DNA of 64,000 bases from an uncultured Planctomycetia bacterium. GTDB taxonomy: Bacteria; Omnitrophota; Gorgyraeia; Duberdicusellales; 4484-171. Made by a program: the position numbers and the translations under genes. Shown in pieces: positions 1-64,000 of this stretch. The stretch covers positions 20,788-84,787 of the forward strand of contig CAZVQU010000001.1 of the NCBI GenBank assembly GCA_964629655.1, given 5' to 3'. Numbering within the stretch: the stretch's first letter is position 1; each line of letters begins with the position of its first letter. The notes under the pieces are model-generated. The model made no database searches. It had not been told where the DNA came from and worked only from the letters and a program-made list of their open reading frames with translations.

Positions 1-851
1 GGCAACCCTTCCCACAAAGAACTGATAACCAAAACAGATATCTGTGAAAAAATATCGGACAGATTACCAACCCAGCCGTCTAAAGTAACATACCTTGTTA
101 ATTTACGCTTGGTTATCTCTCGACTAACAGTTCTGCGCAAAGGACCGTCCCCTACGATGGAAAACTTTATATCCGTTCGTTTATTTGAAATCAGGCTTGT
201 CGCCTCCAAAAAATAAATTAAACCTTTCTGGAGCTTTAAACAAGACACGTTGGCTATTAAATTACCGGCAGGACGATTAAATCTTCTTTTAGAAAAAATA
301 ACATCAGCCCATGCCATATCTATTCCGTAGTGTATTATAGCAAATTTATCAGGTAAGGCTACTTTATTCTTAACTCCTCTATTTAAATCTGCATGAGAAA
401 CAACAATTATTTTTTTTGTAATCTTTGCCGTCAGTTTCTCCAAAAATAAATATATTAGGTACAATAAAGGATTTAGAAATCGGTGGAAAGGCCAGCCGTG
501 AACCGTATAGACTATATTCTTAACGCCGCAAAAATAAGCTGCCCACCTCCCTAAAAAAGAGGCTTTGGGTGAATGAGTATGGACAATATCGAATTTATTA
601 CCTTTAATATAATCTACTAACCTAATAAAGGCAATAACATCACAAAGAGGGTTTATGTTACGCACCAATTCCGGAATCAATTTTATATTCAGAAAAGAAA
701 GATCATTAAAATCTTTCTTGAGGTAACCGTAATCCCCGACACAGATGGATACCGAGTATTCCTCAGGATTAAGTTTCTTTATCAAAGAAAGCAACTGCTT
801 CTGGGCTCCTCCTAATTCCAAATGAGTGATTATGCAAAGAACCTTCTTCAT
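1..851 (-). CDS. Glycosyltransferase family 4 (GT-B fold), partial; C-terminus lies beyond the window edge. Start ATG at 849-851 overlaps the stop of the upstream gene by 1 nt.
   Basis: Manual translation of the minus strand from 851 gives MKKVLCIITHLELGGAQKQLLSLIKKLNPEEY... with an open frame to position 1, ending ...SSLWEGLP, an EX7E-like GT4 motif. Absent from the ORF track because no stop falls inside the window. Confidence 0.6.
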   Translation of the reverse strand, partial: MKKVLCIITHLELGGAQKQLLSLIKKLNPEEYSVSICVGDYGYLKKDFNDLSFLNIKLIPELVRNINPLCDVIAFIRLVDYIKGNKFDIVHTHSPKASFLGRWAAYFCGVKNIVYTVHGWPFHRFLNPLLYLIYLFLEKLTAKITKKIIVVSHADLNRGVKNKVALPDKFAIIHYGIDMAWADVIFSKRRFNRPAGNLIANVSCLKLQKGLIYFLEATSLISNKRTDIKFSIVGDGPLRRTVSREITKRKLTRYVTLDGWVGNLSDIFSQISVLVISSLWEGL

Positions 852-1966
852 TATCTGGCTATATCGGCAATCTTATCTTTATAAGTCTTAAAGCAGAGGG
901 CGTCTGGAACATAAAGCTTATCTGCGCCGCTGAATCTTTCGCTTCCTAGCCTGGAAAGTGCTTCCAGCACTCCCTCAACCGTCAAATCCTCTCCCAAACC
1001 GAACATCTCGTAAACTTCCCTTAATCCGCCACTCTTAGGATAAAAAGTCTTCTTACCAAAAGCAAGCGCTTCGGCTACAGCTATGCCAAAAGGCTCCTCT
1101 CTTAAAAAAGGAAATACACAAATATCACTCATAGACAGTATTCTGTCGATGTCGTCACGATAACCCAGGAAAAAAACATTATTAAGCCTGTTTTCCTTGA
1201 TAACCCTTTCCATCTTTCTCTTATACAAAATGCTTTTAGGGCTTAAGCAAGATATGTCTCCGACGATAATCAAAAATAAATCAGGATAAATTTTCAGTAT
1301 GTCTTTGATTTTCTCTATAAACTCATACTGACCTTTTAAGGGATGGATACGGGATATAATCGTAATTATCTTTGCCGAAGGCGACAACTTAAATTCTTTT
1401 CTCACCGACTGACAGTTATATATTTTAAAATTTTTAGTATCTAGAGGTTCATAAATTATATTTGATTTACCTTTCAAATAAAGTTTGTCAGCTATTGCCT
1501 CGGACTGGCAAATGACAGTTGCTGAAAAAAACTTAACAAAAATACCGCAAATCTTATTCAGAATGCCTGACCGAAAAAATTCCCGCACATACCAAATATG
1601 TTTTTTGTTGGTAATTCTTGCCACAGCTCCCGGAAAAGACAAGAGCAAACTATTGGTACAAATTATGTCTATTTTTTTAAAAATAACATAGAAACTAAAA
1701 TAAATAACGTTCACGATAGATAGCAGCGCTGTTTTAATCCAATAAACAGGCGACCAATAGGCAGCCAAAACCGGTAAAGGGAATATTTTTATATCTATAT
1801 CTCGGTTAATGACTTTAAGTTTTTCCTTTAAAAGTCCGGCATTGGGTAAAACAACGGTAATCTCGTAATTGCCACCCAAGGCCTTGATGAAATTGAGTAA
1901 GCCTCTTTCGGCACCATACACGAAAGACGTCCCGTTAAAAATAATGATTTTTTTCATTAGCCTCAT
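851..1966 (-). CDS. Glycosyltransferase family 1/GT4
   Basis: 371 aa; the C-terminal REEPFGIAVAEALAFGKKTF region is typical of GT-B family 1 glycosyltransferases. Confidence 0.7.
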   Translation of the reverse strand: MRLMKKIIIFNGTSFVYGAERGLLNFIKALGGNYEITVVLPNAGLLKEKLKVINRDIDIKIFPLPVLAAYWSPVYWIKTALLSIVNVIYFSFYVIFKKIDIICTNSLLLSFPGAVARITNKKHIWYVREFFRSGILNKICGIFVKFFSATVICQSEAIADKLYLKGKSNIIYEPLDTKNFKIYNCQSVRKEFKLSPSAKIITIISRIHPLKGQYEFIEKIKDILKIYPDLFLIIVGDISCLSPKSILYKRKMERVIKENRLNNVFFLGYRDDIDRILSMSDICVFPFLREEPFGIAVAEALAFGKKTFYPKSGGLREVYEMFGLGEDLTVEGVLEALSRLGSERFSGADKLYVPDALCFKTYKDKIADIAR

Positions 1967-3629
1967 CTTTCTGATTGCCTATGCCTAAGTAAGGATATTT
2001 CGTAAATAAAATCAAAATCCCGCCCTCGAAATATTTACGCCTACTTTCCTTGAAACCAACCCCCACTAGTCCATCAATGACTCCCTGACCGACTTGAGAA
2101 TAAATTAACCACAATCGCCTATTTTTTTCTAAATCTTTAATACCTTTAAACTCTGTGGGCAAAAAGGTAGATGGGTATAATCTTTCGTAGTCAAGTGTAT
2201 ACAAAGTCGAATCTTCGGCGGTAAAAATAACTGTGCCTCGATTAATCTCCTTAATCAAATCGGGATTATCGCTTACCTGATTTATGTAGAATTTTAAAGG
2301 AAATACTGTATGCTTACCTACATGCAAGATTCTATCGTTCTGGCGATAACCATCCGAAATAGCTTTAACGGTCTCTTTCACATTTTGCTTCTTCACTACT
2401 CCGATCCTGCTGTTATCTTCGGGCAAATGATTCAAATAATAATTTTTCAAGCCAAAACAATAAAAGCCTACTAAGATAAACATAAAAATAAACAAAAGTT
2501 TCTTGCTTAATCTTCCCAAGCCTGCCGCAATACCTAATAAGTATAATGGGAATATAGAAAAAAGGTATCTGTCTACATAAGAAGGCTGAATCTGCGATAT
2601 AAGAAATAGACTCATGATCGGAACGAACAGACAAGTCAAAAGCAATCTTCCGCCCATCCTTTTATAAAATTTAGAAACGCCAAGTGAAAACAGGAGAAAA
2701 CTAACGGCAGAAATCACCCTTCCTCCAAATGAGTAATAACTTATATTATAACCAATACTAAAGTTTTTAAATGTGTCCAATAGATGCCCCAAATTTGGTT
2801 TTCCTGCCCAGATAGGAAACTCACTCATTGCAGGATAAATTTTATTGTGGAAAACGAACTGTATATTGGGATAAAGGATTAAGAAGACAGGTGTGAGCAA
2901 AAATATAATGGTTGTATAAGCTAAGATAAACGGTTTTAGAGAACGTTTATAATTTTTTATATTAAAAACGAAGAAAAAACAAAAGGAAAATAATACCAAC
3001 AAACTCATATAGTGAAAATATATGTTTAGAATATTAGAGAAAATATAAATGAACCAATACCTCTTTTTGCCGGTATCTAACGCCTTAAGAAACGAATATA
3101 CAGCAAACATTGTAAGAAAGCATACAGCCGCATACGGCCGTAATTCCTGAGCATAATAGATATGGAAAGGTGAGATAGCTAGTAATAATACGGCCAATCC
3201 GGCAGTTTTAATATTAAAAATATATCTCCCTAACAGATACACACCGTAAATACTTAAGAGAGAGAATATAACTGAAGATATCCTTAAAGCGAACTCCGAT
3301 ACGCCAAATAACATTTTCCAATAATACACAAAGCCATGAGTATAAAGCATTAAATAATCATGATGAGTAAGCAAAAAATTGCCATCGAATAAGTTAGACA
3401 AAGGAAACAGCTGGCCCACACTTCGTGCATCGAGCATAGCGATTGCTTCATCATACCAAAAGCTATATCTACCAAGGTTATAGATCCTAAGAATCACAAC
3501 TGTCACTAAAATTAACCCTAAAATAATTATGTACCTTGAGTTAGAACAATTCTTCATGTCAAAATAATATTTTAATCTTTGTCTTATTGTCATTATAAAG
3601 TTAAAAAGTAATTTTAATTTTGTGTACAA
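1935..3629 (-). CDS. Polytopic membrane glycosyltransferase, GT-C fold (ArnT/PMT-like)
   Basis: 564 aa with more than 10 predicted TM helices in the N-terminal two-thirds, a YDEAIAMLDAR first-loop motif resembling ArnT/PMT_2 DE motifs, and a soluble C-terminal domain. Confidence 0.5.
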   Translation of the reverse strand: MYTKLKLLFNFIMTIRQRLKYYFDMKNCSNSRYIIILGLILVTVVILRIYNLGRYSFWYDEAIAMLDARSVGQLFPLSNLFDGNFLLTHHDYLMLYTHGFVYYWKMLFGVSEFALRISSVIFSLLSIYGVYLLGRYIFNIKTAGLAVLLLAISPFHIYYAQELRPYAAVCFLTMFAVYSFLKALDTGKKRYWFIYIFSNILNIYFHYMSLLVLFSFCFFFVFNIKNYKRSLKPFILAYTTIIFLLTPVFLILYPNIQFVFHNKIYPAMSEFPIWAGKPNLGHLLDTFKNFSIGYNISYYSFGGRVISAVSFLLFSLGVSKFYKRMGGRLLLTCLFVPIMSLFLISQIQPSYVDRYLFSIFPLYLLGIAAGLGRLSKKLLFIFMFILVGFYCFGLKNYYLNHLPEDNSRIGVVKKQNVKETVKAISDGYRQNDRILHVGKHTVFPLKFYINQVSDNPDLIKEINRGTVIFTAEDSTLYTLDYERLYPSTFLPTEFKGIKDLEKNRRLWLIYSQVGQGVIDGLVGVGFKESRRKYFEGGILILFTKYPYLGIGNQKDEANEKNHYF

Positions 3630-3703
3630 TCAAACAAGTAAAGCATCTAAGCTCCCACTACGAATCGCCAATATGAAAAGAAAGAAATATCCTAGTCAAA
3701 ATG

Positions 3704-5440
3704 CTAAGAAAGGTTTTGCATCTTGCGTTTCTTCAACCTCACATATATAGTAACTACTAGGAAACATATGAGGATAACCGCACCAATGATAAAGGAACCC
3801 GGTAAATAATAAACCGTAACATCGTGGTCTTTTTTACTGACCGGAATACCTATAAGACCGTCATGATTGATAACTTTTCCAATCGAAGAGCGCCAGCCAG
3901 AAAAATAATTCTGGTTTATTATCAAGATGTCGTCTTGGTACACATTTAAATTGAATTTAAGCTTGTTGGGAGAGAAAAATAATTGCCGGGCTTCTCCAGA
4001 ATTACCTTCTAAAAAGTATTCACCTCTATAGTCTTTGCGTCCTTTCGGAATTACCTTTGTTTGAATTTGGTTGCTGAAAGAATCATACGCATACACAACT
4101 GCCTTATTATTATATATGGTTGCAAACATCTTCTTAGCATCCCCGTCTGTCTGAAAGAATTCCTTCGTTTGATTGCCAAATTTATATTCTATAATTGGTC
4201 TCTCTTTAAATATTTTACCAGCACAATTAAAAGCATTAAAAGAAATTAAAAAAAGTATGACAAAAATTACAAATTTCGATATTTTTTTATGCACGGTTCT
4301 CGCTTCAAGCTCCTTTAGTGTTAACCCTACAGATAATGCATATATCGAAAGTAAAAGTATAAAAAATTTATGTGGCTCCTTAAATTGAGGAAGGAAATAA
4401 CGTAATATTCTAAAGATATTGAAGGGACTGTTGTCTCCTAAAGCCAAAAAAAGAAAAATAACGCTTATTATTACCAATATCTTATTCTTCTTCCATAGCA
4501 AAAAATGGCTCAAAATCAATATTAAAATTGCAATAAGTGAAAAATTGTATCCGAAAATGCCTGCTTTTTCTGATGTAAGAAATAAATACATATTGTCTCC
4601 AGAAAAGAAAAAATATTTTAATACCAGCAGGCCAGACTTAATATTATCGATATTAAAAAATCCTGAAAAAGAAGCTAATTCTATATGACGCGGATATTGA
4701 CTTAACAATTCTATCATCGGTAAGAGCTTTGGAATTGCAAAAAGTATTGCGAGGAAAAATGCGCCTAACAAAGATAAAATGTATCCTGGTTTCTTTTTGG
4801 CAAATGAAAAATAAATTGTTTCTATAGATAAAACCATAAAACTCATAACAAAAAGATATGTACTTCCGGCATAAATGGTCCAGCTTAAAATAATTGCCAA
4901 AAGAAAAAGATTTCCCTTTCGTTCTATGCTCTTTTTAAAAAGTCGGTATATCCAGGGAAATAAACAAATACTTAGAAGTGGAAAGCTGCCCACAAAAGTA
5001 ACTATATTAAAAATATTCAGAAAAAAGACTGAATTTAATAAACTTAATATACGGCTCAGCCGGTAGTACCGTGATAAAAAATACATTCCTGTTAAGCCTG
5101 CAAATACTTGCAAGAAATAAGCACACACGGTTCCTGAAATACTGCCCAAAATCAAAATCGGCAGAAAGAAAGGACTTAAAAAATTGGAATTAGGGTGGGC
5201 TAGCCAGGGTTCTCCGCCGCAGACATACGGATTCCAAAGAGGAAACTGCTGATACTCTAGGATAGTCTTTCTCTGTAACTCATGGTAGGTAAAATACTTA
5301 TCCCAGTCACATCTGTCGACTGGCTGAAATCCAGAGAAAACAACTATCCACCAAAGCAGAACAATAGCAAAAATAAGAAAAATAAAAAATAGATCTTTTT
5401 TAGAAAAAATTGTTGTAGCCCTCATATGTCGCATTGTCAT
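3704..5440 (-). CDS. Polytopic integral membrane protein of unknown function (possibly GT-C/YfhO-like)
   Basis: 578 aa with many hydrophobic helices, then a C-terminal soluble segment and a final TM helix; no recognisable catalytic motif. Confidence 0.4.
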   Translation of the reverse strand: MTMRHMRATTIFSKKDLFFIFLIFAIVLLWWIVVFSGFQPVDRCDWDKYFTYHELQRKTILEYQQFPLWNPYVCGGEPWLAHPNSNFLSPFFLPILILGSISGTVCAYFLQVFAGLTGMYFLSRYYRLSRILSLLNSVFFLNIFNIVTFVGSFPLLSICLFPWIYRLFKKSIERKGNLFLLAIILSWTIYAGSTYLFVMSFMVLSIETIYFSFAKKKPGYILSLLGAFFLAILFAIPKLLPMIELLSQYPRHIELASFSGFFNIDNIKSGLLVLKYFFFSGDNMYLFLTSEKAGIFGYNFSLIAILILILSHFLLWKKNKILVIISVIFLFLALGDNSPFNIFRILRYFLPQFKEPHKFFILLLSIYALSVGLTLKELEARTVHKKISKFVIFVILFLISFNAFNCAGKIFKERPIIEYKFGNQTKEFFQTDGDAKKMFATIYNNKAVVYAYDSFSNQIQTKVIPKGRKDYRGEYFLEGNSGEARQLFFSPNKLKFNLNVYQDDILIINQNYFSGWRSSIGKVINHDGLIGIPVSKKDHDVTVYYLPGSFIIGAVILICFLVVTIYVRLKKRKMQNLS

Positions 5441-5496
5441 GTTTTCTACAGGCTATACTGGTGCCCACAACTATACTGTTATGTCCGGTAATCTGC

Positions 5497-6636
5497 TTAC
5501 CGGGTATCGGACAAAAATTCTTTTTTAAAAACCCTGTACATCTCCTTAGCAACCACTTCATTCCCTTTCTCAAATAAATGGCAGAAATCAAGATAACATC
5601 TGTTAAAAGTATTGTCCAATATGCTTGAAGTATTGAAAAAATTTGTCAACGGCTTTCCTGCTAAGATTCCATTAACAATTGCATATAATCGACCTAATTG
5701 ATCTCCTTTACGTTTTTGATATATTTTAGTTTCTTCATTTGTTAGATTTTTTTTACTAAATAAAACTGGTTGCCAAAAACATATGTATTTAAAGCCATAT
5801 GCAATAGATAGACGATCCAAAAGGTCCTTTGACTTTACATAATATTCAATAATTCCATCCGCAAGCGAATGTAATTCTCTATTGCTATATCTTTGCCGCC
5901 GCGGTAAATAGGTAGATATTTTTTCTTTGCAGATTTTATAAATCATGCTATGTCTCTTAATTAAGTCTGCTAAATCACTCCCAAAGAAGTAAATATCCAT
6001 TAAAATATCGTTTTGCTTTATTCTTTCTAGTTTTCTTCTAATACCATGAAACGTTCCTCCCGGGATTGCAGACTGATAAGCTCCGTCAACATCGTTGGCG
6101 CCGTCATAAAAAATTACATAGTCTGGCCTATGCCCTTCTCTTAAAAGAATTATCAGATTAATAACCTCTCGTGTAAATGTATGTCCACCCTCTCCATAAT
6201 TGTAAACCAGATAATTATATTCATTATTATTGAGTAGTTTAGAAAAGTAAGACGGTATTGTGTAATCATCTCCTGCTCCTTCACCCCACAAAGACGAGCC
6301 ACCAAATATATATATTGTTTCAGCAAATCTCTTAGGGGCACCGGCTGGAAGCCAGGTTTTTCTAATTCCTTGAGAATTAATATTTACATATTTACCAACC
6401 TGCTCTTCTCTGCGCCAGCTCAGGTACTGGAGGGTATCCAATAGATTCCAGTCTATACCCGTAGATCCTTTACGATCTTCTTTTGATAGACTGGTCATAT
6501 ATTCGCTGTATTTACTTTTTTCTTTTTTTTGGACGCCTGAAATTACAAAATGTGCTATATGCAAGCAAGCCTCTACGGTAACAATAACAAGCACCGCAAC
6601 AATAAAACCAAAAAGTAGTCGTTTTCTTTTTTTCAC
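5497..6636 (-). CDS. Membrane-anchored SGNH/GDSL-family hydrolase (esterase/acyltransferase-like)
   Basis: 379 aa with an N-terminal TM helix, IFGGSSLWGEG (block I Ser), GANDVDG (block III) and DFCHL (block V DxxH). Confidence 0.5.
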   Translation of the reverse strand: MKKRKRLLFGFIVAVLVIVTVEACLHIAHFVISGVQKKEKSKYSEYMTSLSKEDRKGSTGIDWNLLDTLQYLSWRREEQVGKYVNINSQGIRKTWLPAGAPKRFAETIYIFGGSSLWGEGAGDDYTIPSYFSKLLNNNEYNYLVYNYGEGGHTFTREVINLIILLREGHRPDYVIFYDGANDVDGAYQSAIPGGTFHGIRRKLERIKQNDILMDIYFFGSDLADLIKRHSMIYKICKEKISTYLPRRQRYSNRELHSLADGIIEYYVKSKDLLDRLSIAYGFKYICFWQPVLFSKKNLTNEETKIYQKRKGDQLGRLYAIVNGILAGKPLTNFFNTSSILDNTFNRCYLDFCHLFEKGNEVVAKEMYRVFKKEFLSDTR

Positions 6637-6688
6637 CGGATAAATTTATTAAGATTGTTTTTTGTAGTTAGCCATCCTGGCTACATTT

Positions 6689-7990
6689 TCAACAATCAAT
6701 TAGCAATAAATTGCTCAATCGATTACATATTTTATTAAAAATTACCTGCCTGTGGATATAATTTTGAATTTTAATTAAAAGCTTGGCTAAGGCCGGGTGC
6801 CTTCTGGATTTATTATGTAAGAATATAGCCATTTTGAATAGAAAACTTCTTTTCTTTTTTCTGCTAACGCTAAAGTAATAATCAAAATCATTTTTAAGCT
6901 TTTGTTGGTCGTTATGCGGCATGGGGACCTTTATTATTAACTTATAGTCTGGTTTCAAATATACATTTTCTATAATATTGGGTAACTTTTTTAGGAAATT
7001 CTTTTCGTTCGGTCTTATTTCTCTGTTAACTAATAAATGGACTTGCATGTTAGGTAGCTCCTTGGTCTTTTCTAAAAGAGTCATCAAAATAGAAATGGGA
7101 ATATTAATTTTAGCCGCTCCTTTCAGATGATATATGGGAAGGAAGATGCGAACTTTGCGAAAACTTTTCGATAAGTCGTAATATGCTGAGAAGTCGTCAT
7201 AAAAATTGAAAAATTGGTAAGATAAATTTAGATCATAATAGTGACTGAAGACCTTCTTTAGATTGCCGCTACTGTAAATATTTATGAAGTCAGAAACAAT
7301 AAAAATATTCCTAAATTTATTTTTGCTATATGCCTTAAGGTCGCTAATTAATTTTTCTGGGCTTCGGGAAATTAGCCCTCTTTTACATAGCGCTTCCTGC
7401 AATTTTGTATTGCCATAGCATCCACTACAATTATTATAACATCCTTTTATGGCCTGAACAAATAAATAACTAAAATTATCACACTTTTGACTTTCTTTTA
7501 AGGAAGGGAACCAATCCAAATTTACATAATTACACTTATCAAAGTCATTTTGGTCTAACTTATAGGTGAAAGGTGTAGAGAAATCTCTTGCTACGATATT
7601 TGGTATTTTTTTACAGTCTAGTCCATTAAGCAAACTACTTACCAGCACTGGAAATGAACGATCTGCATCTCCTTTAATAATATAATCACAATTAAATCTT
7701 TTTATTAATATATCTGCGAATATTGTTGCAACATATCCACCAAGAACAATTTTTGCTTCTGGATTTATCCTTTTGTATTTTTTACATAAATTATACACCT
7801 GATAAAGAGAATAGAACCAATGTAAGTCCATTGCAATGATTTTCGTATTCTCTATGTCTTTTTTCTTAACTTCAAAATAAAACATCCCCTTCTTCTTACA
7901 ATTTAGGCTATTGATTAGAGAAATGCTACCTGTTGGGACAGTTAAATGACTAGGTATTCCTGTGAAAGGGTGGCTATAAAGTACATCCAT
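6689..7990 (-). CDS. B12-binding radical SAM protein (class B rSAM)
   Basis: 433 aa; CYNNCSGC fits CxxxCxxC and is preceded by a Rossmann-like B12-binding segment (KIVLGGYVATIFADIL...IIKGDAD). Confidence 0.6.
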   Translation of the reverse strand: MDVLYSHPFTGIPSHLTVPTGSISLINSLNCKKKGMFYFEVKKKDIENTKIIAMDLHWFYSLYQVYNLCKKYKRINPEAKIVLGGYVATIFADILIKRFNCDYIIKGDADRSFPVLVSSLLNGLDCKKIPNIVARDFSTPFTYKLDQNDFDKCNYVNLDWFPSLKESQKCDNFSYLFVQAIKGCYNNCSGCYGNTKLQEALCKRGLISRSPEKLISDLKAYSKNKFRNIFIVSDFINIYSSGNLKKVFSHYYDLNLSYQFFNFYDDFSAYYDLSKSFRKVRIFLPIYHLKGAAKINIPISILMTLLEKTKELPNMQVHLLVNREIRPNEKNFLKKLPNIIENVYLKPDYKLIIKVPMPHNDQQKLKNDFDYYFSVSRKKKRSFLFKMAIFLHNKSRRHPALAKLLIKIQNYIHRQVIFNKICNRLSNLLLIDC

Positions 7991-8029
7991 AAGTCTTAAT
8001 AATTCGATATCTTTTGTGGACCAAGGCTA

Positions 8030-8761
8030 TCAGAATTCAGCAAAGTCTCCGATGTTTTTTCCTTCAATCATCCCACCTGTAAGTTCTATCTCTGTATAAA
8101 TTTTGCTGACTGCTCCGCCGTATTCTGTAATCTCCTCGTTTTCCTTAACTTTACCTACACCTTGGGCAAGCCAAGTTGTTGTTATCACAACCATTGAAGA
8201 TCCCTTAATCTTGAGGAAAGAAAATATTACTAAACAATCTTCAAACCTTCCAGCAGGAACAGTTACGTCTTCAAACCCTTGAAATTTAATTTCGGCTGTA
8301 GCCATTCCTCTATCGACTATATTACCATCAGTATCGTAAACTACGAATGCTCTTGAGTCTTTAAATCCTTGATTCAATTGCAAATTATCAGGAAAAGCTA
8401 TTGCCGGCTGGGAGAATACGATATCCCCACCGTCTTTCGCAACTTTATGTAAGTAAATCCCCTCTTCTCCCAAGCTGTAATAGAAAATGGGGTTTCTGTC
8501 CCTGTCTCGTGTTTTGTCCATTTCTCTCTCAAGAAGATACACTTCCTTACCGTTAAGCAAATCCTTAGTTCGAATGACACTATGTATAATATGTCCAGAA
8601 GGCTTGCCCCGTCCTGTCTCAGATAGTGTATACCTCCATTCATTGCCGATTCCTATAGGAAAGTATTTTGATATTTCATAAGAATCCTCTGCTTTTAACA
8701 GCGGTTGAATTAGACAAATGGAAATACAAACTGCAAGAATGCTTAAAGCTATTTTTTTCAT
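8030..8761 (-). CDS. Secreted protein of unknown function (beta-domain family A, copy 1)
   Basis: 243 aa with signal peptide MKKIALSILAVCISICLIQPLLKA. Paralogous to 10949..11677 and to the C-terminal domain of 16921..19161 (shared YxISxYFP, PIFYYSL, VTVPAGRFEDCL, WLAQGVGKVK motifs). Confidence 0.5.
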   Translation of the reverse strand: MKKIALSILAVCISICLIQPLLKAEDSYEISKYFPIGIGNEWRYTLSETGRGKPSGHIIHSVIRTKDLLNGKEVYLLEREMDKTRDRDRNPIFYYSLGEEGIYLHKVAKDGGDIVFSQPAIAFPDNLQLNQGFKDSRAFVVYDTDGNIVDRGMATAEIKFQGFEDVTVPAGRFEDCLVIFSFLKIKGSSMVVITTTWLAQGVGKVKENEEITEYGGAVSKIYTEIELTGGMIEGKNIGDFAEF

Positions 8762-8780
8762 CGTCTACCTCCTCGTTTTT

Positions 8781-9257
8781 TCATGCTTGCGCACTTTTCT
8801 TCTTCTGTAATTCATCTATTCCCAACATCCAGGCAAGAAAAAGCATAGTCAGCCCCAAATTCAATACGAAGATGAATGGCGCAGACGTATTGTATTTACT
8901 TATATGTGCCCCTTCCAGCGCTCCAAGCTGAGACAACCGCGGATCACGGGGATTATAAAGAACTAAGGCTCTCTTACCCTCATTTAGCCGGCGGAAATCA
9001 GCATGGCCTAGCTTCTCCTGGATTGTATATTTTTGCCCTCGGGCATCTTTAAATTCATACCGAATGTATCGAGATGTAAAAATAGTGTTCTTCTCTGAAT
9101 CATCAATATCTTTCTCTAAAATTGTTGCAATAGCAATCTTGCTATTCCTTTCGAATTTGCGGTACTCTTTTACATCTTTGTAGTAAGAGAATATTGGCTT
9201 AGCTGCTATAATGATAAAGACTAAACCAACGGCCTGTATGGTAATAAATACCTTCAT
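8781..9257 (-). CDS. Small two-TM membrane protein (DUF3592-like architecture)
   Basis: 158 aa: N-terminal TM, a charged beta-rich middle region, C-terminal TM. Confidence 0.3.
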   Translation of the reverse strand: MKVFITIQAVGLVFIIIAAKPIFSYYKDVKEYRKFERNSKIAIATILEKDIDDSEKNTIFTSRYIRYEFKDARGQKYTIQEKLGHADFRRLNEGKRALVLYNPRDPRLSQLGALEGAHISKYNTSAPFIFVLNLGLTMLFLAWMLGIDELQKKKSAQA

Positions 9258-10930
9258 TGTCCACCTTGGCTAAATAAAAAAACATCAATTTTATTACCCT
9301 GCCAAGTAGACTCTAATTTTAAATTATCCTGTAAAAAATCTCTATACCTATGTAGCGATTCGATATTCAGATGAGGAACGCCAAAATAATCTTCCCAGGG
9401 AATAATTATCCAGAGCCTATTGCGGAATAATTTCCCTTGCGCCACATCCGTAGGCGATACTGCGTCAAAGTACCGTTCTGAATCAAAAATCCCTTTCGCA
9501 TTTACAGTTACAGGGTCATCTATTAACTCGGCTGGAAAGCCGACAAAGTCATTTTCCCTGAAATCTTTCTTGATATAGCGTAAAGCCTCCTTGTAAGCAG
9601 GATTTGTACGACTGAAAGTCATCTCATTTGTAAGATAAATATTCCATATTAATATTAGGAAAAAACAAGTATAACCTATTATTTTCCCAAATAAACTCCG
9701 CGATCTACTTAATAAAAATATGCCATAGCTATACACCATAGCAATAAAAGGAATTGCCCATGTAAAATGCCTGACATTAAAATACAACCTAGATGTTGCA
9801 TACCAAAAACACAGAAAGGAATGTATGCCGAATAACAAAGCTGAAAATAATATACTTACTACGAAGATGTAAAAGGGCGGCTCTCGATCTCGTAATTTAA
9901 GAATAATATAGGAATACAGAAGAACGAACAGATAACCAAATAGACCTGTTAAAGGTAACCCCCAGACCAATTTTATAATCCGGTCAATAATTAAAGGCCC
10001 ACTTTCTTGGCTCAGATAGAAACTATTGCCCCAGACGCCCTGAAATATGAACCCGCTAAAGATTGCCGAATACATAACAGGGCTCCATAGGATAATAAAA
10101 AAATTAAAAATAACTAGAGCTTTTATAAAATGTGAGAATGAAGACAGAAAAGAATGACCTGTACGGTATTTTCCCCACTTAGCTATAAAAATCGTCAACA
10201 ATTGCGAAAAAATAACTACAAGAGTAAAATAGTGAGTAAAAAAGCACAGTATGCTAACCAGACAATATTTCCATATCTTTTTTTCCTCCTGAGAAATAAA
10301 TGTCTGCCAAAAGTAATAGTAGCTTAATAATGCCAAAAAACAAAATAACGCATACGGTTCTGTTCTTCTGGAATAAAATGCAAAAAGGCTATGGACGTTG
10401 AGAAAGATAAAGCTTAGATAGGATATTAATTTATTATTAAATACTTTGAGAGAAAAATGGAAGGTTAAACAAGCGGTGCAAATACCAAAAAAGACAGAGA
10501 TGAACCTTAAAAAGAAATTATAATATTCGGGATTTAGCAGCCTCATCGGGATATTTAATATAAAGAGATATAAGGGTTGGCGGGATTGCACAACCATATT
10601 GTCAAGCAACGAGAAAATATTTACCTGGAGTTCTTGCGCGATACGTATATTCAGGGATTCCATAAGGTCAAAACTATTACTCCCTAAATATATTATCTTC
10701 CAAATTATAAATATAGAAGTTAATACAAAAAGCAACCTGATGTCCCTGCGGGACAATTTGTTACTTTGCTGGCTTACTTTGAGTGGGCAGACTTTGCTTT
10801 TTTTAAATTGTTTATTTGCATAAATGAATATTCCTATATTTGAAATGAATAAAAAAACAAGCAAAATCCAATAATTACAATAGTAGCTTAACGCGTTGCG
10901 TAAACCAAAATAATTTTCAATATCGTTCAT
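9254..10930 (-). CDS. Polytopic membrane protein, GT-C-like
   Basis: 558 aa with more than 10 TM helices and a C-terminal soluble domain of about 130 aa; flanked by the two secreted family-A paralogs. Confidence 0.4.
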   Translation of the reverse strand: MNDIENYFGLRNALSYYCNYWILLVFLFISNIGIFIYANKQFKKSKVCPLKVSQQSNKLSRRDIRLLFVLTSIFIIWKIIYLGSNSFDLMESLNIRIAQELQVNIFSLLDNMVVQSRQPLYLFILNIPMRLLNPEYYNFFLRFISVFFGICTACLTFHFSLKVFNNKLISYLSFIFLNVHSLFAFYSRRTEPYALFCFLALLSYYYFWQTFISQEEKKIWKYCLVSILCFFTHYFTLVVIFSQLLTIFIAKWGKYRTGHSFLSSFSHFIKALVIFNFFIILWSPVMYSAIFSGFIFQGVWGNSFYLSQESGPLIIDRIIKLVWGLPLTGLFGYLFVLLYSYIILKLRDREPPFYIFVVSILFSALLFGIHSFLCFWYATSRLYFNVRHFTWAIPFIAMVYSYGIFLLSRSRSLFGKIIGYTCFFLILIWNIYLTNEMTFSRTNPAYKEALRYIKKDFRENDFVGFPAELIDDPVTVNAKGIFDSERYFDAVSPTDVAQGKLFRNRLWIIIPWEDYFGVPHLNIESLHRYRDFLQDNLKLESTWQGNKIDVFLFSQGGQ

Positions 10931-10948
10931 AGCGATATAAAATTATAA

Positions 10949-11677
10949 TTAATCCTTACCCCTAACCTTTTTAGTTGTTGCTTTTTTAAGTTCTTTCTCA
11001 TTATAAACTTTGTGGTATCTCCCTTCTCTATACCTAATGAGTTCTTCTTTTACTTTAACTTTGCCTATTCCATGAGCAAACCAAGCTGTTTCTTTAACAA
11101 TTAGAGTATCTCTGGATGTTGAAAATACCCATAAAAAATCAATTTTTAAGCATTTATCGAATTTTCCCGCTGGGACAACCACATCTTCAACACCCTTAAG
11201 TTTAGCCTTTGTCTCAACTGTTCCTGCATCTATTAACTTATTCTTGGCTGTGTAAACTTGTATCGATGCAGAAACACTATGTTCCCGATTCGATTGTAAG
11301 CCGTTAGGGAAAAAAAGTAGCGGAGGGGAAAATACAAGATATCTGTTCTCTTCTACCATTTGATCTAAACTGATTCCTGAATTACTAAGACTATAGTAAA
11401 AAATCGGTTTTTTATTTCGGTCGGGTTCATAAAGATACATTTCTTTTTTACCTAGCAACTTCCTAGACTTAATGCAGCTTAGGGAGTCAACAGAGTCTGT
11501 CTTTGCTTCCTGGGAAAATCCCTCTTCAACCACATACCCTTGATATGCCCAGCTATTTCCTACAATTAGCGGGAAATATTCTGATATATCATAAGGCGCT
11601 TGCGCATTTAAATATACATTGCTTAAAAGAATAATAACGCAACTAAAAAGAATGGTTAAAGTTAATCTTTTTACCAT
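10949..11677 (-). CDS. Secreted protein of unknown function (beta-domain family A, copy 2)
   Basis: 242 aa with a signal peptide and the same motifs as the 8030..8761 product (YDISEYFPLIVGNSW, PIFYYSLSNSG, VVVPAGKFDKCL, WFAHGIGKVKVKEE). Confidence 0.5.
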   Translation of the reverse strand: MVKRLTLTILFSCVIILLSNVYLNAQAPYDISEYFPLIVGNSWAYQGYVVEEGFSQEAKTDSVDSLSCIKSRKLLGKKEMYLYEPDRNKKPIFYYSLSNSGISLDQMVEENRYLVFSPPLLFFPNGLQSNREHSVSASIQVYTAKNKLIDAGTVETKAKLKGVEDVVVPAGKFDKCLKIDFLWVFSTSRDTLIVKETAWFAHGIGKVKVKEELIRYREGRYHKVYNEKELKKATTKKVRGKD

Positions 11678-12471
11678 TACTCATCTCCCTTTTCTCTTAA
11701 TAAAACCATCGCCGCTCCAATAGCTGCAGTAAATTGTGGATATTGCAATATCTTTATATCTCTCATAAATTCTTCTGTTAATGAATACAAAAGCCCTTTA
11801 TTTTGCGCGGGCCCTCCGTCTAAATAGATCTCTTCTTCAACATCTAAACTTCGCATTAAATCGGATAGCCTTCTTGCTATAGACTGATGCAATCCGGTTA
11901 TAATGTCACCTTTATTTACTTTTGCATACAAAAGGGATACTATCTCGCTTTCAACAAAAACAACGCATGTGCTATTAATGGTAACTTTTGACTGGCCTAT
12001 ATTTCCTAAATTTCCCAAATCAGAAACAGAAACACTTAATATATGCGCCGCTTTTTCCAAAAATCTGCCGGTCCCGGCTGCGCATTTGTCGTTCATTTTA
12101 AAATCCACAATTTTACCATCAGAAGAGATCTTAATAACTTTAATATCTTGCCCTCCTACATTGACAACTGTCCTTGCTGTTCCATTACTTAAATGATAAG
12201 CCCCCACGCCGATTGCTGTAATTTCGTCTACAACTCTCTCTCTATCGGGAAAAATACGTTTACCGTAACCAGTAGTAGCCACTCCTAAAATTTTTTCCTT
12301 TGACAAAGAGAGTTCTCCTAACCCCTTCATTAAAAGATTCTTTGATACCTTAGTGCTTTCAAAGGTAGCAGGAGCAACTTTTGACCAAAGCAATCTTCTC
12401 TTTTCATCAATAAAAACAACTTTAATTGCGGCTGTGCCCAAATCAACTCCTGCAGCTACCATTTCCCTCAC
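11677..12471 (-). CDS. BadF/BadG/BcrA/BcrD-type ATPase; HgdC/YjiL-like CoA-substrate-specific enzyme activase
   Basis: 264 aa: AGVDLGTAAIKVV actin-like ATPase N-terminus and the CAAGTGRFLE motif characteristic of [4Fe-4S]-bridged dehydratase activases. Confidence 0.8.
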   Translation of the reverse strand: MREMVAAGVDLGTAAIKVVFIDEKRRLLWSKVAPATFESTKVSKNLLMKGLGELSLSKEKILGVATTGYGKRIFPDRERVVDEITAIGVGAYHLSNGTARTVVNVGGQDIKVIKISSDGKIVDFKMNDKCAAGTGRFLEKAAHILSVSVSDLGNLGNIGQSKVTINSTCVVFVESEIVSLLYAKVNKGDIITGLHQSIARRLSDLMRSLDVEEEIYLDGGPAQNKGLLYSLTEEFMRDIKILQYPQFTAAIGAAMVLLREKGDE

Positions 12472-12482
12472 CCACCTTTTTA

Positions 12483-13709
12483 TTAAAGTGTTTCTTTAAA
12501 CGCCTCTAGCCTTGCTAAAATATTTTCCCTGTCTTCTTTCGAATAGTCTGTCTCAATTTTTATAAAACGAAAACCTTTTTCTTTTATTATCTTCTCATAG
12601 CTAAAGCTTTCTATATCGAACGGGTGGCAGCCTTTAAAAACATGGTAAACCACTCCTTTTATATCCTGTTCCTGCATTATTTCCAAAATGTTCTTCGCTC
12701 TATGTTCATTTTCAATAAACGTAGGGCAAGTACAGCTAAGTTGATATCTCTCTGCGATTGCTCTAAGAAGCTCATACTCTGAAGTATCATCATAAACTAC
12801 GCTGCCAAAAAGTCTCTCCGAAGTACACAAATCATCAGCGGCAATAAACATACCCACTTCCTCAATCAGCTCAGAAATCTTTAACTGAGGAAAGAATAAA
12901 GGCGAACCAAGAAGAAATATTCGAGGCTTTGTATTGCAACATAAATTATTATAGGCGCTACAGAATTCGTTTATCTTTTTTGTCCATGCCCCTGCATCAT
13001 CGAGCATAAAGGCATTGGCCAGAATTATGCTTTCTGTTCCAGAAATCAAGCCCTTACGCCTCATTTCAAGTAATTTTTCAAAGGCTTCCCAAGCTAACAT
13101 ATATTTATGGATTGAATTTAACAACTTTCTCTTATCAAGTCGCCTATTGGCACGTCTCTCTAAATATCGCTTTAATTCATATGTTTCTTCCAGCCATCTT
13201 TTCTGACTCTTTTGCGCTTCTTTAACATGAGGTAGCTCCATTATGTAAAAGTTGTAGTTTTCTTTACCCACCATCCCTGGCAGTTTAACTCTCCAGTCGC
13301 AAGATGTCGGAGTAATTAGCATCTCACATAACCCTTCTAATGATTGCTCACAATGAAACGCGCTTAAGGCAGACTTAATAAGAGGGCACGCCAAAACCGG
13401 CAAAGAAGATGATGAAAGCTTCTGTATAGCTAATGATCCACAGCACAATCGTATAGGGTGGAAACCTAGGGCATCGAGTAATTCCACTGGTACTGTATTG
13501 CAATATGTACCAACCACAGGTCTATCGAATCTTTCTTTTAATCTTTGAGGATAAGCAGCGAGTGAAAGGGTGTCAAGAAAATATTCAAATTCCTTAGAAA
13601 AAGTGCCTTTCTCTTTAAAAAAAACAATCTCTCGATTATACTCCTCAGCCATTTCCCTTTTAACCCGCTCTTGCATCCTTCGATTTAAATCACCGGGTAA
13701 ATTTAACAT
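12483..13709 (-). CDS. 2-hydroxyacyl-CoA dehydratase family protein (HgdB/YjiM-like, HGD-D)
   Basis: 408 aa with a C-terminal GVVYHVFKGCHPFDIESF region typical of the HGD-D family. AAGGAGA RBS 13 nt upstream of the ATG. Confidence 0.65.
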   Translation of the reverse strand: MLNLPGDLNRRMQERVKREMAEEYNREIVFFKEKGTFSKEFEYFLDTLSLAAYPQRLKERFDRPVVGTYCNTVPVELLDALGFHPIRLCCGSLAIQKLSSSSLPVLACPLIKSALSAFHCEQSLEGLCEMLITPTSCDWRVKLPGMVGKENYNFYIMELPHVKEAQKSQKRWLEETYELKRYLERRANRRLDKRKLLNSIHKYMLAWEAFEKLLEMRRKGLISGTESIILANAFMLDDAGAWTKKINEFCSAYNNLCCNTKPRIFLLGSPLFFPQLKISELIEEVGMFIAADDLCTSERLFGSVVYDDTSEYELLRAIAERYQLSCTCPTFIENEHRAKNILEIMQEQDIKGVVYHVFKGCHPFDIESFSYEKIIKEKGFRFIKIETDYSKEDRENILARLEAFKETL

Positions 13710-13760
13710 TGCTACTTATTTCTCCTTTTAAACCATTCAAAAAAATATTTTTGTGAATAC
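13692..13760. repeat. 68-bp duplicated leader element, copy 1 (RBS plus first 6 codons of the hgdB-like gene and about 50 bp upstream)
   Basis: About 96% identical to 15043..15112; on the minus strand it contains the AAGGAGA RBS and ATGTTAAATTTACCCGGT. Confidence 0.8.
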
Positions 13761-13777
13761 CTTAATACAAACATTCT

Positions 13778-14938
13778 TTATTCCGCTAAATGATAGTTCT
13801 TTCCAAGATACTCGGCTAAGTATTCTCCAATAACTCGATGGCTGAATTCATTTAAGTGAGTATCTATTTCAAAAAATAATGAATTAAAACTCGAAGCTCG
13901 ATCTAAAATAGTAACTAAATCTAGATGGGAAATATTCAGAGTGTGGCAGAAATTAACAATATATTCCTCTAACTCCTTCTTGCTATATTCCACCACTAAA
14001 AGTGGTACTTTGTGGCTATCACAAAGCTCTTTATATTGTTTAAGGAGAAGGAATATTAATTTCTGGAAATATTTTTTTTTATATTTTTTTCGCTCTTGCA
14101 CTATAGACTGCTGTTTCTCGGAAATACCCTTCCACCGTTCCTTATCTCTTTCTTCCAAGCTCATCTTGACCCTCTTATGAAATATACTATAATTCAATAG
14201 AGACAATAACCTGCTTTTTCCAAAAATAGCCCCTTTGGCCCATTTGCCTGCGTTTTTTAGAGATACTTTAAGTGCATCATTATTTTTTTGGCTACCCAAT
14301 GCATCTTTAACAAAATCTACATCTTGCAATATGAGCTTAGTTTCATCTTCGTTAAGAACAAATCTCGGTTTGAATGCACCCCAGGGAGTTATAAAATCGC
14401 TGCTTCGCTCAAGAAAATAATCAGATACAAATAATACGACTAAATCTGGATTATATCTAAATCCATCTTTTTTTAGCTGCAATAGTGACTGGCCAATCCC
14501 GAATCCCGAAATTCCCATATTTACCACTTCTACATGTTCCAAAGATTGCTCGATTATGTCCGTAAAGCGCTGGCCATAATTTATACCCCACCCAAGCACA
14601 GTGGATTCACCTAAGGCAATTATCCTGAATTCTTGGGCAGGCTTCTGGAAAGGAATCTCTTTATCTCTTATACCTTGAGAATTTATAGAATAAACAACAT
14701 CGAAATCTGAAGTAATAACGCGGTCTTTCACATAAGGCTTTAATTTCCACCCCAGGTATTTATCAAACCTTGGTGCGCTATGGTAATGTCTCAACATAGA
14801 TTCCATATATTCTATTTTTTCATCTAATTTCGTTCTCTTTATGTATCTATCAGCGGCTACTTCTGCAATTACAGCACCTATAAATAATCCTGCGATTACA
14901 AGGAGTACCTTACGGAAAGATTGTTTTGCCTTCACCAC
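13778..14938 (-). CDS. Membrane-anchored SGNH/GDSL-family hydrolase (second copy)
   Basis: 386 aa with an N-terminal TM helix, IIALGESTVLGWG block I and DTHLNEFSH block V. Confidence 0.5.
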   Translation of the reverse strand: MVKAKQSFRKVLLVIAGLFIGAVIAEVAADRYIKRTKLDEKIEYMESMLRHYHSAPRFDKYLGWKLKPYVKDRVITSDFDVVYSINSQGIRDKEIPFQKPAQEFRIIALGESTVLGWGINYGQRFTDIIEQSLEHVEVVNMGISGFGIGQSLLQLKKDGFRYNPDLVVLFVSDYFLERSSDFITPWGAFKPRFVLNEDETKLILQDVDFVKDALGSQKNNDALKVSLKNAGKWAKGAIFGKSRLLSLLNYSIFHKRVKMSLEERDKERWKGISEKQQSIVQERKKYKKKYFQKLIFLLLKQYKELCDSHKVPLLVVEYSKKELEEYIVNFCHTLNISHLDLVTILDRASSFNSLFFEIDTHLNEFSHRVIGEYLAEYLGKNYHLAE

Positions 14939-15042
14939 TATGCACCCATATCGATTTTTTTAAAATACAATAGTAAAACACTGTTAAGCAAATAATAAAA
15001 CCCTTCTTTCTTAACCTTTTTCTGTATTTTTCTTTTCATTCT

Positions 15043-15112
15043 ACCGGGTAAATTTAACATTGCTACTTATTTCTCTTTTTAAACCATTCAAAAAAATATT
15101 TTTTTGAAGAGG
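15043..15112. repeat. 68-bp duplicated leader element, copy 2 (overlaps the 3' end of the polyferredoxin CDS, upstream of the SGNH gene)
   Basis: Same sequence with one substitution (RBS becomes AAGAGA) and a poly-T length change; it supplies the last 13 codons of 15063..16043. Confidence 0.8.
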
Positions 15113-16043
15113 AAAAGATGTTTTTTCTCAAAAATTTAAGAGACAGCGTTTTATTTTGGGAGCATGCCTCTATACATTTTAGACAAAGAATGCAACCGTC
15201 TTCAGTGACATTGTCTTTTTTTTTCTCTAAATAAACTTCTTTTATATCCATTGGGCACACCCGCCAACAATTCCCACAACTTGTGCAAGAGTTTATTTTC
15301 TTCTTAAGTTGTAAGAAGCTTGCCTTGTTGAATACATCAATAAGAACGCCGACTGGACATAAGATACAAAAAAAGCGTTCTCGAAAAACTATTCCTACAA
15401 AAACTGCTCCTGCAATAACCGATGTAGCTATGCTTGTCCAAAATCTCCCTAAACCAACAGTAAAATCGACTCCTATATTCAAAGGATTCCCCTCAAACAA
15501 AGGAAGAAATGTCTTGACAGGGCATATACGGCAATAAATCGGGTCGAGTTCTCTAACTCCACATGCCAAAAGCACATAAATACTTAGGAAGCTTAAAAGT
15601 AGTACATATTTAAGAATGTTTAGGCCACTTTTTGTTTTCTCGGAAAATTGTGTTTCCCTTACAGAGAGCTTCTTTCTTGCAAAAGTGACTCCATCTTGAA
15701 GTGTTCCAAACGGACATATCCATCCGCACCAAATTTTATTGAAAATAAGAACCACTAAAAAGAAACCTAAAAACAAACGCAAATATGCCCCTGCCCATCC
15801 CCACATAACGGTGTATCCGGGAAAAGGCAGCATCCCTCTCTCCTCCTCCTGAGGATCCATCCTTATCCCATATTGAGAGCGCTGCAAAGGCAATAAATAG
15901 CAGCCACTGCCATGATAACTGTCATTATTAAGACATTGAGTGCCGGGCAAAAAATTATTAAATCGCAAGCCAATATAGCCTCCGTAGATTAAAAGCAGAA
16001 AACATAAAATTTGAATTAGGTAACGAAATCTATAAACTTTCAT
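15063..16043 (-). CDS. Membrane-bound polyferredoxin, NapH/MauN/CcoG-like 4Fe-4S binding protein
   Basis: 326 aa with TM helices plus CGWICPFG, CRICPV, CILCPVG motifs and two ferredoxin motifs (CTSCGNCWRVCP; CILCLKCIEAC). Confidence 0.65.
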   Translation of the reverse strand: MKVYRFRYLIQILCFLLLIYGGYIGLRFNNFLPGTQCLNNDSYHGSGCYLLPLQRSQYGIRMDPQEEERGMLPFPGYTVMWGWAGAYLRLFLGFFLVVLIFNKIWCGWICPFGTLQDGVTFARKKLSVRETQFSEKTKSGLNILKYVLLLSFLSIYVLLACGVRELDPIYCRICPVKTFLPLFEGNPLNIGVDFTVGLGRFWTSIATSVIAGAVFVGIVFRERFFCILCPVGVLIDVFNKASFLQLKKKINSCTSCGNCWRVCPMDIKEVYLEKKKDNVTEDGCILCLKCIEACSQNKTLSLKFLRKNIFSSSKKYFFEWFKKRNK

Positions 16044-16924
16044 TATAACTTAAATCTCTTTCTTGTTACGATGGCAACGAGGGATACGATAACCAGCGAA
16101 GACATAAAAATGCTAACACCTAATCTTAAGTTTATGTCTCTACCCCTTGTTGCAATATGTTCTGAGTGTTTAAATGAAATAGTATAAGAACCTTTAAAAA
16201 TGGAGTCGCCTAAAACACGTTCAACTATGATTAAATCCTGTCTCCGTTCCTTATCTCCCTGTGGAATATAAGAAAAACTATCCACTACGCCCGTCTCTAC
16301 TTGTTGGTTTTTTCCGTTATCGCCGATTATATTTATATTTTTACAATCGAAAGGGATTTTATCAAAATTTACCGAGAACCCTATTGGATAACCTAATCTT
16401 CGGTAAAAAGTATTATCCTCCTTTGCTCGTTCCCTGTGAATATTTATTTCCAATTGCCTTTTAAAAGGGTTATTTAAAGTATTTCCCTTTGCATTATTCA
16501 AGATTGAGTCGTTGCCAAGAATAAAGAAAGACGTCTTAGCAAGATAATTATACTCTAATCCCCGCTCTGATTTAGCCATCTTTACCAAGACAGCACACCA
16601 GCGTTCCCTATCTGAATTAACTCTAATGCGGGCCCTTTTCTCTCCTTTTACAATATTTAATTTGTAAAAAATATCTTCTCCTCTTTTATTTTTTTCTCCA
16701 AAAGTATAAGCGGCTTCAATATTATCTAATCCCTCAATGCTTTTCTTTCTATCGGGGAATTGTCCATAACAAACAAAGAGATGTTGTGTCGCCATATCAC
16801 TTTTATTCCCTGCCTCATCATCATACTCTAGCCAAATGTAATCGTCCTTAGAAAAATCGGCATAGGCTATGCTGGCACTTAAATAGAGAGGTAAAACTAT
16901 GAAAATAAATAAAATATTTTTCAT
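16043..16924 (-). CDS. Exported protein with C-terminal membrane anchor, unknown function
   Basis: 293 aa with an N-terminal signal peptide and a C-terminal hydrophobic helix followed by RKRFKL. Confidence 0.4.
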   Translation of the reverse strand: MKNILFIFIVLPLYLSASIAYADFSKDDYIWLEYDDEAGNKSDMATQHLFVCYGQFPDRKKSIEGLDNIEAAYTFGEKNKRGEDIFYKLNIVKGEKRARIRVNSDRERWCAVLVKMAKSERGLEYNYLAKTSFFILGNDSILNNAKGNTLNNPFKRQLEINIHRERAKEDNTFYRRLGYPIGFSVNFDKIPFDCKNINIIGDNGKNQQVETGVVDSFSYIPQGDKERRQDLIIVERVLGDSIFKGSYTISFKHSEHIATRGRDINLRLGVSIFMSSLVIVSLVAIVTRKRFKL

Positions 16925-19161
16925 TTTTTAGCAACTATTTCTTTGAGTTCGAGAACCTCAACAAAAGAATTATTGTAACGATTCATAATATTTTTTTCTT
17001 CAGGTATCATATATTCTGTATTCATAAAAGGAATATGTGTGTGGATAGTCTTAACATGGCCTATTTTTGCAGCAATCCAAAAATTATAAATATGCATAAG
17101 CTTACCCTTCCCAAGCTCATCTTTATAAACATGCCTTGCTAAGAAATGAAGACATTTGAATTTTCCTGCCTCAACAGTTATTTCTTCTTTACCTATAAAT
17201 GAAATTTCTGCCTCTATTTTTTCCTTACCAATAAGTTTGCCGTCGTAATCAAAAATCGATTGAATAGTAGAAAATGTAATGTCTTCTTTAAGTTTCGAGG
17301 GTATTAACAAAAGTGGTGGGGAAAACTCTCTAATTACTTTTAACGGGACTTCTCCTACCAGATGCTTATTTCTGTAAAACATTACTCCTTGAGAAGTTAG
17401 TTTTCTTGTCTGGATTCTATCGTTATATTCCCCCTGGAAGAGCAAGTCGAATTGTTTTCCGGATTCCATTTGCTGAACATTCTTGATACTTACGGTTACT
17501 ATATTGCTTCTGTTATCCTCAAGATGACTATATACATATTCAACATCTTCATCCAAAGGAAAATATTCAAAAACAGAGTAGGCATCTTTTGACATTGACC
17601 CCTCTATGAAATGTAATGCTTCTTCGTTTCCATTTTGTGTATAGTCTTTTTTCAACAATAGCCACCCGTCTTCAAAGGCAACAACGCCATAGCTATCCTG
17701 TATTATAGCATGTTTTAATTTCGAATAATACTTTGTTTCGCTTAAATTGTAATAAGAATGAGTATATAAATCGACAAATATGTAATCCCATTCGTAGTAT
17801 TTCTCTATAACATGTTTATCAAATAGCCCAAAATACTTGCACCTGCCTAAATGCGGTACCAAAAATTCTGGAGCTAGACAACTTGCCTGATCAGGAATCA
17901 TTTTTAGAAACTTATGCCCAATCCGGGCATGTTTAGTTAACTTATAATCTTTGAAACTAAAGCCCTGGGTAAATGGTAAAGGCCCTAAGTTTTCAGAAAA
18001 ATTACTTTTTGGCTGAACATAGTAATGCTGAAGCAAGACTGGGACCAAGATAAACGTGGCTAATAGATTATGAAGTAACTTTCTGCTATTTTTATATTTA
18101 AAAAAAGCTTTATCTATAAAATCGATAATCCTTCCCGCCCCATATATGGCACCTGCAAAGACAAAAGCCAAGATTAAGAAATGTCCTGAGGAATGTTGGT
18201 TTCTAAGGAGAATATAGCCCGCCTCGGCAATAACTGGTAGAAGATACAGAGGGCTAAAGAAAACAAAGATATTAGGCAAACGAGAAAAAATGTAAATTAA
18301 CATATTGCCCTCATTGAACATATTCTTCATAATCAATATGGGATGGAACAAGGCATATCGCAAAGCATCAATTAGGCTATCTCCATACTGTACAAAATGG
18401 ACCATGCCTACCGGAAAAGGCCTGTTAATTAGCTTAAGGTAAACAGAACATGCGGTTATTGCAATTATCAACCAGATAAGGCTAATTTTTAATATCGCTT
18501 TTCCGTATCTTTTTCTCTCTTTAGAAAAAAGAAGAATTATACCTAAAACTAGAGTCATCAGCACAGCATCAATTTTAGATAGATTGGCCAAAATAATAAA
18601 AATAATGAATTTCTTAAAATCTCCCTTTTCGAGATAATAAAAAGCGAACAAGAGAAATGGTAAAGCTAAAGCAAGGGGTATGTATCCAAGCACTGCGCCT
18701 GTGGTTACGATTGGATGCAACAAATATGCAAGAGAGAATGTAACTGCCAGATAAGCACTATCCAGGCGTTTTTTTGTAAGTAGATACACGGGTAAAGCCC
18801 CGCTTGCTAAAAAAACGCTCTGAAAAACAAGCAATGCCTCCGGCCGGGGAAAAAGCCTATAAATAAAGGCAAGGAGGTAATTGAGGGGACTGGAGAAAAT
18901 AAGTACAGCACTATACTCCGGCAATCTAAGAACATCAAAAGGACTAACTCCTGCAGCCAATTTTGGGTATATATGTGTATATGCCCAGCCAAAGCTAGTT
19001 TGAGAAAAACTTCCAAATTTAAAAATATTAATAAGAGAAAAAAATATGATAAATATCCCAGAAGCTATAAGCACTATAGCTAATCCGAAATTACCTATTT
19101 TTTTATGATGGCTTGAAATAACCATGCTGAAGCGCAGTAATATCTTCTTACCTATTCTCAA
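16921..19161 (-). CDS. Polytopic membrane protein (paralog A) fused to a C-terminal secreted family-A beta-domain
   Basis: 746 aa. Residues from about 92 to 507 are encoded by a 1248-bp block 100% identical to one in 22914..24503. The C-terminal part carries ITVEAGKFKCLHF and WIAAKIGHVK, the motifs of secreted family A. Confidence 0.5.
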   Translation of the reverse strand: MRIGKKILLRFSMVISSHHKKIGNFGLAIVLIASGIFIIFFSLINIFKFGSFSQTSFGWAYTHIYPKLAAGVSPFDVLRLPEYSAVLIFSSPLNYLLAFIYRLFPRPEALLVFQSVFLASGALPVYLLTKKRLDSAYLAVTFSLAYLLHPIVTTGAVLGYIPLALALPFLLFAFYYLEKGDFKKFIIFIILANLSKIDAVLMTLVLGIILLFSKERKRYGKAILKISLIWLIIAITACSVYLKLINRPFPVGMVHFVQYGDSLIDALRYALFHPILIMKNMFNEGNMLIYIFSRLPNIFVFFSPLYLLPVIAEAGYILLRNQHSSGHFLILAFVFAGAIYGAGRIIDFIDKAFFKYKNSRKLLHNLLATFILVPVLLQHYYVQPKSNFSENLGPLPFTQGFSFKDYKLTKHARIGHKFLKMIPDQASCLAPEFLVPHLGRCKYFGLFDKHVIEKYYEWDYIFVDLYTHSYYNLSETKYYSKLKHAIIQDSYGVVAFEDGWLLLKKDYTQNGNEEALHFIEGSMSKDAYSVFEYFPLDEDVEYVYSHLEDNRSNIVTVSIKNVQQMESGKQFDLLFQGEYNDRIQTRKLTSQGVMFYRNKHLVGEVPLKVIREFSPPLLLIPSKLKEDITFSTIQSIFDYDGKLIGKEKIEAEISFIGKEEITVEAGKFKCLHFLARHVYKDELGKGKLMHIYNFWIAAKIGHVKTIHTHIPFMNTEYMIPEEKNIMNRYNNSFVEVLELKEIVAKK
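17641..18888. repeat. 1248-bp perfect direct repeat, copy A (inside CDS 16921..19161)
   Basis: 100% identical to 22971..24218 (offset 5330 bp) in every line compared; flanks diverge abruptly. Confidence 0.9.
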
Positions 19162-20336
19162 TATTTGAATATTTCTCCGGAAATAATTTCTTCTATAAAC
19201 TTATTATAATTATTAGCATTTTTTTGCTTGTACTCAGAATTTATTTTGACAGCTTTTTCTGCTATTTTTCTACAATAATTGCAATCTTCGCAGGATTTAT
19301 AACGGCATTTTTCATTAAAAAAATGTTCTATAAAACCGTCTAATTTTGTGTTATCTATGCATACACCCACATCCGTCAGCATATTTTTCCTATTAATCAG
19401 CTTAAAAATATTTACAGTAAAAGGGTGGAAGAAATGTTTAAACTTATGAAAGAGATTTGGCTTTTGAAGCCAAAGGCTTTTTGAGGAATTAATAAATAAA
19501 TCGTATAAATTGCCTCTATACTCTCTCTTTAAATAGGCACCCACAATAAACGCAATGGCTTCCGTAGTCATATGCCTATCTACAACTTTAAATCTTTCTA
19601 TACCTATACTCTCATAAACAGAAATATCTTCCGGTCTTATCCATGTTGCACGAATAAAATTTGCCGGTTCGGCAATCATCATGTTTCTGCACATAAACCG
19701 ACAATAATCAAACATAAAGCTGCCCAGCTTGCCCGAAGTTTGGGAAGCATGCGAAGTAATATTATTGTGATAAAAAAAGAAAGGACAGTCTTGAATACAA
19801 TCATCATTCACAATAAGCTGCAATTCACATCTTACATTTTCCTTAATGCTCTTTAATAACTTAAAATCGCGCGTTAATTGAGTCTGAGGTAAAGTTATTG
19901 TTGAAGCGCCTAGCTCTTCCCAAAATTTTGCTTTCATTACAGAATTGACATGGGCAAAACAAGAAACTGAAAGTTCAAAATGCGAATAATGCTTTTTTAC
20001 CAACTGGGCGAGATAAGGGGTTGCTGCCACAACTCCGTCTACCTTAATCTCAGATAACCAATTTAACAGCCTATGCAATTTTTTCTGACCAGCCCTGGTG
20101 AACTCCTGACCCCCCATGCAAGATGTATTTAAGAGGTAATAAAACTTCAAACCGCTTTTGTGGATTTCGGATATATGTCTTTTTGCTTTCTTTTTTGTTA
20201 CTTTCAAGGATATACATGACGGCCTTCCTCCACCTGCAAAATCTCTATCCAGTTTCCCATAGACTGTATCTACGTTTGGTTTCTTTATCTTTTCAATCAA
20301 ATCACTCTGCCAGTTTGTAGGAACGGTCAATTTCAT
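19158..20336 (-). CDS. Cys-rich protein, possibly peptidase U32 family-like (tentative)
   Basis: 392 aa; N-terminus MKLTVPTNW...LIEKIKK...VDTVYGKL resembles U32 N-terminal TIM-barrel starts, with several Cys clusters (CIQDCPFF, CRFMC, CEDCNYC). Paralog of 21821..22876. Confidence 0.3.
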   Translation of the reverse strand: MKLTVPTNWQSDLIEKIKKPNVDTVYGKLDRDFAGGGRPSCISLKVTKKKAKRHISEIHKSGLKFYYLLNTSCMGGQEFTRAGQKKLHRLLNWLSEIKVDGVVAATPYLAQLVKKHYSHFELSVSCFAHVNSVMKAKFWEELGASTITLPQTQLTRDFKLLKSIKENVRCELQLIVNDDCIQDCPFFFYHNNITSHASQTSGKLGSFMFDYCRFMCRNMMIAEPANFIRATWIRPEDISVYESIGIERFKVVDRHMTTEAIAFIVGAYLKREYRGNLYDLFINSSKSLWLQKPNLFHKFKHFFHPFTVNIFKLINRKNMLTDVGVCIDNTKLDGFIEHFFNEKCRYKSCEDCNYCRKIAEKAVKINSEYKQKNANNYNKFIEEIISGEIFKY

Positions 20337-21811
20337 ATTTTTTTCCTTATCTTTGCGCGTCCTTTATTTTTCAATCCGCCAATAGCCCCCTTGAGCAACA
20401 TCGAAAATAGCCATATAGATCCGTACAAAAGATTCTTAAAGGTAACTGTCCGTTTCAAAATATGACGGATAATAGCCTTTGGTTGCACATATACCTGAAA
20501 CATAGCTTTTCTCTGTAGGCGTCTGAGAGTGGCGCTATCTAATCCGTCAGGACAATAAACAAGATCGCCGCCAGCCGATGTCCAATCACACCAGCTGGTA
20601 AATTTCTCCGGTTCACCTATATCATTATTTTTAATGTAATCTTCAAAGAATTTAGACCCTGGATAAGGAACAGCTATGTTAAATTTTACTATATCGCATT
20701 CTAAATCCTTAGCAAATTTTATTGTATCATTGCAGGTATCCACAGTTTCTCCCGGAAGACCAAGCATAAACAAGCCCAAACTTAATATTCCCGCTTTTTT
20801 TGTTTCCCGCAAAGCCGTCCTCGCTTGATCCAATGTCGTTCCTTTATTAATGCTTTTAAGAATCTTCTCATTGCCAACTTCTATGCCATACATAATAAGA
20901 TGCAAACCTGCTTCTTTCATTGCTCTTAATAACTTTGGAGTTACTTTATCAACCCTTGTTTCTGTGCACCAGTTAAGTTTTTTATGTAGTTTGCGCTTTA
21001 TCAAGATATCGCAAAATTCTAATCCGGATTTCTCGTCAAAAGGGAAATAGGCATCGGATAGACCAAAATATTTTATATTAAGATTTTCAAAGAAATACTC
21101 CATTTCGTCAACAACCTTGTTTAAATTCCGATAGCGCATCTTGGGATATACCTTATCCTGTGAGCAATAATAACATTTGTAGGCGCAGCCTCGCGATGCC
21201 ATTATTGGTACTGCCCGGGCTTTAGTTATCGCTGCCAACGGAACTTCCCTGTAATCATCTAAATTTAGCATGTCCCAAGCGGGAAAGCTTAAACTATCAA
21301 GGTTCTCGATAATTTCACGCCGGGGATTGTGTCTTATTCCGTTTGCGGTACGGAAACTAATTCCAGATATCTCTTCTAAACTCCCGCCGTGGATAAGGCA
21401 AGTGCTCAGTTCCAGCATAGCGATCTCTCCCTCTCCCCTTACAACAATATCCGCTGTATTATCGCTAAGTACTTCTTCAGGAAAACAAGTAGCATGAGTG
21501 TTGCCTAACACAATTCTGCTATCGATCTTTGAGTCACGCATCTGCCGAACTAACCTTCTTATATCCGGCATAACCGGAGTAAGTGCGGAAAATCCCACTA
21601 TAACCGGTTTCTCCTTTTTAATTAAGTCTATAAGCTCATCGTCAGTAGTTTTTCTCGCGAACTGGTCGACAACCGAAACCTTTACGCCGTTACTTCGCAA
21701 GGTAGCGGCAATATAACATAAACCAAGTGGCGCAATAGGAGTGAGAAACTTTTTATATCCCCAGCTATTTTCTATTAAACTCGAATTAGGATTTATTAAA
21801 AGGACTTCCAT
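20333..21811 (-). CDS. B12-binding radical SAM protein
   Basis: 492 aa: B12-binding domain (RIVLGNTHATCFPEEVL...VVRGEGE) followed by RGCAYKCYYC, which fits CxxxCxxC. Confidence 0.8.
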   Translation of the reverse strand: MEVLLINPNSSLIENSWGYKKFLTPIAPLGLCYIAATLRSNGVKVSVVDQFARKTTDDELIDLIKKEKPVIVGFSALTPVMPDIRRLVRQMRDSKIDSRIVLGNTHATCFPEEVLSDNTADIVVRGEGEIAMLELSTCLIHGGSLEEISGISFRTANGIRHNPRREIIENLDSLSFPAWDMLNLDDYREVPLAAITKARAVPIMASRGCAYKCYYCSQDKVYPKMRYRNLNKVVDEMEYFFENLNIKYFGLSDAYFPFDEKSGLEFCDILIKRKLHKKLNWCTETRVDKVTPKLLRAMKEAGLHLIMYGIEVGNEKILKSINKGTTLDQARTALRETKKAGILSLGLFMLGLPGETVDTCNDTIKFAKDLECDIVKFNIAVPYPGSKFFEDYIKNNDIGEPEKFTSWCDWTSAGGDLVYCPDGLDSATLRRLQRKAMFQVYVQPKAIIRHILKRTVTFKNLLYGSIWLFSMLLKGAIGGLKNKGRAKIRKKI

Positions 21812-21820
21812 CTGGTTTCC

Positions 21821-22876
21821 TTAAGCCTCTTCAAGAACTTTACTAACTTCCTTTAGCAAATATTCTTTCTTTTTTTCATCAATTGAAATTCTTTTATCAT
21901 CTACGTAAAATACATTTTTAGTAGTATAAATTCTTAATAACGATTTAATATGTTTTTCTCTTGAAAGTACTTTAAAAATCTCTTTGGGGTATAAGAAATG
22001 TAAATATTTAAAACTGTTTCTAATGACCGCTTCTGACAATAATCCTAATAAAATTCTAATAAGGGAAGAATACTTACTTTCTAATACTGAAGTGTTTATC
22101 AATCTAAGGCAATTTCCCTTACAGTTTTTCTGAGAATAAGCTGTCACACAATTGACAACCCACTGGGTAGGCTTGGTCCTGCCGGCTATTTTTAAAAAAT
22201 CAACGCCAAGTCTTTCGTATGTTTCTATTTTATTTGGATGGATAAAGCCGGTTCTTCTAACTATTGAAGAGGGGTCGTCTAATTTTAATTTTAAACATTT
22301 TACTATTTCTTTTCCAAAATAATCTGTCTTCTTGAGGTGTTCTTCTTCGTAAGGGCAATTCACTAAGCAAATGTTATTCGCCAGAATCTTTATCTGCAAT
22401 CCTGTCTTCTTTCTCAAAAGCTCAATGAAGTTAAGGTCGTTCTTCTTGCCATAATCTACGCAAAGGATGTCACAGCCTAGGTTCTTATAGAACATTGCTC
22501 TTTCAATAGAATCAATCCTGCAAGCAATGGAACTGCAGATTTTAAACCGATGATTTTTCTTTAAAAATGAAATTACATCCGGATTAGAAGCAGTTACCAT
22601 ATCTACGCTTATTCCACTGAGCTCTTTTAAAAAAGCAATCCTTCTTCCATCTAAGGTGAAGTTTGGATGGTTCATTATATAATTAAATTTAATACCCCGG
22701 GCATGGGAATATTCTATATATTTCTTCAATCTTTCCATACTAACCTTAGGCAAAGCATAAGAAGGCAAGACAGTCTCGCCGGGGTCGTGATTTAAACTGC
22801 CATATGTATCGTGGATTCTGCCTTTTAATCTGTCGATAAGTTCAAAATTGAAATTTGTAGGTGCTGATATCTGCAT
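21821..22876 (-). CDS. Paralog of 19158..20336 (U32-like, tentative)
   Basis: 351 aa; MQISAPTNFNFELIDRLKGRIHDTYGSL aligns with the N-terminus of the 19158 product. Confidence 0.3.
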   Translation of the reverse strand: MQISAPTNFNFELIDRLKGRIHDTYGSLNHDPGETVLPSYALPKVSMERLKKYIEYSHARGIKFNYIMNHPNFTLDGRRIAFLKELSGISVDMVTASNPDVISFLKKNHRFKICSSIACRIDSIERAMFYKNLGCDILCVDYGKKNDLNFIELLRKKTGLQIKILANNICLVNCPYEEEHLKKTDYFGKEIVKCLKLKLDDPSSIVRRTGFIHPNKIETYERLGVDFLKIAGRTKPTQWVVNCVTAYSQKNCKGNCLRLINTSVLESKYSSLIRILLGLLSEAVIRNSFKYLHFLYPKEIFKVLSREKHIKSLLRIYTTKNVFYVDDKRISIDEKKKEYLLKEVSKVLEEA

Positions 22877-22913
22877 TTTTATACTACAACTGTGTCTTTT
22901 TGATTAAATAATA

Positions 22914-24503
22914 TTATCCATCCAGCAATTTCTCTATACAACTTAGCACTTCTGTATTTTTTTCTTTCGCATAGTCTTTTTTCAACAATAGCCACCCGTC
23001 TTCAAAGGCAACAACGCCATAGCTATCCTGTATTATAGCATGTTTTAATTTCGAATAATACTTTGTTTCGCTTAAATTGTAATAAGAATGAGTATATAAA
23101 TCGACAAATATGTAATCCCATTCGTAGTATTTCTCTATAACATGTTTATCAAATAGCCCAAAATACTTGCACCTGCCTAAATGCGGTACCAAAAATTCTG
23201 GAGCTAGACAACTTGCCTGATCAGGAATCATTTTTAGAAACTTATGCCCAATCCGGGCATGTTTAGTTAACTTATAATCTTTGAAACTAAAGCCCTGGGT
23301 AAATGGTAAAGGCCCTAAGTTTTCAGAAAAATTACTTTTTGGCTGAACATAGTAATGCTGAAGCAAGACTGGGACCAAGATAAACGTGGCTAATAGATTA
23401 TGAAGTAACTTTCTGCTATTTTTATATTTAAAAAAAGCTTTATCTATAAAATCGATAATCCTTCCCGCCCCATATATGGCACCTGCAAAGACAAAAGCCA
23501 AGATTAAGAAATGTCCTGAGGAATGTTGGTTTCTAAGGAGAATATAGCCCGCCTCGGCAATAACTGGTAGAAGATACAGAGGGCTAAAGAAAACAAAGAT
23601 ATTAGGCAAACGAGAAAAAATGTAAATTAACATATTGCCCTCATTGAACATATTCTTCATAATCAATATGGGATGGAACAAGGCATATCGCAAAGCATCA
23701 ATTAGGCTATCTCCATACTGTACAAAATGGACCATGCCTACCGGAAAAGGCCTGTTAATTAGCTTAAGGTAAACAGAACATGCGGTTATTGCAATTATCA
23801 ACCAGATAAGGCTAATTTTTAATATCGCTTTTCCGTATCTTTTTCTCTCTTTAGAAAAAAGAAGAATTATACCTAAAACTAGAGTCATCAGCACAGCATC
23901 AATTTTAGATAGATTGGCCAAAATAATAAAAATAATGAATTTCTTAAAATCTCCCTTTTCGAGATAATAAAAAGCGAACAAGAGAAATGGTAAAGCTAAA
24001 GCAAGGGGTATGTATCCAAGCACTGCGCCTGTGGTTACGATTGGATGCAACAAATATGCAAGAGAGAATGTAACTGCCAGATAAGCACTATCCAGGCGTT
24101 TTTTTGTAAGTAGATACACGGGTAAAGCCCCGCTTGCTAAAAAAACGCTCTGAAAAACAAGCAATGCCTCCGGCCGGGGAAAAAGCCTATAAATAAAGGC
24201 AAGGAGGTAATTGAGGGGGGCAAAGAAATGAGAAACAGCTGGATATTCCGGCAGTATATACATTTCAGAAAAACTTCTAAATTCGGTTATCTTTAGATAC
24301 GCGTATGGATATGAATATCCAAAAGAATTAGCAGAAAAACTTCTAAATTTAAAAATATTGACAAAACCGAATGAAACAACAAAAATTGTAATCGCCATTA
24401 GAATAAAAATCAATAAATAATCTCTATTCCTATAACGGATTATACTGTTTATTCTGGAATCGGCTGGATGCTTAGATTCAGATTTTCCACACATTCCAAT
24501 CAT
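22914..24503 (-). CDS. Polytopic membrane protein (paralog B)
   Basis: 529 aa sharing the 1248-bp identical block with 16921..19161; the N- and C-termini are diverged. Confidence 0.5.
   Translation of the reverse strand: MIGMCGKSESKHPADSRINSIIRYRNRDYLLIFILMAITIFVVSFGFVNIFKFRSFSANSFGYSYPYAYLKITEFRSFSEMYILPEYPAVSHFFAPLNYLLAFIYRLFPRPEALLVFQSVFLASGALPVYLLTKKRLDSAYLAVTFSLAYLLHPIVTTGAVLGYIPLALALPFLLFAFYYLEKGDFKKFIIFIILANLSKIDAVLMTLVLGIILLFSKERKRYGKAILKISLIWLIIAITACSVYLKLINRPFPVGMVHFVQYGDSLIDALRYALFHPILIMKNMFNEGNMLIYIFSRLPNIFVFFSPLYLLPVIAEAGYILLRNQHSSGHFLILAFVFAGAIYGAGRIIDFIDKAFFKYKNSRKLLHNLLATFILVPVLLQHYYVQPKSNFSENLGPLPFTQGFSFKDYKLTKHARIGHKFLKMIPDQASCLAPEFLVPHLGRCKYFGLFDKHVIEKYYEWDYIFVDLYTHSYYNLSETKYYSKLKHAIIQDSYGVVAFEDGWLLLKKDYAKEKNTEVLSCIEKLLDG
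22971..24218. repeat. 1248-bp perfect direct repeat, copy B (inside CDS 22914..24503)
   Basis: See copy A. Confidence 0.9.
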
Positions 24504-24513
24504 TTTATTGCCT

Positions 24514-25317
24514 TCACTTTTTACTCAACAAATAATTATGGATAGTTTCTAGTTTATAATTATTTTTGTTACACCATGCTAAGTAATTACCTAAAATATT
24601 TAACATTTTGCGTCCAGTATTATATGTTAGGCTGCGAGGTAAATTAAAAATTGACTTATTGTCAATATCAGCAAAATCCCACGAATGAAAATAAATATTA
24701 GCATAATCTCCTGCTAGAAATACCCAAGATGTGCAAAATTTAGCATAATGTAGTCCAAATGTACGAAACCAAATCCATGAAAAAGGTAACTTTAAAATTG
24801 GGGCAACTGAGATAGGTACATTTATAATTCCATCTTTGAGCTTTATTCTCCTAGATTTGAAAAAATTACAATACCTGCCGGGGACATAGGTAGGGTGGCA
24901 GCTGTTGTCATACTCAAAACCCGCTTCATGCGTAACGGCGGAAGGCAAAATTACCAATTTATGATTTTTAAAACCATAAATTTTTGTTTTTAAATTATTC
25001 TCTACTTTTTCTTTAGCATATTTAATCGTCTCGATAGTTTGCTTAGTGTCACTGCTGTTTTTACGGCTTATACATCCATGAAGCCCTATTTCATGTCCCT
25101 CGGCAACCAATTGCTTTAATAAGTCAGGGTAAACTTCGGCTATTTTCTTAGTAACAAAAAAAGTCATTTTAATCTGCCGGCCCCTGATTAATGTAAGTAA
25201 CCTCTGCGCCCCATCGTAAGCCTTTTCCAGCATTAACTCATTCGGTATACTCTTTTTGAAATCCAACGGGAGATTAAACTCCTCAAAATCACACACTAAT
25301 GATAATATTTTCATCAT
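24514..25317 (-). CDS. Polysaccharide deacetylase (NodB homology / CE4)
   Basis: 267 aa: TFFVTKKIAEVYPDLLKQLVAEGHEIGLHG and later HSWDF, matching NodB motifs. Confidence 0.65.
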   Translation of the reverse strand: MMKILSLVCDFEEFNLPLDFKKSIPNELMLEKAYDGAQRLLTLIRGRQIKMTFFVTKKIAEVYPDLLKQLVAEGHEIGLHGCISRKNSSDTKQTIETIKYAKEKVENNLKTKIYGFKNHKLVILPSAVTHEAGFEYDNSCHPTYVPGRYCNFFKSRRIKLKDGIINVPISVAPILKLPFSWIWFRTFGLHYAKFCTSWVFLAGDYANIYFHSWDFADIDNKSIFNLPRSLTYNTGRKMLNILGNYLAWCNKNNYKLETIHNYLLSKK

Positions 25318-25417
25318 TTTTTAGTTCAATATTATATCTTGTAATTTCACTCAGCATATACATAGAAAAAATTGGAATCTAATAAATCGAAATTAGCCAA
25401 AGTATCTAATTCCTTCA

Positions 25418-26833
25418 CTATCTATTTTGTATATATCGCATCAATATAATCATTCCTTTAAAAAATTCTAAAAGCACTTTTACATTTGTGGATCTTCTCA
25501 AAAAGTTAATTACTATTCTGGGCCTAAAATAAAATTCTTTCAGCATTTTCTTGGCAGCATATAATAATTTTTCTTCATTTAAATGGGTAGAAGCAAACAT
25601 TGGAAAAGCACCATTAAATTTTTGCCAATCTTGGTAAAAATTGCCAACCTTTTTTATATTTTTATATATGGGTGATCCCGGATATGGAGTAAAGAAATTC
25701 ACTTTGATATTATCTAATTTGGTTTTTTTAATAAATACCATTGTCTCTTTAATCGTATCTTCTGTTTCAGAAGGGATCCCTATCATAAAATATCCCATAA
25801 TATTAAACCCAATCCTGCTCACTAAATTAATTGCTTCTTTAATTGTCTCTAGCTGGATACCCTTGTTCAAAATATTTAACATTCTCTGGGAACCACTTTC
25901 TATCCCGATGCAAATTTGCCAACAGCCTGCCTTTTTCATCTCTAAAAGAATATCTTTATCAATACTGTCTGCCCTGACCATGCAAACCCAGCTTACTTTC
26001 AATTTTTCATCTCTTATCATTTTACAAAATTGGAACATTCTCTCTTTAGAAAAAACGAAATCTGGATCATTAAACACAATCTCTCTGATATTATAATAAT
26101 GCTGCAGATGCTTTATTGAATCTATAATATAAGCTGGGCTATGAGATCTTACTTTTTTACCAGAAACAGTTTTACTGCAACAAAAAATACAATTCCCAAC
26201 ACATCCTCGCGAAGTTACAAGGTGAGCAACGGGAAACCTATGAAAACTTGATAAATTTGGAGCATAATGTGAAAAATCTGGCAGCAAATCCCATGCAGGC
26301 ATAGGTAGTGTATCTAATTCATCTATTAATGCAGGCGGTGAGGCAACAACCAAATTATTTTCTTCCCTGAATATAATTCCTTCAATTTTTCTTAAATCCA
26401 TCTTCTCTGCATGAGCTCGCAGCAAACGGACAATAGTCTTCTCTCCTTCCCCAATCACTCCTATATCAAAACCTTTAAAACGCTGCATTGTTATTTCCGG
26501 CAATGCGGATAAATGGACACCCCCGAGAATAATAACTATCCGGGAATTGTATTGTTTAATTGACATAGCTAATTCTCCTGCGCTAATAATAGAACAGGTA
26601 GTAGCAGTGATTCCGACATATTCTGGAGAATCAATCATAATTTGTTCCAATATCTTATTAATGCCTAAATGTAGGGCTGGCGCATCGATAATTTTAGTTT
26701 CAAAACCTGCTTGGCGAGTAACAGCTGCCAAATAACAAAGGTTATTAGGTTGCAATCCATGCAACACTCCTCCTAAAATACCGTATCTTTGATAAGAAGT
26801 TAGTGGCGGATTTATAAAAACTATTTTTGCCAT
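25418..26833 (-). CDS. B12-binding radical SAM protein
   Basis: 471 aa: B12-binding domain (VIILGGVHLSALPE...GVIGEGE) plus RGCVGNCIFC. Confidence 0.8.
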   Translation of the reverse strand: MAKIVFINPPLTSYQRYGILGGVLHGLQPNNLCYLAAVTRQAGFETKIIDAPALHLGINKILEQIMIDSPEYVGITATTCSIISAGELAMSIKQYNSRIVIILGGVHLSALPEITMQRFKGFDIGVIGEGEKTIVRLLRAHAEKMDLRKIEGIIFREENNLVVASPPALIDELDTLPMPAWDLLPDFSHYAPNLSSFHRFPVAHLVTSRGCVGNCIFCCSKTVSGKKVRSHSPAYIIDSIKHLQHYYNIREIVFNDPDFVFSKERMFQFCKMIRDEKLKVSWVCMVRADSIDKDILLEMKKAGCWQICIGIESGSQRMLNILNKGIQLETIKEAINLVSRIGFNIMGYFMIGIPSETEDTIKETMVFIKKTKLDNIKVNFFTPYPGSPIYKNIKKVGNFYQDWQKFNGAFPMFASTHLNEEKLLYAAKKMLKEFYFRPRIVINFLRRSTNVKVLLEFFKGMIILMRYIQNR

Positions 26834-26853
26834 ATATTTTTTCTTAATCGAAG

Positions 26854-28359
26854 CTAAATATATTTAAATAAAAGATTTTTAAATTTAATCTTCAATAGTC
26901 CCGTCATAAAGCAAACATAACGGATATAATATCTTTTTCGCGAGATGTCCAACCGGTCCTTTGTTAACATGGTAAGTGGAACCTCGATAACTGCCGGGCT
27001 AAACAAAGGTAAAAAACGGTATAGCTTTTTATTAATAAACCAATTATAAAACGTCGGAGGTAAAAAATGCAATATCAGCAATAGCCAATGGTACTTTATT
27101 TTATTTCTTGAATGAACCTCATTCTGCGATGTATTAGCCACCCTACAAGGATTTTTCTCTAACTTATTAATAAGCTTATTGGTCAAAATTCCTTCTTTAA
27201 GCCCTGAGTTAACAATTGGGGTTTTGGGAAAATATATCAACCAAAAAATACAAATTCTATTCGGCCTATTCTTATTGTAAAATTTCGCCATTTCTATTAA
27301 ATCCTTTTCGGTTTCTTGGGGCAATCCAATAATATTATCTACAACACAGCGAATTTTATATCTTTTGCATAAATTTATTGCCTCTCTTACTTGACTATTA
27401 TCATCTTTTCTATTGAGAATTTTCTCTCTTAAAAAGGGGCTTGTGCTTTGAACACCTAAGCATAACTGATAGCATTTGATATCTTTTAAACATCTCACTA
27501 CATTCTCGTTGATAGTACTTGGTGAGCCAAAACAATACATGGGCACATCTATATATTTTTTATACTCTTTGGAGAATTCTTTTAACCACTTTTCATTATA
27601 CGTAAAAAGATCGTCATTGATGCGTAAACGTTTAAAATTATATTTTTCTTTTGCCTGTTTTAGCTCTTGAATGGTGTTTTCTACACTCCTAAAACGCAAC
27701 TTCTTCTGGTTGGGGTAAAGTTTTTGCCATATGCTGTTATGACAATAGGCGCAGCTATTTATGCATCCTCTTCTTGTTATCATTGTGTAACCATTCTTGT
27801 ACCCTGGGATAACTTCATAATATAATTCTTTATCAGGAAACGGCAATATATCCAAATTCTCAATATACGGTCTCAATCGATTTTTAACAATTTGTCCGTC
27901 ACGCCTAAACCAGACATTCTTAATAGAGTAATCCAAACTTTTTTTCTCAAGACTCCTTGTTAATTCCAAAAGTGGATACTCTCCCTCCCCTATAATTACC
28001 GAATCTACGCAATCATTTCCTAGCACCTCTTCTGGCACAGAAGTAGGGTGAATACCGCCAAATGTAATATGGATCATGGGGAAATGCTGCTTAATCTTCT
28101 CGGCAACTCTCACTGCCCATATGTATTCGGAACTAACTACAGAAAAAGCTACTACATCCGGATGATAATCGATAATTTGTTTTAAAATAATCTTTTCGTA
28201 ATTAAAAAATTGACTGATGTACTTAATATTGATAAACGGGTCGTTAAATAGTTTAGGATCAAAAGCTAATCGGGTCGAATATCCATGCAGCTTTAAAACG
28301 GCTGATAGATATTCAATACCTAAATTCTCAAATGCACCATATACAAACATTATTTTCAT
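26854..28359 (-). CDS. B12-binding radical SAM protein
   Basis: 501 aa: HITFGGIHPTSVPEEVL...VIIGEGE plus RRGCINSCAYC. Confidence 0.8.
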   Translation of the reverse strand: MKIMFVYGAFENLGIEYLSAVLKLHGYSTRLAFDPKLFNDPFINIKYISQFFNYEKIILKQIIDYHPDVVAFSVVSSEYIWAVRVAEKIKQHFPMIHITFGGIHPTSVPEEVLGNDCVDSVIIGEGEYPLLELTRSLEKKSLDYSIKNVWFRRDGQIVKNRLRPYIENLDILPFPDKELYYEVIPGYKNGYTMITRRGCINSCAYCHNSIWQKLYPNQKKLRFRSVENTIQELKQAKEKYNFKRLRINDDLFTYNEKWLKEFSKEYKKYIDVPMYCFGSPSTINENVVRCLKDIKCYQLCLGVQSTSPFLREKILNRKDDNSQVREAINLCKRYKIRCVVDNIIGLPQETEKDLIEMAKFYNKNRPNRICIFWLIYFPKTPIVNSGLKEGILTNKLINKLEKNPCRVANTSQNEVHSRNKIKYHWLLLILHFLPPTFYNWFINKKLYRFLPLFSPAVIEVPLTMLTKDRLDISRKRYYIRYVCFMTGLLKIKFKNLLFKYI

Positions 28360-28367
28360 TTTTTAAA

Positions 28368-29789
28368 TCAGTTATTTTTTAAATCGCTTTTAACCCTGCA
28401 CAAACCAACGGCACTCTTTATATATCTCTTAAATTCACGAAAAGATTTTATGCCAAAACTAATCTTTGCCAAACGGGAAGGCCTGAAGTAGAATTTGCGA
28501 TAAGCTTCGATTGTGCAGCGTTCAATCGCTTTGTCAGAAACATCTGTCCAGGGAGTTGGAAGACGCTCTTCATCTGCTGTTCCTAAAATATACTCCTTCC
28601 AGTAATCTCTGCCTGTGATTTTCTTTACCGAGTCATACAAAACTGTTGTTGGCTTGGCTATAGTCTTATGAAATTGTGCATAGTCTAAATTTAGTTCCGA
28701 AGCAAAACTAATAGTATCTTTTATGGTATCCATGGTATCTCCCGGCGCACCTATAAGAAAAAAACCCAAAGTTAAAATTCGTTTCTTCTTGGTTAAACTG
28801 ACAATTTCTCTAATCCTCTCCAGCGTTATACCCTTGCTTGCATTATTCAAAATATTTTGATTCCCAGACTCTACGCCATAATAGATTCTGGCACAGCCCG
28901 CACTTTTCATCTCATTTAATAATTCTTCATCTATTTGATCAACTCTTGCCCTACAAGCCCAAGATACATCAATTCTTCTTTTTCTTATCGCTTTACAGAT
29001 CTCAATTATCCGTTTTTTGTCAAAAGTAAAAACGGGATCAAAAAATTCTATTTCGCGTATATTGAATTTTCTAAAACACTGCTCAATTTCATCAACAACA
29101 CCCTCTGCCTTCCTGGCAGAATAAGGTATGTTTTTCATGTGACAGAATTCACACTTACCTGGACAACCCTTGGAAGTAATCATTATCGTGAAGTTCTTTC
29201 TTTTAGACATAACTGTGTAATACTTATGATTAGGCAATAGCTGCCTGGCAGGAAAAGGCAAAGTGTCAAAATCTTCTTTTAATGTATCGGGAGGATTAAT
29301 AAAAATCTCTTCCCCGCGCTTATAGCAAATTCCTTTAATCTTGGCAATATCCATTTTTTGTTCTATTGCAAGCAATAACTCCGGAAGAGACTGCTGGGCA
29401 GAACCAATAATCCCGTACTCTATTTCTTTATGCATCATTACTTCTTTAGGGTAGAGTTCTAGCAAAACATTTCCTACAATAATTGTTAAATTTGTATGCT
29501 GTTTTAAAAACTTTATCCACTCTAAAGTCTGACGAAACATATACACCGTGAGCATAAAACCCAGCATATCCGGTTTAAAACTATTGATCCGTCTTAATAC
29601 CTGTTGTTTTGATAGTCTCGGTTGGCAATTAGCGTCTATTATTACTGCTTGATGCCCTGCTTTTTGAGCAATGGCAGCAGCATACGCTAACCCTAAAGGG
29701 GGAGGCTGTGTAAACTCTCTGCTTACAACATCTATATCTTCCTCAAACCTTTTGTGGTCAAAAGGGGGGAAAATAAAGGCAATTTTCAT
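28368..29789 (-). CDS. B12-binding radical SAM protein
   Basis: 473 aa: TIIVGNVLLELYPKEV plus SKGCPGKCEFC. Confidence 0.8.
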   Translation of the reverse strand: MKIAFIFPPFDHKRFEEDIDVVSREFTQPPPLGLAYAAAIAQKAGHQAVIIDANCQPRLSKQQVLRRINSFKPDMLGFMLTVYMFRQTLEWIKFLKQHTNLTIIVGNVLLELYPKEVMMHKEIEYGIIGSAQQSLPELLLAIEQKMDIAKIKGICYKRGEEIFINPPDTLKEDFDTLPFPARQLLPNHKYYTVMSKRKNFTIMITSKGCPGKCEFCHMKNIPYSARKAEGVVDEIEQCFRKFNIREIEFFDPVFTFDKKRIIEICKAIRKRRIDVSWACRARVDQIDEELLNEMKSAGCARIYYGVESGNQNILNNASKGITLERIREIVSLTKKKRILTLGFFLIGAPGDTMDTIKDTISFASELNLDYAQFHKTIAKPTTVLYDSVKKITGRDYWKEYILGTADEERLPTPWTDVSDKAIERCTIEAYRKFYFRPSRLAKISFGIKSFREFKRYIKSAVGLCRVKSDLKNN

Positions 29790-29796
29790 AATTTTG

Positions 29797-31362
29797 TCAA
29801 TTATTATACCATTTTGGCTTTTTCAGCCTCATAAATCCGGTAAGCCCTTTATGCTTCTCTCTTCCTAAAATGGTATCCCTAATTCCCAAAAACATCATTC
29901 TCAAAGTGTTTCTAAGAAACCACCAATAAAGTCCACGTTTATGCTTATAGGCAGAAAATAACCCCCTTATGAGCCAATGAGGACGATATAAAACATAGCG
30001 TTTATTGAGTTCTATATTCAAACTAACAAAATCCTCTTTAGATAAACCAGCAAGAGAATACATTGTGGGAGTAGACCAGTCATATTTTGTAAAGTCTTTT
30101 TCTTCCAAAAGATTATTTGCTTTAGCTTCCTGGTAAAGATAAGTACCGGGAACCGGAGCAACCGGATGAAAAGCAGGGTAGTCTACATCTATCTCCACAG
30201 CATACTTTACCAAATCCAACATTGATTCTCTAGTATCAAAGGACATGCAAGTGACAAATGTTCCCTGTCTAAACACCTGAGGATATCTTTTTTTAAAAAC
30301 CGCGAAAACTTCTTTTACTAAATCGCGGGTATATCCAGACTTATTAATTTGCTTAAAATCCTCAGAACAGACTCGCTCTATGCCAATTAAAGGATGCACT
30401 AATCCTGCTCGTACCATTTTTTCTAAAATTCCTAAACGTTCATCCCTCAAGGTAAAATCGGCACGTAAAAATGCCCACCAATGCAAGTCCTTATAATTTT
30501 TCTTAAGGAGTCTTTCACAAAATTCATCTGACCATTTCGGATCTACATTAAAAGTAGGATCGGCCCAAATTATGTAGCGCCTATTATATTTATGATAAAC
30601 AATATCTACTTCCTCCAACATCCTATCCACACTCTTACTTCTATATCTCGGATTCACTTCCAAATTCCCTTTCTCTATATCTACCTTAGCTTGGCTGCCC
30701 CAGAATGTCCAAAGAGAACAAAACTTACATCTATCTATACATCCGCGAGAATGTTCAAGGGTAACACTTTGTGGCCAAAGATATCCAAAAGGAGAATATT
30801 TACCCATTGGCATAAGATCATAAGCAGGAATTGGCAACTTATCTAAATCCTCAATTAATGGCCGTAGGGGAGTTGTAACTATCTCTCCATTATTTTTGTA
30901 AGCAATCCCTTTTACCCTAGATAGATCAATTTTATGTATAAAGGCGTCAATTAATTTTACTATTGTTTCTTCTCCTTCAAACCTTACAATAATATCAATT
31001 GGAAAGTTGGATAGGCTATAATCTACCATCCAAGAGAAAAAATGACCTCCTCCAATTGTAATCACCTTTGGATTTATTTTCTTAGCCAGTCTAAACAAAC
31101 TTGCTGCTTCGTGATGATAAAGAGCTTCTTCTCCAGCTCCTACCATATCCGGCTTCTCTTGCTGTAATATCTCCCCTAAAGTCCTCCATCCTATTTTCAA
31201 TGGAGGACAATCTATAATCTTTACCTCAACCGCAGGCAATTTCGCCCTTACAGCTGCGGCTATACAAGGTAAACCTAATGGCAAAAGAAAATTATCGGAT
31301 TCGTTTATAAAAGGCCAAATATACCGCGGAGGCCTTACCAATAACATCTTTTTTATCCTCAT
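29797..31362 (-). CDS. B12-binding radical SAM protein
   Basis: 521 aa: ITIGGGHFFSWMVD...VRFEGEE plus SRGCIDRCKFC. Confidence 0.8.
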   Translation of the reverse strand: MRIKKMLLVRPPRYIWPFINESDNFLLPLGLPCIAAAVRAKLPAVEVKIIDCPPLKIGWRTLGEILQQEKPDMVGAGEEALYHHEAASLFRLAKKINPKVITIGGGHFFSWMVDYSLSNFPIDIIVRFEGEETIVKLIDAFIHKIDLSRVKGIAYKNNGEIVTTPLRPLIEDLDKLPIPAYDLMPMGKYSPFGYLWPQSVTLEHSRGCIDRCKFCSLWTFWGSQAKVDIEKGNLEVNPRYRSKSVDRMLEEVDIVYHKYNRRYIIWADPTFNVDPKWSDEFCERLLKKNYKDLHWWAFLRADFTLRDERLGILEKMVRAGLVHPLIGIERVCSEDFKQINKSGYTRDLVKEVFAVFKKRYPQVFRQGTFVTCMSFDTRESMLDLVKYAVEIDVDYPAFHPVAPVPGTYLYQEAKANNLLEEKDFTKYDWSTPTMYSLAGLSKEDFVSLNIELNKRYVLYRPHWLIRGLFSAYKHKRGLYWWFLRNTLRMMFLGIRDTILGREKHKGLTGFMRLKKPKWYNN

Positions 31363-31587
31363 TTAAAATCCTATATTTGAAGCTGTTTTTTTGTATTGCA
31401 AAATAGCGGGTTTAGAAACCTAACCTTCACTCTAAGTATTATTTATAGCATACATCTACCAAAAACTCAAGCTCTATTGGGGTAAACAGGTGGGAAACTC
31501 TCGCATTCTTAGAGAAAAACTTTATAGGAAAAGTTGTAAAAGGTGATATAGAAACATAAGGATATTTGGAATGAATACTATTTCATA

Positions 31588-33111
31588 TCAATACGACTCA
31601 TTACCTCTGCTACCGACCGGATCAAAGCCAAAAAGCTCTTCCAGACGATCAGGAATTTTTTCAGTCAGAATCACTAAAGCAGTCATGGCTAACTTTAATT
31701 TTTCAATGAAAAGTTCACAGCTTCTCCGATGGGGAACGGCTAAATCATTATTAAAATAATAATTCACGTTAAGGCAAGAACCAGTGGTACGGCATACACT
31801 AAATAAATCGCAATCACAGCAAAAATTAAACCGTCTATCTATGGCTTTAATAAACGCGTCGTGCTTAAATTTATCAATTCCTTTATGGACATTACCTAGA
31901 CTAAACCGCTCTACGCCTAAAAAGGAAGTGCAAGGATATATATTCCCATCACCAGAAACAGCAATTTGCCCCGTAGCAGCAGGGCAGCCTCCACTTACCT
32001 CATGATTATAATATAGCTTCTGCATTAGTTTAAAGAATCTGTTGAAAAACGTTTTTCGGTAATCCAGAAAACCTTCTGTAACTTGATCAATGTAGAGCAA
32101 AGCAAGCCTTTCATACTCCTTAAACAACTTTTGATATTCCTGACCGGTTTTAAAAAAAATGTCTTCTCTCTGAGGAGTAATCTTATGGCAAGCATCCTCA
32201 CTCTCAAAAAGCTCTATTCTTTCAAACCCCAAATCACGTAAATTTTTATATAACGCTACCATATCCGAAAAAAAAGGCGTCACGGTGGTTCTACCCACTA
32301 ATCGTTTTTTTACGTAATCAGGCATGTTCTTAAGATTTTTCGCTATTGTGTCAAAGCTTCCTTTACGGTTTTCATAGGGCCTATTGTTATCATGAATATT
32401 CTTAGGGCCATCAATGCTTACAGCAATCTGAACTCCGCTATCAATCAAATCTTTAGCTATCGAAGGCTTAAGCAAAGTTCCATTTGTAGCCAAGAGAAAA
32501 TGAAAACTAACACCATGATCTTTTTCTTTTTGACGGCAATAACGCACTATCTCCTTGAGAACTTCTACTTTCTCTAATGGTTCACCTCCGTAAAAATCAA
32601 CAACCAGGCGTTTTTCATCTCCACATAATTTTAGCAAAAGGTCTACTGCTTTATGCGCTGTGCCCAAAGACATATCGCTTTCCTTTTGATCACCGCTTTT
32701 AACTGAAGAAGACGACTGTTCAAAGTCGGTATTAGAATACTTACCCTGGTCATTCCAGCAATAAATACATCTAAGATTACAACCTGAGGTTATATTTAAG
32801 GTTAAATCAGTAATGTAAGAAGAAACATCTCTATCTTCCCGTGATAAATCTTTTTCTCCCCTGGGAGGAAATAGATTGCTTATGTCAGGAGGGACGGAGC
32901 ATTTTCTGGCTAATTCATTTGCGATTTCTTGGGATAGACTTTGGCTCGTAGCGTTTATGGCATTATTCCACCTGCCCAAGGCATGATAAGCCTCAGGAGA
33001 AAGGTCGTAAAAATCTCCCTTTTCGGTAGAAACACCTATGTACTGTCCTAATCGTTTAAATAAATAAACCGGGGAAGAAACTTTTTTATTGGTTTTATCT
33101 AAAAAAGGCAT
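31588..33111 (-). CDS. Radical SAM protein with C-terminal SPASM/twitch domain (AnSME-like maturase family)
   Basis: 507 aa: TSGCNLRCIYCWND (CxxxCxxC), a GGEPL SAM-binding motif, and a C-terminal Cys-rich region (GGCPAATG...YPCTSF...FCCDCDLFSVC). Confidence 0.75.
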   Translation of the reverse strand: MPFLDKTNKKVSSPVYLFKRLGQYIGVSTEKGDFYDLSPEAYHALGRWNNAINATSQSLSQEIANELARKCSVPPDISNLFPPRGEKDLSREDRDVSSYITDLTLNITSGCNLRCIYCWNDQGKYSNTDFEQSSSSVKSGDQKESDMSLGTAHKAVDLLLKLCGDEKRLVVDFYGGEPLEKVEVLKEIVRYCRQKEKDHGVSFHFLLATNGTLLKPSIAKDLIDSGVQIAVSIDGPKNIHDNNRPYENRKGSFDTIAKNLKNMPDYVKKRLVGRTTVTPFFSDMVALYKNLRDLGFERIELFESEDACHKITPQREDIFFKTGQEYQKLFKEYERLALLYIDQVTEGFLDYRKTFFNRFFKLMQKLYYNHEVSGGCPAATGQIAVSGDGNIYPCTSFLGVERFSLGNVHKGIDKFKHDAFIKAIDRRFNFCCDCDLFSVCRTTGSCLNVNYYFNNDLAVPHRRSCELFIEKLKLAMTALVILTEKIPDRLEELFGFDPVGSRGNESY

Positions 33112-33365
33112 AATGAAAGGGATCTTCCTCTAGCGAAGTTATTCTCAATCAGTGGACAAAAATGCCTACCACAATACGCGCCCTGAACGGCAATACCGCG
33201 ATAGTTTCTTTTTACTCTTTTTTGCTTTGTTTATCTTTTTCGCACGCATTTTAATCTCCCCCTTCGTTTATCTTTTCGCACGCATTTTAACTTCCAAAAG
33301 ACACAAAACGTACTGCCTGTAGAATAACACAGCATTCACCTTTGTCAAGAAATACCTTCTGGTCA
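33112..33365. promoter_or_regulatory. 254-bp intergenic region upstream (in the minus-strand sense) of the rSAM-SPASM gene, carrying a near-perfect 25-26 bp direct repeat x2
   Basis: GTTTATCTTTTTCGCACGCATTTTAA at about 33228-33253 and GTTTATCTTTTCGCACGCATTTTAA at about 33266-33290. This is the largest non-coding gap in the cluster. Confidence 0.35.
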
Positions 33366-34217
33366 TTATCGTTTCCTTTTAGAATTCCATCGGAAAATTT
33401 TGCAGATAGAAGGCTTAATTAAATTAATAAAGACTATCCGCGGAATATCATAAACCAATAAAGGCAGCACTTTCAGTAAATACCTTTTAAAACCATCATT
33501 TTTAAAAATTGAATGGAGTCGATTATGAAAACAGAAGCATTGCCTCAATCTGTTAGGTGTGCCCGAACTATTACCTGCATGATAACAGTTTACTTCCGGG
33601 ATAAACAACGCCTTCCATCCTCTTTTTTGCGCCCGCCAGGCCAAATCCACATCCTCAACTAAAAAGAAAAATCGTTCGTCGAAATAACCGGTTTCCTCTT
33701 TTAACTCTTGCAGCATCTCCCTTTTATAAAAAGCACAAGCTGAGCAGGCACCAAAAATGCTCCTTGCCTCGTTAAATTCTCCACTACCCCTTCCTCTACC
33801 GATATCATAAAACCTCCGCATCCAGGAAAGATGTATTCCACAGGAATAAACAGTTCGATTACCAAAATTTAATATTTTTGGCTGTAATATTCCTGTATTA
33901 GAAGACAGATCGTCTATTATATTTACAGCCTTTACCAGAAAATCTTCTTCCAAAACCGCATCGCAATCTAAAGCCAATAACCACTCGCCCCTTGAGACGT
34001 CAATACCCTGATTCCTCGCTCTAGAAGCACCAAGATTTTTTCTGTTTTCAATTAAACTAACCTTGGGGTATTCTTTAACCACCTCAAGTGTGCCGTCACT
34101 TGAAGCATTATCAACAACAATTACCTCGAAATCCTGATAGTCTTGACGAAATACAGAATCCAGGCAAGGCCTGATGCAATCCTTGCTATTGTAGGTTAAA
34201 ACTACTATTGAAATCAT
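33366..34217 (-). CDS. Glycosyltransferase family 2
   Basis: 283 aa: MISIVVLTYNSKDCIRPCLDSV...VVDNASSDGT, the classical GT2 N-terminus with DxD. Confidence 0.8.
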   Translation of the reverse strand: MISIVVLTYNSKDCIRPCLDSVFRQDYQDFEVIVVDNASSDGTLEVVKEYPKVSLIENRKNLGASRARNQGIDVSRGEWLLALDCDAVLEEDFLVKAVNIIDDLSSNTGILQPKILNFGNRTVYSCGIHLSWMRRFYDIGRGRGSGEFNEARSIFGACSACAFYKREMLQELKEETGYFDERFFFLVEDVDLAWRAQKRGWKALFIPEVNCYHAGNSSGTPNRLRQCFCFHNRLHSIFKNDGFKRYLLKVLPLLVYDIPRIVFINLIKPSICKIFRWNSKRKR

Positions 34218-35280
34218 TTTCTAAAATGTTGGCGAATCTCTCTCCTAAAATGTCCAAAGAATAGGTTTCTTCTGCTGTTTTACGGGCGGCTATCCCCAGA
34301 TTTTTTGTTAAATCAGGGTTTTTTATAATCTGCTCCATGTTAAAAATAAATTCATTCCTGTCGGAGGCCAAAAAACCGTTGCATCCATTTTTAATTATAT
34401 GGTTTGCCTCCCCTACACAAGATGCAATTGTCGGCTTTGCTTTGGCCATATATTCAAATAATTTAACCGGGCTTTTCGACAAATTAAAACGTGTTTTATC
34501 TAAAAGAGGTATCAGACCACAATCTACACTATCCAAATAAAAAGGAATATCGTTGTAATCAACCCATCCTTTATAAATTAAATTCTTACAGTTATAACTC
34601 TTGATTAACTTAATCAATTCCCGGCCAAAAATTCCATCTGCGGCAATAAAAAGTTTAATAAAAGGATATTTTTCGTAGAGCGCCAAAAAACACTCTATTA
34701 TAAACTTTATATACCCTATTAATTCAATTCTGTTAACTGAGCCGTGCCAGGAGAATACAAAATCATCTCTTTTTTTACCAAAAAACGGCTTAAATTTACC
34801 GGTATCTACCGCTGTCGGGATATAGTAAACCTTTCGGTTGAACTGGGAGAGATAATCTTTCAGATAATTGCTTGCCGCAATACAAAGCCTACTGCTTTTA
34901 GCAAATAGACGACTGAGACACTCGGATCTTGAACCCCATCCCTCTCTTGCCTCCCAGTCATCCATATCAAATACAAAAGGGGTGTTTCTTAATTTAGCAA
35001 CGAGCCATGCCGGAATCGTATGGTAATTGAAGCGGTTTATTACAAAAACTGAGTTTTTTGCCTCTTTTAAGAATATTCTGAATCCTTTATACGAATATTT
35101 TAATTTCCTTCCAAAGGTAAACTTAGTCTCATCCTTTCCTGACTTTGCCCCCAATCTATCCACGAAAGAGAAAACAGATGAATTAAGGCCTTTTTTTTTA
35201 AGCTTCTCTGAAAACCCCCAGCAGCGTATCCTAGCTCCCGGGTCTTTACGGCCTTCCCGGGTTATAAATAAAAATTTCAT
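34186..35280 (-). CDS. Glycosyltransferase (GT-B, family 1/4-like)
   Basis: 364 aa; overall GT-B organisation with a C-terminal SKSPVKLFEYMAKAKPTIAS region resembling the GT1 sugar-donor domain. Confidence 0.5.
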   Translation of the reverse strand: MKFLFITREGRKDPGARIRCWGFSEKLKKKGLNSSVFSFVDRLGAKSGKDETKFTFGRKLKYSYKGFRIFLKEAKNSVFVINRFNYHTIPAWLVAKLRNTPFVFDMDDWEAREGWGSRSECLSRLFAKSSRLCIAASNYLKDYLSQFNRKVYYIPTAVDTGKFKPFFGKKRDDFVFSWHGSVNRIELIGYIKFIIECFLALYEKYPFIKLFIAADGIFGRELIKLIKSYNCKNLIYKGWVDYNDIPFYLDSVDCGLIPLLDKTRFNLSKSPVKLFEYMAKAKPTIASCVGEANHIIKNGCNGFLASDRNEFIFNMEQIIKNPDLTKNLGIAARKTAEETYSLDILGERFANILENDFNSSFNLQ

Positions 35281-36440
35281 TTTAATATTTTCTCATAAGC
35301 ACAAAGCAGAGAGTCAGCAGTGTAATTCCAGTTGTATTTTTCCTTAATCCTGGCTCTTGCGCCATTAGATAATCTTTCTCTTAAATCCGTATCCCTAATC
35401 AATCTTGAAATACCTTCAGCTAAAGAATGAAAATCTCCTTCCTTGGTCAAAACCGCACAACCGCCAGCCATACTCCGCACTTCCCCCACAAGGCTTGCAA
35501 CCACGGGCTTACCGCTTGCCAAATATTCCACGATTTTTAAGGGACTTTTGCAACAGCTAACCTTAGTTTCTTTAAACGGCGCAACACAAATATCAGCAGC
35601 AGCAATATAATAAGGTATATTTTTATGAGCAATAGCTCCAGTAAAAATGATTTTTTTTCTCAAGCCTAAATCAAAAGCTAGTTTCTTTAGCCTCTGTTCT
35701 AAAAACCCTTCTCCGACAATCATAAACAAAACATTTTGATGTTTACGGAGAACTCTACCCGCCGCTTTAATAAATAAATCGGCATATTGAGCTCCATGGA
35801 GCTGTCCTATATATAGTACCAGATCTCCCTTTATATTATACTTTTCCTTAATTCGGCTTCCGTCTAAGCCAGGCTTGAATTTCTCTAGATCCGCACCTAC
35901 CGGTGTCTCAAAAATAAAATCTTCTTTTACCCCGAATTTACGAGTTAATTTTTTTAAATAGCTGCTTGCGCAGGAAACAGAATCGGCTAAAACAGGAAGC
36001 CACCTTTCTAAAACCTTAAAAGAAATCCCTATAAACCTTGAATGCAAGCCTCTACCACAAGACTCATACCATATTTTTTCTTCCCAATCATCCCAATCGT
36101 AATGAAGCGGTTTTTTAGCAATATAGGCTGCGATTGCCGCAGGGACAGCCGCATAATGATGGCACTTCTGAAAATGAACTATATCCGCCCACCGGCATAA
36201 CTCTATAAGTTTTTTTGTATTTTTAATAATCGCAATAGGCGACGGCATCCTGTCTAATGGAATTAATTCTATGGTATCTACATTTTTAGATAAGTGTTTC
36301 TCGTCTAAAGCTAAAGGAAAGTAGCACAGCTTGACCTTGTGTCCCTTTTTTATAAATTCATTGGCAATACTTTTAATCCTTATAGTCCATGGTTCGGATT
36401 TATCAAATAAATCATGAGGATGAATCATTAAAATATCCAT
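35277..36440 (-). CDS. Glycosyltransferase family 4
   Basis: 387 aa with a C-terminal CKSPLKIVEYLASGKPVVAS motif typical of GT4. Confidence 0.7.
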   Translation of the reverse strand: MDILMIHPHDLFDKSEPWTIRIKSIANEFIKKGHKVKLCYFPLALDEKHLSKNVDTIELIPLDRMPSPIAIIKNTKKLIELCRWADIVHFQKCHHYAAVPAAIAAYIAKKPLHYDWDDWEEKIWYESCGRGLHSRFIGISFKVLERWLPVLADSVSCASSYLKKLTRKFGVKEDFIFETPVGADLEKFKPGLDGSRIKEKYNIKGDLVLYIGQLHGAQYADLFIKAAGRVLRKHQNVLFMIVGEGFLEQRLKKLAFDLGLRKKIIFTGAIAHKNIPYYIAAADICVAPFKETKVSCCKSPLKIVEYLASGKPVVASLVGEVRSMAGGCAVLTKEGDFHSLAEGISRLIRDTDLRERLSNGARARIKEKYNWNYTADSLLCAYEKILK

Positions 36441-36654
36441 ATATCAAGTACTCTCTAATCAGCTTGGATAATTTTCCTTAAACGGATAGGCTGGCCCTAT
36501 CCCGATGCGATAGACACTTTAAAGCAAAGAATTCTTATATCAGAAAACTCTTTAGACTACGGTTTAGGTATATTCTCAGGAGTAAAAAGGAAAAAAGAAC
36601 ACTACGCTTTTCTTCCTTTATGCTTTTTTAGATACTTTAAATATTAAATAGAAT

Positions 36655-37065
36655 TTATCTTGTCCTTAATTTACCTCTTAGAATGTCTTTTATCTCCAGG
36701 ATTAACTTCTCCTTGTCAGAATCTAGATGTTCTTCGAGCTTCGGCGGTAACGCGGCAAATACATCCTCGGCATCAATATGATTTTCAAATTTTTCATAGG
36801 CTAAGCTCATGGTTTTGGCTACAATTTCAGCAAGACTCGGCAATAAATAATCTCTGATTTCCTGATCACTTAATTCAAATAGGGGGAACTCTTGAGGGTA
36901 CATAACTTCATTCATAGCATCCTGAAAGGCATCGATGATCTCTCTTTCACTAACAGCCTGGGCATACCCCTTAGGTCCAACCAGACAAATTAGCCCTACA
37001 ATAACTATCCCCAGCATCACCTTTCTGTTTAATTTAAACATTTTCCACCTCCCTTTTTTTGCCAT
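36655..37065 (-). CDS. Small exported or membrane-anchored protein, unknown function
   Basis: 136 aa with an N-terminal hydrophobic segment (VMLGIVIVGLICLVGPKGYAQA) and an acidic remainder. Confidence 0.35.
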   Translation of the reverse strand: MAKKGRWKMFKLNRKVMLGIVIVGLICLVGPKGYAQAVSEREIIDAFQDAMNEVMYPQEFPLFELSDQEIRDYLLPSLAEIVAKTMSLAYEKFENHIDAEDVFAALPPKLEEHLDSDKEKLILEIKDILRGKLRTR

Positions 37066-39596
37066 TATCCGGATTTTCTTCCCCCCAGCAATATTCTACC
37101 TTTTATTTTCGCATAAATCCCGAAATATGCAATATAGATAAGAACATAAACAGAGACAGAAATTAAAATAATCCATTTAAATATAGAATGTTTTGTTATA
37201 ATTGCTTCCTTTCGCTGAGGTAATCCTTGCAAATCATTAATAGAATTTTTAAGCAAGTCCATTCGTTTGGATAGATTTTTACTTCTTTTTATATTCTCAA
37301 AAATGGCTTCTTTGCCTTCTCTGATGTTTGTTTCCATAACCCTTATCCCCAGACTGTAAGCCAAATTCAATAATTCACAAGCCCTCCTTTTTCTCACTTC
37401 ATAAGTATTTCCGTCGTAGGTCTCCCATAAATAATGCCAATTTTCTTTAGGTAATGGTCTCATACCAAACCTTTGTTTACCTTCTTGAAAAACTTCAGTT
37501 CCTGCAACCAGATGTAGCGTATTAATAGATTTAATAGTGTCTATGTATGCGCTATTTCTTTTGATAAAATTGCTAGTCATTTCAAAATCACGATCACCCT
37601 CGCCGGGAAAACCTATTATTACAAATATTTCAGTCTCGATACCTGCCATTTTAGCAAATCTAATATTCTTCGCGGAAATTTCTGCGGTAAACGTCTTCCT
37701 CATTAATTTGAGAACCTTGTTAGACCCAGACTCCAAACCTATCTGAAGCTTGTGGCATCCTGCCTTTCGCATTTTTTTAAAAAACTTAAAATTCATATCT
37801 TTACGCGGGGCAATCTGGCCTGTCCATCGTATCCTTAAATTATTTTCTATTATTTGACTACAAATCGCTTCTAAATTATTTAAATCGCCATTCAAAACAT
37901 TATCTGTAACTGTAAAATCACTTATACCATTTATCTCTTTGTGGTATGTCAACTCATTTACGATCCTCGTAACAGACCTTTTTCTGTAAAGAGAAAATAG
38001 ACGCCAATTCTTACAAAAAGCACATCGTGCCATGCATCCCCTAGACCACTCAACCAGAAGAGATTTATCATATAGACTCATATCAAACTCTTCATATGTA
38101 GGAAAAGGCACTTTGTCCAAAGGCGATAGAGCTGCTCTCTCTTTATAAATCCAGCTTCCATTGCTCTTCACGAAACATCCCGCTACATCCTCTATATGCT
38201 TTTTGCTCTTAAACCTGCTCACCAGATCTACCAAGGCTTCCTCTCCTTCGCCGACAACAAAAGCATCAATATAGTTATCAATATTATCCAGAAAAATCTT
38301 CCTTTGCTCAGGAGTAGAAGTGGCCGGGCCTCCTAAAACTATTCTTTTATCAGGAGCTTTGTCCTTTATTCTTTTTATGAATTCTATAGTCAGCCTTTCC
38401 TTTGGGTCAATTACAGAAAACCCTAAAATATCACAATTATACGATAGAATATTATCTACCGAATTTTCAATATCTTCTTTGAATATTTCGAGAATTAACG
38501 AAAACGTATTCTCATTAGACCAAAAGTTTTTGTTCTCCGCATGCCAAAGCATCTTAAAGTCTGGATGGTTCAAATAAAAACTTTTATTTAAATCCATTAC
38601 ATTAGCACTTACACCCTTATCACGTAAATAGGCATTTAAATACCCTACTCCTATATGAGGGCTCTCCTGAGCCCAAGGAGGAAGGTTGATAAGAAGAAAA
38701 TCGCCATTGGATTTTATCTTTTCTTCAAGTACTGCCTCTTCACATTTTCTGCACAAAAATTCTTCCGGCATACCTCTTTTGCCGGAAATCATTGTCCATG
38801 TCTGTTCTCTACTCCCCTGCCAAACATTATGGATAGTTTCATCATTCAAATCCCCTAAGATTACGTCTCTTCTCCAATCCATACAGCACAATATAACTTT
38901 TCCATCTTCAACGATATGAATCATCTCATCAGCCCATATTGAATTACATCCGATAACTTTTTCTTTATGATAAACTTTCGGTAAATTGATTACATTACCC
39001 CCGCGAGAAACAGGCCCGTCAAAATGACTAATTTGCTCTACCCCCTTATCTTTCCAAAAGCTTACCGTTTCCTCCTTCTCTTCCAAAGTTAAATATTGGT
39101 GCTTTAGAAAAGTAATCATTAAATAATTTTTTATATCTTTATTTTGTTTCACTTTATCTATAAATTTGCTTATTCTTTCCATAGCTATTTCATAGGGTAT
39201 TTGCATCGATTTCTCAATTGTTTCTCTTCTTACACCATGAAAACTTATTCCTATCCAGTCAAGTTTCGAACCAATTAGCTTTTCGCTAATTTCTTCAGTC
39301 AATAAAGCTCCATTGGTGATAATATGAACAGCCGCCTGAGGTACTTTCTCCTTAGCGTAATTTATCCTCTCTACCAAAAAGGGATCAGTTAAAGGTTCGT
39401 TATTCATGTAAAGAATAATTCTTTCAACACCCCCATATCCACTGGTTTCATCGATAATTTTCCTATATAATTCCATATCCATGATTTTAGATGGAAATAA
39501 ATCCTTGATTTCATTGTGCGGACAAAATACGCAAGAAGCGTTACATAGAGAGGTAGTCTGAATTGATAAATACTTCGGGAAAATTATTTTATTCAT
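37065..39596 (-). CDS. Fusion protein: N-terminal radical SAM/SPASM module plus B12-binding radical SAM module, with a C-terminal TM helix
   Basis: 843 aa. Module 1: SIQTTSLCNASCVFC, GGNV, CCMDW (SPASM-like). Module 2: B12 domain (RIVLGGPATSTPEQ...FVVGEGEE) plus SRGCMARCAFC. Ends with a hydrophobic helix, WIILISVSVYVLIYIAYFGIY. Confidence 0.75.
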   Translation of the reverse strand: MNKIIFPKYLSIQTTSLCNASCVFCPHNEIKDLFPSKIMDMELYRKIIDETSGYGGVERIILYMNNEPLTDPFLVERINYAKEKVPQAAVHIITNGALLTEEISEKLIGSKLDWIGISFHGVRRETIEKSMQIPYEIAMERISKFIDKVKQNKDIKNYLMITFLKHQYLTLEEKEETVSFWKDKGVEQISHFDGPVSRGGNVINLPKVYHKEKVIGCNSIWADEMIHIVEDGKVILCCMDWRRDVILGDLNDETIHNVWQGSREQTWTMISGKRGMPEEFLCRKCEEAVLEEKIKSNGDFLLINLPPWAQESPHIGVGYLNAYLRDKGVSANVMDLNKSFYLNHPDFKMLWHAENKNFWSNENTFSLILEIFKEDIENSVDNILSYNCDILGFSVIDPKERLTIEFIKRIKDKAPDKRIVLGGPATSTPEQRKIFLDNIDNYIDAFVVGEGEEALVDLVSRFKSKKHIEDVAGCFVKSNGSWIYKERAALSPLDKVPFPTYEEFDMSLYDKSLLVEWSRGCMARCAFCKNWRLFSLYRKRSVTRIVNELTYHKEINGISDFTVTDNVLNGDLNNLEAICSQIIENNLRIRWTGQIAPRKDMNFKFFKKMRKAGCHKLQIGLESGSNKVLKLMRKTFTAEISAKNIRFAKMAGIETEIFVIIGFPGEGDRDFEMTSNFIKRNSAYIDTIKSINTLHLVAGTEVFQEGKQRFGMRPLPKENWHYLWETYDGNTYEVRKRRACELLNLAYSLGIRVMETNIREGKEAIFENIKRSKNLSKRMDLLKNSINDLQGLPQRKEAIITKHSIFKWIILISVSVYVLIYIAYFGIYAKIKGRILLGGRKSG

Positions 39597-41629
39597 TTAT
39601 TCACATTCATAGATATGGGTATCCTGATATCATAATACTCCTGCAGGTTAAAACCATCAAATTGGATAACGTCTCCTGTTTGATAATGTTTCTCGCAACC
39701 TTTGGAAGATTCTCCCTCATTAGCTACATTATCGCGCAATATTTCATACACCTTTTCTTTCACGCGTGAAGAAATAAAAACATCCACCGGATTATCAGGA
39801 ATCGAAAAAAATATTTCATCGTCAGCAACTGCTGTAATGTCAAAGATGATTTTTATTGATGATAGACATTTTTTCAAAATATAAGCAATCTTTAAGGAAA
39901 ACATTATGCTTTCGCTACGAATATAAAAATAGAATACGCTGGTTCTTAAAGAAATTATTTCGTTAACTGAATCAAAGGTTTTCTGCGCAAAAATATCCGA
40001 AGCTATCAACGTATCCATATGCGATGACCAAAGATGCCTATTCTCATATGCCCAAAGGTAATGGAATCTCTCTCCCGCAGAATTATATAACTTAATATTA
40101 AAATCATAAATAGTCGGACTAAACCCCTTATCCTTCAAGTAAGAATAGATAGACGCGGTTTCGTATTGAGGTAAATCGATTCTTGCCGGAGGAACGACGA
40201 TCAATGCTACTGCATTAGCATCCTCGCCCTTCCTGAATCCTGCCTGGTTAACAATCACATTCTTAATCGCTAAATTCGACAGGATAAAAATCATTTCACG
40301 CACCCTTTTAATTCTCTCTTCTGGCCCTATGCCATTTTCGTCCACATAAAAACCTAAACCTTCCTTTAACCCCTGCTCGTTAATCCCAAAATCTTTAAGA
40401 TGAGTGCCGACATAAGAATTGTTCATAATCGAGAAAGAAGACACATTAGTAACTGTTGTGATATATTCCTTATTCTCCTTTATCGCCTTGGCTGTCTCAC
40501 TAAAATCATCTCGAGTCTCTGAAGGAAAACCTACAATAACATTAACATCAGTCATAATTCCTGCCTGATGGGTTAGCTTTATTATTCTCTTTGCGTCAGA
40601 TGAATCATAAAATTTGTTCATTTTTTTAAGAATTCTATCAGAAAAACTCTCAACCCCATAGCATAGAGAAAAACATCCTGCCTTTTTCATTTTTTTGAGA
40701 AGTTCAAATGTCATATCTTTTCTTATCATTGCATAGCTACCCCATGCGATATCCAATTTCGATTCAATGATACGGTCGCAGAGTGCTTCTAAATGTTTCA
40801 AATCTCCATTACAAGCCAAGTCGCAAAAAGAAAAAGCATTTCTCTTGTTTTCCTCTATGTGATATTTGAATTCTTCAACTATCCTTTCCGGAGATTTGAC
40901 ACGAAATTGTCCGCACATTAAATGATCTATACAAAAAACACATCTTCCTACGCAGCCACGAGTAATTAATATCGGGATAAAACTATTTTTATACTCTTCT
41001 AATTTAAAATCAGTACATTTTGGAAAGGGCAAACTGTCTATATTATCTATACAATAAGGTGTCGCGGGTTTAAAAAACTTATCTCTATCTGTAATTAACC
41101 CTTTTATTCCTTCAAAACTATCAGATTCTCTACTAAGTATTTTCTCTAAAGCCTCTTCTCCTTCGCCGACAACAATAATATCTATACTAGGGATATCTTC
41201 CTTGAATATAAGTCTCCTATCAATATCCCAAAAACAACCGGTTCCTCCGAAAATAATTTTTTTTCTTTTATCCTTTTTCTTAATCAGTGTTGCTATTCTT
41301 CCAGCAACACCTATGCTTGAAATATTTACAGAAAAACCGATATACTTAGCATCATACGACAATATCTCATCAACCAAGCTATCAATCTCCCGACTAAATG
41401 CCTTACAGACATTCCTGGTTATTTCAGGAATGGGCATAAAGTTAATATTGCAAATTTCCCAGAAAATACGCTTTTTTTTATCAGCTTTATGATAAAGCCT
41501 TAAATTAAAATCAATAATTTTAGGATTGAGACTCCTGCATCTTAAATACTCGGCGATATAAGCCAGCCCTAAAGGGGGCATGCTGGGTTCCCAAGGCGGA
41601 GGCATTACAAGAATAATATCTGCTGACAT
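39593..41629 (-). CDS. B12-binding radical SAM protein with an additional C-terminal B12-binding-like domain
   Basis: 678 aa: B12 domain (KIIFGGTGCFWDID...IVVGEGEE), TRGCVGRCVFC, then a C-terminal region of about 250 aa whose start (LPQYETASIYSYLKDKGFSPTIYDFNIKLY) resembles the B12-rSAM N-terminus. Confidence 0.7.
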   Translation of the reverse strand: MSADIILVMPPPWEPSMPPLGLAYIAEYLRCRSLNPKIIDFNLRLYHKADKKKRIFWEICNINFMPIPEITRNVCKAFSREIDSLVDEILSYDAKYIGFSVNISSIGVAGRIATLIKKKDKRKKIIFGGTGCFWDIDRRLIFKEDIPSIDIIVVGEGEEALEKILSRESDSFEGIKGLITDRDKFFKPATPYCIDNIDSLPFPKCTDFKLEEYKNSFIPILITRGCVGRCVFCIDHLMCGQFRVKSPERIVEEFKYHIEENKRNAFSFCDLACNGDLKHLEALCDRIIESKLDIAWGSYAMIRKDMTFELLKKMKKAGCFSLCYGVESFSDRILKKMNKFYDSSDAKRIIKLTHQAGIMTDVNVIVGFPSETRDDFSETAKAIKENKEYITTVTNVSSFSIMNNSYVGTHLKDFGINEQGLKEGLGFYVDENGIGPEERIKRVREMIFILSNLAIKNVIVNQAGFRKGEDANAVALIVVPPARIDLPQYETASIYSYLKDKGFSPTIYDFNIKLYNSAGERFHYLWAYENRHLWSSHMDTLIASDIFAQKTFDSVNEIISLRTSVFYFYIRSESIMFSLKIAYILKKCLSSIKIIFDITAVADDEIFFSIPDNPVDVFISSRVKEKVYEILRDNVANEGESSKGCEKHYQTGDVIQFDGFNLQEYYDIRIPISMNVNK

Positions 41630-41635
41630 TTTATA

Positions 41636-43033
41636 TTAACTATTAATTTTTATTTCTCCGTCGAAATACAAATATTTACCCGAGAAATATCTTTTATTAT
41701 CCGCTTTGTAGCATTTCAAAACTCTGGCATTAAAAATAGTTGAAGTATTCAATACAGCCATACGGTATCCTTCCTTTTGTGCTTTATCGCACAATGATAC
41801 TCGTGGCAGCTCCTTGATAGCATCAGCTTCAATTTTAACCGTATTTACAACTTTATTATCCTCCTCAAAAAGAGTTGGCCAATCATGGTCAAATAACGAA
41901 GGGGCAATACCCCTGGCCCCGTTGCTGGATGACCACCGATTATACTCCTCCCTTAACATAATATTAACTTGCTGTTCACCTTCAATTAACACTTGTCGCA
42001 AAAATTCAATTTCTATTTTTATTCCTATTATTTCTTTTCCCTTTAATTCTATCTCCCAGGTTTGGATTATAGGCAATGACTGCCACTTTCCCTTGAGCGT
42101 CATCTTCTTATCGTTTATCTTACTGACCTGCCAATCGGCATGTTCTGAATCCTGCCACGAGCTATCAGTAAAAATAGATACGTATAACCCAAAACCACTA
42201 GTTACTCTAAAGCCTTTTGAAAAAATACTCCCTTTGCCTTTATCAAAATAAAAACACAGCTTTTCATTTCTTAAAGTATATCTTTCAAATTCATCAAAAA
42301 TAGTTTTAGAAGGATAAATGTAGGCAATGGGTTTATTTAAATCGTGTATTTTGGATACAAAACTATTGAAATCTCTAGCTAAAACCAGTAATCGACGACT
42401 TCTAACCGAATCAAAACAGTGTTTCCTGTGGCAACAACCACCATAAGAAGGATAGTTGAGGGTAAACGCCTCCGAGCAAGACATCACAGTTGTAATTTCA
42501 TTTACCAAGCCAATGTTTTCACGCAAGAAATTAACTGTTTTATCACGATCAAGTTGCTCCTCTAAAGGATGCCCGAAAACTAAATTTATACCGACATCAA
42601 TCCCTGCGCTCCGGTATGCCTTTAATGCACTTAAAACGTCCCTTGTGGTAAATATCGCTCCTATTTTACTAAGTAAATTATCTGAAGCGCTAAATAACTC
42701 AACGATCACCTTCTTGCATCCTGCTTGTTTCATCCGCACTATAGAATCCGGTTTTATGCCAGGGTTTATTATCGCCGGAGCTGACCATTCTATGCGCATT
42801 TTTTTTTGCACAATAGCACGACAAAACTTGTCTAACTCCTCGATATCCAAATTACAAAAATCCACAAATTCAAACTTATCAATTCTATATTTTGTTAAAT
42901 AATATTTGATTTCGGATAAAAAGTGCTTGCAAGATTTAAGCTCTACTTTTAAATCGTGCCGTAAAGCACAAAGCTTATGCCAACATTCATTCCCTGTAGA
43001 ATGCTTTACATTCTCAGGCCAAACATCTTTCAT
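41636..43033 (-). CDS. Radical SAM-like domain lacking the CxxxCxxC cluster motif, fused to a C-terminal W-rich beta-domain (putative non-catalytic paralog or decaying gene)
   Basis: 465 aa. The N-terminal 200 aa align with the post-motif half of the B12-rSAM paralogs (RIEWSAP...MKQAGCKKVIVELFSASD) but carry no Cys triad and no B12 domain. The C-terminal 200 aa match the repeat on Wzt (GFGLYVSIFTDSSWQDSEHADWQV...WQSLPIIQTWEIE). Confidence 0.5.
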   Translation of the reverse strand: MKDVWPENVKHSTGNECWHKLCALRHDLKVELKSCKHFLSEIKYYLTKYRIDKFEFVDFCNLDIEELDKFCRAIVQKKMRIEWSAPAIINPGIKPDSIVRMKQAGCKKVIVELFSASDNLLSKIGAIFTTRDVLSALKAYRSAGIDVGINLVFGHPLEEQLDRDKTVNFLRENIGLVNEITTVMSCSEAFTLNYPSYGGCCHRKHCFDSVRSRRLLVLARDFNSFVSKIHDLNKPIAYIYPSKTIFDEFERYTLRNEKLCFYFDKGKGSIFSKGFRVTSGFGLYVSIFTDSSWQDSEHADWQVSKINDKKMTLKGKWQSLPIIQTWEIELKGKEIIGIKIEIEFLRQVLIEGEQQVNIMLREEYNRWSSSNGARGIAPSLFDHDWPTLFEEDNKVVNTVKIEADAIKELPRVSLCDKAQKEGYRMAVLNTSTIFNARVLKCYKADNKRYFSGKYLYFDGEIKINS

Positions 43034-43038
43034 ATTTA

Positions 43039-46000
43039 CTATTTAACTCCGGTTTGCAATTGACTATGCATTTTTTTGTTATGTATCAAATTATCACATT
43101 CTTTTATACACCCTATCTCTTTGAAATAAACATCCTCTTTAGATAGATGTTTTGCTTTAGCTCTAAACTTATCGTATGCCGAAGAATACCAAATCTCTTT
43201 AAAAGATTTTTCGTTTATATTACCCATTATTTTCTTAACCCCCCGACAGCAAGGCACAATGCTTCCGTCAGCCAAAATTCTTGTAAAAGTCCAACCAGAA
43301 TAGCAGGGAATTTTATTTATGGCTGACTTATCATATTCTCCTTTTTTAAAGTCCTCTTGAGGTGCAGACAACCTTCTTAAAAATCCTTCAAAAAACTCAA
43401 GGCAAATATTATCTTTTTTGCTTCTTTTTTCGATTTCCAAAGCTTTTCTAAGCAGCTGCTCCTTTTCTGCCAGGTCTAAGGAAAAAACATCTGTTTGATG
43501 CAAAAACACATCAGCAAAGGTAAAATAAAGCGCGTCTGCCCCATACCGGCGCCCGATATCATACATTCCTTCGAAATCCTGAAAATTATTATCCATGATC
43601 ACATTAGCAAAAGTGAGACGAGGCTTATGCTTTCTGATTTCTTTTAAATAAACCAGATTTTCCATTAACTTCTCAAAATATGCAGGTGTAGTCCCGGGGT
43701 GAACTTTGCCATAAACCTGAGGACTAGACGCCCAGATGCTTACACACAATTCTTCCAGATTCAAATCAACAAGTTCTTCTATCTCTTTTTTAGAAACCAA
43801 ACCGAAATTTGTAGTTATAGCTACCTGTAATTGTTTTTCCCGAGCGAATTCCACAGCTTCCATAAGGTTTTTATGCATAAAAGGCTCTCCTCCGCCGGTA
43901 AACCTAATTATTTTTGTGCCTAAAAAAGCTAAGTCTTCTATCAACTTAAAAAGCGCATCTTTTGATAATTCCTTTTCCAGCCAATCACAAGAAGGTTTAT
44001 CTTTGTTTAGTAATGGCGAATAAAGCCAGCACGATACGCATCTTAAGTTACACTTATTAGTAGGGTCGATTACTGCCTGCTGAGGGCCTGTGAAAGCTTT
44101 TCTTCCATGGGCAATTCCTGCAATAACAGGATCCTTGTGGTACTTCAGGTAGATTTTCTTATTTTGTGGTTTTATCCTGCGCGCAATTTTTAGCATATAA
44201 GCTATACCCTTAAGCAAACTCTTCTCCGGGAAGCTCAACATCAACAGCCTATTATGCATCCAGGTATTTCTGCCTATATCATCACAGCTTTTATAACAAC
44301 CGGCTTCTTTTATCTTAGGATCGTTGCCGATAAGTCTGAAAAACGGATCATCTTTCTTGCAAGCCAATGTCTTTTTCCTGAAATATTCCTGCTTTTGTGA
44401 ATTCCATATCTCAAAAAACCTATTTAGGTATAAAGATCCTGTGGGGATCCGATGGGCTTTAAGGCAAGAGTGAACTTCCCCGTTAGGAATTACCCTCGCG
44501 AAAAGCCAACCAATATAACAAGGCATACTGTCAATAATATTGCGGTCATACTTTGCCTGCTTTGCATCATGAGACACTGAGATTCTCCGTAAGAACTGGT
44601 CAAACTGAAAAATTAACACGCCGCTTTTCTTAAATTTATTTTGCCTATCTAATCCGGATTGAATTTCGATACAGGAACTCTGCAGATGCTTAAGCTGTGC
44701 TTCGTTTAAAGAAAGAGTATCCGTAACCCCGGGCATAGTATCAACCACGGTAAACTCCAAAGACTCGGCCTTAATTTCCCCGGCAAATTCAACCATCTCC
44801 CTAACTTCAAAATAATTCATGTTAAAAATAACATTGTAAAGCTTAATATAAGGCTTATCCTTTTTTCGACCATTAAGATAATTTAGATTCTCCTTTATCT
44901 TGTAAAAATCCCGGCTACTGCGGCCGGGGTGAGTTTTTACGTAAGTATCCGCCGTTGCTGCCCAGGTACTTACAGTAAGGAAATCTACCCCTATACTTAT
45001 AAGCTGATCCAGCCTTTCTTGATTAAGCAGAGTAAAATTAGTATTAACGTGGCAGGTTAAATTCTTCTTTTTCGTATATTCCAAAATTTCCATAATCTGA
45101 GGATGCATAAACGGCTCACCGCTTCCTGAATAATAGACTTCTACTGCGCCCATACAAGATATCTCATCAAGGAGCTCTCTAACTAGCGCCAACGGTAAAT
45201 ATTGTTTTTTCTTCTCTTCAGAGAGTCGCGGTGTCTTAAAAAAAGGGGAATTACACCAACATGCAATACAAGTATTATTGCAATTATTGGTTAAGTCTAT
45301 CTGGACATGGAACGGACCTTTGTAGCCATGTTTTCTATCATATATGCCTAAAATCTCTAGATATCTGTCTTTTAAATTCCCAGGGATTATATTGTATATA
45401 ATCCGTTTAATTGTTTCTTTAACCCCGTCTCTTGAAGCGCAATTCTTAAACGTTCTAAAATACGATATCTTTTTTTTCTTCCCCTTCGCCGGCGCCCTCC
45501 CCTTTTTTGTATTCTTAGAAGCATCTTTTCCGGCAAATTCCTTCATTGTTTTTTCAATTCCTAAATTCATACCCCAGTTATCACAACTTTTGATACAATT
45601 CAGCTTAGAAAAGTATTTATCACTTTTCGGCAAATTCTTGGCTTTGAATCTAAATTCTTCATACAAAGAAGAATGCCATATCCTGGAAAAATCCGTTTTA
45701 TAAAGATTACCTAAAGGTAATTCCGCTGCCTTACAGCAGGGGATAACACTTCCGTCAGTCAAAACACGTGCATAATACCATCCCATATAGCATGAAACGG
45801 CGTTAACCTGTTTCTCGTATATGCCCTTTTCTAAGTCAGAACAAAACAACCTCCTTAAAAAAGAGCCTATTCCCAATATATTTAATAACTTTACACTAAT
45901 TGCCGCTTTATTATCTAAGCAATTAACCTTCTCTATACAGCTTCCACAGGCTTGGCTCTTAAGCTTATACCAAAAAACAGCGGGATGAGTATCTTTGGTA

Positions 46001-46938
46001 GAGGTAGATTCAGATACGATAATTCTTTTATCGCTTATCTCGCAGCCTTTTTTACAGGTCAAAGAATTACTGTATTGGGAAGCATGAAAATCTTCTTGAT
46101 AGTCTTTCCAAATTTTACCAAAATCAAGAAATTCTTCTTTTGTAAATTCATCTAACGCAGTCCGGAGTGGTGCATTAAAAGGTACTAAATCGCTCCTTTG
46201 CCTTACCCTCTCCAGCTGCCTTGCTATTTCCTCTCTATCCGTCTCTGTAAGCGACAATATATCGGTTTTACCATAAATAATATCTACAACTTGAAACTCT
46301 ATTGAGTCACCGTCTACCCGCTTAGCGAATTCAACCATCCCCTCAATATCATTAGAATTTTTGCTACAAATTACATTATACAGTTTAAGATGCGGTTTCA
46401 GAAAGCCACGCTTTTTCTTATAGAAAGACAGCCTCGTTAAATTGTCCGCGACTTTCTCAAAATCTGCTTCAACTTTCCCGGGATGAGTCAAAATGTATGT
46501 TGCAGGATTTCCAGCCCATATACTTGCTGTGATCAGATCAACTTTAGATTTAACAAGCAGCTCGGCTATTTCTTCATTAATAGACGCTGCGCTGGTAATT
46601 ATATTTAAATATATGTCTTTCGATTTAATTATGCGTATTACCTCTTTTATCTCCGGGTACAAAAAAGGTTCTCCTGAACCGGATAAAATTATCTCCCGGG
46701 TTCCCATGCTATATAAATCCTTTATCAGCTTTTTAACCATCCGAAACGGGAGCTGTTTCCCGCCTTTTGCAAAAACCTCCTTGCTTCTGACTAAAGGCGA
46801 GTGGATCCAGCACCCAATACAGGTATTATTGCATTTATCGGTTAAGTCTATCTGAACAATATGGGGCCCACGAAATGCTTTCTTCCCATTTCCAATACCA
46901 TCGGATATTCTTTTCCACATATCGAGATTTTTCTTCAT
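43039..46938 (-). CDS. Triple-module radical SAM/SPASM protein (three tandem rSAM-SPASM units in one polypeptide)
   Basis: 1299 aa with three motif sets: IDLTDKCNNTCIGCW / SGSGEPFLYPE / CYMGWYYARVLTDGSVIPCC; IDLTNNCNNTCIACW / SGSGEPFMHPQ / CYIGWLFARVIPNGEVHSC; IDPTNKCNLRCVSCW / TGGGEPFMHKN / CYSGWTFTRILADGSIVPCC. Confidence 0.8.
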   Translation of the reverse strand: MKKNLDMWKRISDGIGNGKKAFRGPHIVQIDLTDKCNNTCIGCWIHSPLVRSKEVFAKGGKQLPFRMVKKLIKDLYSMGTREIILSGSGEPFLYPEIKEVIRIIKSKDIYLNIITSAASINEEIAELLVKSKVDLITASIWAGNPATYILTHPGKVEADFEKVADNLTRLSFYKKKRGFLKPHLKLYNVICSKNSNDIEGMVEFAKRVDGDSIEFQVVDIIYGKTDILSLTETDREEIARQLERVRQRSDLVPFNAPLRTALDEFTKEEFLDFGKIWKDYQEDFHASQYSNSLTCKKGCEISDKRIIVSESTSTKDTHPAVFWYKLKSQACGSCIEKVNCLDNKAAISVKLLNILGIGSFLRRLFCSDLEKGIYEKQVNAVSCYMGWYYARVLTDGSVIPCCKAAELPLGNLYKTDFSRIWHSSLYEEFRFKAKNLPKSDKYFSKLNCIKSCDNWGMNLGIEKTMKEFAGKDASKNTKKGRAPAKGKKKKISYFRTFKNCASRDGVKETIKRIIYNIIPGNLKDRYLEILGIYDRKHGYKGPFHVQIDLTNNCNNTCIACWCNSPFFKTPRLSEEKKKQYLPLALVRELLDEISCMGAVEVYYSGSGEPFMHPQIMEILEYTKKKNLTCHVNTNFTLLNQERLDQLISIGVDFLTVSTWAATADTYVKTHPGRSSRDFYKIKENLNYLNGRKKDKPYIKLYNVIFNMNYFEVREMVEFAGEIKAESLEFTVVDTMPGVTDTLSLNEAQLKHLQSSCIEIQSGLDRQNKFKKSGVLIFQFDQFLRRISVSHDAKQAKYDRNIIDSMPCYIGWLFARVIPNGEVHSCLKAHRIPTGSLYLNRFFEIWNSQKQEYFRKKTLACKKDDPFFRLIGNDPKIKEAGCYKSCDDIGRNTWMHNRLLMLSFPEKSLLKGIAYMLKIARRIKPQNKKIYLKYHKDPVIAGIAHGRKAFTGPQQAVIDPTNKCNLRCVSCWLYSPLLNKDKPSCDWLEKELSKDALFKLIEDLAFLGTKIIRFTGGGEPFMHKNLMEAVEFAREKQLQVAITTNFGLVSKKEIEELVDLNLEELCVSIWASSPQVYGKVHPGTTPAYFEKLMENLVYLKEIRKHKPRLTFANVIMDNNFQDFEGMYDIGRRYGADALYFTFADVFLHQTDVFSLDLAEKEQLLRKALEIEKRSKKDNICLEFFEGFLRRLSAPQEDFKKGEYDKSAINKIPCYSGWTFTRILADGSIVPCCRGVKKIMGNINEKSFKEIWYSSAYDKFRAKAKHLSKEDVYFKEIGCIKECDNLIHNKKMHSQLQTGVK

Positions 46939-49325
46939 AATTTTCCTATAAACTTCTGCCGATCAAAACGAAGATAGTTCAAATAGCTCCTTGTCTTCCT
47001 AAAGGCTGTACCTAAGCCATGATTCTGCCAATATTTGAGGAATTTTTTTATATTGCCCAAGGCTCCTCTCTTCTGCCTCTGATGGTCAGCCCACAACCTA
47101 TAGGCATGCTGCTTTGCTTCTTCCAGCTCAGCCGAAGAAAGATTATCTGGTTGAAAAACGCAGCTGTTGTGGCCATCATACATAGAAAAATCTTTGGTTA
47201 AGATTTTGCCTCTTTTATCTAATTCTTCAAAAAGCGCTGTTCCCGGAAAAGGGGTAATTATAGAAAATTGCACAGAATGAGGGTCTAATTCTAAAGCGTA
47301 ATCGATAGTGCCTTTGATTGTCTCTCTGGTCTCTCCGGGAAGGCCGAAAGAAAACGTTAAATGGACATTTATTCCTAACGATTTAGTATATTTAATCACT
47401 CTTTCTGCTTTCCTTAAATCCAAGCTCTTTCCGCATCTATCCACTAATTCTTGTGAAGCACTCTCTACTCCATACTTTACCGCATGCAGACCGGCCTCTT
47501 TCATCTTATCCAGAATTTCCTCATCCATTAAATCCGCTTTCGCCATAATAGCCCAGGGAACCTTGCCCAAGCCTCTTCCTATAATTTCATCACATAGCTT
47601 TATCATCCTGTCTTTGCCTATATTGAAAGTATCATCATCAAAATATATAGATTTAAACCCCCGCTTGAGGATTAAATGTTCCATCTCACCCACCACATCA
47701 TCTACATCCCTCACCCTATAGGCCTTGCTGCCAAAAAAGGCCTGTGGCCATAAACAAAAGTTACAGCGAAAAGGACACCCTCGAGAAGCAACCATTTGAG
47801 CTGAAGGATGAGGTATATTTCCCGGCAAATCCCAATATTTCTCCATCGGGAGGCTATCTCCTCGATAAGGCCAGGGTAAAAAATCTAACTCAAAAGGTTC
47901 CCGAAAACGATTTTTAACCACATTGTTATCCTGATCTTTCCAAATAAGACCTTTTATATGGGAAAGGTCCTTTTCTCCTTGAGAAATAGCCTTAACTAAT
48001 TCAAGAAGGGTAAACTCATACTCTCCAAACAAAATAAAATCGATAAAGTCACTCTTTGCTAAAAATTCCGGTTTGCAGATTTCCGGATGCGGGCCGCATA
48101 AAATTACAGGAATATTCATCAACGATATTTTCCTTAACACTCCCATATCGTGATAAAAAGAAGGGACAGAGGTTTCAGTAACTAAAACATCAAAATCCAT
48201 CACAGATAGCTTCTCCAAGAATTTACCTTCAGGAGTTATCTCAGCAATAGCATCTATTAAACTAGCTTCAACATTATTTTTTATCAAAAGGGAAGTAGCA
48301 TAGGCGAGAAAAAATGGGAAAGGTAAGTAGTTGTTCTCGCTCCTATCTTTGATATGCGGCCAGCGGGAACCGGCCCTTACGCCCCAACTCCCTTCTTTTT
48401 GCCAAGGAAAATTGGTTAACAGCACTTTTAATTTCTTTTTTAGCTTTCTACTTTTTGTCTTTTCCTTTATTGTTGCCCTGAAACAATTTTGGCGTAAATT
48501 TTCTATTTTTTTATCTAACAAATTATCTTTTTCAAATAAGTTCATCCTTCCGGAAAAAAGGTGGTGATGTCCCGGATAATAAACGCCTTCATCCATAGGG
48601 CTTACGCACCTAAAACCGATAACATGAACATTAATATTTGAAGGTGGCTTCTGAATGAGTGCAAATACTTGCTCTTCGCTATTTTGGCACTCCAGCAACA
48701 GAGAAGGTAAAAATTCATCACCGACAGAAAACCTTGCTCCTACTAAAGAAGTAGGAATATTATCCGAGCAAAGGCCTTGCCAATGGTTACTTGGACGAGG
48801 AAAGTCTCCCTGTTGAAAATTATAAATCCAGGTTTTATACTCGGGGTTGACCTGACATATTACGCAGAAATCATCAATATCCATCCATTCTTCTATTTCA
48901 ATAGATATATCCAGATATATTTGACACCCCTCTGTTATTCTCAATACCCAAATCTGGCTTAAGGGCAATTCTTTAAAGGTCACTTTAACCTTGAAATTGT
49001 CTTTACCCATATCTAAAATTTGCCAATCTGCCTTTGTAGAATCTGTCGACAATCCCAAAGTATTAATGCCTACGTTTAAACCCGCCCCTCCAGTAACTTC
49101 AATATCATTGAAATAAATATTTATTCCGAATCCGGAATGAATTATTCTAATATTTCCTTTTGCAATAACATGCACTTTCGGTTGCTTAAGCTTAGCCTCT
49201 TTCCCCTCGGCTAAAAATTTTCTGACTAAAAAAATAAAATATTTAACTCCTCTCAAAAGAGCATAAAATAAACCACCGATTTTCAGATGCTGCCAGAATT
49301 TTCGACAGCTATTTCTAAAATTCAA
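46935..49325 (-). CDS. N-terminal W-rich beta-domain fused to a B12-binding radical SAM protein
   Basis: 796 aa. The N-terminal 290 aa (GFGINIYFND...ADWQILDMG...LSQIWVLRI...NFQQGDFPRPSNHWQGL) match the Wzt repeats; then a B12 domain (VILCGPHPEICKPEFL...ILFGEYE) and SRGCPFRCNFC. Confidence 0.75.
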   Translation of the reverse strand: MNFRNSCRKFWQHLKIGGLFYALLRGVKYFIFLVRKFLAEGKEAKLKQPKVHVIAKGNIRIIHSGFGINIYFNDIEVTGGAGLNVGINTLGLSTDSTKADWQILDMGKDNFKVKVTFKELPLSQIWVLRITEGCQIYLDISIEIEEWMDIDDFCVICQVNPEYKTWIYNFQQGDFPRPSNHWQGLCSDNIPTSLVGARFSVGDEFLPSLLLECQNSEEQVFALIQKPPSNINVHVIGFRCVSPMDEGVYYPGHHHLFSGRMNLFEKDNLLDKKIENLRQNCFRATIKEKTKSRKLKKKLKVLLTNFPWQKEGSWGVRAGSRWPHIKDRSENNYLPFPFFLAYATSLLIKNNVEASLIDAIAEITPEGKFLEKLSVMDFDVLVTETSVPSFYHDMGVLRKISLMNIPVILCGPHPEICKPEFLAKSDFIDFILFGEYEFTLLELVKAISQGEKDLSHIKGLIWKDQDNNVVKNRFREPFELDFLPWPYRGDSLPMEKYWDLPGNIPHPSAQMVASRGCPFRCNFCLWPQAFFGSKAYRVRDVDDVVGEMEHLILKRGFKSIYFDDDTFNIGKDRMIKLCDEIIGRGLGKVPWAIMAKADLMDEEILDKMKEAGLHAVKYGVESASQELVDRCGKSLDLRKAERVIKYTKSLGINVHLTFSFGLPGETRETIKGTIDYALELDPHSVQFSIITPFPGTALFEELDKRGKILTKDFSMYDGHNSCVFQPDNLSSAELEEAKQHAYRLWADHQRQKRGALGNIKKFLKYWQNHGLGTAFRKTRSYLNYLRFDRQKFIGKL

Positions 49326-52300
49326 CTTTTATTGCTCCTTTAAAGTAAGGATATTTTCCCGGTAACATCTTGTAAGTATTGGCTTTTTGATATTGAAGCA
49401 GCCTTGCATGATATAAATCGTCGGTATTTTCTATAATCGCCCGCAGATTCTCGTCCTCCGTATCATTCTGGAAACAAACTCCAGGCAAGATCTCTGCCTT
49501 AGCTACAATTTCTTTTGCCTTACCGTACCAGAATCTAAACGGCAAAATATCATATTCTTGAGTATACTCATTCAAAAAATTCCCGCAGCTGTCCTTAGAT
49601 ACTGTCCAATTTTCATATTGCGAACAAAGCATAATATTCGCTTGGCATATTTCTAAATCAAGCCGTTCATGAATTTCCATACCTACCTGCCAAGAAATTA
49701 AATTTTTACCAACCATTTCGATATGCCAAATCTGAGAAAGAACGATGTGCGGCCAAAAACCCCTTACCGTCAGTTTATTATTTTCTTTCCGTTTTACTTC
49801 CCAAACAGCTTGATAAGAATCATACCAAATTCCTAAAGAGCGTACCGAAGTATATACCCCTAATCCGGAAGTTAGCTCTTCGGCTCCCTTCTTTAAAAAT
49901 ATACCTCCTTTGCCTTGGTTAAAAGCAAATTTCAAACAATTACTGTTTATCTCAACAGCACTACGCTTCCTTGTAAGCTTTCCTATTTTTGCTGTCTTAC
50001 CAACGATTATTTCACCTTCAAAGCAAGTATGTCTACCTAAAGAAATTATTTTCTTTTTTCTAGAAGCAATCGCTCCGGAATAAATACCAATACACTTAGA
50101 ACCTTTCTCTCTTCGTTTATAGATATTAAAAAATCTATTTTCGGAAGGCAATGTGCATCGCAACAATACACGGGGATTACGCTTAGTATCCTTAGATATA
50201 AGGATAATTCCCGGAATTCGATTGTCTTTCAGGCGTATCGGAGCAACATTATTTATATACCTGCTAGTTAAAAGATTTCCCTCCTCTTCCGAAGCCATCC
50301 ATCTTTGGTAACAATCCTTTAGCTCCAGCCTCACCCCTTCGTCAATAAACGATATCGGCCCATCAGATTTAATCTCCACTTTAACCCTTAAGGTATTTTC
50401 ATCGATATACTGGATGTCCCATATTTGGATAACGGAAACCTGAGGATAGGAGAGAGTTAAAATGAGCCGTTTCCCAGATACATTTTCTATTTTCCACTGG
50501 GCGTTAGACAGACCAAATCTCTCCTTGGAATTGTTAAACGAGTAATGCAAACCACAGGCATGAGTTAATTCCTTATTTTTAAAAAAAATCCGTAACGCCA
50601 TTGATTCCTCGTCGGCAAACAGCCGCAGATTCCCGCAAGCGATAGTCCTACTTAAAACGAACAACTCTTGTTCTTCCTGCTGTTTTCGACGGTATTGTTC
50701 CTTTTGTTCGATAAGGTAAGCGGCAATCGGATTTTCTTCTTTCCAGATGCTGATCGGGATTAAAAAAGAACTTTTTCTCTTCATAATATCTTCTTTAGAA
50801 ATACTTAGCTGCAAAGCACGGCACTGCCTCTGTCTATCGCTGTTTTGGATAATGCACTCGTGGCTCTCTCTGTTCTCCAAAATAATTGCCGGAAATTCAG
50901 ATTGCTCTCTTAAACCGCAAAGCTTTGCCTGCGGCTCGATTAACGACATATCCTGCCAACTATTAGAATATTGAGGAAAATTTCCTTGTTGGCAGCCGCA
51001 GAAAAAACTTTTATACGCAGGATTAAAAAGTAAACCGAATTTAAATAGCCTGACCTCAAACGGTTGAGGAAATTGAGAGTCAACCTGCCATAAAAGCTTA
51101 TTGTCACTAAAAGAGATTTCCCATAGTTGTTTGAATTTTAAACAATCCCAAAAGAAAGATAAAATAAGAGTCTCCCCCTTCCTCTTCACCTGCCATTCAC
51201 AGGAAGATAAATCATACCAAACGTTATTAACAAAAAATGAACTATGCAGCCCTGCTTCCTGAGTAATCTCTTTGCCTTTGTAGTAAAGTCTTAAGGCCTT
51301 TTCGTTGATATCAGCAAAAAATTTAACATCTCCCGAATTAATAGTATGTTCAGCGCATAGACGATCCTGTTCTTTTTGCTGCCTTAGAAGAAATTTTTGT
51401 TTAGTCTCCCTGATGCACCCTAAAAACTCACACTCTTTAGGAAATATCTTAATAAAAACAGAGTTTTTAGCCTTTAAAGCTAAATCCCACTGGACAACAC
51501 GAGCTTCTTGTTCATACCCTGCGTTAAATAGTTTAAACAAACCATCCTTAGCTTTTTGTTCCAGAATAAGGCCAGGGTTAGGACGATCTTGATGATGCCA
51601 ATCTCCGGATAGGCCCACCATAGCATCAAAATAGCTGCTTAAACCTAAATCCTGCCAGTTAGACTTAGAAACAAAGGACGGAAAATCACTGCCTTTATCT
51701 AAAGTCTGCCACCTCGCATATTGAGGCATAAAAAACAAATCTACATGTGGCTGCTTTATGCCCTCTCCTCTTACTTCTGTTTGCCATTGTAAACAATTAT
51801 TTTCTAGCTGAAACATCCAGATTTGTGAAAAACTCCCATCATATGATTTTCCTTCAGCAACAATCCTGTCGGCTCCGAAACTCTCTACCTGCCAGAATAG
51901 ATTAAGAGAAGACGACCAACTATTAAGAGAAGGAATAAGAAAAGATACATAACCACCCATTGCCTTAGTGATAGGAAAACCTTTATAGCTAAGAACAACT
52001 TTGCCATTGTTAAATATTACCCTTAATCCTTCTTTCTCTAAAACCGCAATGCCCTTTTTGTCTCCAACGGTTTCTAGATAATACGGGACAACCTTTGTTG
52101 CTAAATCTTCCTGGACAATCCTGCCTTTCTCCAGGAGGATTAACTTATCACATAGCTTGCTTACGATATCCATATCATGGCTGACTAAAATAATGGTTTT
52201 CCCCATTTGCTTCAACTCAAATATCTTCTTAATACACTTCTCCTGCGCTTCCACATCACCTACAGCCAAAATATCGTCAATCAAAAGTATGTCCGGCTCA

Positions 52301-52755
52301 ACGAATATTGCTAAAGCAAAAGCAAGCCGCATGTACATACCCTGAGAATAGTATTTAATAGGTGCATCAATAAACTCACCCAAATCGGCGAACTTTATAA
52401 TATCGCCCATCCTTTGCTTTAGGTCAGTCTCGCTTAAGCCATAGATAGCAGCATTAAGGTTTATATTTTCTATTCCGGTAAACTCAAGGTTAAACCCCGC
52501 TCCCAGTTCCATTAAGGCCGATACTTTGCCTTTAATATGGACTTCCCCTTTATCGGGAATCAGCATTCCGGCTATCAGCTTTAACAAAGTTGTCTTACCG
52601 GCTCCATTTTTGCCAATAATGCCTATAATGTCGCCTTTCTCTACCTTGAAATTGATATTCTCCAGCGCCCAGACCTCTTCCCAGCAAACATTCTTCTGTT
52701 TGATAAACTTTATCCTGTATTTTTCCCAAACACCGTTAAAATTTATTACTTTCAT
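49315..52755 (-). CDS. Wzt/TagH/KpsT-type polysaccharide ABC-transporter ATP-binding protein with a C-terminal extension of about 900 aa carrying four repeats of a W-rich beta-domain
   Basis: 1146 aa: Walker A GKNGAGKTTLLKLIAG, signature YSQGMYMRLAFALA, Walker B LLIDDILAVGD, H-loop SHD. Four repeats follow, each with GLxxS..W.D..WQV/WEV...W...IWxxE and a QQGNFP-like motif. Confidence 0.8.
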   Translation of the reverse strand: MKVINFNGVWEKYRIKFIKQKNVCWEEVWALENINFKVEKGDIIGIIGKNGAGKTTLLKLIAGMLIPDKGEVHIKGKVSALMELGAGFNLEFTGIENINLNAAIYGLSETDLKQRMGDIIKFADLGEFIDAPIKYYSQGMYMRLAFALAIFVEPDILLIDDILAVGDVEAQEKCIKKIFELKQMGKTIILVSHDMDIVSKLCDKLILLEKGRIVQEDLATKVVPYYLETVGDKKGIAVLEKEGLRVIFNNGKVVLSYKGFPITKAMGGYVSFLIPSLNSWSSSLNLFWQVESFGADRIVAEGKSYDGSFSQIWMFQLENNCLQWQTEVRGEGIKQPHVDLFFMPQYARWQTLDKGSDFPSFVSKSNWQDLGLSSYFDAMVGLSGDWHHQDRPNPGLILEQKAKDGLFKLFNAGYEQEARVVQWDLALKAKNSVFIKIFPKECEFLGCIRETKQKFLLRQQKEQDRLCAEHTINSGDVKFFADINEKALRLYYKGKEITQEAGLHSSFFVNNVWYDLSSCEWQVKRKGETLILSFFWDCLKFKQLWEISFSDNKLLWQVDSQFPQPFEVRLFKFGLLFNPAYKSFFCGCQQGNFPQYSNSWQDMSLIEPQAKLCGLREQSEFPAIILENRESHECIIQNSDRQRQCRALQLSISKEDIMKRKSSFLIPISIWKEENPIAAYLIEQKEQYRRKQQEEQELFVLSRTIACGNLRLFADEESMALRIFFKNKELTHACGLHYSFNNSKERFGLSNAQWKIENVSGKRLILTLSYPQVSVIQIWDIQYIDENTLRVKVEIKSDGPISFIDEGVRLELKDCYQRWMASEEEGNLLTSRYINNVAPIRLKDNRIPGIILISKDTKRNPRVLLRCTLPSENRFFNIYKRREKGSKCIGIYSGAIASRKKKIISLGRHTCFEGEIIVGKTAKIGKLTRKRSAVEINSNCLKFAFNQGKGGIFLKKGAEELTSGLGVYTSVRSLGIWYDSYQAVWEVKRKENNKLTVRGFWPHIVLSQIWHIEMVGKNLISWQVGMEIHERLDLEICQANIMLCSQYENWTVSKDSCGNFLNEYTQEYDILPFRFWYGKAKEIVAKAEILPGVCFQNDTEDENLRAIIENTDDLYHARLLQYQKANTYKMLPGKYPYFKGAIKVEF

Positions 52756-53534
52756 AGCTTCTTAAATAATTCCGGTTCCCTCTTTATAAAAAACCAATAT
52801 CCTCCGACAAAAAAAACTACCGAGATTAAGGAGGCTAGGAGCATAAGCTGTAAAGTTGGAACAGATCCTTCATAGAGAATCTGTCGATATAACATGATAT
52901 AGTAAGTTAAGGGATTGAATAGACAGATCCAGCGATAGGGAAATTCTAACATCTGAAGAGAGTAAAATACCGGGGTAACCCAAAACCATAGCATTAAGCC
53001 AACGGATAAAAAATGCATCAAATCGTCAGAAAAGGCATTGAGGGCGGAGAAAATCATCCCTAAGCCCAGAAGAAAAACTAAATGTAAGATAAAAACTAAC
53101 ACAAGAATTGGTAAAACTTTAATCATCTGGGGATTGGCGATGAAGAAAAAAGGTAAAAGAAAAATGATTCCGATTATAAAACTCAAAGAATTCGCAAAAA
53201 CGCAAGACGCCGGAATAAATTCACGCGGGAATATACCTTGTTTTAATATTGCTGAATCGGCAGCAAAAGAGTTAGTTACTTCCATTACAGTATTGGAAAA
53301 AAATAACCAGGGAATAATTCCTGAAAGAACGAATAAAGTGAAATCAGGAATCTCAACCTTAAAAACATGGGTAAAAATAATATCAATGCTAAAAGCCAAA
53401 ATTAAAGGTGTGGCAACCGCCCACCAGAGGCCGAGCATCGCCCCGGAATACTTAGCCTTGAACTTCTTAGCCATCATCCCTTTAAGAATAGCTCTGGCCT
53501 GAAACGCTTTTATTATTCGTCCTTTAACAATCAT
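52752..53534 (-). CDS. ABC-2 type (Wzm/TagG-like) polysaccharide exporter permease
   Basis: 260 aa with 6 predicted TM helices and ABC-2 topology, immediately upstream of the Wzt-like ATPase with a 4-nt overlap. Confidence 0.7.
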   Translation of the reverse strand: MIVKGRIIKAFQARAILKGMMAKKFKAKYSGAMLGLWWAVATPLILAFSIDIIFTHVFKVEIPDFTLFVLSGIIPWLFFSNTVMEVTNSFAADSAILKQGIFPREFIPASCVFANSLSFIIGIIFLLPFFFIANPQMIKVLPILVLVFILHLVFLLGLGMIFSALNAFSDDLMHFLSVGLMLWFWVTPVFYSLQMLEFPYRWICLFNPLTYYIMLYRQILYEGSVPTLQLMLLASLISVVFFVGGYWFFIKREPELFKKL

Positions 53535-54820
53535 AATTTATTCTTAACAATCTTCTCTGCTTCAAGGATAACATCTTCCATTGACAGATAACGCCAGCTA
53601 CCGTACCGGCCGCACGAAATAATACTGTTTCTTGACAAAAAATTTAGTATCTTCCTGCGTACTGAAGTATAATTTTTGTTATAAACAGGATAGCCGTACT
53701 TTATATCGTTTACATTTTCACAACAAATCTCATTTCCATCTTTAATAACTCCGGTAGCAGTTAAGTATTCCCTGATTTGAGCACCAATTTCTCTCCTACG
53801 AAGGGGCCGATCTTTTGAATAGGAAATATCTACATACAACGACCCTCTCTTCCGAGGCACAAGGTGAGAAGAAAAATTATGAAAGAAACCTATTCTAAAA
53901 AAAGGAATATTCTTCTGCGAAAAATAAACCCAATGCCGGCCGGGCTGAATTCTTTTCTTCACTCCCAAATTAACATTGCAAATAGATATCCACCTCAATT
54001 CCTTAAAGTTACTCTTCATGCCTTTAGGTAGCGCTGTGATTATCTTGCCAAGTTCGGGTAAAGGAATAGTAGACACTAACTTGTCAAACTTCTCCTTTCT
54101 CCCGTCTTTAAAAGTCACCGCCTTTTTCTTCAAGTCAATCGCCACTGCCTGAGAGCATAAATGAATGTTGTCCAAGCCTGAGTAGAATCCTTTGATTAAC
54201 CCCTCGATTCCTCCTTTTCTTGGATACCAAAAAGAATTGTTATAGCCTAACGGCTCGCTCTTCTCTCTGTTTAACCTCTCTTTAATTTGCTTGAGAGTAG
54301 GAACAATTATAAACCTTTCTGCCCATTTATGGTTCAACTGGTCTAAAGGAATTTTCCATAATTTGGCATTGTAAGGAATCATAAAATTGCTGGCTATGCC
54401 TTTACCAAACTCATTATGAGTCCATTGCAGAAAATTACTGCTTCTTGAAGCTCGTTTCTTCGCCTCAATAAGCCCCTGCAAACATTGCTTAGCAACTCTT
54501 TTAGGCAGATAGTTAAAATTAACTTGAAATGGGTATGGTATAAATTTTTTAGAAGCATAAACGTAAGCCTTTCTTTTGTGTTTTGTCAAACCGCCGTTTA
54601 AAACTTCCTTTACTAAAGATAATGTATTTCTGTTTCTAAAATGCAAGAGGTGCCCGCTGGAATCAAATGTAAACCCTTGTCTTTCTGTCGAGCGGCACAA
54701 ACCGCCTGGTTTAATTTCTTTCTCGAAAATTTCAGCTTTTACTTTCCTTTCTCTTAAAAAGTATGCTAATGACAGACCTGACAAGCCTGCTCCGATAATT
54801 AAAACTGCTCTTTTTTTCAT
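53531..54820 (-). CDS. FAD-dependent oxidoreductase, UDP-galactopyranose mutase (Glf)-like
   Basis: 429 aa: LIIGAGLSGLSLAY (GxGxxG), EKEIKPGGLCRST, GFTFDSSGHLLHF (compare Glf GG..YT...G...YGAHIFHT). Position next to wzm/wzt mirrors galactofuranose O-antigen loci. Confidence 0.5.
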   Translation of the reverse strand: MKKRAVLIIGAGLSGLSLAYFLRERKVKAEIFEKEIKPGGLCRSTERQGFTFDSSGHLLHFRNRNTLSLVKEVLNGGLTKHKRKAYVYASKKFIPYPFQVNFNYLPKRVAKQCLQGLIEAKKRASRSSNFLQWTHNEFGKGIASNFMIPYNAKLWKIPLDQLNHKWAERFIIVPTLKQIKERLNREKSEPLGYNNSFWYPRKGGIEGLIKGFYSGLDNIHLCSQAVAIDLKKKAVTFKDGRKEKFDKLVSTIPLPELGKIITALPKGMKSNFKELRWISICNVNLGVKKRIQPGRHWVYFSQKNIPFFRIGFFHNFSSHLVPRKRGSLYVDISYSKDRPLRRREIGAQIREYLTATGVIKDGNEICCENVNDIKYGYPVYNKNYTSVRRKILNFLSRNSIISCGRYGSWRYLSMEDVILEAEKIVKNKL

Positions 54821-54932
54821 TATCTAAAAGGTGAATTTGTATAAATTATGCGATTGTGCGCCTTATGCGAACCCTGTTAAAGACCTTTGTTTTCTGGCAG
54901 GGTAAAGGAGCAAAATAAAAAGAATTAAAGCT

Positions 54933-55706
54933 CTAGCAAAGATGGGAGAGAACAATTCTTTTTACCTTATCATAAACAAAAGTATTAGAAGCAATATAGC
55001 CGATATCCTTGTAAGTTAGAAGCTCTCCTTTAAAATTAGTTAATTTTCCTCCAGCTTCCTCTATTATGCATACTCCTCCGGCAAAATCCCAAGGCCGATC
55101 ATGGAACTCTACGACAAAATCAAGCACCCCCTCGGCAAGATAAGACAGATGCCGGGCTGAAGAACCAAGCATTCTTACATTAAAAACCTCACTTGCCAAA
55201 TCTCCTAGAACTTTCAGCATAACCTTAGGCGAATACCTTATACTGGAATCAAAAGCAATCGAACAATCTGCTAGCTTGCTATTAGAAGAAACTTTGATTT
55301 TCTTATTATTTTTGTAGGCCCCTGCGCCCTTTTCACCCACATACAATTCATTTTCCTTAGGCATGTAAATTACTCCGCCAACAAACTTTTCCTTATGGAC
55401 TATACCTATAGAAACTCCAAAAATATCTATATTGCGCATAAAGTTATGTGTTCCATCAAGAGGGTCAATTATCCATAAATACTCTCTATCAGAATCACTG
55501 CTACCGCCTTCTTCAGCAATGATCCCATGATCAGGAAATTTTGTCCTAATCTTATCCAGAATCATCTCTTCAGCTTCCTTGTCAAGATTAGTTGCAAAAT
55601 TTCTGTCTCCCTTCTTTTGAATCTGGCGAACTTTTCCAAAATTATCCAATAAAAAACCACCGGCCTGCTTTGCTGCATCAATTGCTACATTTATGATTTC
55701 ACTCAT
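54933..55706 (-). CDS. Inositol monophosphatase family protein (SuhB/CysQ-like)
   Basis: 257 aa with the WIIDPLDGTHNF motif and AIDAAKQAG N-terminus. Confidence 0.8.
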   Translation of the reverse strand: MSEIINVAIDAAKQAGGFLLDNFGKVRQIQKKGDRNFATNLDKEAEEMILDKIRTKFPDHGIIAEEGGSSDSDREYLWIIDPLDGTHNFMRNIDIFGVSIGIVHKEKFVGGVIYMPKENELYVGEKGAGAYKNNKKIKVSSNSKLADCSIAFDSSIRYSPKVMLKVLGDLASEVFNVRMLGSSARHLSYLAEGVLDFVVEFHDRPWDFAGGVCIIEEAGGKLTNFKGELLTYKDIGYIASNTFVYDKVKRIVLSHLC

Positions 55707-55782
55707 CTCGCTCTCCTGCTAATTAGATTTAGATACTTATTACGATGATTATATCACTAGAAGTTAAAAAAGCGACGCTTTA

Positions 55783-56241
55783 TTACCCTTTGCGGAATCT
55801 TTTTAAGGCTCTCTGGGTCTCTCTTTTAGTTATGTCATCCTTTAACTTCTTCCTTTTATCGAAAGTGTGTTTTCCCCGGGCCAAAGCAATCTCTACCTTA
55901 ACCCGGCCCCGCTCATTAAAATAAACCTTGGTTGGGATAAGGGTGAGGCCCCTCTGAACAGTGAGACCCACCAATTTCCTGATTTCTTTCTTGTGAAGGA
56001 GTAACCTCCTTATTCTATTTGGCTCAGGCCGAAAGAACGAACTCTTCTCGAATTCAGAAATGTGAGCATTGTACAAGAATAGCTCCTCCCGCTCTATCCG
56101 GGCAAAGCTATTATTCAAAACACAACCTCTTGTCCGCAATGACTTAACCTCATTGCCCTTAAGCTCTATACCAGCCTCGTAGGTTTCAAGAATTTGATAA
56201 TCACGCCTGGCCTTTCTGTTTGTAGCTACTATTTTACTCAT
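55783..56241 (-). CDS. smpB: SsrA-binding protein SmpB
   Basis: 152 aa: NRKARRDYQILETYEAGIELKGNEVKSLR aligns with the SmpB consensus. Confidence 0.9.
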   Translation of the reverse strand: MSKIVATNRKARRDYQILETYEAGIELKGNEVKSLRTRGCVLNNSFARIEREELFLYNAHISEFEKSSFFRPEPNRIRRLLLHKKEIRKLVGLTVQRGLTLIPTKVYFNERGRVKVEIALARGKHTFDKRKKLKDDITKRETQRALKRFRKG

Positions 56242-56242
56242 C

Positions 56243-57190
56243 TTAGAAAGTAACTCCTGATACTTTTAAATATAAGCCCAGCCATAGGGGAATAGTAAAT
56301 ATACTTAAGATATGGGTGAAAAATACCCCCTGGGAGACAAACTCAATATCAGCGCCATTTAAATTAGCTACAATCGGTAGCGAGACTGCTGAAGGCATAG
56401 CAGCCTGCAGGATTATGAATAACCCTAGTAATGAAAAAACCTTAAAACTCAACACACCTACAAAGAAAAACAACGGTAAAATTATCAACTTCAAACCTGC
56501 AGCTTCACCTATAAGAAACAATCTCCCAAGAAGCCCTTTTAGCCTCACCTTAGCTAACCAACAACCTAGAATTATTGCTGAAAGCACAAAGCTGGTCTCA
56601 CCAACCATCCTTAAAGGTGAAATGACTAAAGATGGGACCAGCTTAGCAAGCCCGGTGTAAATCAATATAAGGCTTATAGCTGTGCTAGTTATCGGAGGAA
56701 TAAAAAGGCTCTTTAATCGAAATTTTCTCCTATTGCCCCTAAAAATAAAGGAACTTCCTATTGACCACATAATAACATTAAAACCGAGAAGGTATAGAAA
56801 AGTGAAAACAAGGAATTTTTCCCGTATACCCGGAGGAAAGAGGAAAAAAGCGATGTTTATCGGCAAATACCCGCCATTCTGAAAACTTATCATACTAATA
56901 AACTCGCCTCTAAACTCATGGCTTCTCTTGAAAGAAGCAACAAATCCCAAGATATAACCGGATAGAAAAATACCTAAACTTATCGCGACAAACCTCCCCA
57001 AGGAATGCATTAATACTAGGGAAGAGTTTTTAATAAGATTGGAAAATATCAGAAATGGAAAGGCAATATTTATTACAAAAAAAGTCAAAAATTTTAGACT
57101 CCCCTCTCTGATGAAATTCTTCCGGTAAAGACAAAATCCCAAAAAAGCAACCGATGAAAGTTTTATAACCGCTAATGATACTGCTGCCAT
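56243..57190 (-). CDS. AEC (auxin efflux carrier) family membrane transporter
   Basis: 315 aa with about 10 TM helices in an N-terminal pattern (FLGFCLYRKNFI...LKFLTFFVINIAFPFLIFSNL) typical of Mem_trans proteins. Confidence 0.55.
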   Translation of the reverse strand: MAAVSLAVIKLSSVAFLGFCLYRKNFIREGSLKFLTFFVINIAFPFLIFSNLIKNSSLVLMHSLGRFVAISLGIFLSGYILGFVASFKRSHEFRGEFISMISFQNGGYLPINIAFFLFPPGIREKFLVFTFLYLLGFNVIMWSIGSSFIFRGNRRKFRLKSLFIPPITSTAISLILIYTGLAKLVPSLVISPLRMVGETSFVLSAIILGCWLAKVRLKGLLGRLFLIGEAAGLKLIILPLFFFVGVLSFKVFSLLGLFIILQAAMPSAVSLPIVANLNGADIEFVSQGVFFTHILSIFTIPLWLGLYLKVSGVTF

Positions 57191-57204
57191 AACACACCTT
57201 AATA

Positions 57205-57293
57205 AGGAGAGGGCGGGATTTGAACCCGCGTTCCGCCTAAACGGAAACCGGTTTTCGAGACCAGCGCCTTAAACCGGGCTCGGCCACCTCTCC
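57205..57293 (-). tRNA. tRNA-Ser (anticodon CGA), long variable arm
   Basis: Reverse complement GGAGAGGTGGCCGAG...CTGGT-CTCGAAA-ACCGG...GCGGGTTCAAATCCCGCCCTCTCCT: 7-bp acceptor stem, TPsiC loop TTCAAAT, anticodon loop CT-CGA-AA, class II variable arm. Confidence 0.8.
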
Positions 57294-57298
57294 TGGTA

Positions 57299-57382
57299 TG
57301 CCGAAGGAGAGACTTGAACTCTCAAGAGCTTACGCTCACAGCGTCCTGAACGCTGCGTGTCTGCCAATTTCACCACTTCGGC
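57299..57382 (-). tRNA. tRNA-Leu (anticodon CAG), long variable arm
   Basis: Reverse complement GCCGAAGTGGTGAAATTGGCAGACAC-GCAGCG-TTCAGGA-CGCTG...GAGAGTTCAAGTCTCTCCTTCGGCA: acceptor GCCGAAG/CTTCGGC plus A73, anticodon loop TT-CAG-GA. Confidence 0.8.
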
Positions 57383-57413
57383 TTATAAAAATTAATTATA
57401 CCAAAATTTATTG

Positions 57414-58190
57414 CTAATTGATATAGTCATCGACATCTAAGGGAAGCTGCAAAGCCTCTTTAATATGCCTTATTCTCTGGGCTGGATAGGGATGAGTCCT
57501 GAAGTAAGATAAGGGACGTATTGTTTTTTTGCTTTCTTTATAGAGTTTCTCCAAAACCTCTATCCCGGTGGTAGGATCAAACCCGGCAAGCTTGCAATAT
57601 TTAACTGCTAATTCATCAGCATTAAATTCATCCTCCCGGGAATACCCGACTAAAATCTGAATAAGAGCAAAAGAAAGGCCTCTTCGGAACTCCGAAGAAG
57701 TCCCCGAAGTAGCAGAAACCACAGTTAAAAGATTGTACCCCATAGCTGCCTGAAGACGTTTCATATGGTGCCGGCTTACGATATGGCCGGCTTCGTGAGC
57801 AAGGATAAAAGCCAGCTGATCATCACTATCTAAAATATCCAGCAACCCTCTAAATATATACGAATACCCGCCAGGAAGACTAAAAGCATTGACCTGCGAC
57901 TTACCATCTTGGTCTTCCTCGACTATATAAAAGTAATAGCTTAATTCCTTACGGTCTAGGACCGCTACGATTTTATTCGCTATTCGGTTAAGTCTCTGTA
58001 TATCATCAGGACTATTAGAAATCTTGAATTCCTGAGAAATCTTTTTAGCGATATTTCGGCCCATGGTAACTTCGCTCTCGCTGGAATAAAAATAGACATC
58101 TTGCTTGCCAGTACCAACATTATATTCCGTAGTGACACACCCGCTTACTAAAAGAATAAGGAATAAAGGGGAAAACAGAAAACGGTTCAT
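57414..58190 (-). CDS. M48 family zinc metallopeptidase lipoprotein (BepA/YfgC-like, no TPR domain)
   Basis: 258 aa with lipoprotein-like signal LLVSGC and AFILAHEAGHIVSRHH (HExxH). Confidence 0.75.
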   Translation of the reverse strand: MNRFLFSPLFLILLVSGCVTTEYNVGTGKQDVYFYSSESEVTMGRNIAKKISQEFKISNSPDDIQRLNRIANKIVAVLDRKELSYYFYIVEEDQDGKSQVNAFSLPGGYSYIFRGLLDILDSDDQLAFILAHEAGHIVSRHHMKRLQAAMGYNLLTVVSATSGTSSEFRRGLSFALIQILVGYSREDEFNADELAVKYCKLAGFDPTTGIEVLEKLYKESKKTIRPLSYFRTHPYPAQRIRHIKEALQLPLDVDDYIN

Positions 58191-58194
58191 TTAT

Positions 58195-58737
58195 TTAGAA
58201 TAGAAAGTCGGATTTAGCAAAAAGGGAGACGAGGGGGCAATTATAACGAGCGAGAGCTTCTCTTGCGCCCTCCTCTCTATCAATAACACTTACTGCCGCT
58301 ACTACCTGTATTCTTTCTTTCTTTAGAACCTCTATAGCTTTGATCAAAGAAGAACCGCTAGTAGCCACATCATCAACTATAACCACTCTCTCTCTGGAAG
58401 TTAAAACCTGTCCTTCAATCAATTTCTGACGGCCATGCTTCTTAGGCAACTTCCGGATAAGAAAACCCTTTAGTTTTTTCTTATTCTTATAGGCTAAGTA
58501 GCAGACCCCGCTAACAATAGGGTCAGCCCCTAAAGTAGGACCACCAATGGCAGTTATTTTCTTAAATTTTAGAAGGTTGAAGACAAGGTGTGAGATTAAA
58601 TATACGCCTTTGGGACTTAAGCTTACTTTTCTCACATCAATGTAAAAATTGCTGACTTTTCCTGAAGATAGCTTGATCCTTTTTCTCAAGACGGCATTTT
58701 TCCTAAGAAGGGTTAGTAGTTCTTTCTTCTTATCCAT
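58195..58737 (-). CDS. pyrE: Orotate phosphoribosyltransferase
   Basis: 180 aa with PRTase motif VVIVDDVATSGSS and an overall PyrE-like layout. Confidence 0.7.
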   Translation of the reverse strand: MDKKKELLTLLRKNAVLRKRIKLSSGKVSNFYIDVRKVSLSPKGVYLISHLVFNLLKFKKITAIGGPTLGADPIVSGVCYLAYKNKKKLKGFLIRKLPKKHGRQKLIEGQVLTSRERVVIVDDVATSGSSLIKAIEVLKKERIQVVAAVSVIDREEGAREALARYNCPLVSLFAKSDFLF

Positions 58738-58890
58738 ATCTAGGATTATACTTTAAAAATAAATTTCTTGCAATGATTCCTTTTTCTGTATATAATCCAA
58801 TGAGACTTTTCCGATATCGGTCGGGATTAGTCGGATTGATACTGAGGGCACGAAGTACCCAAAGCATCTTAACCCTTCCCTAATAAATCT
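58738..58890. promoter_or_regulatory. Divergent intergenic region; the strand switch between the minus-strand array and the plus-strand Na/Pi-PhoU pair
   Basis: 153 bp between the starts of the pyrE-like gene (-) and the Na/Pi cotransporter (+). No promoter motif was positively identified. Confidence 0.3.
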
Positions 58891-60015
58891 ATGCATAGTG
58901 AAAAAACTAGAGCCTTATTTAAAATAATCCTGGTTCTCACCTTTGTCTATCTCTTCCTGGTAAGCATTGGTCTCATGGGAGTTGCTTTCAAGGGATTTGG
59001 CAAGGAGTTTGCTGAGAATCTAATAAAAACTACCTCTAACCCATTTGTCGGTTTATTCATCGGAATTCTAGCCACTAGTATTGTTCAAAGCTCGTCGACC
59101 ACCACCTCTATTGTGGTAGGAATGGTAGGTTCAGGAGTAATCACTGTTTCAAATGCAATCCCGATAGTAATGGGAGCAAATATCGGGACTACGGTAACCG
59201 GGATACTGGTATCCATAGGGCACATCGGACGCCGGGAAGAGTTTAAAAGAGCTGTAAGCGGAGGTACTCTTGGTGGTTTCTTTAAAATGATGTGTGTTAC
59301 TATAATTTTTCCCCTTGAACTGGCTACCGGCATATTAGGTAAAATAGCTAACTGGATGAGCAGTGCCTTTGTTGATATCGGAGGTATTACTTTTACCAGC
59401 CCGATTAAATTAGCCACAAAACCAATAGTGCACTTTATAGAAAATATAGTCATGAAGTTAAAAGTTTCCTCTGGTATGGCCTATACTATAATGTTAGTCA
59501 TTTCCTTAATACTATTATTTGCTGCTTTATACTATATCGTAAAGCTGATGCGAACTATGGTAGCAAAGAGAGCGGAAATTGTTCTTAATAATGTAATTGG
59601 CAAGCACGGAATACTAGCTATTTTCGCTGCCACCTTCTTTACTGCAGTAATCCAGAGCAGTTCAATAACCGTTGCCCTGATGATTCCTCTTAGTGCTGCC
59701 GGGATCCTAACGCTTGAGACAATGTATCCTCTGGTAATGGGAGCAAATGTCGGAACTACGATAACAGCTATTCTGGCATCATTCGCTACCGGAAATATTG
59801 CTGCGCTCACTGTAGCCTTTGTCCACTTTCTCTTCAATATGATATGTCTTTTCTGTATCTATCCGATAAAAATATTAAGAAAAATCCCTATACTCCTATC
59901 AAAAAAACTCGGCGACTTGGCTTACAAAAAACGTCGCTATGCTCTAATATATACTTTAGTTACATTTTTTGTGATACCAACATTATTTATTTTTATTTTT
60001 AAAGTATTAAAATAA
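58891..60015 (+). CDS. Na+/phosphate cotransporter family II (NptA/YjbB-like)
   Basis: 374 aa with duplicated QSSS motifs (QSSSTTTSIVVGM; QSSSITVALMIPL) and GANIGTT/GANVGTT repeats. Confidence 0.85.
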   Translation: MHSEKTRALFKIILVLTFVYLFLVSIGLMGVAFKGFGKEFAENLIKTTSNPFVGLFIGILATSIVQSSSTTTSIVVGMVGSGVITVSNAIPIVMGANIGTTVTGILVSIGHIGRREEFKRAVSGGTLGGFFKMMCVTIIFPLELATGILGKIANWMSSAFVDIGGITFTSPIKLATKPIVHFIENIVMKLKVSSGMAYTIMLVISLILLFAALYYIVKLMRTMVAKRAEIVLNNVIGKHGILAIFAATFFTAVIQSSSITVALMIPLSAAGILTLETMYPLVMGANVGTTITAILASFATGNIAALTVAFVHFLFNMICLFCIYPIKILRKIPILLSKKLGDLAYKKRRYALIYTLVTFFVIPTLFIFIFKVLK

Positions 60016-60028
60016 AGGGAGGTAGATT

Positions 60029-60703
60029 ATGTTTAAAAATCTATTGCAATTCTGGAAAGGAAAGGATTTCTTAAACCAGGTATTAGAAGAATTCAAAAAT
60101 ATGCTCGATGATGCCCAAATAATGTTTGACTCTGTCTGCAGGAGGCTAATCGATAATGAAGAAGGCCCTGGCTTAAGGAATAAGGTCTACAGCATAGATA
60201 AACAAGTCAATGACCTACAGAGAGATATCCGGAAACGGGTAATTGAGCACTTATCTCTCCAGCCTTCATCAGATGTACCGACTTGCTTGCTTCTTATGAG
60301 TGTAGTAAAAGATGCTGAAAGATTAGGAGATTATGCAAAAAATCTTTATGAGGTAAGCACCCTGATGAAAGGCCCTTTAAATAAGAAAAAATATTTAGAG
60401 CTTTTCAACAGTATTGAAGGGGAAATATCTGAACTCTTTAAAGAAACAATAAAAGCTTTTATGGAATCCGACGAAACTAAAGCAGCCAAAGCTTGGGATT
60501 ATAAAACAAAGATCGCCAAACGTTGCGATCAGATTATTGAAAAACTAGCCAGTAGCGACCTTTCGGTAAACGAATCGGTCTGTTTTACCCTTATGGCCCG
60601 ATATTTTAAACGCATCACTGCCCACTTAACAAATATTGCTACTTCAGTAATACTGCCTTTGACAGATTTAGACTACTTTGATGAAGAAAGAAGGGAAACT
60701 TAA
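60029..60703 (+). CDS. PhoU-domain protein (partner of the Na/Pi cotransporter)
   Basis: 224 aa, helical with two PhoU-like repeats (DxxRD-like motifs), immediately downstream of the Na/Pi gene. Confidence 0.55.
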   Translation: MFKNLLQFWKGKDFLNQVLEEFKNMLDDAQIMFDSVCRRLIDNEEGPGLRNKVYSIDKQVNDLQRDIRKRVIEHLSLQPSSDVPTCLLLMSVVKDAERLGDYAKNLYEVSTLMKGPLNKKKYLELFNSIEGEISELFKETIKAFMESDETKAAKAWDYKTKIAKRCDQIIEKLASSDLSVNESVCFTLMARYFKRITAHLTNIATSVILPLTDLDYFDEERRET

Positions 60704-60707
60704 GAAT

Positions 60708-62171
60708 TTATCCGGGCAAGAGTTCTTTATCGAAAATATTGTCTAACCCTAAGAGACAGGGAGGATCAAAATACTTTTTCAGCGCAACCATCTCCTTAAT
60801 CTCAGACTCCTTATACATAATCTTTAGATAAGGCTTTTTTATCTTGCCGATACCATGCTCGGCAGAAACAGTTCCCCCTAAGGACACTGCCTTCTGACAA
60901 AGCTTCTTAAGATATTCTTTAGCCTCTTTGCCTTCTTGGTCATTTGAAGGCAAGAAATTAAAATGAAGATGCGACTCTCCGATATGTCCAAAATTAACAT
61001 ATCTTATTTTAGCTTCTCTAGCGATTTTCTTATAAAAATCATACATTTGATTAAATTTACCCTCAGGTACTGCGATATCGCTGGCGACCTTCACCTGATT
61101 ATTCCTTCTTAAAAACTCATTAATCATCTGCGGCAGTTTATGCCGAAAATCAAATACTCGCTTTCTCTGGCTCTGGGTATCAGCAAGAATGCTCTCATCC
61201 AAGTAAGCTTTATTCTTCTCAATTAATCCTTGCCATTTAAGAAGAAGTGGTTCAAAACCGGTCTCGTCCTCAACTTCCTGCTCAAAGTAAACTGCTGCCT
61301 CGGAATCTGGTACAAAAGAATACTCACTCTTTAGCAATTCTAGAGAATTTTTATCGAGGAATTCTAAAGAAGTTGGTTTCAGCTCTCCTCTTCTCTTTAG
61401 ACTCTTTATCTCTTCTATAAACCCAAGAGCATTAGCTTCCTGGGGGAAAAATATTAACCCATCAAAAATATTATAAGGAATTTTTCCTAGATTTAGCTCG
61501 CAAGAAACAATAATACCTAGGGTTCCTTCGCTGCCGATAAATAAATCGATTAAATCCATATTATCCTTAACGTAATAACCAGCCTGAGACTTGACTTTAG
61601 GCAGTTGATAGGAAGGCAGATCAAATTTGAAAAGTCTTCCTTCGCATTCAAACTCAAAACGCCTTTGTTTCGATATAATTTCGCCTCTTTTTATATTAAT
61701 TACCTCTCCGGTAGTTAGTATGACCTCTAGCGCCCTTACATATTCTCTTATTGAGCCATAGCCGAATCCCCTTACTCCGGAAGCTGAGGTTGCGATTGCT
61801 CCGCCGATGAAAGCTAAATTCTCAGTAGGAGATGCCTGCAAAGTTAAGTTGAACTTATTAACTTCTTTCTCTAAATTTTCTAGAGTTACGCCAGACTGAG
61901 AACGAACAATTTGTTTTTCCTGGTTAATGTCAATAACTTGATTCAGATTCTCTAAGGAAATAACTGCCCCCTCTAAAGAAACACAACCGCCGGTTGTGCC
62001 AGTATGGCCAGAAGATAAAGTAAAAGGGATCTTATCCCTGGAACAACTCTTTATGCTTTCTAAAACTTCCCTGTTGTTTTGGGGAAGGTAAAGCAAGGAG
62101 GCTTTACCCTTAACATTAGAGGTATCCTCTAGGTAATTAACCAGGTCCTGAGTATTGTTTCGTACAATCAT
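60708..62171 (-). CDS. FAD-linked oxidase (GlcD/D-lactate dehydrogenase-like, PCMH-type FAD binding)
   Basis: 487 aa with FIGGAIATSASGVRGFGYGSIREYV and FIGSEGTLGII motifs. Confidence 0.7.
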   Translation of the reverse strand: MIVRNNTQDLVNYLEDTSNVKGKASLLYLPQNNREVLESIKSCSRDKIPFTLSSGHTGTTGGCVSLEGAVISLENLNQVIDINQEKQIVRSQSGVTLENLEKEVNKFNLTLQASPTENLAFIGGAIATSASGVRGFGYGSIREYVRALEVILTTGEVINIKRGEIISKQRRFEFECEGRLFKFDLPSYQLPKVKSQAGYYVKDNMDLIDLFIGSEGTLGIIVSCELNLGKIPYNIFDGLIFFPQEANALGFIEEIKSLKRRGELKPTSLEFLDKNSLELLKSEYSFVPDSEAAVYFEQEVEDETGFEPLLLKWQGLIEKNKAYLDESILADTQSQRKRVFDFRHKLPQMINEFLRRNNQVKVASDIAVPEGKFNQMYDFYKKIAREAKIRYVNFGHIGESHLHFNFLPSNDQEGKEAKEYLKKLCQKAVSLGGTVSAEHGIGKIKKPYLKIMYKESEIKEMVALKKYFDPPCLLGLDNIFDKELLPG

Positions 62172-62185
62172 TAAGGGTGGGGTTA

Positions 62186-62881
62186 TTAGAACTTAAAGTT
62201 AAAACTACAGGCCAAAGCTTGGCCGTCAATAAATTGGCCTTCTAAATTAAGCCAAGTTTTCTCGGTAAGATTTATATCAAGACCACAGACAAGTCCTGCT
62301 GATTTAGTTAAGTCAGACATCCTCCTTTCTCTGTTCTCCTCTATCCAGTGGATATAATCAACCCTTGAAAGCTTACCTCCTAGATAAGGGGTGAATTTGG
62401 AAAAATCATAGGAGGCTAGAAGTGACACTTGCCAATCATCTAAGATTCCCTTATACTTCACATTTCCTAAATGAATGGCTTTGGGATGTACACTTATGTG
62501 TTGAAAGCCAAAAACCATTCTTATTCTTTGCCAGTCACAAAGCTTTACCCGAATTCCATAACCACCGGCAAAAGAAGAGGTATAGTCAACTTCATCACTA
62601 CTTAAAGGATGTTGTTTTATATTTCCGGCACCGCCTTTTAAATCTAAAGACAACCAATCCCAAACTCCATAGGAGAACTTAAAAAAATGCTGGGTTGATC
62701 TCAATTTTCCGTAATCAGCCTCCAGATTCCGTTTAAAAATAGTATGGTTTTGGAATCCCCAAAAAAATCTGCTTTCCTCAGGCATCTTTGTACCAGAGCA
62801 AGGGGCAGCTAAAGTGGTTAAATAAAAACAAAAAGATAGAATAACTAATAAAAGAACTCTTCGTATAAAATTTTCCATCAA
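62186..62881 (-). CDS. Putative outer-membrane beta-barrel protein
   Basis: 231 aa with a signal peptide, alternating hydrophobic residues and a C-terminal ...FNFKF (aromatic terminal residue). Confidence 0.4.
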   Translation of the reverse strand: MMENFIRRVLLLVILSFCFYLTTLAAPCSGTKMPEESRFFWGFQNHTIFKRNLEADYGKLRSTQHFFKFSYGVWDWLSLDLKGGAGNIKQHPLSSDEVDYTSSFAGGYGIRVKLCDWQRIRMVFGFQHISVHPKAIHLGNVKYKGILDDWQVSLLASYDFSKFTPYLGGKLSRVDYIHWIEENRERRMSDLTKSAGLVCGLDINLTEKTWLNLEGQFIDGQALACSFNFKF

Positions 62882-62997
62882 AAAATTATATCAAAAAATA
62901 TAGTTCTTGCAAAACAAAAGTAGGGCGTGTTAAAGCAAGGTGTCTATTACCATGCGTCTGCAAAATTCCAAATTTTCTTTATTGCTGGTATAAAATA

Positions 62998-63597
62998 TTA
63001 GTTCCAGGAGTGGGCAAGAGGATAGAAATATACGGTGGAACTGCCTGTCGTATCCCTAATAGTCACCTGAGGATTAGAGCTAGGGTCAGCGGCAGAGCCG
63101 GGCTCTAACCTTAAAGCAAGATTGCTTACTGCCACCCCTCCATTGGCTATGCTTAATGCAAAAGCGGCGCCTCCGCCAAGGTCGACAAAACGTCCTGTAA
63201 GCTCTTCCCAGCTAGCTCCATCGGTATTACTAAACATGACACTATTCGGGCTAGCGGCAGCACCAAATGTATATGCGACTACTAAATCATCACTATAATC
63301 AGCCGGAGTAGAGTTTGAAACTCCGGCGGCGGTTATGTCTTGGCGAATAGTTAGACTGTCAGCAGTAGTACTTATCCCTTGATGATTAATATCCCCAGTC
63401 CCTAATGAAACATTCTTATGAAGATGCTGCAAAACAAGGGTCAAATCATTTAATACCTGAGTCTTTCTTTCCGAAGAGCCTAAGAACCTTTCGCTGGAAA
63501 GATGAAAGGCTATAGCGCCTAAAACAATTATTCCTAATAGTGCTATGGAAATAAGAAGCTCGACCAAGGTAGCCGATTTTTTCAATGAGGCTTGCAT
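62998..63597 (-). CDS. Pilin/pseudopilin-like protein with an atypical prepilin N-terminus
   Basis: 199 aa: KKSATLVELLISIALLGIIVLGAIAF has a hydrophobic N-terminal helix with Glu at +5, but Ser replaces the usual Gly at the cleavage site. Confidence 0.45.
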   Translation of the reverse strand: MQASLKKSATLVELLISIALLGIIVLGAIAFHLSSERFLGSSERKTQVLNDLTLVLQHLHKNVSLGTGDINHQGISTTADSLTIRQDITAAGVSNSTPADYSDDLVVAYTFGAAASPNSVMFSNTDGASWEELTGRFVDLGGGAAFALSIANGGVAVSNLALRLEPGSAADPSSNPQVTIRDTTGSSTVYFYPLAHSWN

Positions 63598-63631
63598 TTT
63601 TTTCCTAAAAAATGGTTAATCGAATTGATCA

Positions 63632-63964
63632 CTAAGGATAATTTATGGTCACACTTACCTGGCGATGATCTCCGGCAGTAGCACTTACTGAATAACTATT
63701 GCCGGCGTAACTCTGTCCATCTATTGTGTAAGAGTCCAGATTTGTAGAACCAGTCTGCAAATCCCCTGAATCCCAAGTGTCAGCGCTAACCGCCCGATAT
63801 AGATTATCGAATTGATGAGTAGCCAAATTAACAGCAATAAGCCGCTTGTTGGCCCGATTGACATATTTCCTTACAGCCACAAAAGTAGCTAGCAATCCTC
63901 CAAAGGCAACAGACAAAATTACTGCCCCGACAATCACTTCAGTTAAAGTAACTCCTTTTCTCAT
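63632..63964 (-). CDS. Type IV pilin / pseudopilin-like protein (prepilin-type N-terminal methylation domain)
   Basis: 110 aa: MRKGVTLTEVIVGAVILSVAFGGLLATF (G-[FV]-T-L-x-E motif). Confidence 0.6.
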   Translation of the reverse strand: MRKGVTLTEVIVGAVILSVAFGGLLATFVAVRKYVNRANKRLIAVNLATHQFDNLYRAVSADTWDSGDLQTGSTNLDSYTIDGQSYAGNSYSVSATAGDHRQVSVTINYP

Positions 63965-64000
63965 TTGGCTAACCTTTTTAAGGTATGTAGGTACAACCGG

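Follow-up and report, generated by a model that had tools for sequence, protein, structure and literature searches.

Gene conversion between paralogs is well known in bacteria, and tufA and tufB are the classical duplicates that undergo concerted evolution. Segmental concerted evolution has been described for the babA/babB and homA/homB genes of Helicobacter pylori (Pride & Blaser 2002, as summarised in PMC3960876), and 26 prokaryotic gene families have been reported to show long-lasting, recurrent concerted evolution (Wang & Chen 2018, PMC6053082).

The two genes examined here, designated A and B, lie in the same orientation 5.3 kb apart within a large radical-SAM-rich envelope or glycan-modification cluster of a bacterium of the Omnitrophota, on a stretch of 64,000 nucleotides (the window). 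They resemble the babA/babB and homA/homB pairs, as these are described in that summary (PMC3960876), in being two full-length paralogs of which one end groups by orthology while the rest appears to have been homogenised by RecA-type conversion, giving rise to chimeric genes. They differ from those pairs in encoding predicted inner-membrane GT-C-fold enzymes of an environmental Omnitrophota rather than surface adhesins of a pathogen, in being located 5.3 kb apart in an operon-like cluster rather than at distant loci, and in having an edge that is common to species-level lineages, to the nucleotide; the evidence here contains no link to antigenic or expression variation. As in the families of Wang & Chen, so far as their account in PMC6053082 goes, the paralogs are closer within a genome than to their orthologs, and repeatedly so in separate lineages, but only part of the gene is affected, to an extent that depends strongly on the lineage (at least 347 nt versus 1248 nt). 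Unlike the cassette systems (pilE/pilS, vlsE-like), in which several silent, truncated donors accompany one expression locus, both genes are complete ORFs. The A/B pair adds a solid, if ordinary, new case to a known process, and nothing in it alters what is known of gene conversion itself; its value is that it shows segmental concerted evolution cleanly, and in more than one lineage, of an uncultivated phylum, with an edge conserved to the nucleotide and tract lengths that differ strongly.

Extent of the exact repeat

A 1248-nt exact direct repeat (window positions 17641-18888 = 22971-24218, offset 5330) has both of its copies within minus-strand DUF2079 genes that are GT-C-fold glycosyltransferase-like. 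The features of the locus, in window coordinates, are the following.

16921..19161, minus strand: gene A, DUF2079 membrane protein with a C-terminal DUF3108-like domain (PF09852, E 1.7e-41; weak match to PF21347)
18889..19161, minus strand: A-specific N-terminal module (86% nucleotide identity to A orthologs, 49-54% to B)
17641..18888, minus strand: repeat copy in gene A, the probable conversion tract (exact match to 22971-24218; Logan contig ends at 18859 and 17670)
16921..17640, minus strand: A-specific 3' part, a short linker and the DUF3108-like domain (ortholog comparison; homologs in contigs L003-L012)
18889..22970, minus strand: unique 4082-nt spacer between the repeat copies (Pfam matches; Logan contig L017)
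19158-20336: U32-like gene (Pfam)
20333-21811: B12-radical-SAM gene (Pfam)
21821-22876: second U32-like gene (Pfam)
22914..24503, minus strand: gene B, DUF2079 membrane protein of 529 aa with a predicted GT-C fold (PF09852, E 2.1e-43; AF2; Foldseek)
24219..24503, minus strand: B-specific N-terminal module (cytoplasmic tail, TM1 and first external loop), never converted (identity comparison)
22971..24218, minus strand: repeat copy in gene B, the probable conversion tract (exact match; start of the Logan contigs L017 and L019 at 23000)
22914..22970, minus strand: B-specific 3' tail, the last 18 codons and stop (48% nucleotide identity to the aligned part of A; boundary alignment)

Gene A is an ORF of 746 aa (734 aa if started at ATG 19125), and its start is likely to be either TTG 19161 or ATG 19125. 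The protein sequence of gene B is that of NCBI protein P0002, on a contig of 762,369 bp, and the product of gene A is likewise represented by an NCBI entry. Both products score far above the curated gathering threshold of PF09852 (143.2 bits for A and 149.5 bits for B, against 28.2). The spacer comprises the N-terminal module of A, the two U32-like genes with the B12-radical-SAM gene between them, and the tail of B.

The tract encodes residues 92-507 of A and 96-511 of B. Its flanks, over 279 alignable columns, contain 131 differences (53% nucleotide identity), the N-terminal flanks of the two proteins being 41% identical, and in the boundary alignment identity breaks off within one codon at either end of the tract. 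The probability that 131 of 131 differences would miss a 1248-nt block by chance is approximately 1e-97, and that of an identical run of 1248 nt at the identity level of the flanks is approximately 1e-344. A sequence-only reading of this DNA had reported a direct repeat of 1248 bp and 100% identity that covers about residues 92-507 of copy A and begins and ends abruptly inside the coding sequences, all of which the recomputed match and flanks confirm. In the window, the A and B proteins differ solely in their N-terminal modules and C-terminal parts, so that what sets them apart is confined to the first 95 residues (TM1 with external loop 1) and to the C-terminal end. In a k-mer scan of the whole window there was no third copy or partial cassette of the repeat, nor any further exact repeat of at least 20 nt apart from a pair of 33+27 nt at 13692/15043. 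The cluster is rich in radical-SAM and U32 paralogs, which are 25-33% identical at the protein level, and no other conversion tracts were found among them.

Orthology outside the tract and paralogy within it

Two contigs of a sister lineage, L001 and L002, carry the same two genes in the same gene order. A scan of GTDB species representatives yielded one distant single-copy relative only (L003), and a metagenome scan yielded mostly short single-copy contigs, which served as outgroups; synteny with L003 identifies gene A as the positional ortholog of the gene that the outgroups have in single copy. Among the window, L001 and L002, the N-terminal segment is 86% identical at the nucleotide level between A genes and 89-91% between B genes, versus 49-54% between A and B, and the tail is 85% identical between A genes (window 17587-17640, the portion of the A 3' part that can be aligned with B) versus 48-56% between A and B. 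Since the genes group by orthology outside the tract, their duplication predates the split of the lineages.

At nucleotides 286-632 of the gene, the paralogs are 100% identical to each other within the window, within L001 and within L002, and identity between the lineages is 91%. The window and the sister lineage differ there at 30 sites (21 of them synonymous), and all 30 differences are present in both copies. The last difference between paralogs is at nucleotide 285 of the gene in the window, L001 and L002 alike, and the identical stretch that begins at the next nucleotide, 286, extends for 1248 nt in the window versus at least 347 nt (347-576 nt) in the sister lineage. The occurrence of every difference in both copies, together with the unequal tract lengths, points to independent events in the separate lineages. 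The paralogs have a pS of 0.63-0.77 in the N-terminal segment and of 0 in the tract of the window, and pS between lineages over five segments of the tract is 0.24-0.56 for the A and B ortholog pairs, with the exception of B_w/B_L1 in the 63-nt segment C5 (0.93, from approximately 12 synonymous sites). The gene conversion that the sequence-only reading had offered as one of two alternatives is thus upheld by the orthology of the flanks, by the identity of the paralogous cores in two lineages that are approximately 9-10% apart in the 5' tract, and by synonymous divergence that is zero inside the tract and saturated outside it.

Two other origins of the repeat were considered and rejected. That the core was duplicated recently and the flanks then diverged is contradicted by the clear orthologs that both flanks have in the sister lineage, and a mobile or foreign cassette inserted into both genes is contradicted by the colinearity and homology of the tract with the cores of single-copy family members, to which it is 59-70% identical at the nucleotide level.

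Probable gene conversion from a constant 5' boundary

The repeat is very probably explained by ectopic (interlocus) gene conversion that has recurred between old paralogs, its 5' edge being fixed and its 3' edge variable. Homologous recombination between the copies, putatively of the RecA type, would copy part of one gene onto its paralog if resolved without crossover; a crossover would instead lead to loss of the 5.3-kb segment. All of the tracts seen (window, L001 and L002) begin at nucleotide 286 of the gene, codon 96 of B, where the module made up of TM1 and the first external loop ends and the region most strongly conserved in the family begins. A possible reason for this edge is that the copies upstream of it are too diverged for recombination, or that selection keeps them distinct. 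Where the tract ends on the 3' side differs between lineages: in that of the window, the latest event or events probably evened out all of the remaining homologous region, to 18 codons before the stop of B, in approximately the most recent 2-3% of the time elapsed since the sister-lineage split.

The tract in the window is a mosaic. Nucleotides 861-1207 are nearer to the A gene of the sister lineage (86% versus 79% identity to its B gene) and so are nucleotides 1471-1533 (92% versus 75%), whereas nucleotides 1208-1470 are nearer to its B gene (83% versus 67%), an assignment to A and B types that is noisy at single sites and presumes the sister lineage itself to be unconverted. The alternation of A-type and B-type segments along the tract requires no fewer than two events, of opposite direction. 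Trees or identities computed from whole genes of DUF2079 paralogs will mislead.

Assembly support for both copies

Four Logan contigs (k=31; L017, L018, L019 and L020), originating from several SRA runs and retrieved by way of neighbouring genes, are 100% identical to the window; where they meet the tract they break off at 18859, 23000 and 17670, in each case 30 nt (k-1) into it. In these independent assemblies, three of the repeat's four junctions are seen as branch points: from the N-terminal module of A into the tract, from the tract into the tail of B, and from the tract into the tail of A. Contig L017 (4142 nt, 4 samples) consists of the spacer with 30 nt of the repeat on each side, at 100% identity. 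Individual Logan contigs recur in 4 and 7 samples, and in up to 7 samples they match the window at 100% over 6.7 kb of flanking sequence, indicating a clonal population in the species of the window; they cover the junctions only, the 100% identity of the tract interior being attested by the window's own assembly alone. Assemblies of the sister lineage break at the same place, L016 ending 54 nt past nucleotide 285 (k=55) and L015 approximately 139 nt past it (k=141). The branching of the assembly at the start of the tract requires a second predecessor.

The repeat is neither a collapsed nor a chimeric assembly. The artefact that had been put forward as the other alternative, a collapsed or chimeric repeat, or a single real copy, is contradicted by the three Logan junctions and by the sister-lineage breaks, and as the repeat is real, the contiguity of the whole locus, on which it had been said to cast doubt, is not in question. 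The repeat also accounts for the breaks that short-read MAGs of this clade show within the two genes (L013-L016).

Alternative explanations

Identity of the copies could have been inflated by assembly even though a recent conversion was real: copies that are, for example, 97-99.9% alike would have been rendered 100% identical by bubble popping or by polishing with multi-mapped reads. This has a modest chance of being correct. L001 and L002 differ at 20 sites at nucleotides 633-789, alike in both copies, so that two SPAdes contigs of the sister lineage carry alternative versions of this segment in A and B together, and separately assembled fragments each hold one version, that of L001 in the independent A fragment L014 and that of L002 in the independent B gene L016. 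The MEGAHIT contig L014 begins approximately 139 nt before the first variant site, which implies that both versions are present in that sample, and bulge collapse could have made the sister copies look more alike at nucleotides 633-789 than they really are. The two variants are equally explicable, however, as strain-level variation homogenised within each strain, and the species of the window offers no direct evidence of hidden variants, its flanks being 100% identical across samples. The 3' core of the sister paralogs, which is 65-81% identical at the nucleotide level, was kept as two sequences in the SPAdes contigs, indicating that assemblers hold such divergence apart.

Selection for identical cores, such as might be exerted by a shared scaffold or interaction surface, could maintain identity that would otherwise be a neutral by-product of conversion, and we regard this as improbable. 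In both lineages examined, the paralogs are identical over the 5' third of the core (nucleotides 286-632), which is also the most conserved part of the family, with 57-72% amino acid identity to distant relatives versus 34-54% for the N-terminal module. Selection at the protein level cannot erase synonymous differences, however, and none of approximately 270 synonymous sites differs over the five segments of the tract. The sister paralogs tolerate 19-35% nucleotide divergence at nucleotides 861-1533, with dN/dS of 0.15-0.28, so that identity of the whole core is not required. The suggestion of selection to keep the cores identical is accordingly unsupported, the 3' two thirds of the sister core having diverged as described while both genes are under purifying selection.

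A programmed variation system, in which the repeats would serve switching by deletion or duplication of the 5.3-kb segment or the swapping of modules in the manner of pilE/pilS, is very unlikely. The direct orientation would permit RecA-mediated loss of the spacer with its U32-like, radical-SAM and U32-like genes, and the confinement of the differences between the two window proteins to their N-terminal modules and C-terminal parts would suit such swapping. No hybrid or deleted arrangement was present among the contigs fetched, however, and the window holds just two copies, with no further copies or cassettes, both of them complete ORFs under purifying selection. The N-terminal modules of both genes have dN/dS of 0.18-0.42 between orthologs (0.18 for that of A), from which it follows that both genes are functional rather than silent cassettes.

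An outright assembly artefact, with one copy in reality or with a chimeric or mis-joined contig, in which the assembler produced the second copy or made it identical, is extremely improbable and already largely refuted. In its favour, mis-assembly is typical of exact repeats as long as 1.25 kb, the short-read contigs L013-L016 of relatives break there, and L016 resembles a chimera of strains with its switch point within the conserved tract. Against it, three distinct junction contexts each end k-1 nt into the tract in independent assemblies of several runs, the same two-gene layout with an identical stretch is found in a species approximately 10-15% diverged, and similar assemblers keep 20-35% divergence apart in L001 and L002.

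Predicted fold and possible functional meaning

DUF2079 is, to our knowledge, not among the described cases of concerted evolution, and a literature search for DUF2079 and PF09852 returned no paper naming DUF2079. Both proteins are predicted to be GT-C-fold glycosyltransferase-like. An AF2 model of gene B (pLDDT 87.4, pTM 0.86) was compared with the PDB by Foldseek, and the best 21 matches are all GT-C enzymes (TM-score up to 0.52, probability 0.89-1.00), including STT3 (E 3.8e-5, TMq 0.51), ALG12, PglB, AftA and DPY19. The predicted fold of gene B is like that of the GT-C superfamily (STT3/PglB, ALG9/ALG12, AftA, DPY19, PimE), and the model has the N-terminal TM1, the external loop with short helices and the C-terminal soluble domain of these enzymes. 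Unlike them, it has no detectable sequence similarity to solved structures, a profile search of PDB sequences having given no match to any, and gene A has an additional DUF3108-like domain. The helices of the N-terminal module of B in the model are at residues 29-54, 64-72, 78-81 and 86-94. GT-C-fold glycosyltransferases have a catalytic acidic residue in their first external loop and use polyprenyl-phosphate-linked sugar donors. A possible counterpart of that residue, E86 (motif LPEY), precedes residue 96 in the loop region of B and hardly varies among 29 members of the family.

Any functional meaning of the fixed edge is one that we infer. The edge at codon 96 may, on a rather doubtful view, be a functional module boundary, with the TM1/loop module and the C-terminal tail or domain conferring the substrate specificity of each paralog and the rest serving as an interchangeable, homogenised scaffold. 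If true, the A/B pair would be a natural domain-swap experiment that locates specificity in an uncharacterised glycosyltransferase family; the pattern is a testable hint as to where specificity lies in DUF2079, a family without a characterised member. The direct repeats might additionally permit reversible deletion of the intervening U32-like, radical-SAM and U32-like genes; the product of such a deletion would be a hybrid of the N-terminal module of B, the core and the C-terminal domain of A.

The DUF3108-like part of gene A corresponds to a separate gene downstream in the outgroups L003-L012, homologous to the gene A extension, and between A orthologs the C-terminal extension beyond the part that can be aligned with B has a pS of 0.295 and a pN of 0.066.

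An identical core in two divergent DUF2079 genes

The paralogous genes A and B, which encode DUF2079 membrane proteins, share a single exact run of 1248 nt at an offset of 5330 (hereafter the tract), so that the 100% identical direct repeat, 5.3 kb apart, described by the sequence-only reading was recovered in full. A k-mer scan of the whole 64 kb for exact repeats of at least 20 nt found this pair, a 33 + 27-nt pair near 13.7/15.0 kb, and no others. One 762,369-bp contig carries both genes (NCBI proteins P0039 for A and P0002 for B).

Genes A and B and the tract (window positions)
16921-19161, minus strand: gene A, an ORF of 746 aa from TTG, or of 734 aa if begun at the ATG where its orthologs are annotated to start
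22914-24503, minus strand: gene B, an ORF of 529 aa
17641-18888 = 22971-24218, minus strand: tract, exactly identical, residues 92-507 of A and 96-511 of B

The repeat had been placed at around residues 92-507 of A, in agreement with these limits, and its edges were rightly described as abrupt and internal to both coding sequences: identity jumps from ~45% to 100% inside one codon at each end. The strong divergence claimed for the flanks is equally evident, with 131 differences in 279 alignable columns (53% nucleotide identity) and 41% protein identity in the N-terminal flank; the probability that all flank differences would miss a 1248-nt block by chance is ~1e-97.

Gene order in relatives

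Genes A and B belong to a long single-strand cluster with at least six B12-binding radical SAM genes, a polysaccharide deacetylase, two U32-like proteins, a Fer4_5 membrane protein and an HGD-D/BcrAD pair. Two ENA contigs, L001 and L002, share the gene order of the window, A and B included: deacetylase, B (515 aa), U32, radical SAM, U32, A (734 aa), then a 293-aa gene, Fer4_5, HGD-D and BcrAD. The proteins encoded next to A and B there share 77-89% identity with their window counterparts, which assigns these contigs to a sister species-level lineage; named relatives carry the annotation Candidatus Omnitrophota. More distant relatives (L003-L012, ~50% amino acid identity) have one DUF2079 gene and then a separate DUF3108-like gene, so A, with its additional C-terminal DUF3108-like domain (a weak match), is the positional ortholog, joined to the gene next to it, and B is an extra copy. 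The DUF3108-like part of A spans window 16921-17583; in all of the more distant relatives this domain is a separate gene directly downstream (11565-12326 in L003).

The repeat in independent assemblies

At a true repeat, contigs drawn from a de Bruijn graph stop k-1 nt inside the shared sequence. Per-run Logan assemblies (k=31), found via neighbouring genes and 100% identical to the window, yielded contig L017 (4 samples), which equals window 18859-23000, the full spacer (4082 nt) flanked on either side by exactly 30 nt of tract; L018, which stops at 18859; L019, which begins at 23000; and L020 (7 samples), which equals window 17670-15046 and begins exactly 30 nt before the tract end in A. Since these contigs stop k-1 nt inside the tract, three of the four junctions are branch points at these coordinates in assemblies made independently from several read sets. 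Sister-lineage contigs stop 54 nt (L016, k=55) and ~139 nt (L015, k=141) past nt 285 of gene B, and L014 begins ~139 nt ahead of the first variable site, nt 633. The same signature in the window species and the sister lineage excludes a one-copy or chimeric artefact, the other origin that had been proposed for the repeat.

That the two copies match perfectly throughout the tract interior is attested solely by the deposited contig, the Logan contigs covering the three junctions. Over the 3' core the paralogs of L001 and L002 diverge by 20-35%, beyond what assemblers can merge, so that real recent conversion is needed to account for the full-length tract of the window, whether or not a small number of differences were smoothed.

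L001 and L002 differ from each other at only 20 sites, all within nt 633-789 (L001 5300-5460, L002 10630-10790; gene A at the same positions +5334), and additionally, in B alone, at nt 826-827; at the 20 sites, both paralogs of a contig carry that contig's version. Of two sequences assembled on their own, the A fragment L014 agrees with L001 at these sites and the B gene of L016 agrees with L002; judging from these independent fragments, one version may be that of A and the other that of B. Two explanations fit: strain differences, with homogenisation of the copies within each strain, or a real difference between A and B that bubble collapse has hidden.

The L016 B gene (L016 2721-4232) is 83-98% identical to the L001 and L002 B genes before nt 481, resembling the close relative L013, and from nt 481 it matches L002 at 100% save nt 826-827 and matches L001 at 100% outside nt 601-840. 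Upstream of B, both L016 and L013 have an Asn-synthase gene. Either this gene is a natural inter-strain recombinant, or L016 is a chimeric metagenome contig switching within the conserved tract.

Probable conversion history by segment

Nucleotide identity by segment (nt of gene B, nt 1 = window 24503; codon alignment of all copies)
nt 61-285, N segment, outside the tract: orthologs 86-91%, paralogs 49-54%
nt 286-632: between lineages 91%; paralogs 100% in the window, L001 and L002
nt 861-1207: sister-lineage paralogs 81%; window tract 86% to sister-lineage A, 79% to sister-lineage B
nt 1208-1470: sister-lineage paralogs 65%; window tract 83% to B, 67% to A
nt 1471-1533: sister-lineage paralogs 75%; window tract 92% to A, 75% to B

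In the N segment the paralogs are as distant from each other as either is from the outgroup L003, with saturated synonymous sites (pS 0.63-0.77), and both N modules are under purifying selection between orthologs (dN/dS 0.18-0.42). The final paralog difference is nt 285 in all three genomes (window, L001 and L002); in nt 286-632, all 30 between-lineage differences (21 synonymous) are present in both copies. Recent gene conversion, one of the two alternatives offered by the sequence-only reading, is thus upheld by paralogs that are identical over nt 286-632 in each genome next to an N segment that groups by orthology; the accompanying proposal of selection for identical cores is contradicted by the sister lineage for two thirds of the core, and is unnecessary to explain the data.

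The window tract is a mosaic, some segments being nearer to sister-lineage A and nt 1208-1470 nearer to B. A B-type segment appears to have passed into A, and A-type segments into B, which implies at least two conversion events in opposite directions. The B gene of L013, a third lineage, is A-like over nt 861-1207 and is another independent mosaic. With 0 differences in 1248 nt and ~10% divergence between lineages, the last homogenisation is placed within ~2.4% of the time since the lineage split (95% bound).

The segment nt 1208-1470 (window 23034-23296 and 17704-17966) is a hypervariable part of the C-terminal soluble domain in this clade. Sister-lineage A, sister-lineage B (the window type) and L013 B are pairwise 65-72% identical there, making three types among close relatives.

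Predicted fold and the fixed edge

The two proteins score 143 and 150 bits against DUF2079 (Pfam threshold 28.2). AlphaFold2, given 29 family members, produced a confident model of B (pLDDT 87.4, pTM 0.86), and each of its 21 best hits in a Foldseek comparison with the PDB is a GT-C glycosyltransferase (STT3/PglB, ALG12/ALG9, AftA, DPY19, GPI mannosyltransferase and PimE); a profile search of PDB sequences gave no sequence-level match to any solved structure.

Features of the AlphaFold2 model of B (residues)
29-54: TM1
55-95: loop with short helices
96: tract start, at the foot of the following helix
roughly 400-529: soluble alpha/beta domain

The data are best read as recurrent ectopic gene conversion between direct repeats on one replicon, of which only non-crossover products would be kept, since a crossover would remove the U32/radical-SAM/U32 spacer. 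The fixed 5' edge and variable 3' ends fit a limit of homology that already existed in the common ancestor: upstream, the divergence of A and B may be too great for strand exchange, and downstream, the stretch with the highest conservation in the family (57-72% amino acid identity to distant relatives, versus 34-54% for the N module) could maintain substrates for recombination. Selection against conversion of the TM1/loop-1 module is an equally viable cause of the sharp edge. In GT-C enzymes the catalytic acid sits in the first external loop; E86 of B, in the loop-1 region, is nearly invariant among the 29 family members and may be its counterpart. The conserved edge offers a testable idea on module boundaries in an uncharacterised GT-C family, and the verified repeat matters for assembly of the locus.

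At the level of sequence, the A/B pair behaves in every respect as concerted evolution by intragenomic conversion would predict. A literature search found nothing comparable described for DUF2079 or for the phylum. The closest described cases are babA/babB and homA/homB of H. pylori, in which intragenomic recombination homogenises one gene end within strains while the other end diverges (PMC3960876), followed by the recurrent concerted evolution surveyed in prokaryotes (PMC6053082).

Other features of the cluster

Across window 851-58737 (~58 kb), all ORFs of at least 150 aa are on the minus strand except two short antisense ones embedded within minus-strand genes (25641-26096 and 53038-53502), and GC skew is uniformly negative. 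B12-binding radical SAM genes are unusually abundant around A and B, and the HGD-D/BcrAD pair is 2-hydroxyacyl-CoA-dehydratase-like. Free-standing DUF3108-like genes at 8030-8761 and 10949-11677 are 38% identical to each other; L001 has none at the position of the latter. A direct repeat of ~66 nt (13692-13757 and 15043-15108; 33 + 27 nt exact, 96.8% over 63 nt), made up of the Fer4_5 3' end and 18 nt from the start of HGD-D, brackets a 1351-bp insertion that holds a 386-aa gene (13778-14938); Fer4_5 and HGD-D adjoin directly in L001, L002 and L003. This repeat is also real in the reads, since Logan contig L020 stops 30 nt into it.

Follow-up and report, generated by a model that had tools for sequence, protein, structure and literature searches.

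Tetraether lipids are modified by B12-binding radical SAM (rSAM) and SPASM enzymes, and homologues of Mss and Hbs are found in some Omnitrophota (10.1101/2023.10.20.563219; PMC11868695). Clusters of the ladderane type have been called in this phylum as well (PMC9902471). Here we describe a 64,000-nucleotide window of an Omnitrophota genome (contig CAZVQU010000001.1, positions 20,788 to 84,787), in which four B12-binding rSAM genes follow one another on the minus strand. Coordinates below are those of this window, and all features listed are on its minus strand.

Results

Four ORFs, all encoding B12-binding rSAM proteins and lying 7–20 nt apart, occupy positions 25418–31362. Following the direction of transcription, we name them D, C, B and A, and use E and F for neighbouring rSAM genes. 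D (29797–31362, 521 aa) is the first of the array and carries CIDRCKFC at residue 208; it is followed by C (28368–29789, 473 aa, CPGKCEFC at residue 209), B (26854–28359, 501 aa, CINSCAYC at residue 199) and finally A (25418–26833, 471 aa, CVGNCIFC at residue 211). All four are intact, retain CxxxCxxC and both domains, match Pfam B12-binding (E 1e-11 to 1e-17) and Radical_SAM (E 3e-13 to 9e-21) over the gathering cut-offs, and are predicted to use cobalamin. A preliminary description of this DNA had quoted the four motifs exactly, and its layout of a B12 domain plus CxxxCxxC for the genes at 25418, 26854, 28368 and 29797 agrees with Pfam. However, it counted five consecutive B12-rSAM genes where the interval has four, the same number as its own text lists. 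The next consecutive rSAM gene, E (31588–33111, 507 aa), has Radical_SAM and Fer4_12 domains and a SPASM-type C-terminus without a B12 domain. F (20333–21811, 492 aa), described as a sixth B12-rSAM gene upstream of the array, is the fifth of the B12 type and, since all genes are on the minus strand, lies downstream. Likewise, the array had been placed after a CE4 deacetylase and before the SPASM gene, whereas transcription runs from the SPASM gene through the array to CE4. The nine B12-rSAMs reported for the window would be A, B, C, D, F, the C-terminal half of 37065–39596, 39593–41629, the C-terminal half of 46935–49325 and 6689–7990, and this total is reached solely by counting the last, a weak B12-like rSAM (B12-binding 27.6 bits, under the cut-off of 32.1).

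Pairwise identities among A, B, C and D are 26–33%, as expected from the earlier remark that the sequences are clearly diverged. Because of these identities and because each gene has its own orthologues elsewhere, the four are, judged by sequence comparison, old paralogues and not a local expansion. Orthologues elsewhere reach 71% identity for A, 75% for B, 83% for C and up to 93% for D, and A-family members of other phyla are 43–45% identical to A, nearer than any paralogue in the window. Locus L176 has D (82%), C (83%) and B (75%) in the order D-C-B, with a 302-aa rSAM at the position of A; in L009 the identities are 53% (A), 46% (C) and 35% (B), and L117 has a C orthologue of 49% identity. 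Thus, the old paralogy in the earlier proposal of an old tandem expansion stands, but the four genes represent separate orthologue lineages, combined differently elsewhere, which does not agree with expansion of one gene in situ. Part of the synteny among related Omnitrophota may stem from shared ancestry and not from function.

A is one of a large family that extends across many anaerobic phyla (>3300 homologues, E <= 1e-20), and its Omnitrophota orthologues are 71–53% identical. On four other contigs, A orthologues neighbour genes for DegT aminotransferase, GT2, GT9, CE4, Wzy_C, DUF2079, PMT_2 and LPG_synthase_TM. A GT2 homologue was present in 36 of 80 species-level A-family loci, and at least two B12-rSAMs occurred in 39 and at least four in 9 of these 80. 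In distant A-family loci, B12-rSAM genes beside polytopic membrane-protein genes were weakly enriched (16/48). Neither E nor D was found in any of the 80 loci.

D, going by its orthologues (>120 clusters at 62–93% identity, nearly all Omnitrophota), is a separate family conserved phylum-wide, with 65–93% identity across Omnitrophota. Of 43 informative loci, 15 have D immediately behind an E-type gene: E1, the main E type, in 8/32 and E2, a second E subfamily, in 7/11. The E2-to-D spacing of -88 to +7 nt points to translational coupling; E and D are 225 nt apart in the window. A second arrangement is seen in L177 and L179–181, where genes for a polyprenyl synthase, a UbiA prenyltransferase and a 395–398-aa rSAM precede D with a 4-nt overlap, and D occurs without E or the peptide gene described below in these loci and in L178. 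F and a pair of U32 genes come after D again in L119, L141, L153, L154, L155 and L178. Since D is coupled either to a peptide gene and an RRE-SPASM maturase or to the polyprenyl-synthase/UbiA/rSAM trio, its substrate may be a peptide or a lipid-linked intermediate rather than a glycan.

E is a peptide-maturase-like rSAM/SPASM enzyme. Its best NCBIfam matches are PapB (228 bits, cut-off 340), QhpD and the SCIFF maturase, and it resembles CteB (PDB 5wgg) in sequence (E 1.8e-40) and fold (E 2.8e-28, TM 0.72/0.82). Residues 15–78 are modelled as a beta-beta-beta-alpha-alpha-alpha domain (pLDDT about 90), predicted to be RRE-like and to serve peptide recognition. Directly upstream of E lies a previously unannotated precursor-peptide gene (33166–33249), whose 27-aa product MRAKKINKAKKSKKKLSRYCRSGRVLW ends in ...LSRYCRSGRVLW, and whose ribosome-binding site, AAGGGGGAG, is located 7 nt 5′ of the ATG. 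Of 49 loci with E orthologues, 48 have this ORF ahead of the E gene, its end, ...LSR[YF]CRSGRVLW before the stop codon, being invariant. The final 12 codons occur in 45 different DNA versions, among which Y/F is the sole amino-acid change and variation is almost purely synonymous; a second subfamily ends in ...FCRCGRVLW. Neither a family in Pfam or NCBIfam nor a paper was found for this peptide. In many genomes, the first gene of the array, D, is linked to this extremely conserved and previously unannotated peptide gene and to E, the putative maturase. Among 31 loci of at least 10 kb, there are 19 in which E and the peptide gene occur without a B12-rSAM homologue within 10 kb, and in L093 they lie among housekeeping genes. 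No peptide ORF of this type was found in the four Omnitrophota loci with A orthologues (L007, L009, L011 and L012). Upstream of the peptide gene, a promoter-like site (33321–33348; TTGACA, 16 nt, TG-TATTCT) is one of four minus-strand 10-of-12 matches in 24300–37200 and the sole one with the TG extension. It is a consensus match alone; the total count of sites is not over shuffle expectation.

The surroundings form a roughly 50-kb one-strand cluster in which no fewer than 13 rSAM domains are found together with GT2, GT4 and GT-C-like glycosyltransferases, CE4 and an exporter of the Wzm/Wzt type; the carbohydrate context, to which DUF2079/PMT_2-type polytopic proteins also belong, is real. Directly upstream of the peptide gene is a soluble GT2 (33366–34217, 283 aa; Glycos_transf_2 E 8.5e-34), whose orthologues (54–63%) adjoin E or E2 in L141, L137, L139, L140, L145 and L176 and an A orthologue in L007. 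Two GT4 genes follow further upstream (34186–35280 and 35277–36440; Pfam Glycos_transf_1, Glyco_trans_1_4), and then a SPASM plus B12-rSAM fusion (37065–39596) and a B12-rSAM (39593–41629), both with the RiPP C-methyltransferase family TIGR03975 as best NCBIfam match, under its cut-off. Beyond these lie a degenerate rSAM without CxxxCxxC but with a beta-domain (41636–43033; motif scan, domain sharing), a 1299-aa triple rSAM/SPASM fusion (43039–46938) and a beta-domain plus HpnJ-like B12-rSAM (46935–49325), the fusions and B12-rSAMs being assigned by Pfam and NCBIfam. On the other side, a CE4 polysaccharide deacetylase (24514–25317, 267 aa; Polysacc_deac_1) comes directly after A; a 64% identical orthologue has the same position in L176, and L011, L177 and L179 likewise have CE4 genes close to an A or D orthologue. 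Next come genes for a DUF2079 membrane protein (22914–24503), a U32-like protein (21821–22876), F, a second U32-like protein (19158–20336; matching U32 structure 5d88, E 1e-12) and another DUF2079 protein (16921–19161), all Pfam assignments, in an order kept in L176 at 57–73% identity. GT-C-like polytopic membrane proteins are encoded at 1935–3629 (PMT_2), 3704–5440 (13 predicted TM segments) and 9254–10930 (Pfam), and BLAST to the neighbours in L007, L009, L011 and L012 found that homologues of the second flank A orthologues. The window also encodes GDSL-lipase-like proteins as well as a double-cubane reductase and the ATPase that activates it. It contains no priming glycosyltransferase of the WecA/WbaP type.

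The exporter consists of a Wzm-like ABC-2 permease (52752–53534; ABC2_membrane) and a 1146-aa Wzt-like ABC ATPase (within 49315–53534; ABC_tran) in which a beta-domain of about 200 aa occurs four times. These repeats are homologous to the domain on rSAM 41636–43033 (31% identity, E 3e-22) and also to that on rSAM 46935–49325. In 55 sampled proteins elsewhere, the beta-domain is fused to ABC_tran in 14, Radical_SAM in 7, including Radical_SAM/SPASM fusions, and PMT_2/PMT in 6–8. Its best fold matches are all carbohydrate-enzyme beta-supersandwich domains, weak and all above E 1e-3, from a model of moderate quality (pLDDT 65.5).

Discussion

Our best explanation, which as a whole we consider about evenly balanced between right and wrong, is that the array resembles an operon, runs from D through C and B to A, encodes four class B (cobalamin-type) rSAM enzymes that diverged long ago, and lies inside a conserved Omnitrophota cluster that would build, tailor and export an envelope glycoconjugate, with A–C tailoring its sugars. 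We infer the substrate class and every chemical step of this scheme. In the cytoplasm, GT2 and GT4 enzymes would assemble sugars on a carrier, CE4 would take off N-acetyl groups, and each B12-rSAM paralogue would perform one radical tailoring step on sugar or carrier, either C-methylation or a rearrangement, dehydration or oxidation of the HpnJ, AprD4 or BchE type. The Wzm/Wzt-type exporter would then move the product out, and GT-C-type membrane enzymes would work on it outside the membrane. In the same explanation, not all array genes count alike: D is conserved phylum-wide, and A, B and C are accessory genes that differ between genomes. In its favour are the glycan-type neighbours in the window and around A orthologues, the separate orthologue lineages, the beta-domain shared by exporter and rSAMs, and the conservation of D with its two recurrent couplings. 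The peptide/E/D block runs counter to it, fitting a peptide substrate at least for D, and so does the association of D with polyprenyl synthase and UbiA, which fits a lipid or prenylated small molecule. The absence of a WecA/WbaP-type priming enzyme from the window, the weak fold matches of the beta-domain and the weak adjacency enrichment in distant A-family loci also count against it.

A RiPP pathway, which we regard as unlikely, would make the ...LSRYCRSGRVLW peptide the substrate, with E cross-linking it (the lone invariant Cys most likely forming a thioether), D and perhaps also C, B, A and F then methylating or otherwise modifying it, glycosyltransferases decorating it and the ABC system exporting it. 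The preliminary description had held that a phylogeny grouping the enzymes with peptide-modifying ones and discovery of a precursor peptide would redirect the reading toward a RiPP. In part this applies: a precursor-peptide gene varying almost solely at synonymous sites indeed lies upstream with a CteB-like rSAM/SPASM enzyme that has a predicted RRE, and in many genomes D is syntenic with both, directly following E-type genes and closely spaced after E2. In the window, L141, L145 and L176, a GT2 gene immediately precedes the peptide gene, which also favours this pathway, as do the TIGR03975 matches of the two upstream genes. However, E and the peptide gene often occur without B12-rSAMs, as in L093, D occurs without them, a gap of 225 nt parts E from D in the window, and on the side of A, neither E nor D accompanies its family and the peptide ORF was not found beside its orthologues.

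A somewhat less likely proposal is that the B12-rSAMs together with the SPASM and other rSAMs methylate, cyclise or bridge membrane-lipid or polyprenyl chains, with GrsA/B, Hgm, Hbs, Tes/Mss and ladderane-type clusters as parallels. The published tetraether-lipid enzymes and the Omnitrophota homologues and cluster calls cited above favour it, as do the trio preceding D in L177 and L179–181, the LPG_synthase_TM genes adjoining A orthologues, and the GDSL-lipase-like and double-cubane reductase genes. The lipid-biosynthesis B12-rSAM family TIGR04072 (NCBIfam) scores 54–126 bits, but this is far under its cut-off of 360 and below the HpnJ and BchE scores. Moreover, genes for making fatty acids, isoprenoids or glycerolipids are absent from the window, glycosyltransferases, CE4 and Wzm/Wzt dominate the neighbourhood, and UbiA and polyprenyl synthase between GT2 and PMT_2 would equally well reflect synthesis of a polyprenyl-phosphate sugar donor. 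Finally, B12-rSAM paralogue arrays are common in anaerobic uncultured lineages, so that lying side by side in itself says little about whether genes share a pathway, but a chance or decayed duplicate set without joint function is very improbable, being contradicted by four intact ORFs with motif and domains kept, orthologues of 71–93% identity, 7–20 nt spacing and a gene order shared with L176.

Returning to the glycoconjugate explanation, comparison with known enzymes and peptides bears on the chemistry. Typical antibiotic RiPPs are unlike the peptide of this locus, in which the core is invariant and the N-terminus variable and Lys-rich, a further point against a RiPP pathway. None of A–D reached a curated NCBIfam cut-off, methyltransferase families included, so we leave the chemistry of the array enzymes unassigned; the methylation proposed earlier was an assumption. 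A scores 220 bits with HpnJ and 95 bits with AprD4, C scores 171 and 99 bits (HpnJ cut-off 578; AprD4, PDB 6fd2), D has BchE as its best NCBIfam match (182 bits, cut-off 481), and B reaches about 30 bits at best with any solved structure. These best partial matches, HpnJ, BchE and AprD4, are not methylases, and the nearest solved relative of A and C, AprD4, is a sugar-modifying enzyme.

RESULTS

Organization of the array and its surroundings

All substantial ORFs from ~850 to 58700 are carried by the minus strand (ORF survey of the window). The interval 25418-31362 holds four B12-binding radical SAM (rSAM) genes, transcribed in the order D (29797-31362, 521 aa), C (28368-29789, 473 aa), B (26854-28359, 501 aa) and A (25418-26833, 471 aa), with gaps of 7, 8 and 20 nt between them. 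The preliminary description had counted five consecutive genes here; the next gene, E (31588-33111, minus strand, 507 aa), encodes an rSAM core with a SPASM-type C-terminus and without B12 domain. The CxxxCxxC-type motifs quoted for the array are exact in all four proteins. The gene at 20333 (F, 20333-21811, minus strand, 492 aa) is a B12-rSAM by Pfam, as described, and is the fifth rather than the sixth, lying downstream of the array by transcription rather than upstream. The nine B12-type proteins reported for the window are obtained only when a weak one at 6689-7990 is counted.

On the upstream side, transcription order runs from a flavoprotein through a Wzm-like permease, a 1146-aa Wzt-like ATPase and five more rSAM proteins to a 136-aa anchored protein, two GT4 genes and one GT2 gene. 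The upstream border of the cluster lies at ~54.9 kb and is marked by housekeeping genes at 55783-57382 (SmpB, tRNA-Ser(CGA), tRNA-Leu(CAG) and an inositol-monophosphatase family gene). An Rfam scan of the whole window gave two tRNAs only, and neither a cobalamin nor a SAM riboswitch.

Of the five upstream rSAM proteins, one is a triple rSAM/SPASM fusion, another joins SPASM and B12 parts, and a third is a degenerate rSAM without Cys motif. The triple fusion (43039-46938, minus strand) is one protein of 1299 aa with three complete rSAM/SPASM modules and CxxxCxxC at residues 36, 553 and 963; its top NCBIfam matches are of the tungsten-cofactor maturase and AhbD types, all below cut-off. The ORF at 37065-39596 (minus strand) encodes an 843-aa fusion of an N-terminal rSAM/SPASM part, a C-terminal B12-rSAM part and a C-terminal TM helix, and next to it a 678-aa B12-rSAM (39593-41629, minus strand) repeats a B12-like domain in its C-terminal 280 aa. 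The protein of 41636-43033 (minus strand, 465 aa) joins a partial rSAM core without CxxxCxxC to a beta-domain of the Wzt-like ATPase, and may be a non-catalytic, substrate-binding paralogue.

On the downstream side follow CE4, DUF2079, U32-like, F, U32-like, DUF2079 and NapH-like ferredoxin genes, and farther downstream a double-cubane reductase with its activator, more polytopic proteins (one of them PMT_2) and one GT4. The two U32-family proteins on either side of F (19158-20336 and 21821-22876, minus strand) are divergent, and many Omnitrophota loci have the U32-F-U32 trio again after D. The oxygen-independent hydroxylases UbiU/UbiV belong to the U32 proteins. The double-cubane-cluster reductase (247 bits against a cut-off of 350) and its BcrAD/BadFG-type activator ATPase occupy 11677-13709 (minus strand), in the same co-directional run as a NapH/MauN-like membrane polyferredoxin (15063-16043, minus strand); together they could supply low-potential electrons to the rSAM enzymes. 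DUF3108-like domains occur three times, at 8030-8761, at 10949-11677 and at the C-terminus of 16921-19161, where the domain forms part of a DUF2079 membrane protein as a fusion; two other loci (L009 and L153) also have a homologue.

Family assignment and paralogy of A-D

By domain content, A-D are class B (cobalamin-binding) rSAM proteins, with a B12-binding domain (PF02310, 43.8-64.2 bits, cut-off 32.1) followed by an rSAM core (PF04055, 50.9-75.1 bits, cut-off 29.5) and one CxxxCxxC each at residues 199-211. Neither any array rSAM nor E reached an NCBIfam cut-off. The top partial matches were HpnJ for A and C, BchE for D and F, and ApyD for B. Scores for HpnJ (TIGR03471) were 219.7 (A), 170.6 (C), 106.7 (B) and 100.1 bits (D), below the equivalog cut-off of 577.6, and those for BchE (TIGR02026) were 192.6 (A), 182 (D), 145.5 (C) and 90.2 bits (B), below that of 481. 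The nearest solved structure for A and C is AprD4 (95-99 bits), and B and D reach ~30 bits only, to OxsB and CysS. AprD4 has a B12-binding domain and is not known to use cobalamin. Since no family cut-off is reached and structure matches are weak, A-D can be assigned to class B rSAM only. The methylation that had been proposed for these enzymes is an assumption: against TsrM, PhpK, KedN5, HpnR, the RiPP C-methyltransferases of TIGR03975 and the MCR Gln methylase, A-D scored at best 27.7-142 bits, and none of the cut-offs of 282-700 was reached. Some A-family members of 660-745 aa elsewhere (P0043, P0044, P0051 and others) have class I SAM methyltransferase domains as well (Pfam Methyltransf_11/12/25/31), which by length extend past the ~470-aa core.

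Pairwise identities among A-D are 26-33%. Within Omnitrophota, orthologues of A on other contigs reach 71%, 59-61% and 53%, and A-family members from other phyla reach 43-45%. In one locus (L009), A, C and B each have an orthologue of their own (53%, 46% and 35%, respectively). In another, L176, D (82%), C (83%) and B (75%) keep the order of the window, a 302-aa rSAM takes the place of A, and CE4, DUF2079, U32-like, F and U32-like genes come next at 57-73% identity. The old tandem expansion of the preliminary description thus survives as old paralogy, with closer relatives elsewhere than within the window, and not as local expansion. Among 80 species-level loci holding an A-family gene, at least two B12-rSAMs are present within 10 kb in 39, at least three in 20 and at least four in 9. 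Arrays of this kind are common in uncultured anaerobes.

A conserved peptide gene precedes the maturase-like gene E

The gap of 254 nt upstream of E holds a 27-codon ORF (33166-33249) with a strong ribosome-binding site, encoding MRAKKINKAKKSKKKLSRYCRSGRVLW. Among 49 metagenome loci with E orthologues at >=49% identity, 48 have such an ORF upstream, ending in ...LSR[YF]CRSGRVLW in every case; the single exception has no upstream sequence. The distance to E is 9-156 nt in 46 of the 48 loci carrying the peptide, and in the other two (L139 and L140) the end of the peptide ORF overlaps the beginning of the E alignment by ~27 nt. When the last 12 codons were compared over 45 distinct DNA versions, a position had up to six synonymous codons, and Y/F was the single amino-acid alternative. 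This pattern of codons indicates that the ORF adjacent to the maturase is under selection as coding sequence. The peptide has no match in Pfam or NCBIfam, and no paper on its motif was found. The first 25 nt of the gene including ATG (TTAAAATGCGTGCGAAAA[A]GATAAAC) occur twice, ~37 nt apart (33230-33300, minus strand); the upstream copy has one A fewer and reads MRAKR-stop, which could reflect partial duplication or a slippage-prone A-run.

E is peptide-maturase-like. In NCBIfam it comes nearest to PapB, QhpD and the SCIFF maturase, without reaching a cut-off. In sequence it is matched by CteB with an E value of 1.8e-40, and its model (pLDDT 81) matches the fold of CteB over the full length. 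A beta3-alpha3 domain is predicted at residues 15-78 (pLDDT ~90), so that E carries, by prediction only, the peptide-recognition (RRE) domain of a RiPP maturase. A second subfamily, E2, is 37-42% identical to E and has its own peptide, which ends ...YRAAFCRCGRVLW. The E2 peptide is Arg-rich (M[IV]RLLNRR...YRAAFCRCGRVLW; L145-L155, L166 and L176), and the E2 gene usually overlaps or abuts the start of a D orthologue.

No convincing precursor ORF was found in the gaps 31363-31587 and 36441-36654. The 136-aa secreted or anchored protein (36655-37065) belongs to no family and is absent from the other loci examined. Peptide-like ORFs were found neither in three loci with D only (L177-L179) nor in four with A only (L007, L009, L011 and L012).

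D is conserved across the phylum and variably coupled to E

Orthologues of D share 62-93% identity in >120 clusters, almost all Omnitrophota, and D is 72-78% identical in loci where E reaches just 57-62%. D starts within 300 nt after the main E type in 8 of 32 loci with enough downstream sequence, and follows E2 in 7 of 11 (spacing -88 to +7 nt); overall, it is next to E-type genes in 15/43 loci. D is often followed by F, a pair of U32-like genes and one gene each of PMT_2-like and C-like type, and is part of a conserved core with F and the U32 pair.

Each partner also occurs alone. D is found without E or peptide in L177, L178 and L179-181. Its gene shares 4 nt with that of a 395-398-aa rSAM in L177 and L179-181, with GT2 and PMT_2 in the flanks; this rSAM comes after UbiA, and in L179-181 also after a polyprenyl synthase. 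In L178, D is first in an alternating run of B12-rSAM and PMT_2 genes. Conversely, L093 has E and peptide by themselves amid housekeeping genes, and of 31 long loci with both, 19 have no B12-rSAM within 10 kb. The substrate of D may be the peptide or a lipid-linked intermediate.

Glycan context and a beta-domain common to exporter and rSAM proteins

In four other contigs, orthologues of A adjoin DegT aminotransferase, GT2, GT9, CE4, Wzy_C, DUF2079, PMT_2 and LPG_synthase_TM genes, together with a 610-633-aa protein homologous to the 13-TM protein at 3704-5440 of the window. Across the A-family loci, a GT2 homologue is present in 36/80, and E and D in 0/80. The parts of a Wzm/Wzt-type pathway found in the window are an ABC-2 permease, an ATPase with a putative cargo-binding extension and cytoplasmic glycosyltransferases. 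A priming polyprenyl-phosphate glycosyltransferase of the WecA/WbaP type was not found among nearly every ORF of >=120 aa in the window, and is present in the related locus L177. The window has five GT-C-like membrane proteins and five B12-rSAMs, and a one-to-one pairing was dropped as a firm claim; in distant A-family loci the two types are adjacent in 16/48, ~1.7 times a rough expectation.

The Wzt-like ATPase contains four copies of a ~200-aa beta-domain, copies of which are also fused to the rSAM proteins at 41636-43033 (31% identity, E value 3e-22) and 46935-49325. The domain has no Pfam match and, in an exhaustive profile search, was found in 623 cluster representatives only. In 55 proteins sampled, its partners were ABC_tran (14), Radical_SAM (7, five of them with SPASM and one with B12) and PMT_2 or PMT (6-8). 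Its AlphaFold model is all-beta (mean pLDDT 65.5; 80-94 in the N-terminal half), and the top PDB matches are supersandwich domains of carbohydrate enzymes (GH97 SusB, galactosaminidase, LacZ and galactose mutarotase), every E value being 1.6e-3 or worse. These predictions would fit a recognition module for a common substrate, probably a carbohydrate. A classical Wzt carbohydrate-binding domain was rejected for the extension, which has no Pfam match and no Wzt domain among its fold matches.

DISCUSSION

Function of the array

A, B and C are accessory enzymes, and we give about even chances to the view that the array comprises putative tailoring enzymes of an envelope glycoconjugate pathway. A RiPP pathway served by the whole array is unlikely: the peptide gene and the maturase-like E lie directly upstream of D, but this account is weakened by A-family loci that are independent of E and by E/peptide loci that exist without B12-rSAMs. 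Lipid tailoring by the array, which the UbiA/polyprenyl context around D and literature precedent (10.1101/2023.10.20.563219; PMC11868695; PMC9902471) speak for, seems less probable still.

Beyond tailoring of an envelope glycoconjugate, we regard it as an outside chance that the cluster makes a new kind of phylum-wide, ribosomal-peptide-based product, either an envelope glycoconjugate with a peptide anchor or a quinone-like cofactor that is derived from a peptide and made anaerobically. In such a pathway, E would cross-link the invariant [YF]CR[SC]GRVLW C-terminus, and the conserved B12-rSAMs D and F and the two U32-type proteins would modify the peptide further. Glycosyltransferases would then decorate it, the accessory B12-rSAMs A-C would tailor the sugars, and the Wzm/Wzt exporter with its new recognition domain would handle the product.

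Class B rSAM enzymes catalyse reactions that rank among the most difficult in biology, and the majority of these enzymes are uncharacterised; we know of no pure cultures from the phylum Omnitrophota. At least 13 rSAM domains lie within one co-directional envelope-glycan cluster; should the substrates of A-C be sugars, radical tailoring of a bacterial surface polymer would be unusually dense here. The short peptide, invariant in its core, E and D (65-93% across Omnitrophota) form a small and directly testable set. As a candidate module for substrate recognition, the beta-domain found in exporter ATPases, rSAM enzymes and GT-C glycosyltransferases could reveal what the cargo is. Within the databases and literature searched, three elements are new: the dense packing of rSAM domains into a glycan-type cluster with Wzm/Wzt, the beta-domain common to exporter, rSAM and GT-C proteins, and the invariant peptide with its maturase and a phylum-wide conserved B12-rSAM. 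The literature search gave no paper about DUF2079 and none about arrays of B12-rSAMs in glycan clusters of Omnitrophota; rSAMs are mentioned, in other settings, in papers on nitrogenase-paralogue clusters of Elusimicrobia and on giant proteins of Omnitrophota.

Comparison with known systems

In the hopanoid side-chain pathway, HpnI is a GT2, HpnK a deacetylase and HpnJ a B12-rSAM that performs ring contraction. The cluster has the same logic of GT2, de-N-acetylase and a B12-rSAM that would act on a sugar on a carrier, and HpnJ is the top NCBIfam match of A, C and the protein at 46935-49325. However, the HpnJ scores in the window (171-244 bits) stay below the cut-off of 578, the deacetylase is CE4 and not of the HpnK type, hopanoid genes are absent here, and five to nine B12-rSAMs stand in place of one.

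Aminoglycoside tailoring uses AprD4, GenK/GenD1 and BtrN with GT4, deacetylase and DegT aminotransferase. AprD4 is the nearest solved relative of A and C, and GT4, deacetylase and a mix of SPASM-type and B12-type rSAMs occur here, with DegT in related loci. The similarity is only 95-99 bits, however, and genes for 2-deoxy-scyllo-inosose/aminocyclitol are absent here, whereas GT-C membrane enzymes and a Wzm/Wzt exporter are present and suggest that the product is a polymer of the envelope, not a small molecule for secretion. In Wzm/Wzt O-antigen export of the E. coli O9a type, the C-terminal domain of Wzt recognises a chain-terminating modification. The ABC-2 permease and the ATPase with a large C-terminal extension, probably cargo-binding, resemble this system, but the extension here consists of four ~200-aa domains that are also fused to rSAM and PMT_2 enzymes.

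The gene order of precursor peptide, RRE-SPASM rSAM and B12-rSAM recalls CteB/SCIFF, the PapB ranthipeptides and QhpD, and E is CteB-like in sequence and predicted fold. Some RRE-SPASM RiPP systems also have B12-rSAM C-methyltransferases. Unlike in these systems, E is below each curated family cut-off, and the peptide has one Cys (two in the E2 peptide) and a C-terminal core that is invariant and has Trp as its last residue. Rich in Lys/Arg and shared by several phyla in conserved form, it resembles cofactor precursors rather than antibiotics. Peptide-derived cofactor pathways include mycofactocin (MftA/B/C and the GT2 MftF), PQQ and CTQ maturation by QhpD. Mycofactocin differs in that no equivalent of MftB, MftD or MftE and no dehydrogenase partner is present here, and no family cut-off is reached. 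Purely as an analogy, the cluster is like these pathways in the invariant aromatic-ended C-terminal core, the SPASM maturase and the GT2 next door, with QhpD the second-best NCBIfam match of E and MftF a weak match of the GT2.

Follow-up and report, generated by a model that had tools for sequence, protein, structure and literature searches.

FbiC, the fused CofG-CofH F0 synthase, holds two radical-SAM cores in one polypeptide that serve consecutive pathway steps, and its CofG and CofH modules are separate proteins in other lineages. (An F420 paper uses the phrase 'two radical SAM domains'.) Both FbiC cores belong to the same simple class, the protein has neither Twitch domain, cobalamin domain nor membrane anchor, and its product is a soluble cofactor. 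In archaea, an auxiliary-cluster radical-SAM enzyme (Gms or Hbs) and a cobalamin (B12)-dependent one (Gmm or Hgm) are encoded together and act consecutively on a single membrane-resident substrate, a lipid chain, in the formation of GMGT and H-GDGT; these are separate proteins, and neither a Wzm/Wzt nor a glycosyltransferase context is described for them. In the hopanoid cyclitol ether pathway, a glycosyltransferase, a deacetylase and a radical-SAM enzyme (HpnI, HpnK and HpnJ) remodel a lipid-attached amino sugar. BtrN, the 2-deoxy-scyllo-inosamine dehydrogenase of the butirosin pathway (PDB 4M7S/4M7T), acts on a carbohydrate-derived cyclitol in a reaction described in PMC9012708, and the same source defines the Twitch domain as a truncated SPASM domain with four cysteines that hold a single auxiliary [4Fe-4S] cluster. 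Auxiliary-cluster and cobalamin-dependent radical-SAM enzymes have usually been studied apart, on antibiotics, cofactors, peptides and lipids, and in two recent reviews of the class B cobalamin-dependent enzymes no SPASM fusion and no membrane anchor is mentioned.

Here we describe an 843-aa protein encoded in a 64-kb stretch of DNA from an uncultured Omnitrophota bacterium (the whole of which is referred to as the window) in which both enzyme classes are covalently joined. We refer to its N-terminal module (aa 1–290) as S and to its B12-type radical-SAM module (approximately aa 298–790) as B. The locations of the features are listed in Table 1.

A genuine and conserved gene fusion

The open reading frame starts with ATG and is intact, and a stop-free run of 843 codons has a chance of 4e-29 at the base composition of the window. 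An identical protein is recovered from independent assemblies (SRR24302412, SRR8146440 and a 762-kb NCBI contig), and its 90%-identity cluster includes a JGI member of the same length, 843 aa. The Pfam Radical_SAM model (PF04055) matches in two stretches with an E value of 3.4e-37, and both halves of the protein exceed Pfam gathering scores (GA); each of the two cores carries a CX3CX2C motif, as is characteristic of the superfamily. The AlphaFold2 (AF2) model has a mean pLDDT of 86.7 but a pTM of only 0.62, and it does not define an interface between S and B. A preliminary description of the locus had reported a radical-SAM module, a B12-binding radical-SAM module and a C-terminal membrane helix within this one protein, and all three are borne out, as are the positions of its diagnostic motifs (CNASCVFC at aa 18–25, CCMDW at aa 237–241 and CMARCAFC at aa 521–528).

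Neighboring genes in this operon overlap by 1–4 nt, so that one insertion or deletion could in principle merge two of them, and relatives with split forms do exist. Nonetheless, a frameshift or mis-assembly is almost certainly not the origin of the fusion: the same sequence comes from independent runs and collections, 17 homologues (41–86% identity) share the S-R-TM layout, 25 more have S fused to two B-type modules, and the linker between the modules varies in length yet keeps the frame. The fusion is therefore genuine, and it is conserved.

Table 1. Positions in the window of the 843-aa gene, its domains and motifs, and the conserved neighboring genes.
Feature	Position	Strand	Basis
Whole gene, 843-aa S-B fusion protein	37065..39596	-	ORF; stop codon 37065-37067
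S radical-SAM core, aa 1-205	38982..39596	-	Pfam Radical_SAM first stretch, Fer4_12; aligns to BtrN residues 7-104
First CX3CX2C, CNASCVFC, aa 18-25	39522..39545	-	Motif scan
Twitch (truncated SPASM) domain, aa 214-290	38727..38957	-	Pfam SPASM; BtrN alignment
Fusion linker, aa 291-297 (LEEKIKS-NG region)	38706..38726	-	Homologue alignment
B Rossmann-type B12-binding domain, aa 298-470	38187..38705	-	Pfam B12-binding; OxsB alignment; Foldseek
B radical-SAM core, aa 510-690	37527..38069	-	Pfam Radical_SAM, aa 516-678
Second CX3CX2C, CMARCAFC, aa 521-528	38013-38036	-	Invariant in 32/32 sequences
B family-specific C-terminal domain, aa 691-790	37227..37526	-	Conservation in A1 and A3
Membrane anchor helix, aa 805-832	37101..37184	-	Kyte-Doolittle, AF2, homologue conservation
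Partner A, 678-aa B12-type radical-SAM with second Rossmann-like domain, upstream	39593..41629	-	ORF, Pfam
136-aa protein, N-terminal signal or TM segment, downstream	36655..37065	-	ORF; syntenic in relatives
1299-aa protein, three rSAM-SPASM modules, upstream	43039-46938	-	Syntenic in L001-L005, L009
HpnJ/AprD4-like 796-aa B12-type radical-SAM, upstream	46935-49325	-	Syntenic in L001-L005, L009
Upstream conserved radical-SAM genes (796-aa and 1299-aa)	43039..49325	-	Synteny
Wzt-type ABC ATPase, 1146 aa	49315-52755	-	Pfam ABC_tran, NCBIfam TagH/Wzt-like; syntenic
Wzm	52752-53534	-	Pfam ABC2_membrane; heads operon; syntenic
Wzm and Wzt span	49315..53534	-	Operon head
GT4, first downstream	35277-36440	-	Best-conserved neighbor
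GT4, second downstream	34186-35280	-	Glycosyltransferase
GT2, downstream	33366-34217	-	Glycosyltransferase
GT4/GT4/GT2 span directly downstream	33366..36440	-	Glycosyltransferase genes

The S module resembles BtrN

The N-terminal part had been described as a SPASM-type enzyme of 330 aa. It is indeed an auxiliary-cluster radical-SAM module, although it ends at aa 290, and Pfam SPASM does match at aa 222–286 (32.4 bits; cutoff 21.5), but it is not the full two-cluster form. Only five cysteines are present in the auxiliary domain (217, 237, 238, 282 and 285), arranged as C217-x14-G232-x4-C237 C238 ... C282-x2-C285, and this pattern of Cys and Gly is invariant in 22 of 22 sequences. The full SPASM subfamily has seven cysteines (CX9-15GX4C...CX2CX5CX3C...C) for two clusters, AuxI and AuxII; the CX2CX5CX3C block is absent from the 843-aa protein, and there is no CX5CX3C in any of the 22 homologues, so that assignment was rejected. 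Since the domain is of the SPASM type and has only C217, C237 (with C238), C282 and C285, with four of them aligned to the cysteines of BtrN that bind its single auxiliary [4Fe-4S] cluster, S is classed as a Twitch enzyme of the BtrN type, with a single auxiliary cluster. The CX3CX2C of CNASCVFC is invariant in all 18 sequences that cover the site, and NNEPL takes the place of the GGE motif.

By sequence and fold comparison, BtrN, an aminocyclitol dehydrogenase, is by far the closest solved relative. A phmmer search pairs S with BtrN at an E value of 6e-13 with all four auxiliary-cluster cysteines matched, a profile of the S family finds BtrN at 2.9e-35 among solved structures (the next match is at 1.4e-10), and Foldseek places BtrN first (TM 0.71–0.78), with the sugar enzymes BlsE and DesII next. 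The two proteins share size and fold, and the alignment, in two parts, covers both the radical-SAM core and the Twitch domain. There are also clear differences. Identity over the structural alignment is only 17–19%, S has an additional invariant cysteine (C238), the YGEPL of BtrN is NNEPL in S, S is joined to a B12-type radical-SAM module and a membrane anchor, and it lies in a Wzm/Wzt glycan locus whereas BtrN lies in an aminoglycoside cluster. The archaeal Hbs differs in turn: it has the complete SPASM domain and is akin to AhbD rather than to BtrN.

The B module and the membrane anchor

At the domain level the second half is the canonical B12-binding radical-SAM enzyme that it had been taken for, with an N-terminal Rossmann B12 domain followed by a radical-SAM core, and B is thus predicted to be a class B cobalamin-dependent enzyme. 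Pfam B12-binding (PF02310) matches at aa 372–458 (40.6 bits, GA 32.1), and the domain aligns with the cobalamin domain of OxsB. Foldseek returns MgmA at the top, with OxsB, TsrM, CysS and TokK (E values 1e-20 to 1e-16), and a B profile finds class B structures at 2e-20 (OxsB) to 8e-11. B shares the Rossmann domain and the CX3CX2C core with OxsB, MgmA/QCMT, CysS, TokK and TsrM, but identity to OxsB, MgmA, CysS, TokK and TsrM is 14–18%, and the B protein differs from class B enzymes in its own conserved domain at aa 691–790 and in its C-terminal membrane helix. That domain, which is highly conserved and includes NWHYLWETYDGNTY, has no model in a Pfam search. The canonical label does not extend to any curated family, as every NCBIfam match of the 843-aa protein is far under its curated cutoff, the criterion used for these models. 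The best is TIGR03975, a RiPP maturation radical-SAM C-methyltransferase (138.1 bits against 281.85); PhpK (120 against 600), MgmA (93 against 360), BchE (91 against 481) and HpnJ (89 against 578) were likewise rejected as equivalogs. The 64-kb window yielded neither a cobalamin riboswitch nor cobalamin genes.

The protein is predicted to be tail-anchored. The terminal hydrophobic helix noted previously is well supported: the Kyte-Doolittle 19-residue mean reaches 2.42 at aa 804–829, AF2 models a single helix at aa 805–832 behind a disordered tether (aa 794–803), and the sequence is conserved in about 70 homologues, with a basic flank and an LLGG tail. The rest of the chain has no hydrophobic segment, an N-terminal signal peptide is absent, and none of the other radical-SAM proteins of the locus carries such a helix. 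Its topology is ambiguous because basic residues flank it on both sides. The last 64 aa give no match to NCBIfam sorting signals (PEP-CTERM, GlyGly-CTERM and others) at E values up to 5.

The locus and the wider family

The gene lies in a polysaccharide-export locus that contains at least 13 radical-SAM cores. The stop codon of partner A overlaps its start (ATGA), and the 136-aa gene overlaps its stop by 1 nt. The 136-aa protein has no family match in Pfam and NCBIfam searches. In related loci with enough flanking sequence the order Wzm, long Wzt, HpnJ-like radical-SAM, triple SPASM, S-B, small protein, GT4, GT4, GT2 is conserved, and the first GT4 is 59–78% identical in eight loci. The window also encodes a polysaccharide deacetylase and a GT2. 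The logic of the HpnI/HpnK/HpnJ route fits this neighborhood, but the likeness to HpnJ and AprD4 belongs to the 796-aa neighbor and not to the S-B protein itself; that neighbor is closest to the aminoglycoside enzyme AprD4 (1e-25), scores 244 bits against the HpnJ cutoff of 578, and no hopanoid genes are present at the locus.

Comparison of its homologues places the S-B protein in an undescribed family whose modules are repeatedly fused and split, with up to five radical enzymes in a chain. Among 120 homologues the layouts include S-R-TM (17), S-R-R-TM (25), S-R (30), R-TM (20) and R-R-TM (9), and Omnitrophota have S-B, S-B-B, S-A with a separate B, B-B, and chains of 4–5 cores. Architecture switches at least 27 times on the tree of B modules. 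Split partners lie on the same contigs, and partners are exchanged: A is separate from S-B in this window, whereas A is fused to S and B is separate in a sister clade. The linker ranges from 8 to about 60 aa, and stand-alone B proteins begin exactly past it, at MDFLLVNLPPW. Elsewhere S is fused to a GT4 (P0115), and in other lineages stand-alone S-like genes are surrounded by glycosyltransferase or sugar-nucleotide genes in 6 of 7 cases, with B12-type radical-SAM genes nearby in 4 of the 7. The functional link between the two enzyme classes that had been proposed earlier is thus strongly backed by repeated fusion and splitting, by the start of B at the junction, and by co-occurrence in other phyla.

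Proposed function

The protein is probably a bifunctional enzyme, anchored by its tail, whose target is a lipid-linked glycan: before the ABC transporter exports this glycan, the enzyme would oxidise it and then alkylate it or rearrange it in some other way. The adjacent GT4, GT4 and GT2 enzymes would build a polyprenyl-linked glycan or a glycolipid head group, with the S-B protein at the cytoplasmic face of the membrane. S would hold two [4Fe-4S] clusters, one that cleaves SAM and an auxiliary one bound by C217, C237, C282 and C285; from the example of BtrN, it most likely removes a hydrogen from a carbon atom of a sugar or cyclitol and would complete a two-electron oxidation of a secondary alcohol to a ketone, the electron passing to the auxiliary cluster. 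For B, the likeliest reaction is methylation of an unactivated carbon on that substrate, or else a different radical rearrangement assisted by cobalamin; methylation is only the commonest outcome, because class B also includes the non-methylating OxsB and BchE. The two reactions would be sequential on one substrate at the membrane, and a precedent for their order is found in GMGT lipid synthesis, where Gmm, the B12 methylase, acts preferentially on what the SPASM enzyme Gms has made (PMC13459092). The neighboring radical-SAM proteins may modify the glycan further before Wzm/Wzt exports it.

The substrate may nonetheless be something other than a glycan, because the locus includes a PapB-like radical-SAM/SPASM peptide maturase (31588-33111, 228 bits) and some Omnitrophota have lipid-modifying radical-SAM enzymes. 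Both modules could act on the hydrocarbon chains or head groups of membrane lipids, membrane-spanning or branched ones for instance, on the model of the archaeal Gms/Hbs SPASM cross-linker and Gmm/Hgm B12 methylase that work sequentially on GDGT lipids. The anchor would set such an enzyme beside its substrate, Omnitrophota contain Hbs homologues (and some of their MAGs Mss homologues), one relative (P0106) has an acyltransferase domain (PF01553) fused to two B-type modules, and HpnJ, HpnR and a ladderane-type lipid radical-SAM are among the NCBIfam matches, all under cutoff. We regard this as unlikely, given that S is specifically BtrN-like by 25 orders of magnitude over the next match and its profile reaches tetraether synthase (7tol) at only 8e-7, that the conserved cassette is Wzm/Wzt with three glycosyltransferases, that sugar loci house the stand-alone S relatives, and that a search of the 64-kb window turned up no fatty-acid, isoprenoid or ether-lipid genes. 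Modification of a ribosomal peptide or a protein side chain, as by SPASM maturases and proteusin-type B12 C-methyltransferases, is very improbable. The PapB-like gene, the small gene directly after S-B, the rank of TIGR03975 as best NCBIfam match of the B half, and the Foldseek match to MgmA, a protein glutamine methylase, are in keeping with it, but TIGR03975 falls well below its cutoff, the transporter is of the Wzm/Wzt type rather than a peptide exporter, there is no precursor-like small ORF in the intergenic gaps, and the 136-aa protein, besides carrying a signal or TM segment, shows weak conservation (25–36% identity in relatives). Moreover, the CX3CX2C of S begins as early as residue 18, which leaves no space for a peptide-recognition domain at the N terminus.

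A different question is whether S catalyses a step at all, or serves the B12-type modules through electron relay by its auxiliary cluster or through priming or repair of cobalamin. Such a role would explain why S is always the N-terminal head (S-R, S-R-R, S-B-A-A-B) of one to four B12-type modules, and it accords with the exchange of partners and with the closest 'stand-alone' S proteins (P0107 and P0109–P0111), which retain a Rossmann B12-like domain and lack its radical-SAM core. However, the invariant CX3CX2C, the NNEPL SAM-binding motif and the full set of Twitch cysteines are those expected of a working radical enzyme, and the nearest characterised relative, BtrN, oxidises its substrate. 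More distant S relatives are mostly free-standing (less than 360 aa in 113 of 137), and the module can therefore act alone. We think a purely accessory S distinctly unlikely and favor the bifunctional glycan-modifying enzyme.

Implications

Within a polysaccharide-export locus, the S-B protein unites two radical-SAM classes on one membrane-tethered polypeptide, and in the family to which it belongs such modules recombine into chains that reach five cores. These fusions are 'Rosetta-stone' evidence as to which uncharacterised radical-SAM enzymes cooperate, and they point to a barely explored radical chemistry on cell-surface glycans, including C-methylation and the formation of keto-sugars and carbocycles. 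More tentatively, and with less confidence than in the bifunctional enzyme itself, the S-B protein could be the smallest member of an undescribed 'poly-radical-SAM' assembly-line class, with a BtrN-like head, one to four cobalamin modules and a conserved anchor, which would dock to Wzm/Wzt and carry out programmed radical oxidations and C-alkylations, possibly with carbocycle formation, on a lipid-linked glycan to give a heavily C-methylated or cyclitol-containing envelope polymer typical of Omnitrophota. The radical modifications might be the terminal signal for the 900-aa extension of Wzt. As a compact target in one polypeptide, the protein lends itself to study of the coupling between a Twitch dehydrogenase-type step and a B12-dependent one, and it may reveal the envelope composition of the ultra-small, host-dependent Omnitrophota.

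Integrity of the S-B fusion

The S-B gene, named for an N-terminal BtrN-like radical SAM (rSAM) module (S, aa 1-290) and the B12-binding rSAM module that follows it (B, aa 298 to about 790), is an uninterrupted frame of 843 codons on the minus strand, running from an ATG at 39596 to 37065. The probability that such a frame is open by chance is 4e-29 at the composition of the window (about 36% G+C). The preliminary description had read it as a SPASM-type rSAM joined to a B12-rSAM with a C-terminal membrane anchor, and the motifs that it quoted are all present: CNASCVFC at aa 18-25, CCMDW at aa 237-241 and CMARCAFC at aa 521-528. Pfam models match both halves over their gathering thresholds, with Radical_SAM recognized in two stretches (E 3.4e-37), SPASM at aa 222-286 (32.4 bits, threshold 21.5) and B12-binding at aa 372-458 (40.6 bits, threshold 32.1). 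The AlphaFold2 model, computed from an alignment of 39 sequences, has a mean pLDDT of 86.7 and a pTM of 0.62.

A frameshift or mis-assembly joining two genes is ruled out on three grounds. First, a protein identical at all 843 aa is encoded on independently assembled contigs (those of runs SRR24302412 and SRR8146440, plus one of 762 kb at NCBI), and a JGI protein in the same 90%-identity cluster likewise has 843 aa. Second, the layout is conserved: the same order of S, B12-rSAM module and anchor is common to 17 homologues (41-86% identity), and 25 further homologues have the anchor after S and two B12-rSAM modules. Third, the alignment shows that the stretch linking 'CEEA' to 'DFLLINLPPW', anywhere from 8 to about 60 residues long, always keeps the reading frame, and stand-alone B proteins of about 545 aa start exactly at 'MDFLLVNLPPW'; an in-frame linker of varying length, together with a free B module that begins at the junction, marks a genuine fusion of genes. 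We have very little doubt that the protein is a real bifunctional fusion.

Two modules and a conserved tail

Downstream of its rSAM core the S module has the pattern C217-x14-G232-x4-C237-C238, then C282-x2-C285, and this is unchanged in 22 of 22 aligned S-bearing sequences. The CX2CX5CX3C block, needed for a second auxiliary cluster, is absent from S and from these 22 sequences. The earlier assignment holds for the rSAM core and the two quoted motifs, but S is not a full SPASM enzyme, since it lacks the CX5CX3C continuation; it is instead of the Twitch type, a shortened SPASM domain with one auxiliary cluster. BtrN, the archetypal Twitch enzyme, is the closest solved relative of S by sequence, profile and fold. 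It is matched by phmmer at E 6e-13 in two segments, with all four auxiliary-cluster cysteines paired; a profile built from 26 family members ranks it first among solved structures (2.9e-35, followed by YydG at 1.4e-10 and anSME at 2e-9); and Foldseek with the S-B model gives BtrN TM-scores of 0.71-0.78, then the sugar-acting BlsE and DesII. None of the 26 family members reaches the cutoff of any NCBIfam model. BtrN carries out the two-electron oxidation of the aminocyclitol 2-deoxy-scyllo-inosamine (PMC9012708). An exhaustive search with S only (E up to 1e-30) returned 138 cluster representatives, and 113 of the 137 matches outside the first homologue set are free-standing proteins of less than 360 aa, with the C...C(C)...CxxC spacing kept in most of the 25 listed among them.

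The B module opens with a Rossmann B12 domain that reaches from aa 298 to about aa 470; its rSAM core spans roughly aa 510-690, and a conserved family-specific domain occupies aa 691-790. Its best Foldseek matches are MgmA (9ccb), OxsB, TsrM, CysS and TokK (E 6e-20 to 4e-16), with AprD4, an aminoglycoside diol-dehydratase, next, and a profile of 20 B modules finds OxsB (2e-20), MgmA (2e-17) and CysS (8e-11) among solved structures. Every NCBIfam match is far under cutoff (the best, TIGR03975, at 138 bits against 282). Because of these matches, B is assigned by its predicted architecture to the cobalamin-dependent class B enzymes, with no close characterised relative among the NCBIfam models and solved structures searched; the B12-rSAM claim is borne out by domain match, core and fold, but not at the level of a curated family. 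As a whole, the protein is predicted from its motifs to have a three-cluster, one-cobalamin architecture, and each module is intact as well as conserved.

The sole strongly hydrophobic stretch lies at aa 804-829 (Kyte-Doolittle 19-residue mean 2.42), where AlphaFold2 places one long helix (aa 805-832) with a disordered tether (aa 794-803) between it and the catalytic body, in agreement with the C-terminal helix proposed earlier; no other rSAM protein of the window has a hydrophobic helix. The main tail type (about 70 homologues) consists of a basic cluster, FKWLILI..YTFFYIxYFWIYM and RNKVLLGG(R/K)K (longer form …KKRSIFKWLILI..YTFFYIxYFWIYM.LRNKVLLGGRK), and a second variant, …LPYL.LIL.LTLIAE.YLWILKKLR.MIIFPGS, is found in a Kaelpia-like group. 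The NCBIfam sorting-signal models do not match the S-B tail. As basic residues flank the helix at both ends, its topology is not readable from the sequence. The tail is conserved beyond the need of a passive anchor, which suggests a specific membrane partner, and tethering of the protein to the membrane is quite probable.

Fusion, fission and long chains of modules

The 120 best homologues were sorted by module content (R, any B12-rSAM module; TM, the anchor helix), giving the layouts S-R (30), S-R-R-TM (25), R-TM (20), S-R-TM (17) and R-R-TM (9), and smaller classes that include S joined to a GT4 glycosyltransferase (P0115) or to a methyltransferase (P0116). The S-R class is mostly S joined to a second B12-rSAM type, A, in proteins of about 1020 aa that have no anchor. 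Split partners share contigs; for example, S-A adjoins a separate B-TM gene in three relatives (L004, L005 and L007). In the window, A is a separate gene whose stop overlaps the S-B start, and a sister clade has the reverse, with S fused to A and B separate. When 69 terminal B modules are placed on a neighbour-joining tree, parsimony indicates at least 27 architecture switches; the tree has no support values and includes some proteins that are cut off at contig ends. The S and B modules are evolutionarily coupled.

Single chains of four or five rSAM cores with S at the head also occur, in P0140 (S-B-A-A-B, 2331 aa, five CX3CX2C motifs), P0152 (2279 aa), P0123 (S-B-B-B, 1820 aa) and P0121 (1781 aa), all from Omnitrophota, and in P0129 (2036 aa), from a MAG annotated as Riflebacteria; such chains are labelled in databases just 'radical SAM protein'. 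Other proteins (P0107, P0109-P0111) have S followed by a Rossmann domain and no rSAM core after it. The C-terminal 228 aa of the A protein in the window (39593-40279, minus strand) form a second Rossmann-like domain with a B12-rSAM-like start (…VVPPARIDLP…YLKDKGF…), again with no rSAM core following.

The gene array and its relatives

The S-B gene lies within a long minus-strand gene array, and the window has at least 13 Pfam-supported rSAM cores.

Features of the S-B gene array in approximate order of transcription
Feature	Window position	Strand	Remarks
Two adjacent tRNA genes	57205-57382	-	Upstream of the locus; sole Rfam matches in the window
Flavin amine-oxidase-like protein		-	First in transcription order, ahead of Wzm
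Wzm		-	Between flavin amine-oxidase-like protein and Wzt
Wzt-type ABC ATPase, 1146 aa	49315-52755	-	About 900-aa C-terminal extension without Pfam match
HpnJ-like rSAM, 796 aa		-	After Wzt; nearest solved relative AprD4 (1e-25)
1299-aa protein, three complete rSAM-SPASM modules	43039-46938	-	CX3CX2C at aa 36, 553 and 963
465-aa protein	41636-43033	-	C-terminal half of Radical_SAM profile only (26 bits, below gathering threshold); CX3CX2C absent
A module, 678 aa		-	Just before S-B
Anchor helix of S-B	37101-37184	-	Sequence-level conservation in about 70 homologues
136-aa protein		-	Signal or TM segment; right after S-B
Intergenic gap	36441-36654		ORF-free (gaps 214-254 nt); splits array into sub-operons
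GT4, GT4, GT2		-	After 136-aa protein
Intergenic gap	33112-33365		As above
PapB-like rSAM/SPASM maturase	31588-33111	-
Intergenic gap	31363-31587		As above
B12-rSAM	29797-31362	-
B12-rSAM	28368-29789	-
B12-rSAM	26854-28359	-
B12-rSAM	25418-26833	-
Large DUF2079 membrane protein	22914-24503	-
Peptidase-U32-family protein	21821-22876	-	Among B12-rSAM genes
B12-rSAM	20333-21811	-
Peptidase-U32-family protein	19158-20336	-	Among B12-rSAM genes
Large DUF2079 membrane protein	16921-19161	-
Membrane polyferredoxin (Fer4_5)	15063-16043	-
Unannotated 386-aa ORF	13778-14938	-	Between polyferredoxin and double-cubane protein
Double-cubane/HGD-D-type protein	12483-13709	-	NF040772, 247 bits, under cutoff of 350
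BcrAD/BadFG-type ATPase of double-cubane protein	11677-12471	-
433-aa protein	6689-7990	-	Weak B12 match and CX3CX2C motif
Polysaccharide deacetylase		-	Downstream part of array
PMT_2 (GT-C) protein		-	Last in listed array

Relatives have kept the triple rSAM-SPASM gene upstream of their S-B genes. Its protein stays under the cutoff for each of its best NCBIfam matches (tungsten-cofactor maturase, AhbD, twitch rSAM), and phmmer with the whole protein finds nothing in the PDB at E 1e-6. The 465-aa protein looks from its sequence like a degenerate rSAM remnant, and is conserved in L001 (58% identity) despite the missing motif. The Wzt extension may serve to bind a glycan or a partner; a piece like Wzt aa 463-637 is a separate small ORF among rSAM genes in L008, L009 and L010. 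Relaxed-threshold Pfam searches gave nothing usable for this extension, the 136-aa protein, the N-terminal 315 aa of the HpnJ-like protein or the C-terminal part of the A protein. Rfam found no cobalamin riboswitch or other RNA besides the tRNAs in the window, and none in the three gaps, and a promoter and terminator scan of 36300-37200 gave nothing above shuffled expectation.

The order Wzm, Wzt, HpnJ-like rSAM, triple SPASM, S-B modules, small protein, GT4, GT4, GT2 recurs in related loci with enough flank, each of which is in an Omnitrophota-type MAG. It is through its closest relatives that the organism of the window is itself placed in Omnitrophota. In other lineages, six of seven stand-alone S-like genes lie among glycosyltransferase or sugar-nucleotide genes, and B12-rSAM genes share the cluster in four of the seven. 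In one such locus (L018), three S-like genes and two B12-rSAMs are found with an NDP-sugar epimerase/dehydratase and carbamoyltransferases; another (L019) combines an S-like gene and a B12-rSAM with an rSAM-GT9 fusion, GT2, a polysaccharide deacetylase and YfhO. A sulfatase-family (PF00884) gene directly precedes stand-alone or GT4-fused S relatives in L015 (3095-5930) and L016 (8608-12571), and the L015 relative adjoins CysD/CysN-like genes, which hints that S is used differently in sulfated-glycan loci. A role like that of anaerobic sulfatase maturases is ruled out for the fused loci, as tblastn searches of the window and of L001-L012 turn up no sulfatase gene.

Both halves of the protein are of known kinds, a Twitch rSAM and a class B rSAM. 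What appear to be undescribed are their covalent combination, the conserved tail anchor, the combinatorial poly-rSAM chains and the fixed association with Wzm/Wzt glycan loci. No curated NCBIfam family covers the Twitch-class B fusion or the chains, and our literature search, which included reviews of B12-rSAM enzymes and of lipid-modifying rSAMs, found no mention of the fusion, anchor, chains or Wzm/Wzt association, nor any Twitch/SPASM-B12 rSAM fusion, class B enzyme with a membrane anchor or polysaccharide locus with BtrN-like enzymes. A 2026 Omnitrophota preprint names radical SAM only as one of the domains that giant proteins contain.

Possible substrates and a proposed mechanism

The S-B protein is encoded together with glycan assembly and export genes, and we lean modestly towards a carbohydrate as its substrate. 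Tailoring of membrane lipids has precedents and a few hints in its favor, namely a fusion with an acyltransferase (P0106) and matches to HpnJ and ladderane-type models that stay below threshold, but it fits the BtrN affinity and the Wzm/Wzt and glycosyltransferase context less well. A peptide substrate is weakly suggested by the sub-threshold TIGR03975 match and the PapB-like gene nearby; neither a precursor ORF nor a recognition domain was found, however, and the intergenic gaps of more than 60 nt in the window hold no plausible small ORF for a RiPP precursor. It is also conceivable that S does not act in sequence with the cobalamin modules and could serve as their accessory head, which would account for its fixed N-terminal place and for the S-plus-Rossmann-only proteins, but S has every feature expected of an autonomous enzyme and elsewhere is mostly free-standing.

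If the substrate is a carbohydrate, it would be a polyprenyl-linked glycan or the head group of a glycolipid, assembled by the neighbouring glycosyltransferases and modified before export by Wzm/Wzt. The catalytic body would lie on the cytoplasmic side, since Fe-S clusters, SAM and a reductant are required. S would perform a BtrN-like hydrogen abstraction and two-electron oxidation, after which B would methylate an unactivated carbon or carry out another rearrangement; that the chemistry is specifically oxidation and then methylation we consider rather unlikely. The order of S before B is suggested only by analogy with GMGT lipid synthesis, where the B12 methylase Gmm favours what the SPASM enzyme Gms produces (PMC13459092). 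The proposal in the preliminary description that the coupled modules act sequentially on one substrate at the membrane is strengthened but unproven. We further speculate that the polyferredoxin, together with the double-cubane protein and its ATPase, could provide an ATP-driven supply of low-potential electrons at the membrane for the rSAM array.
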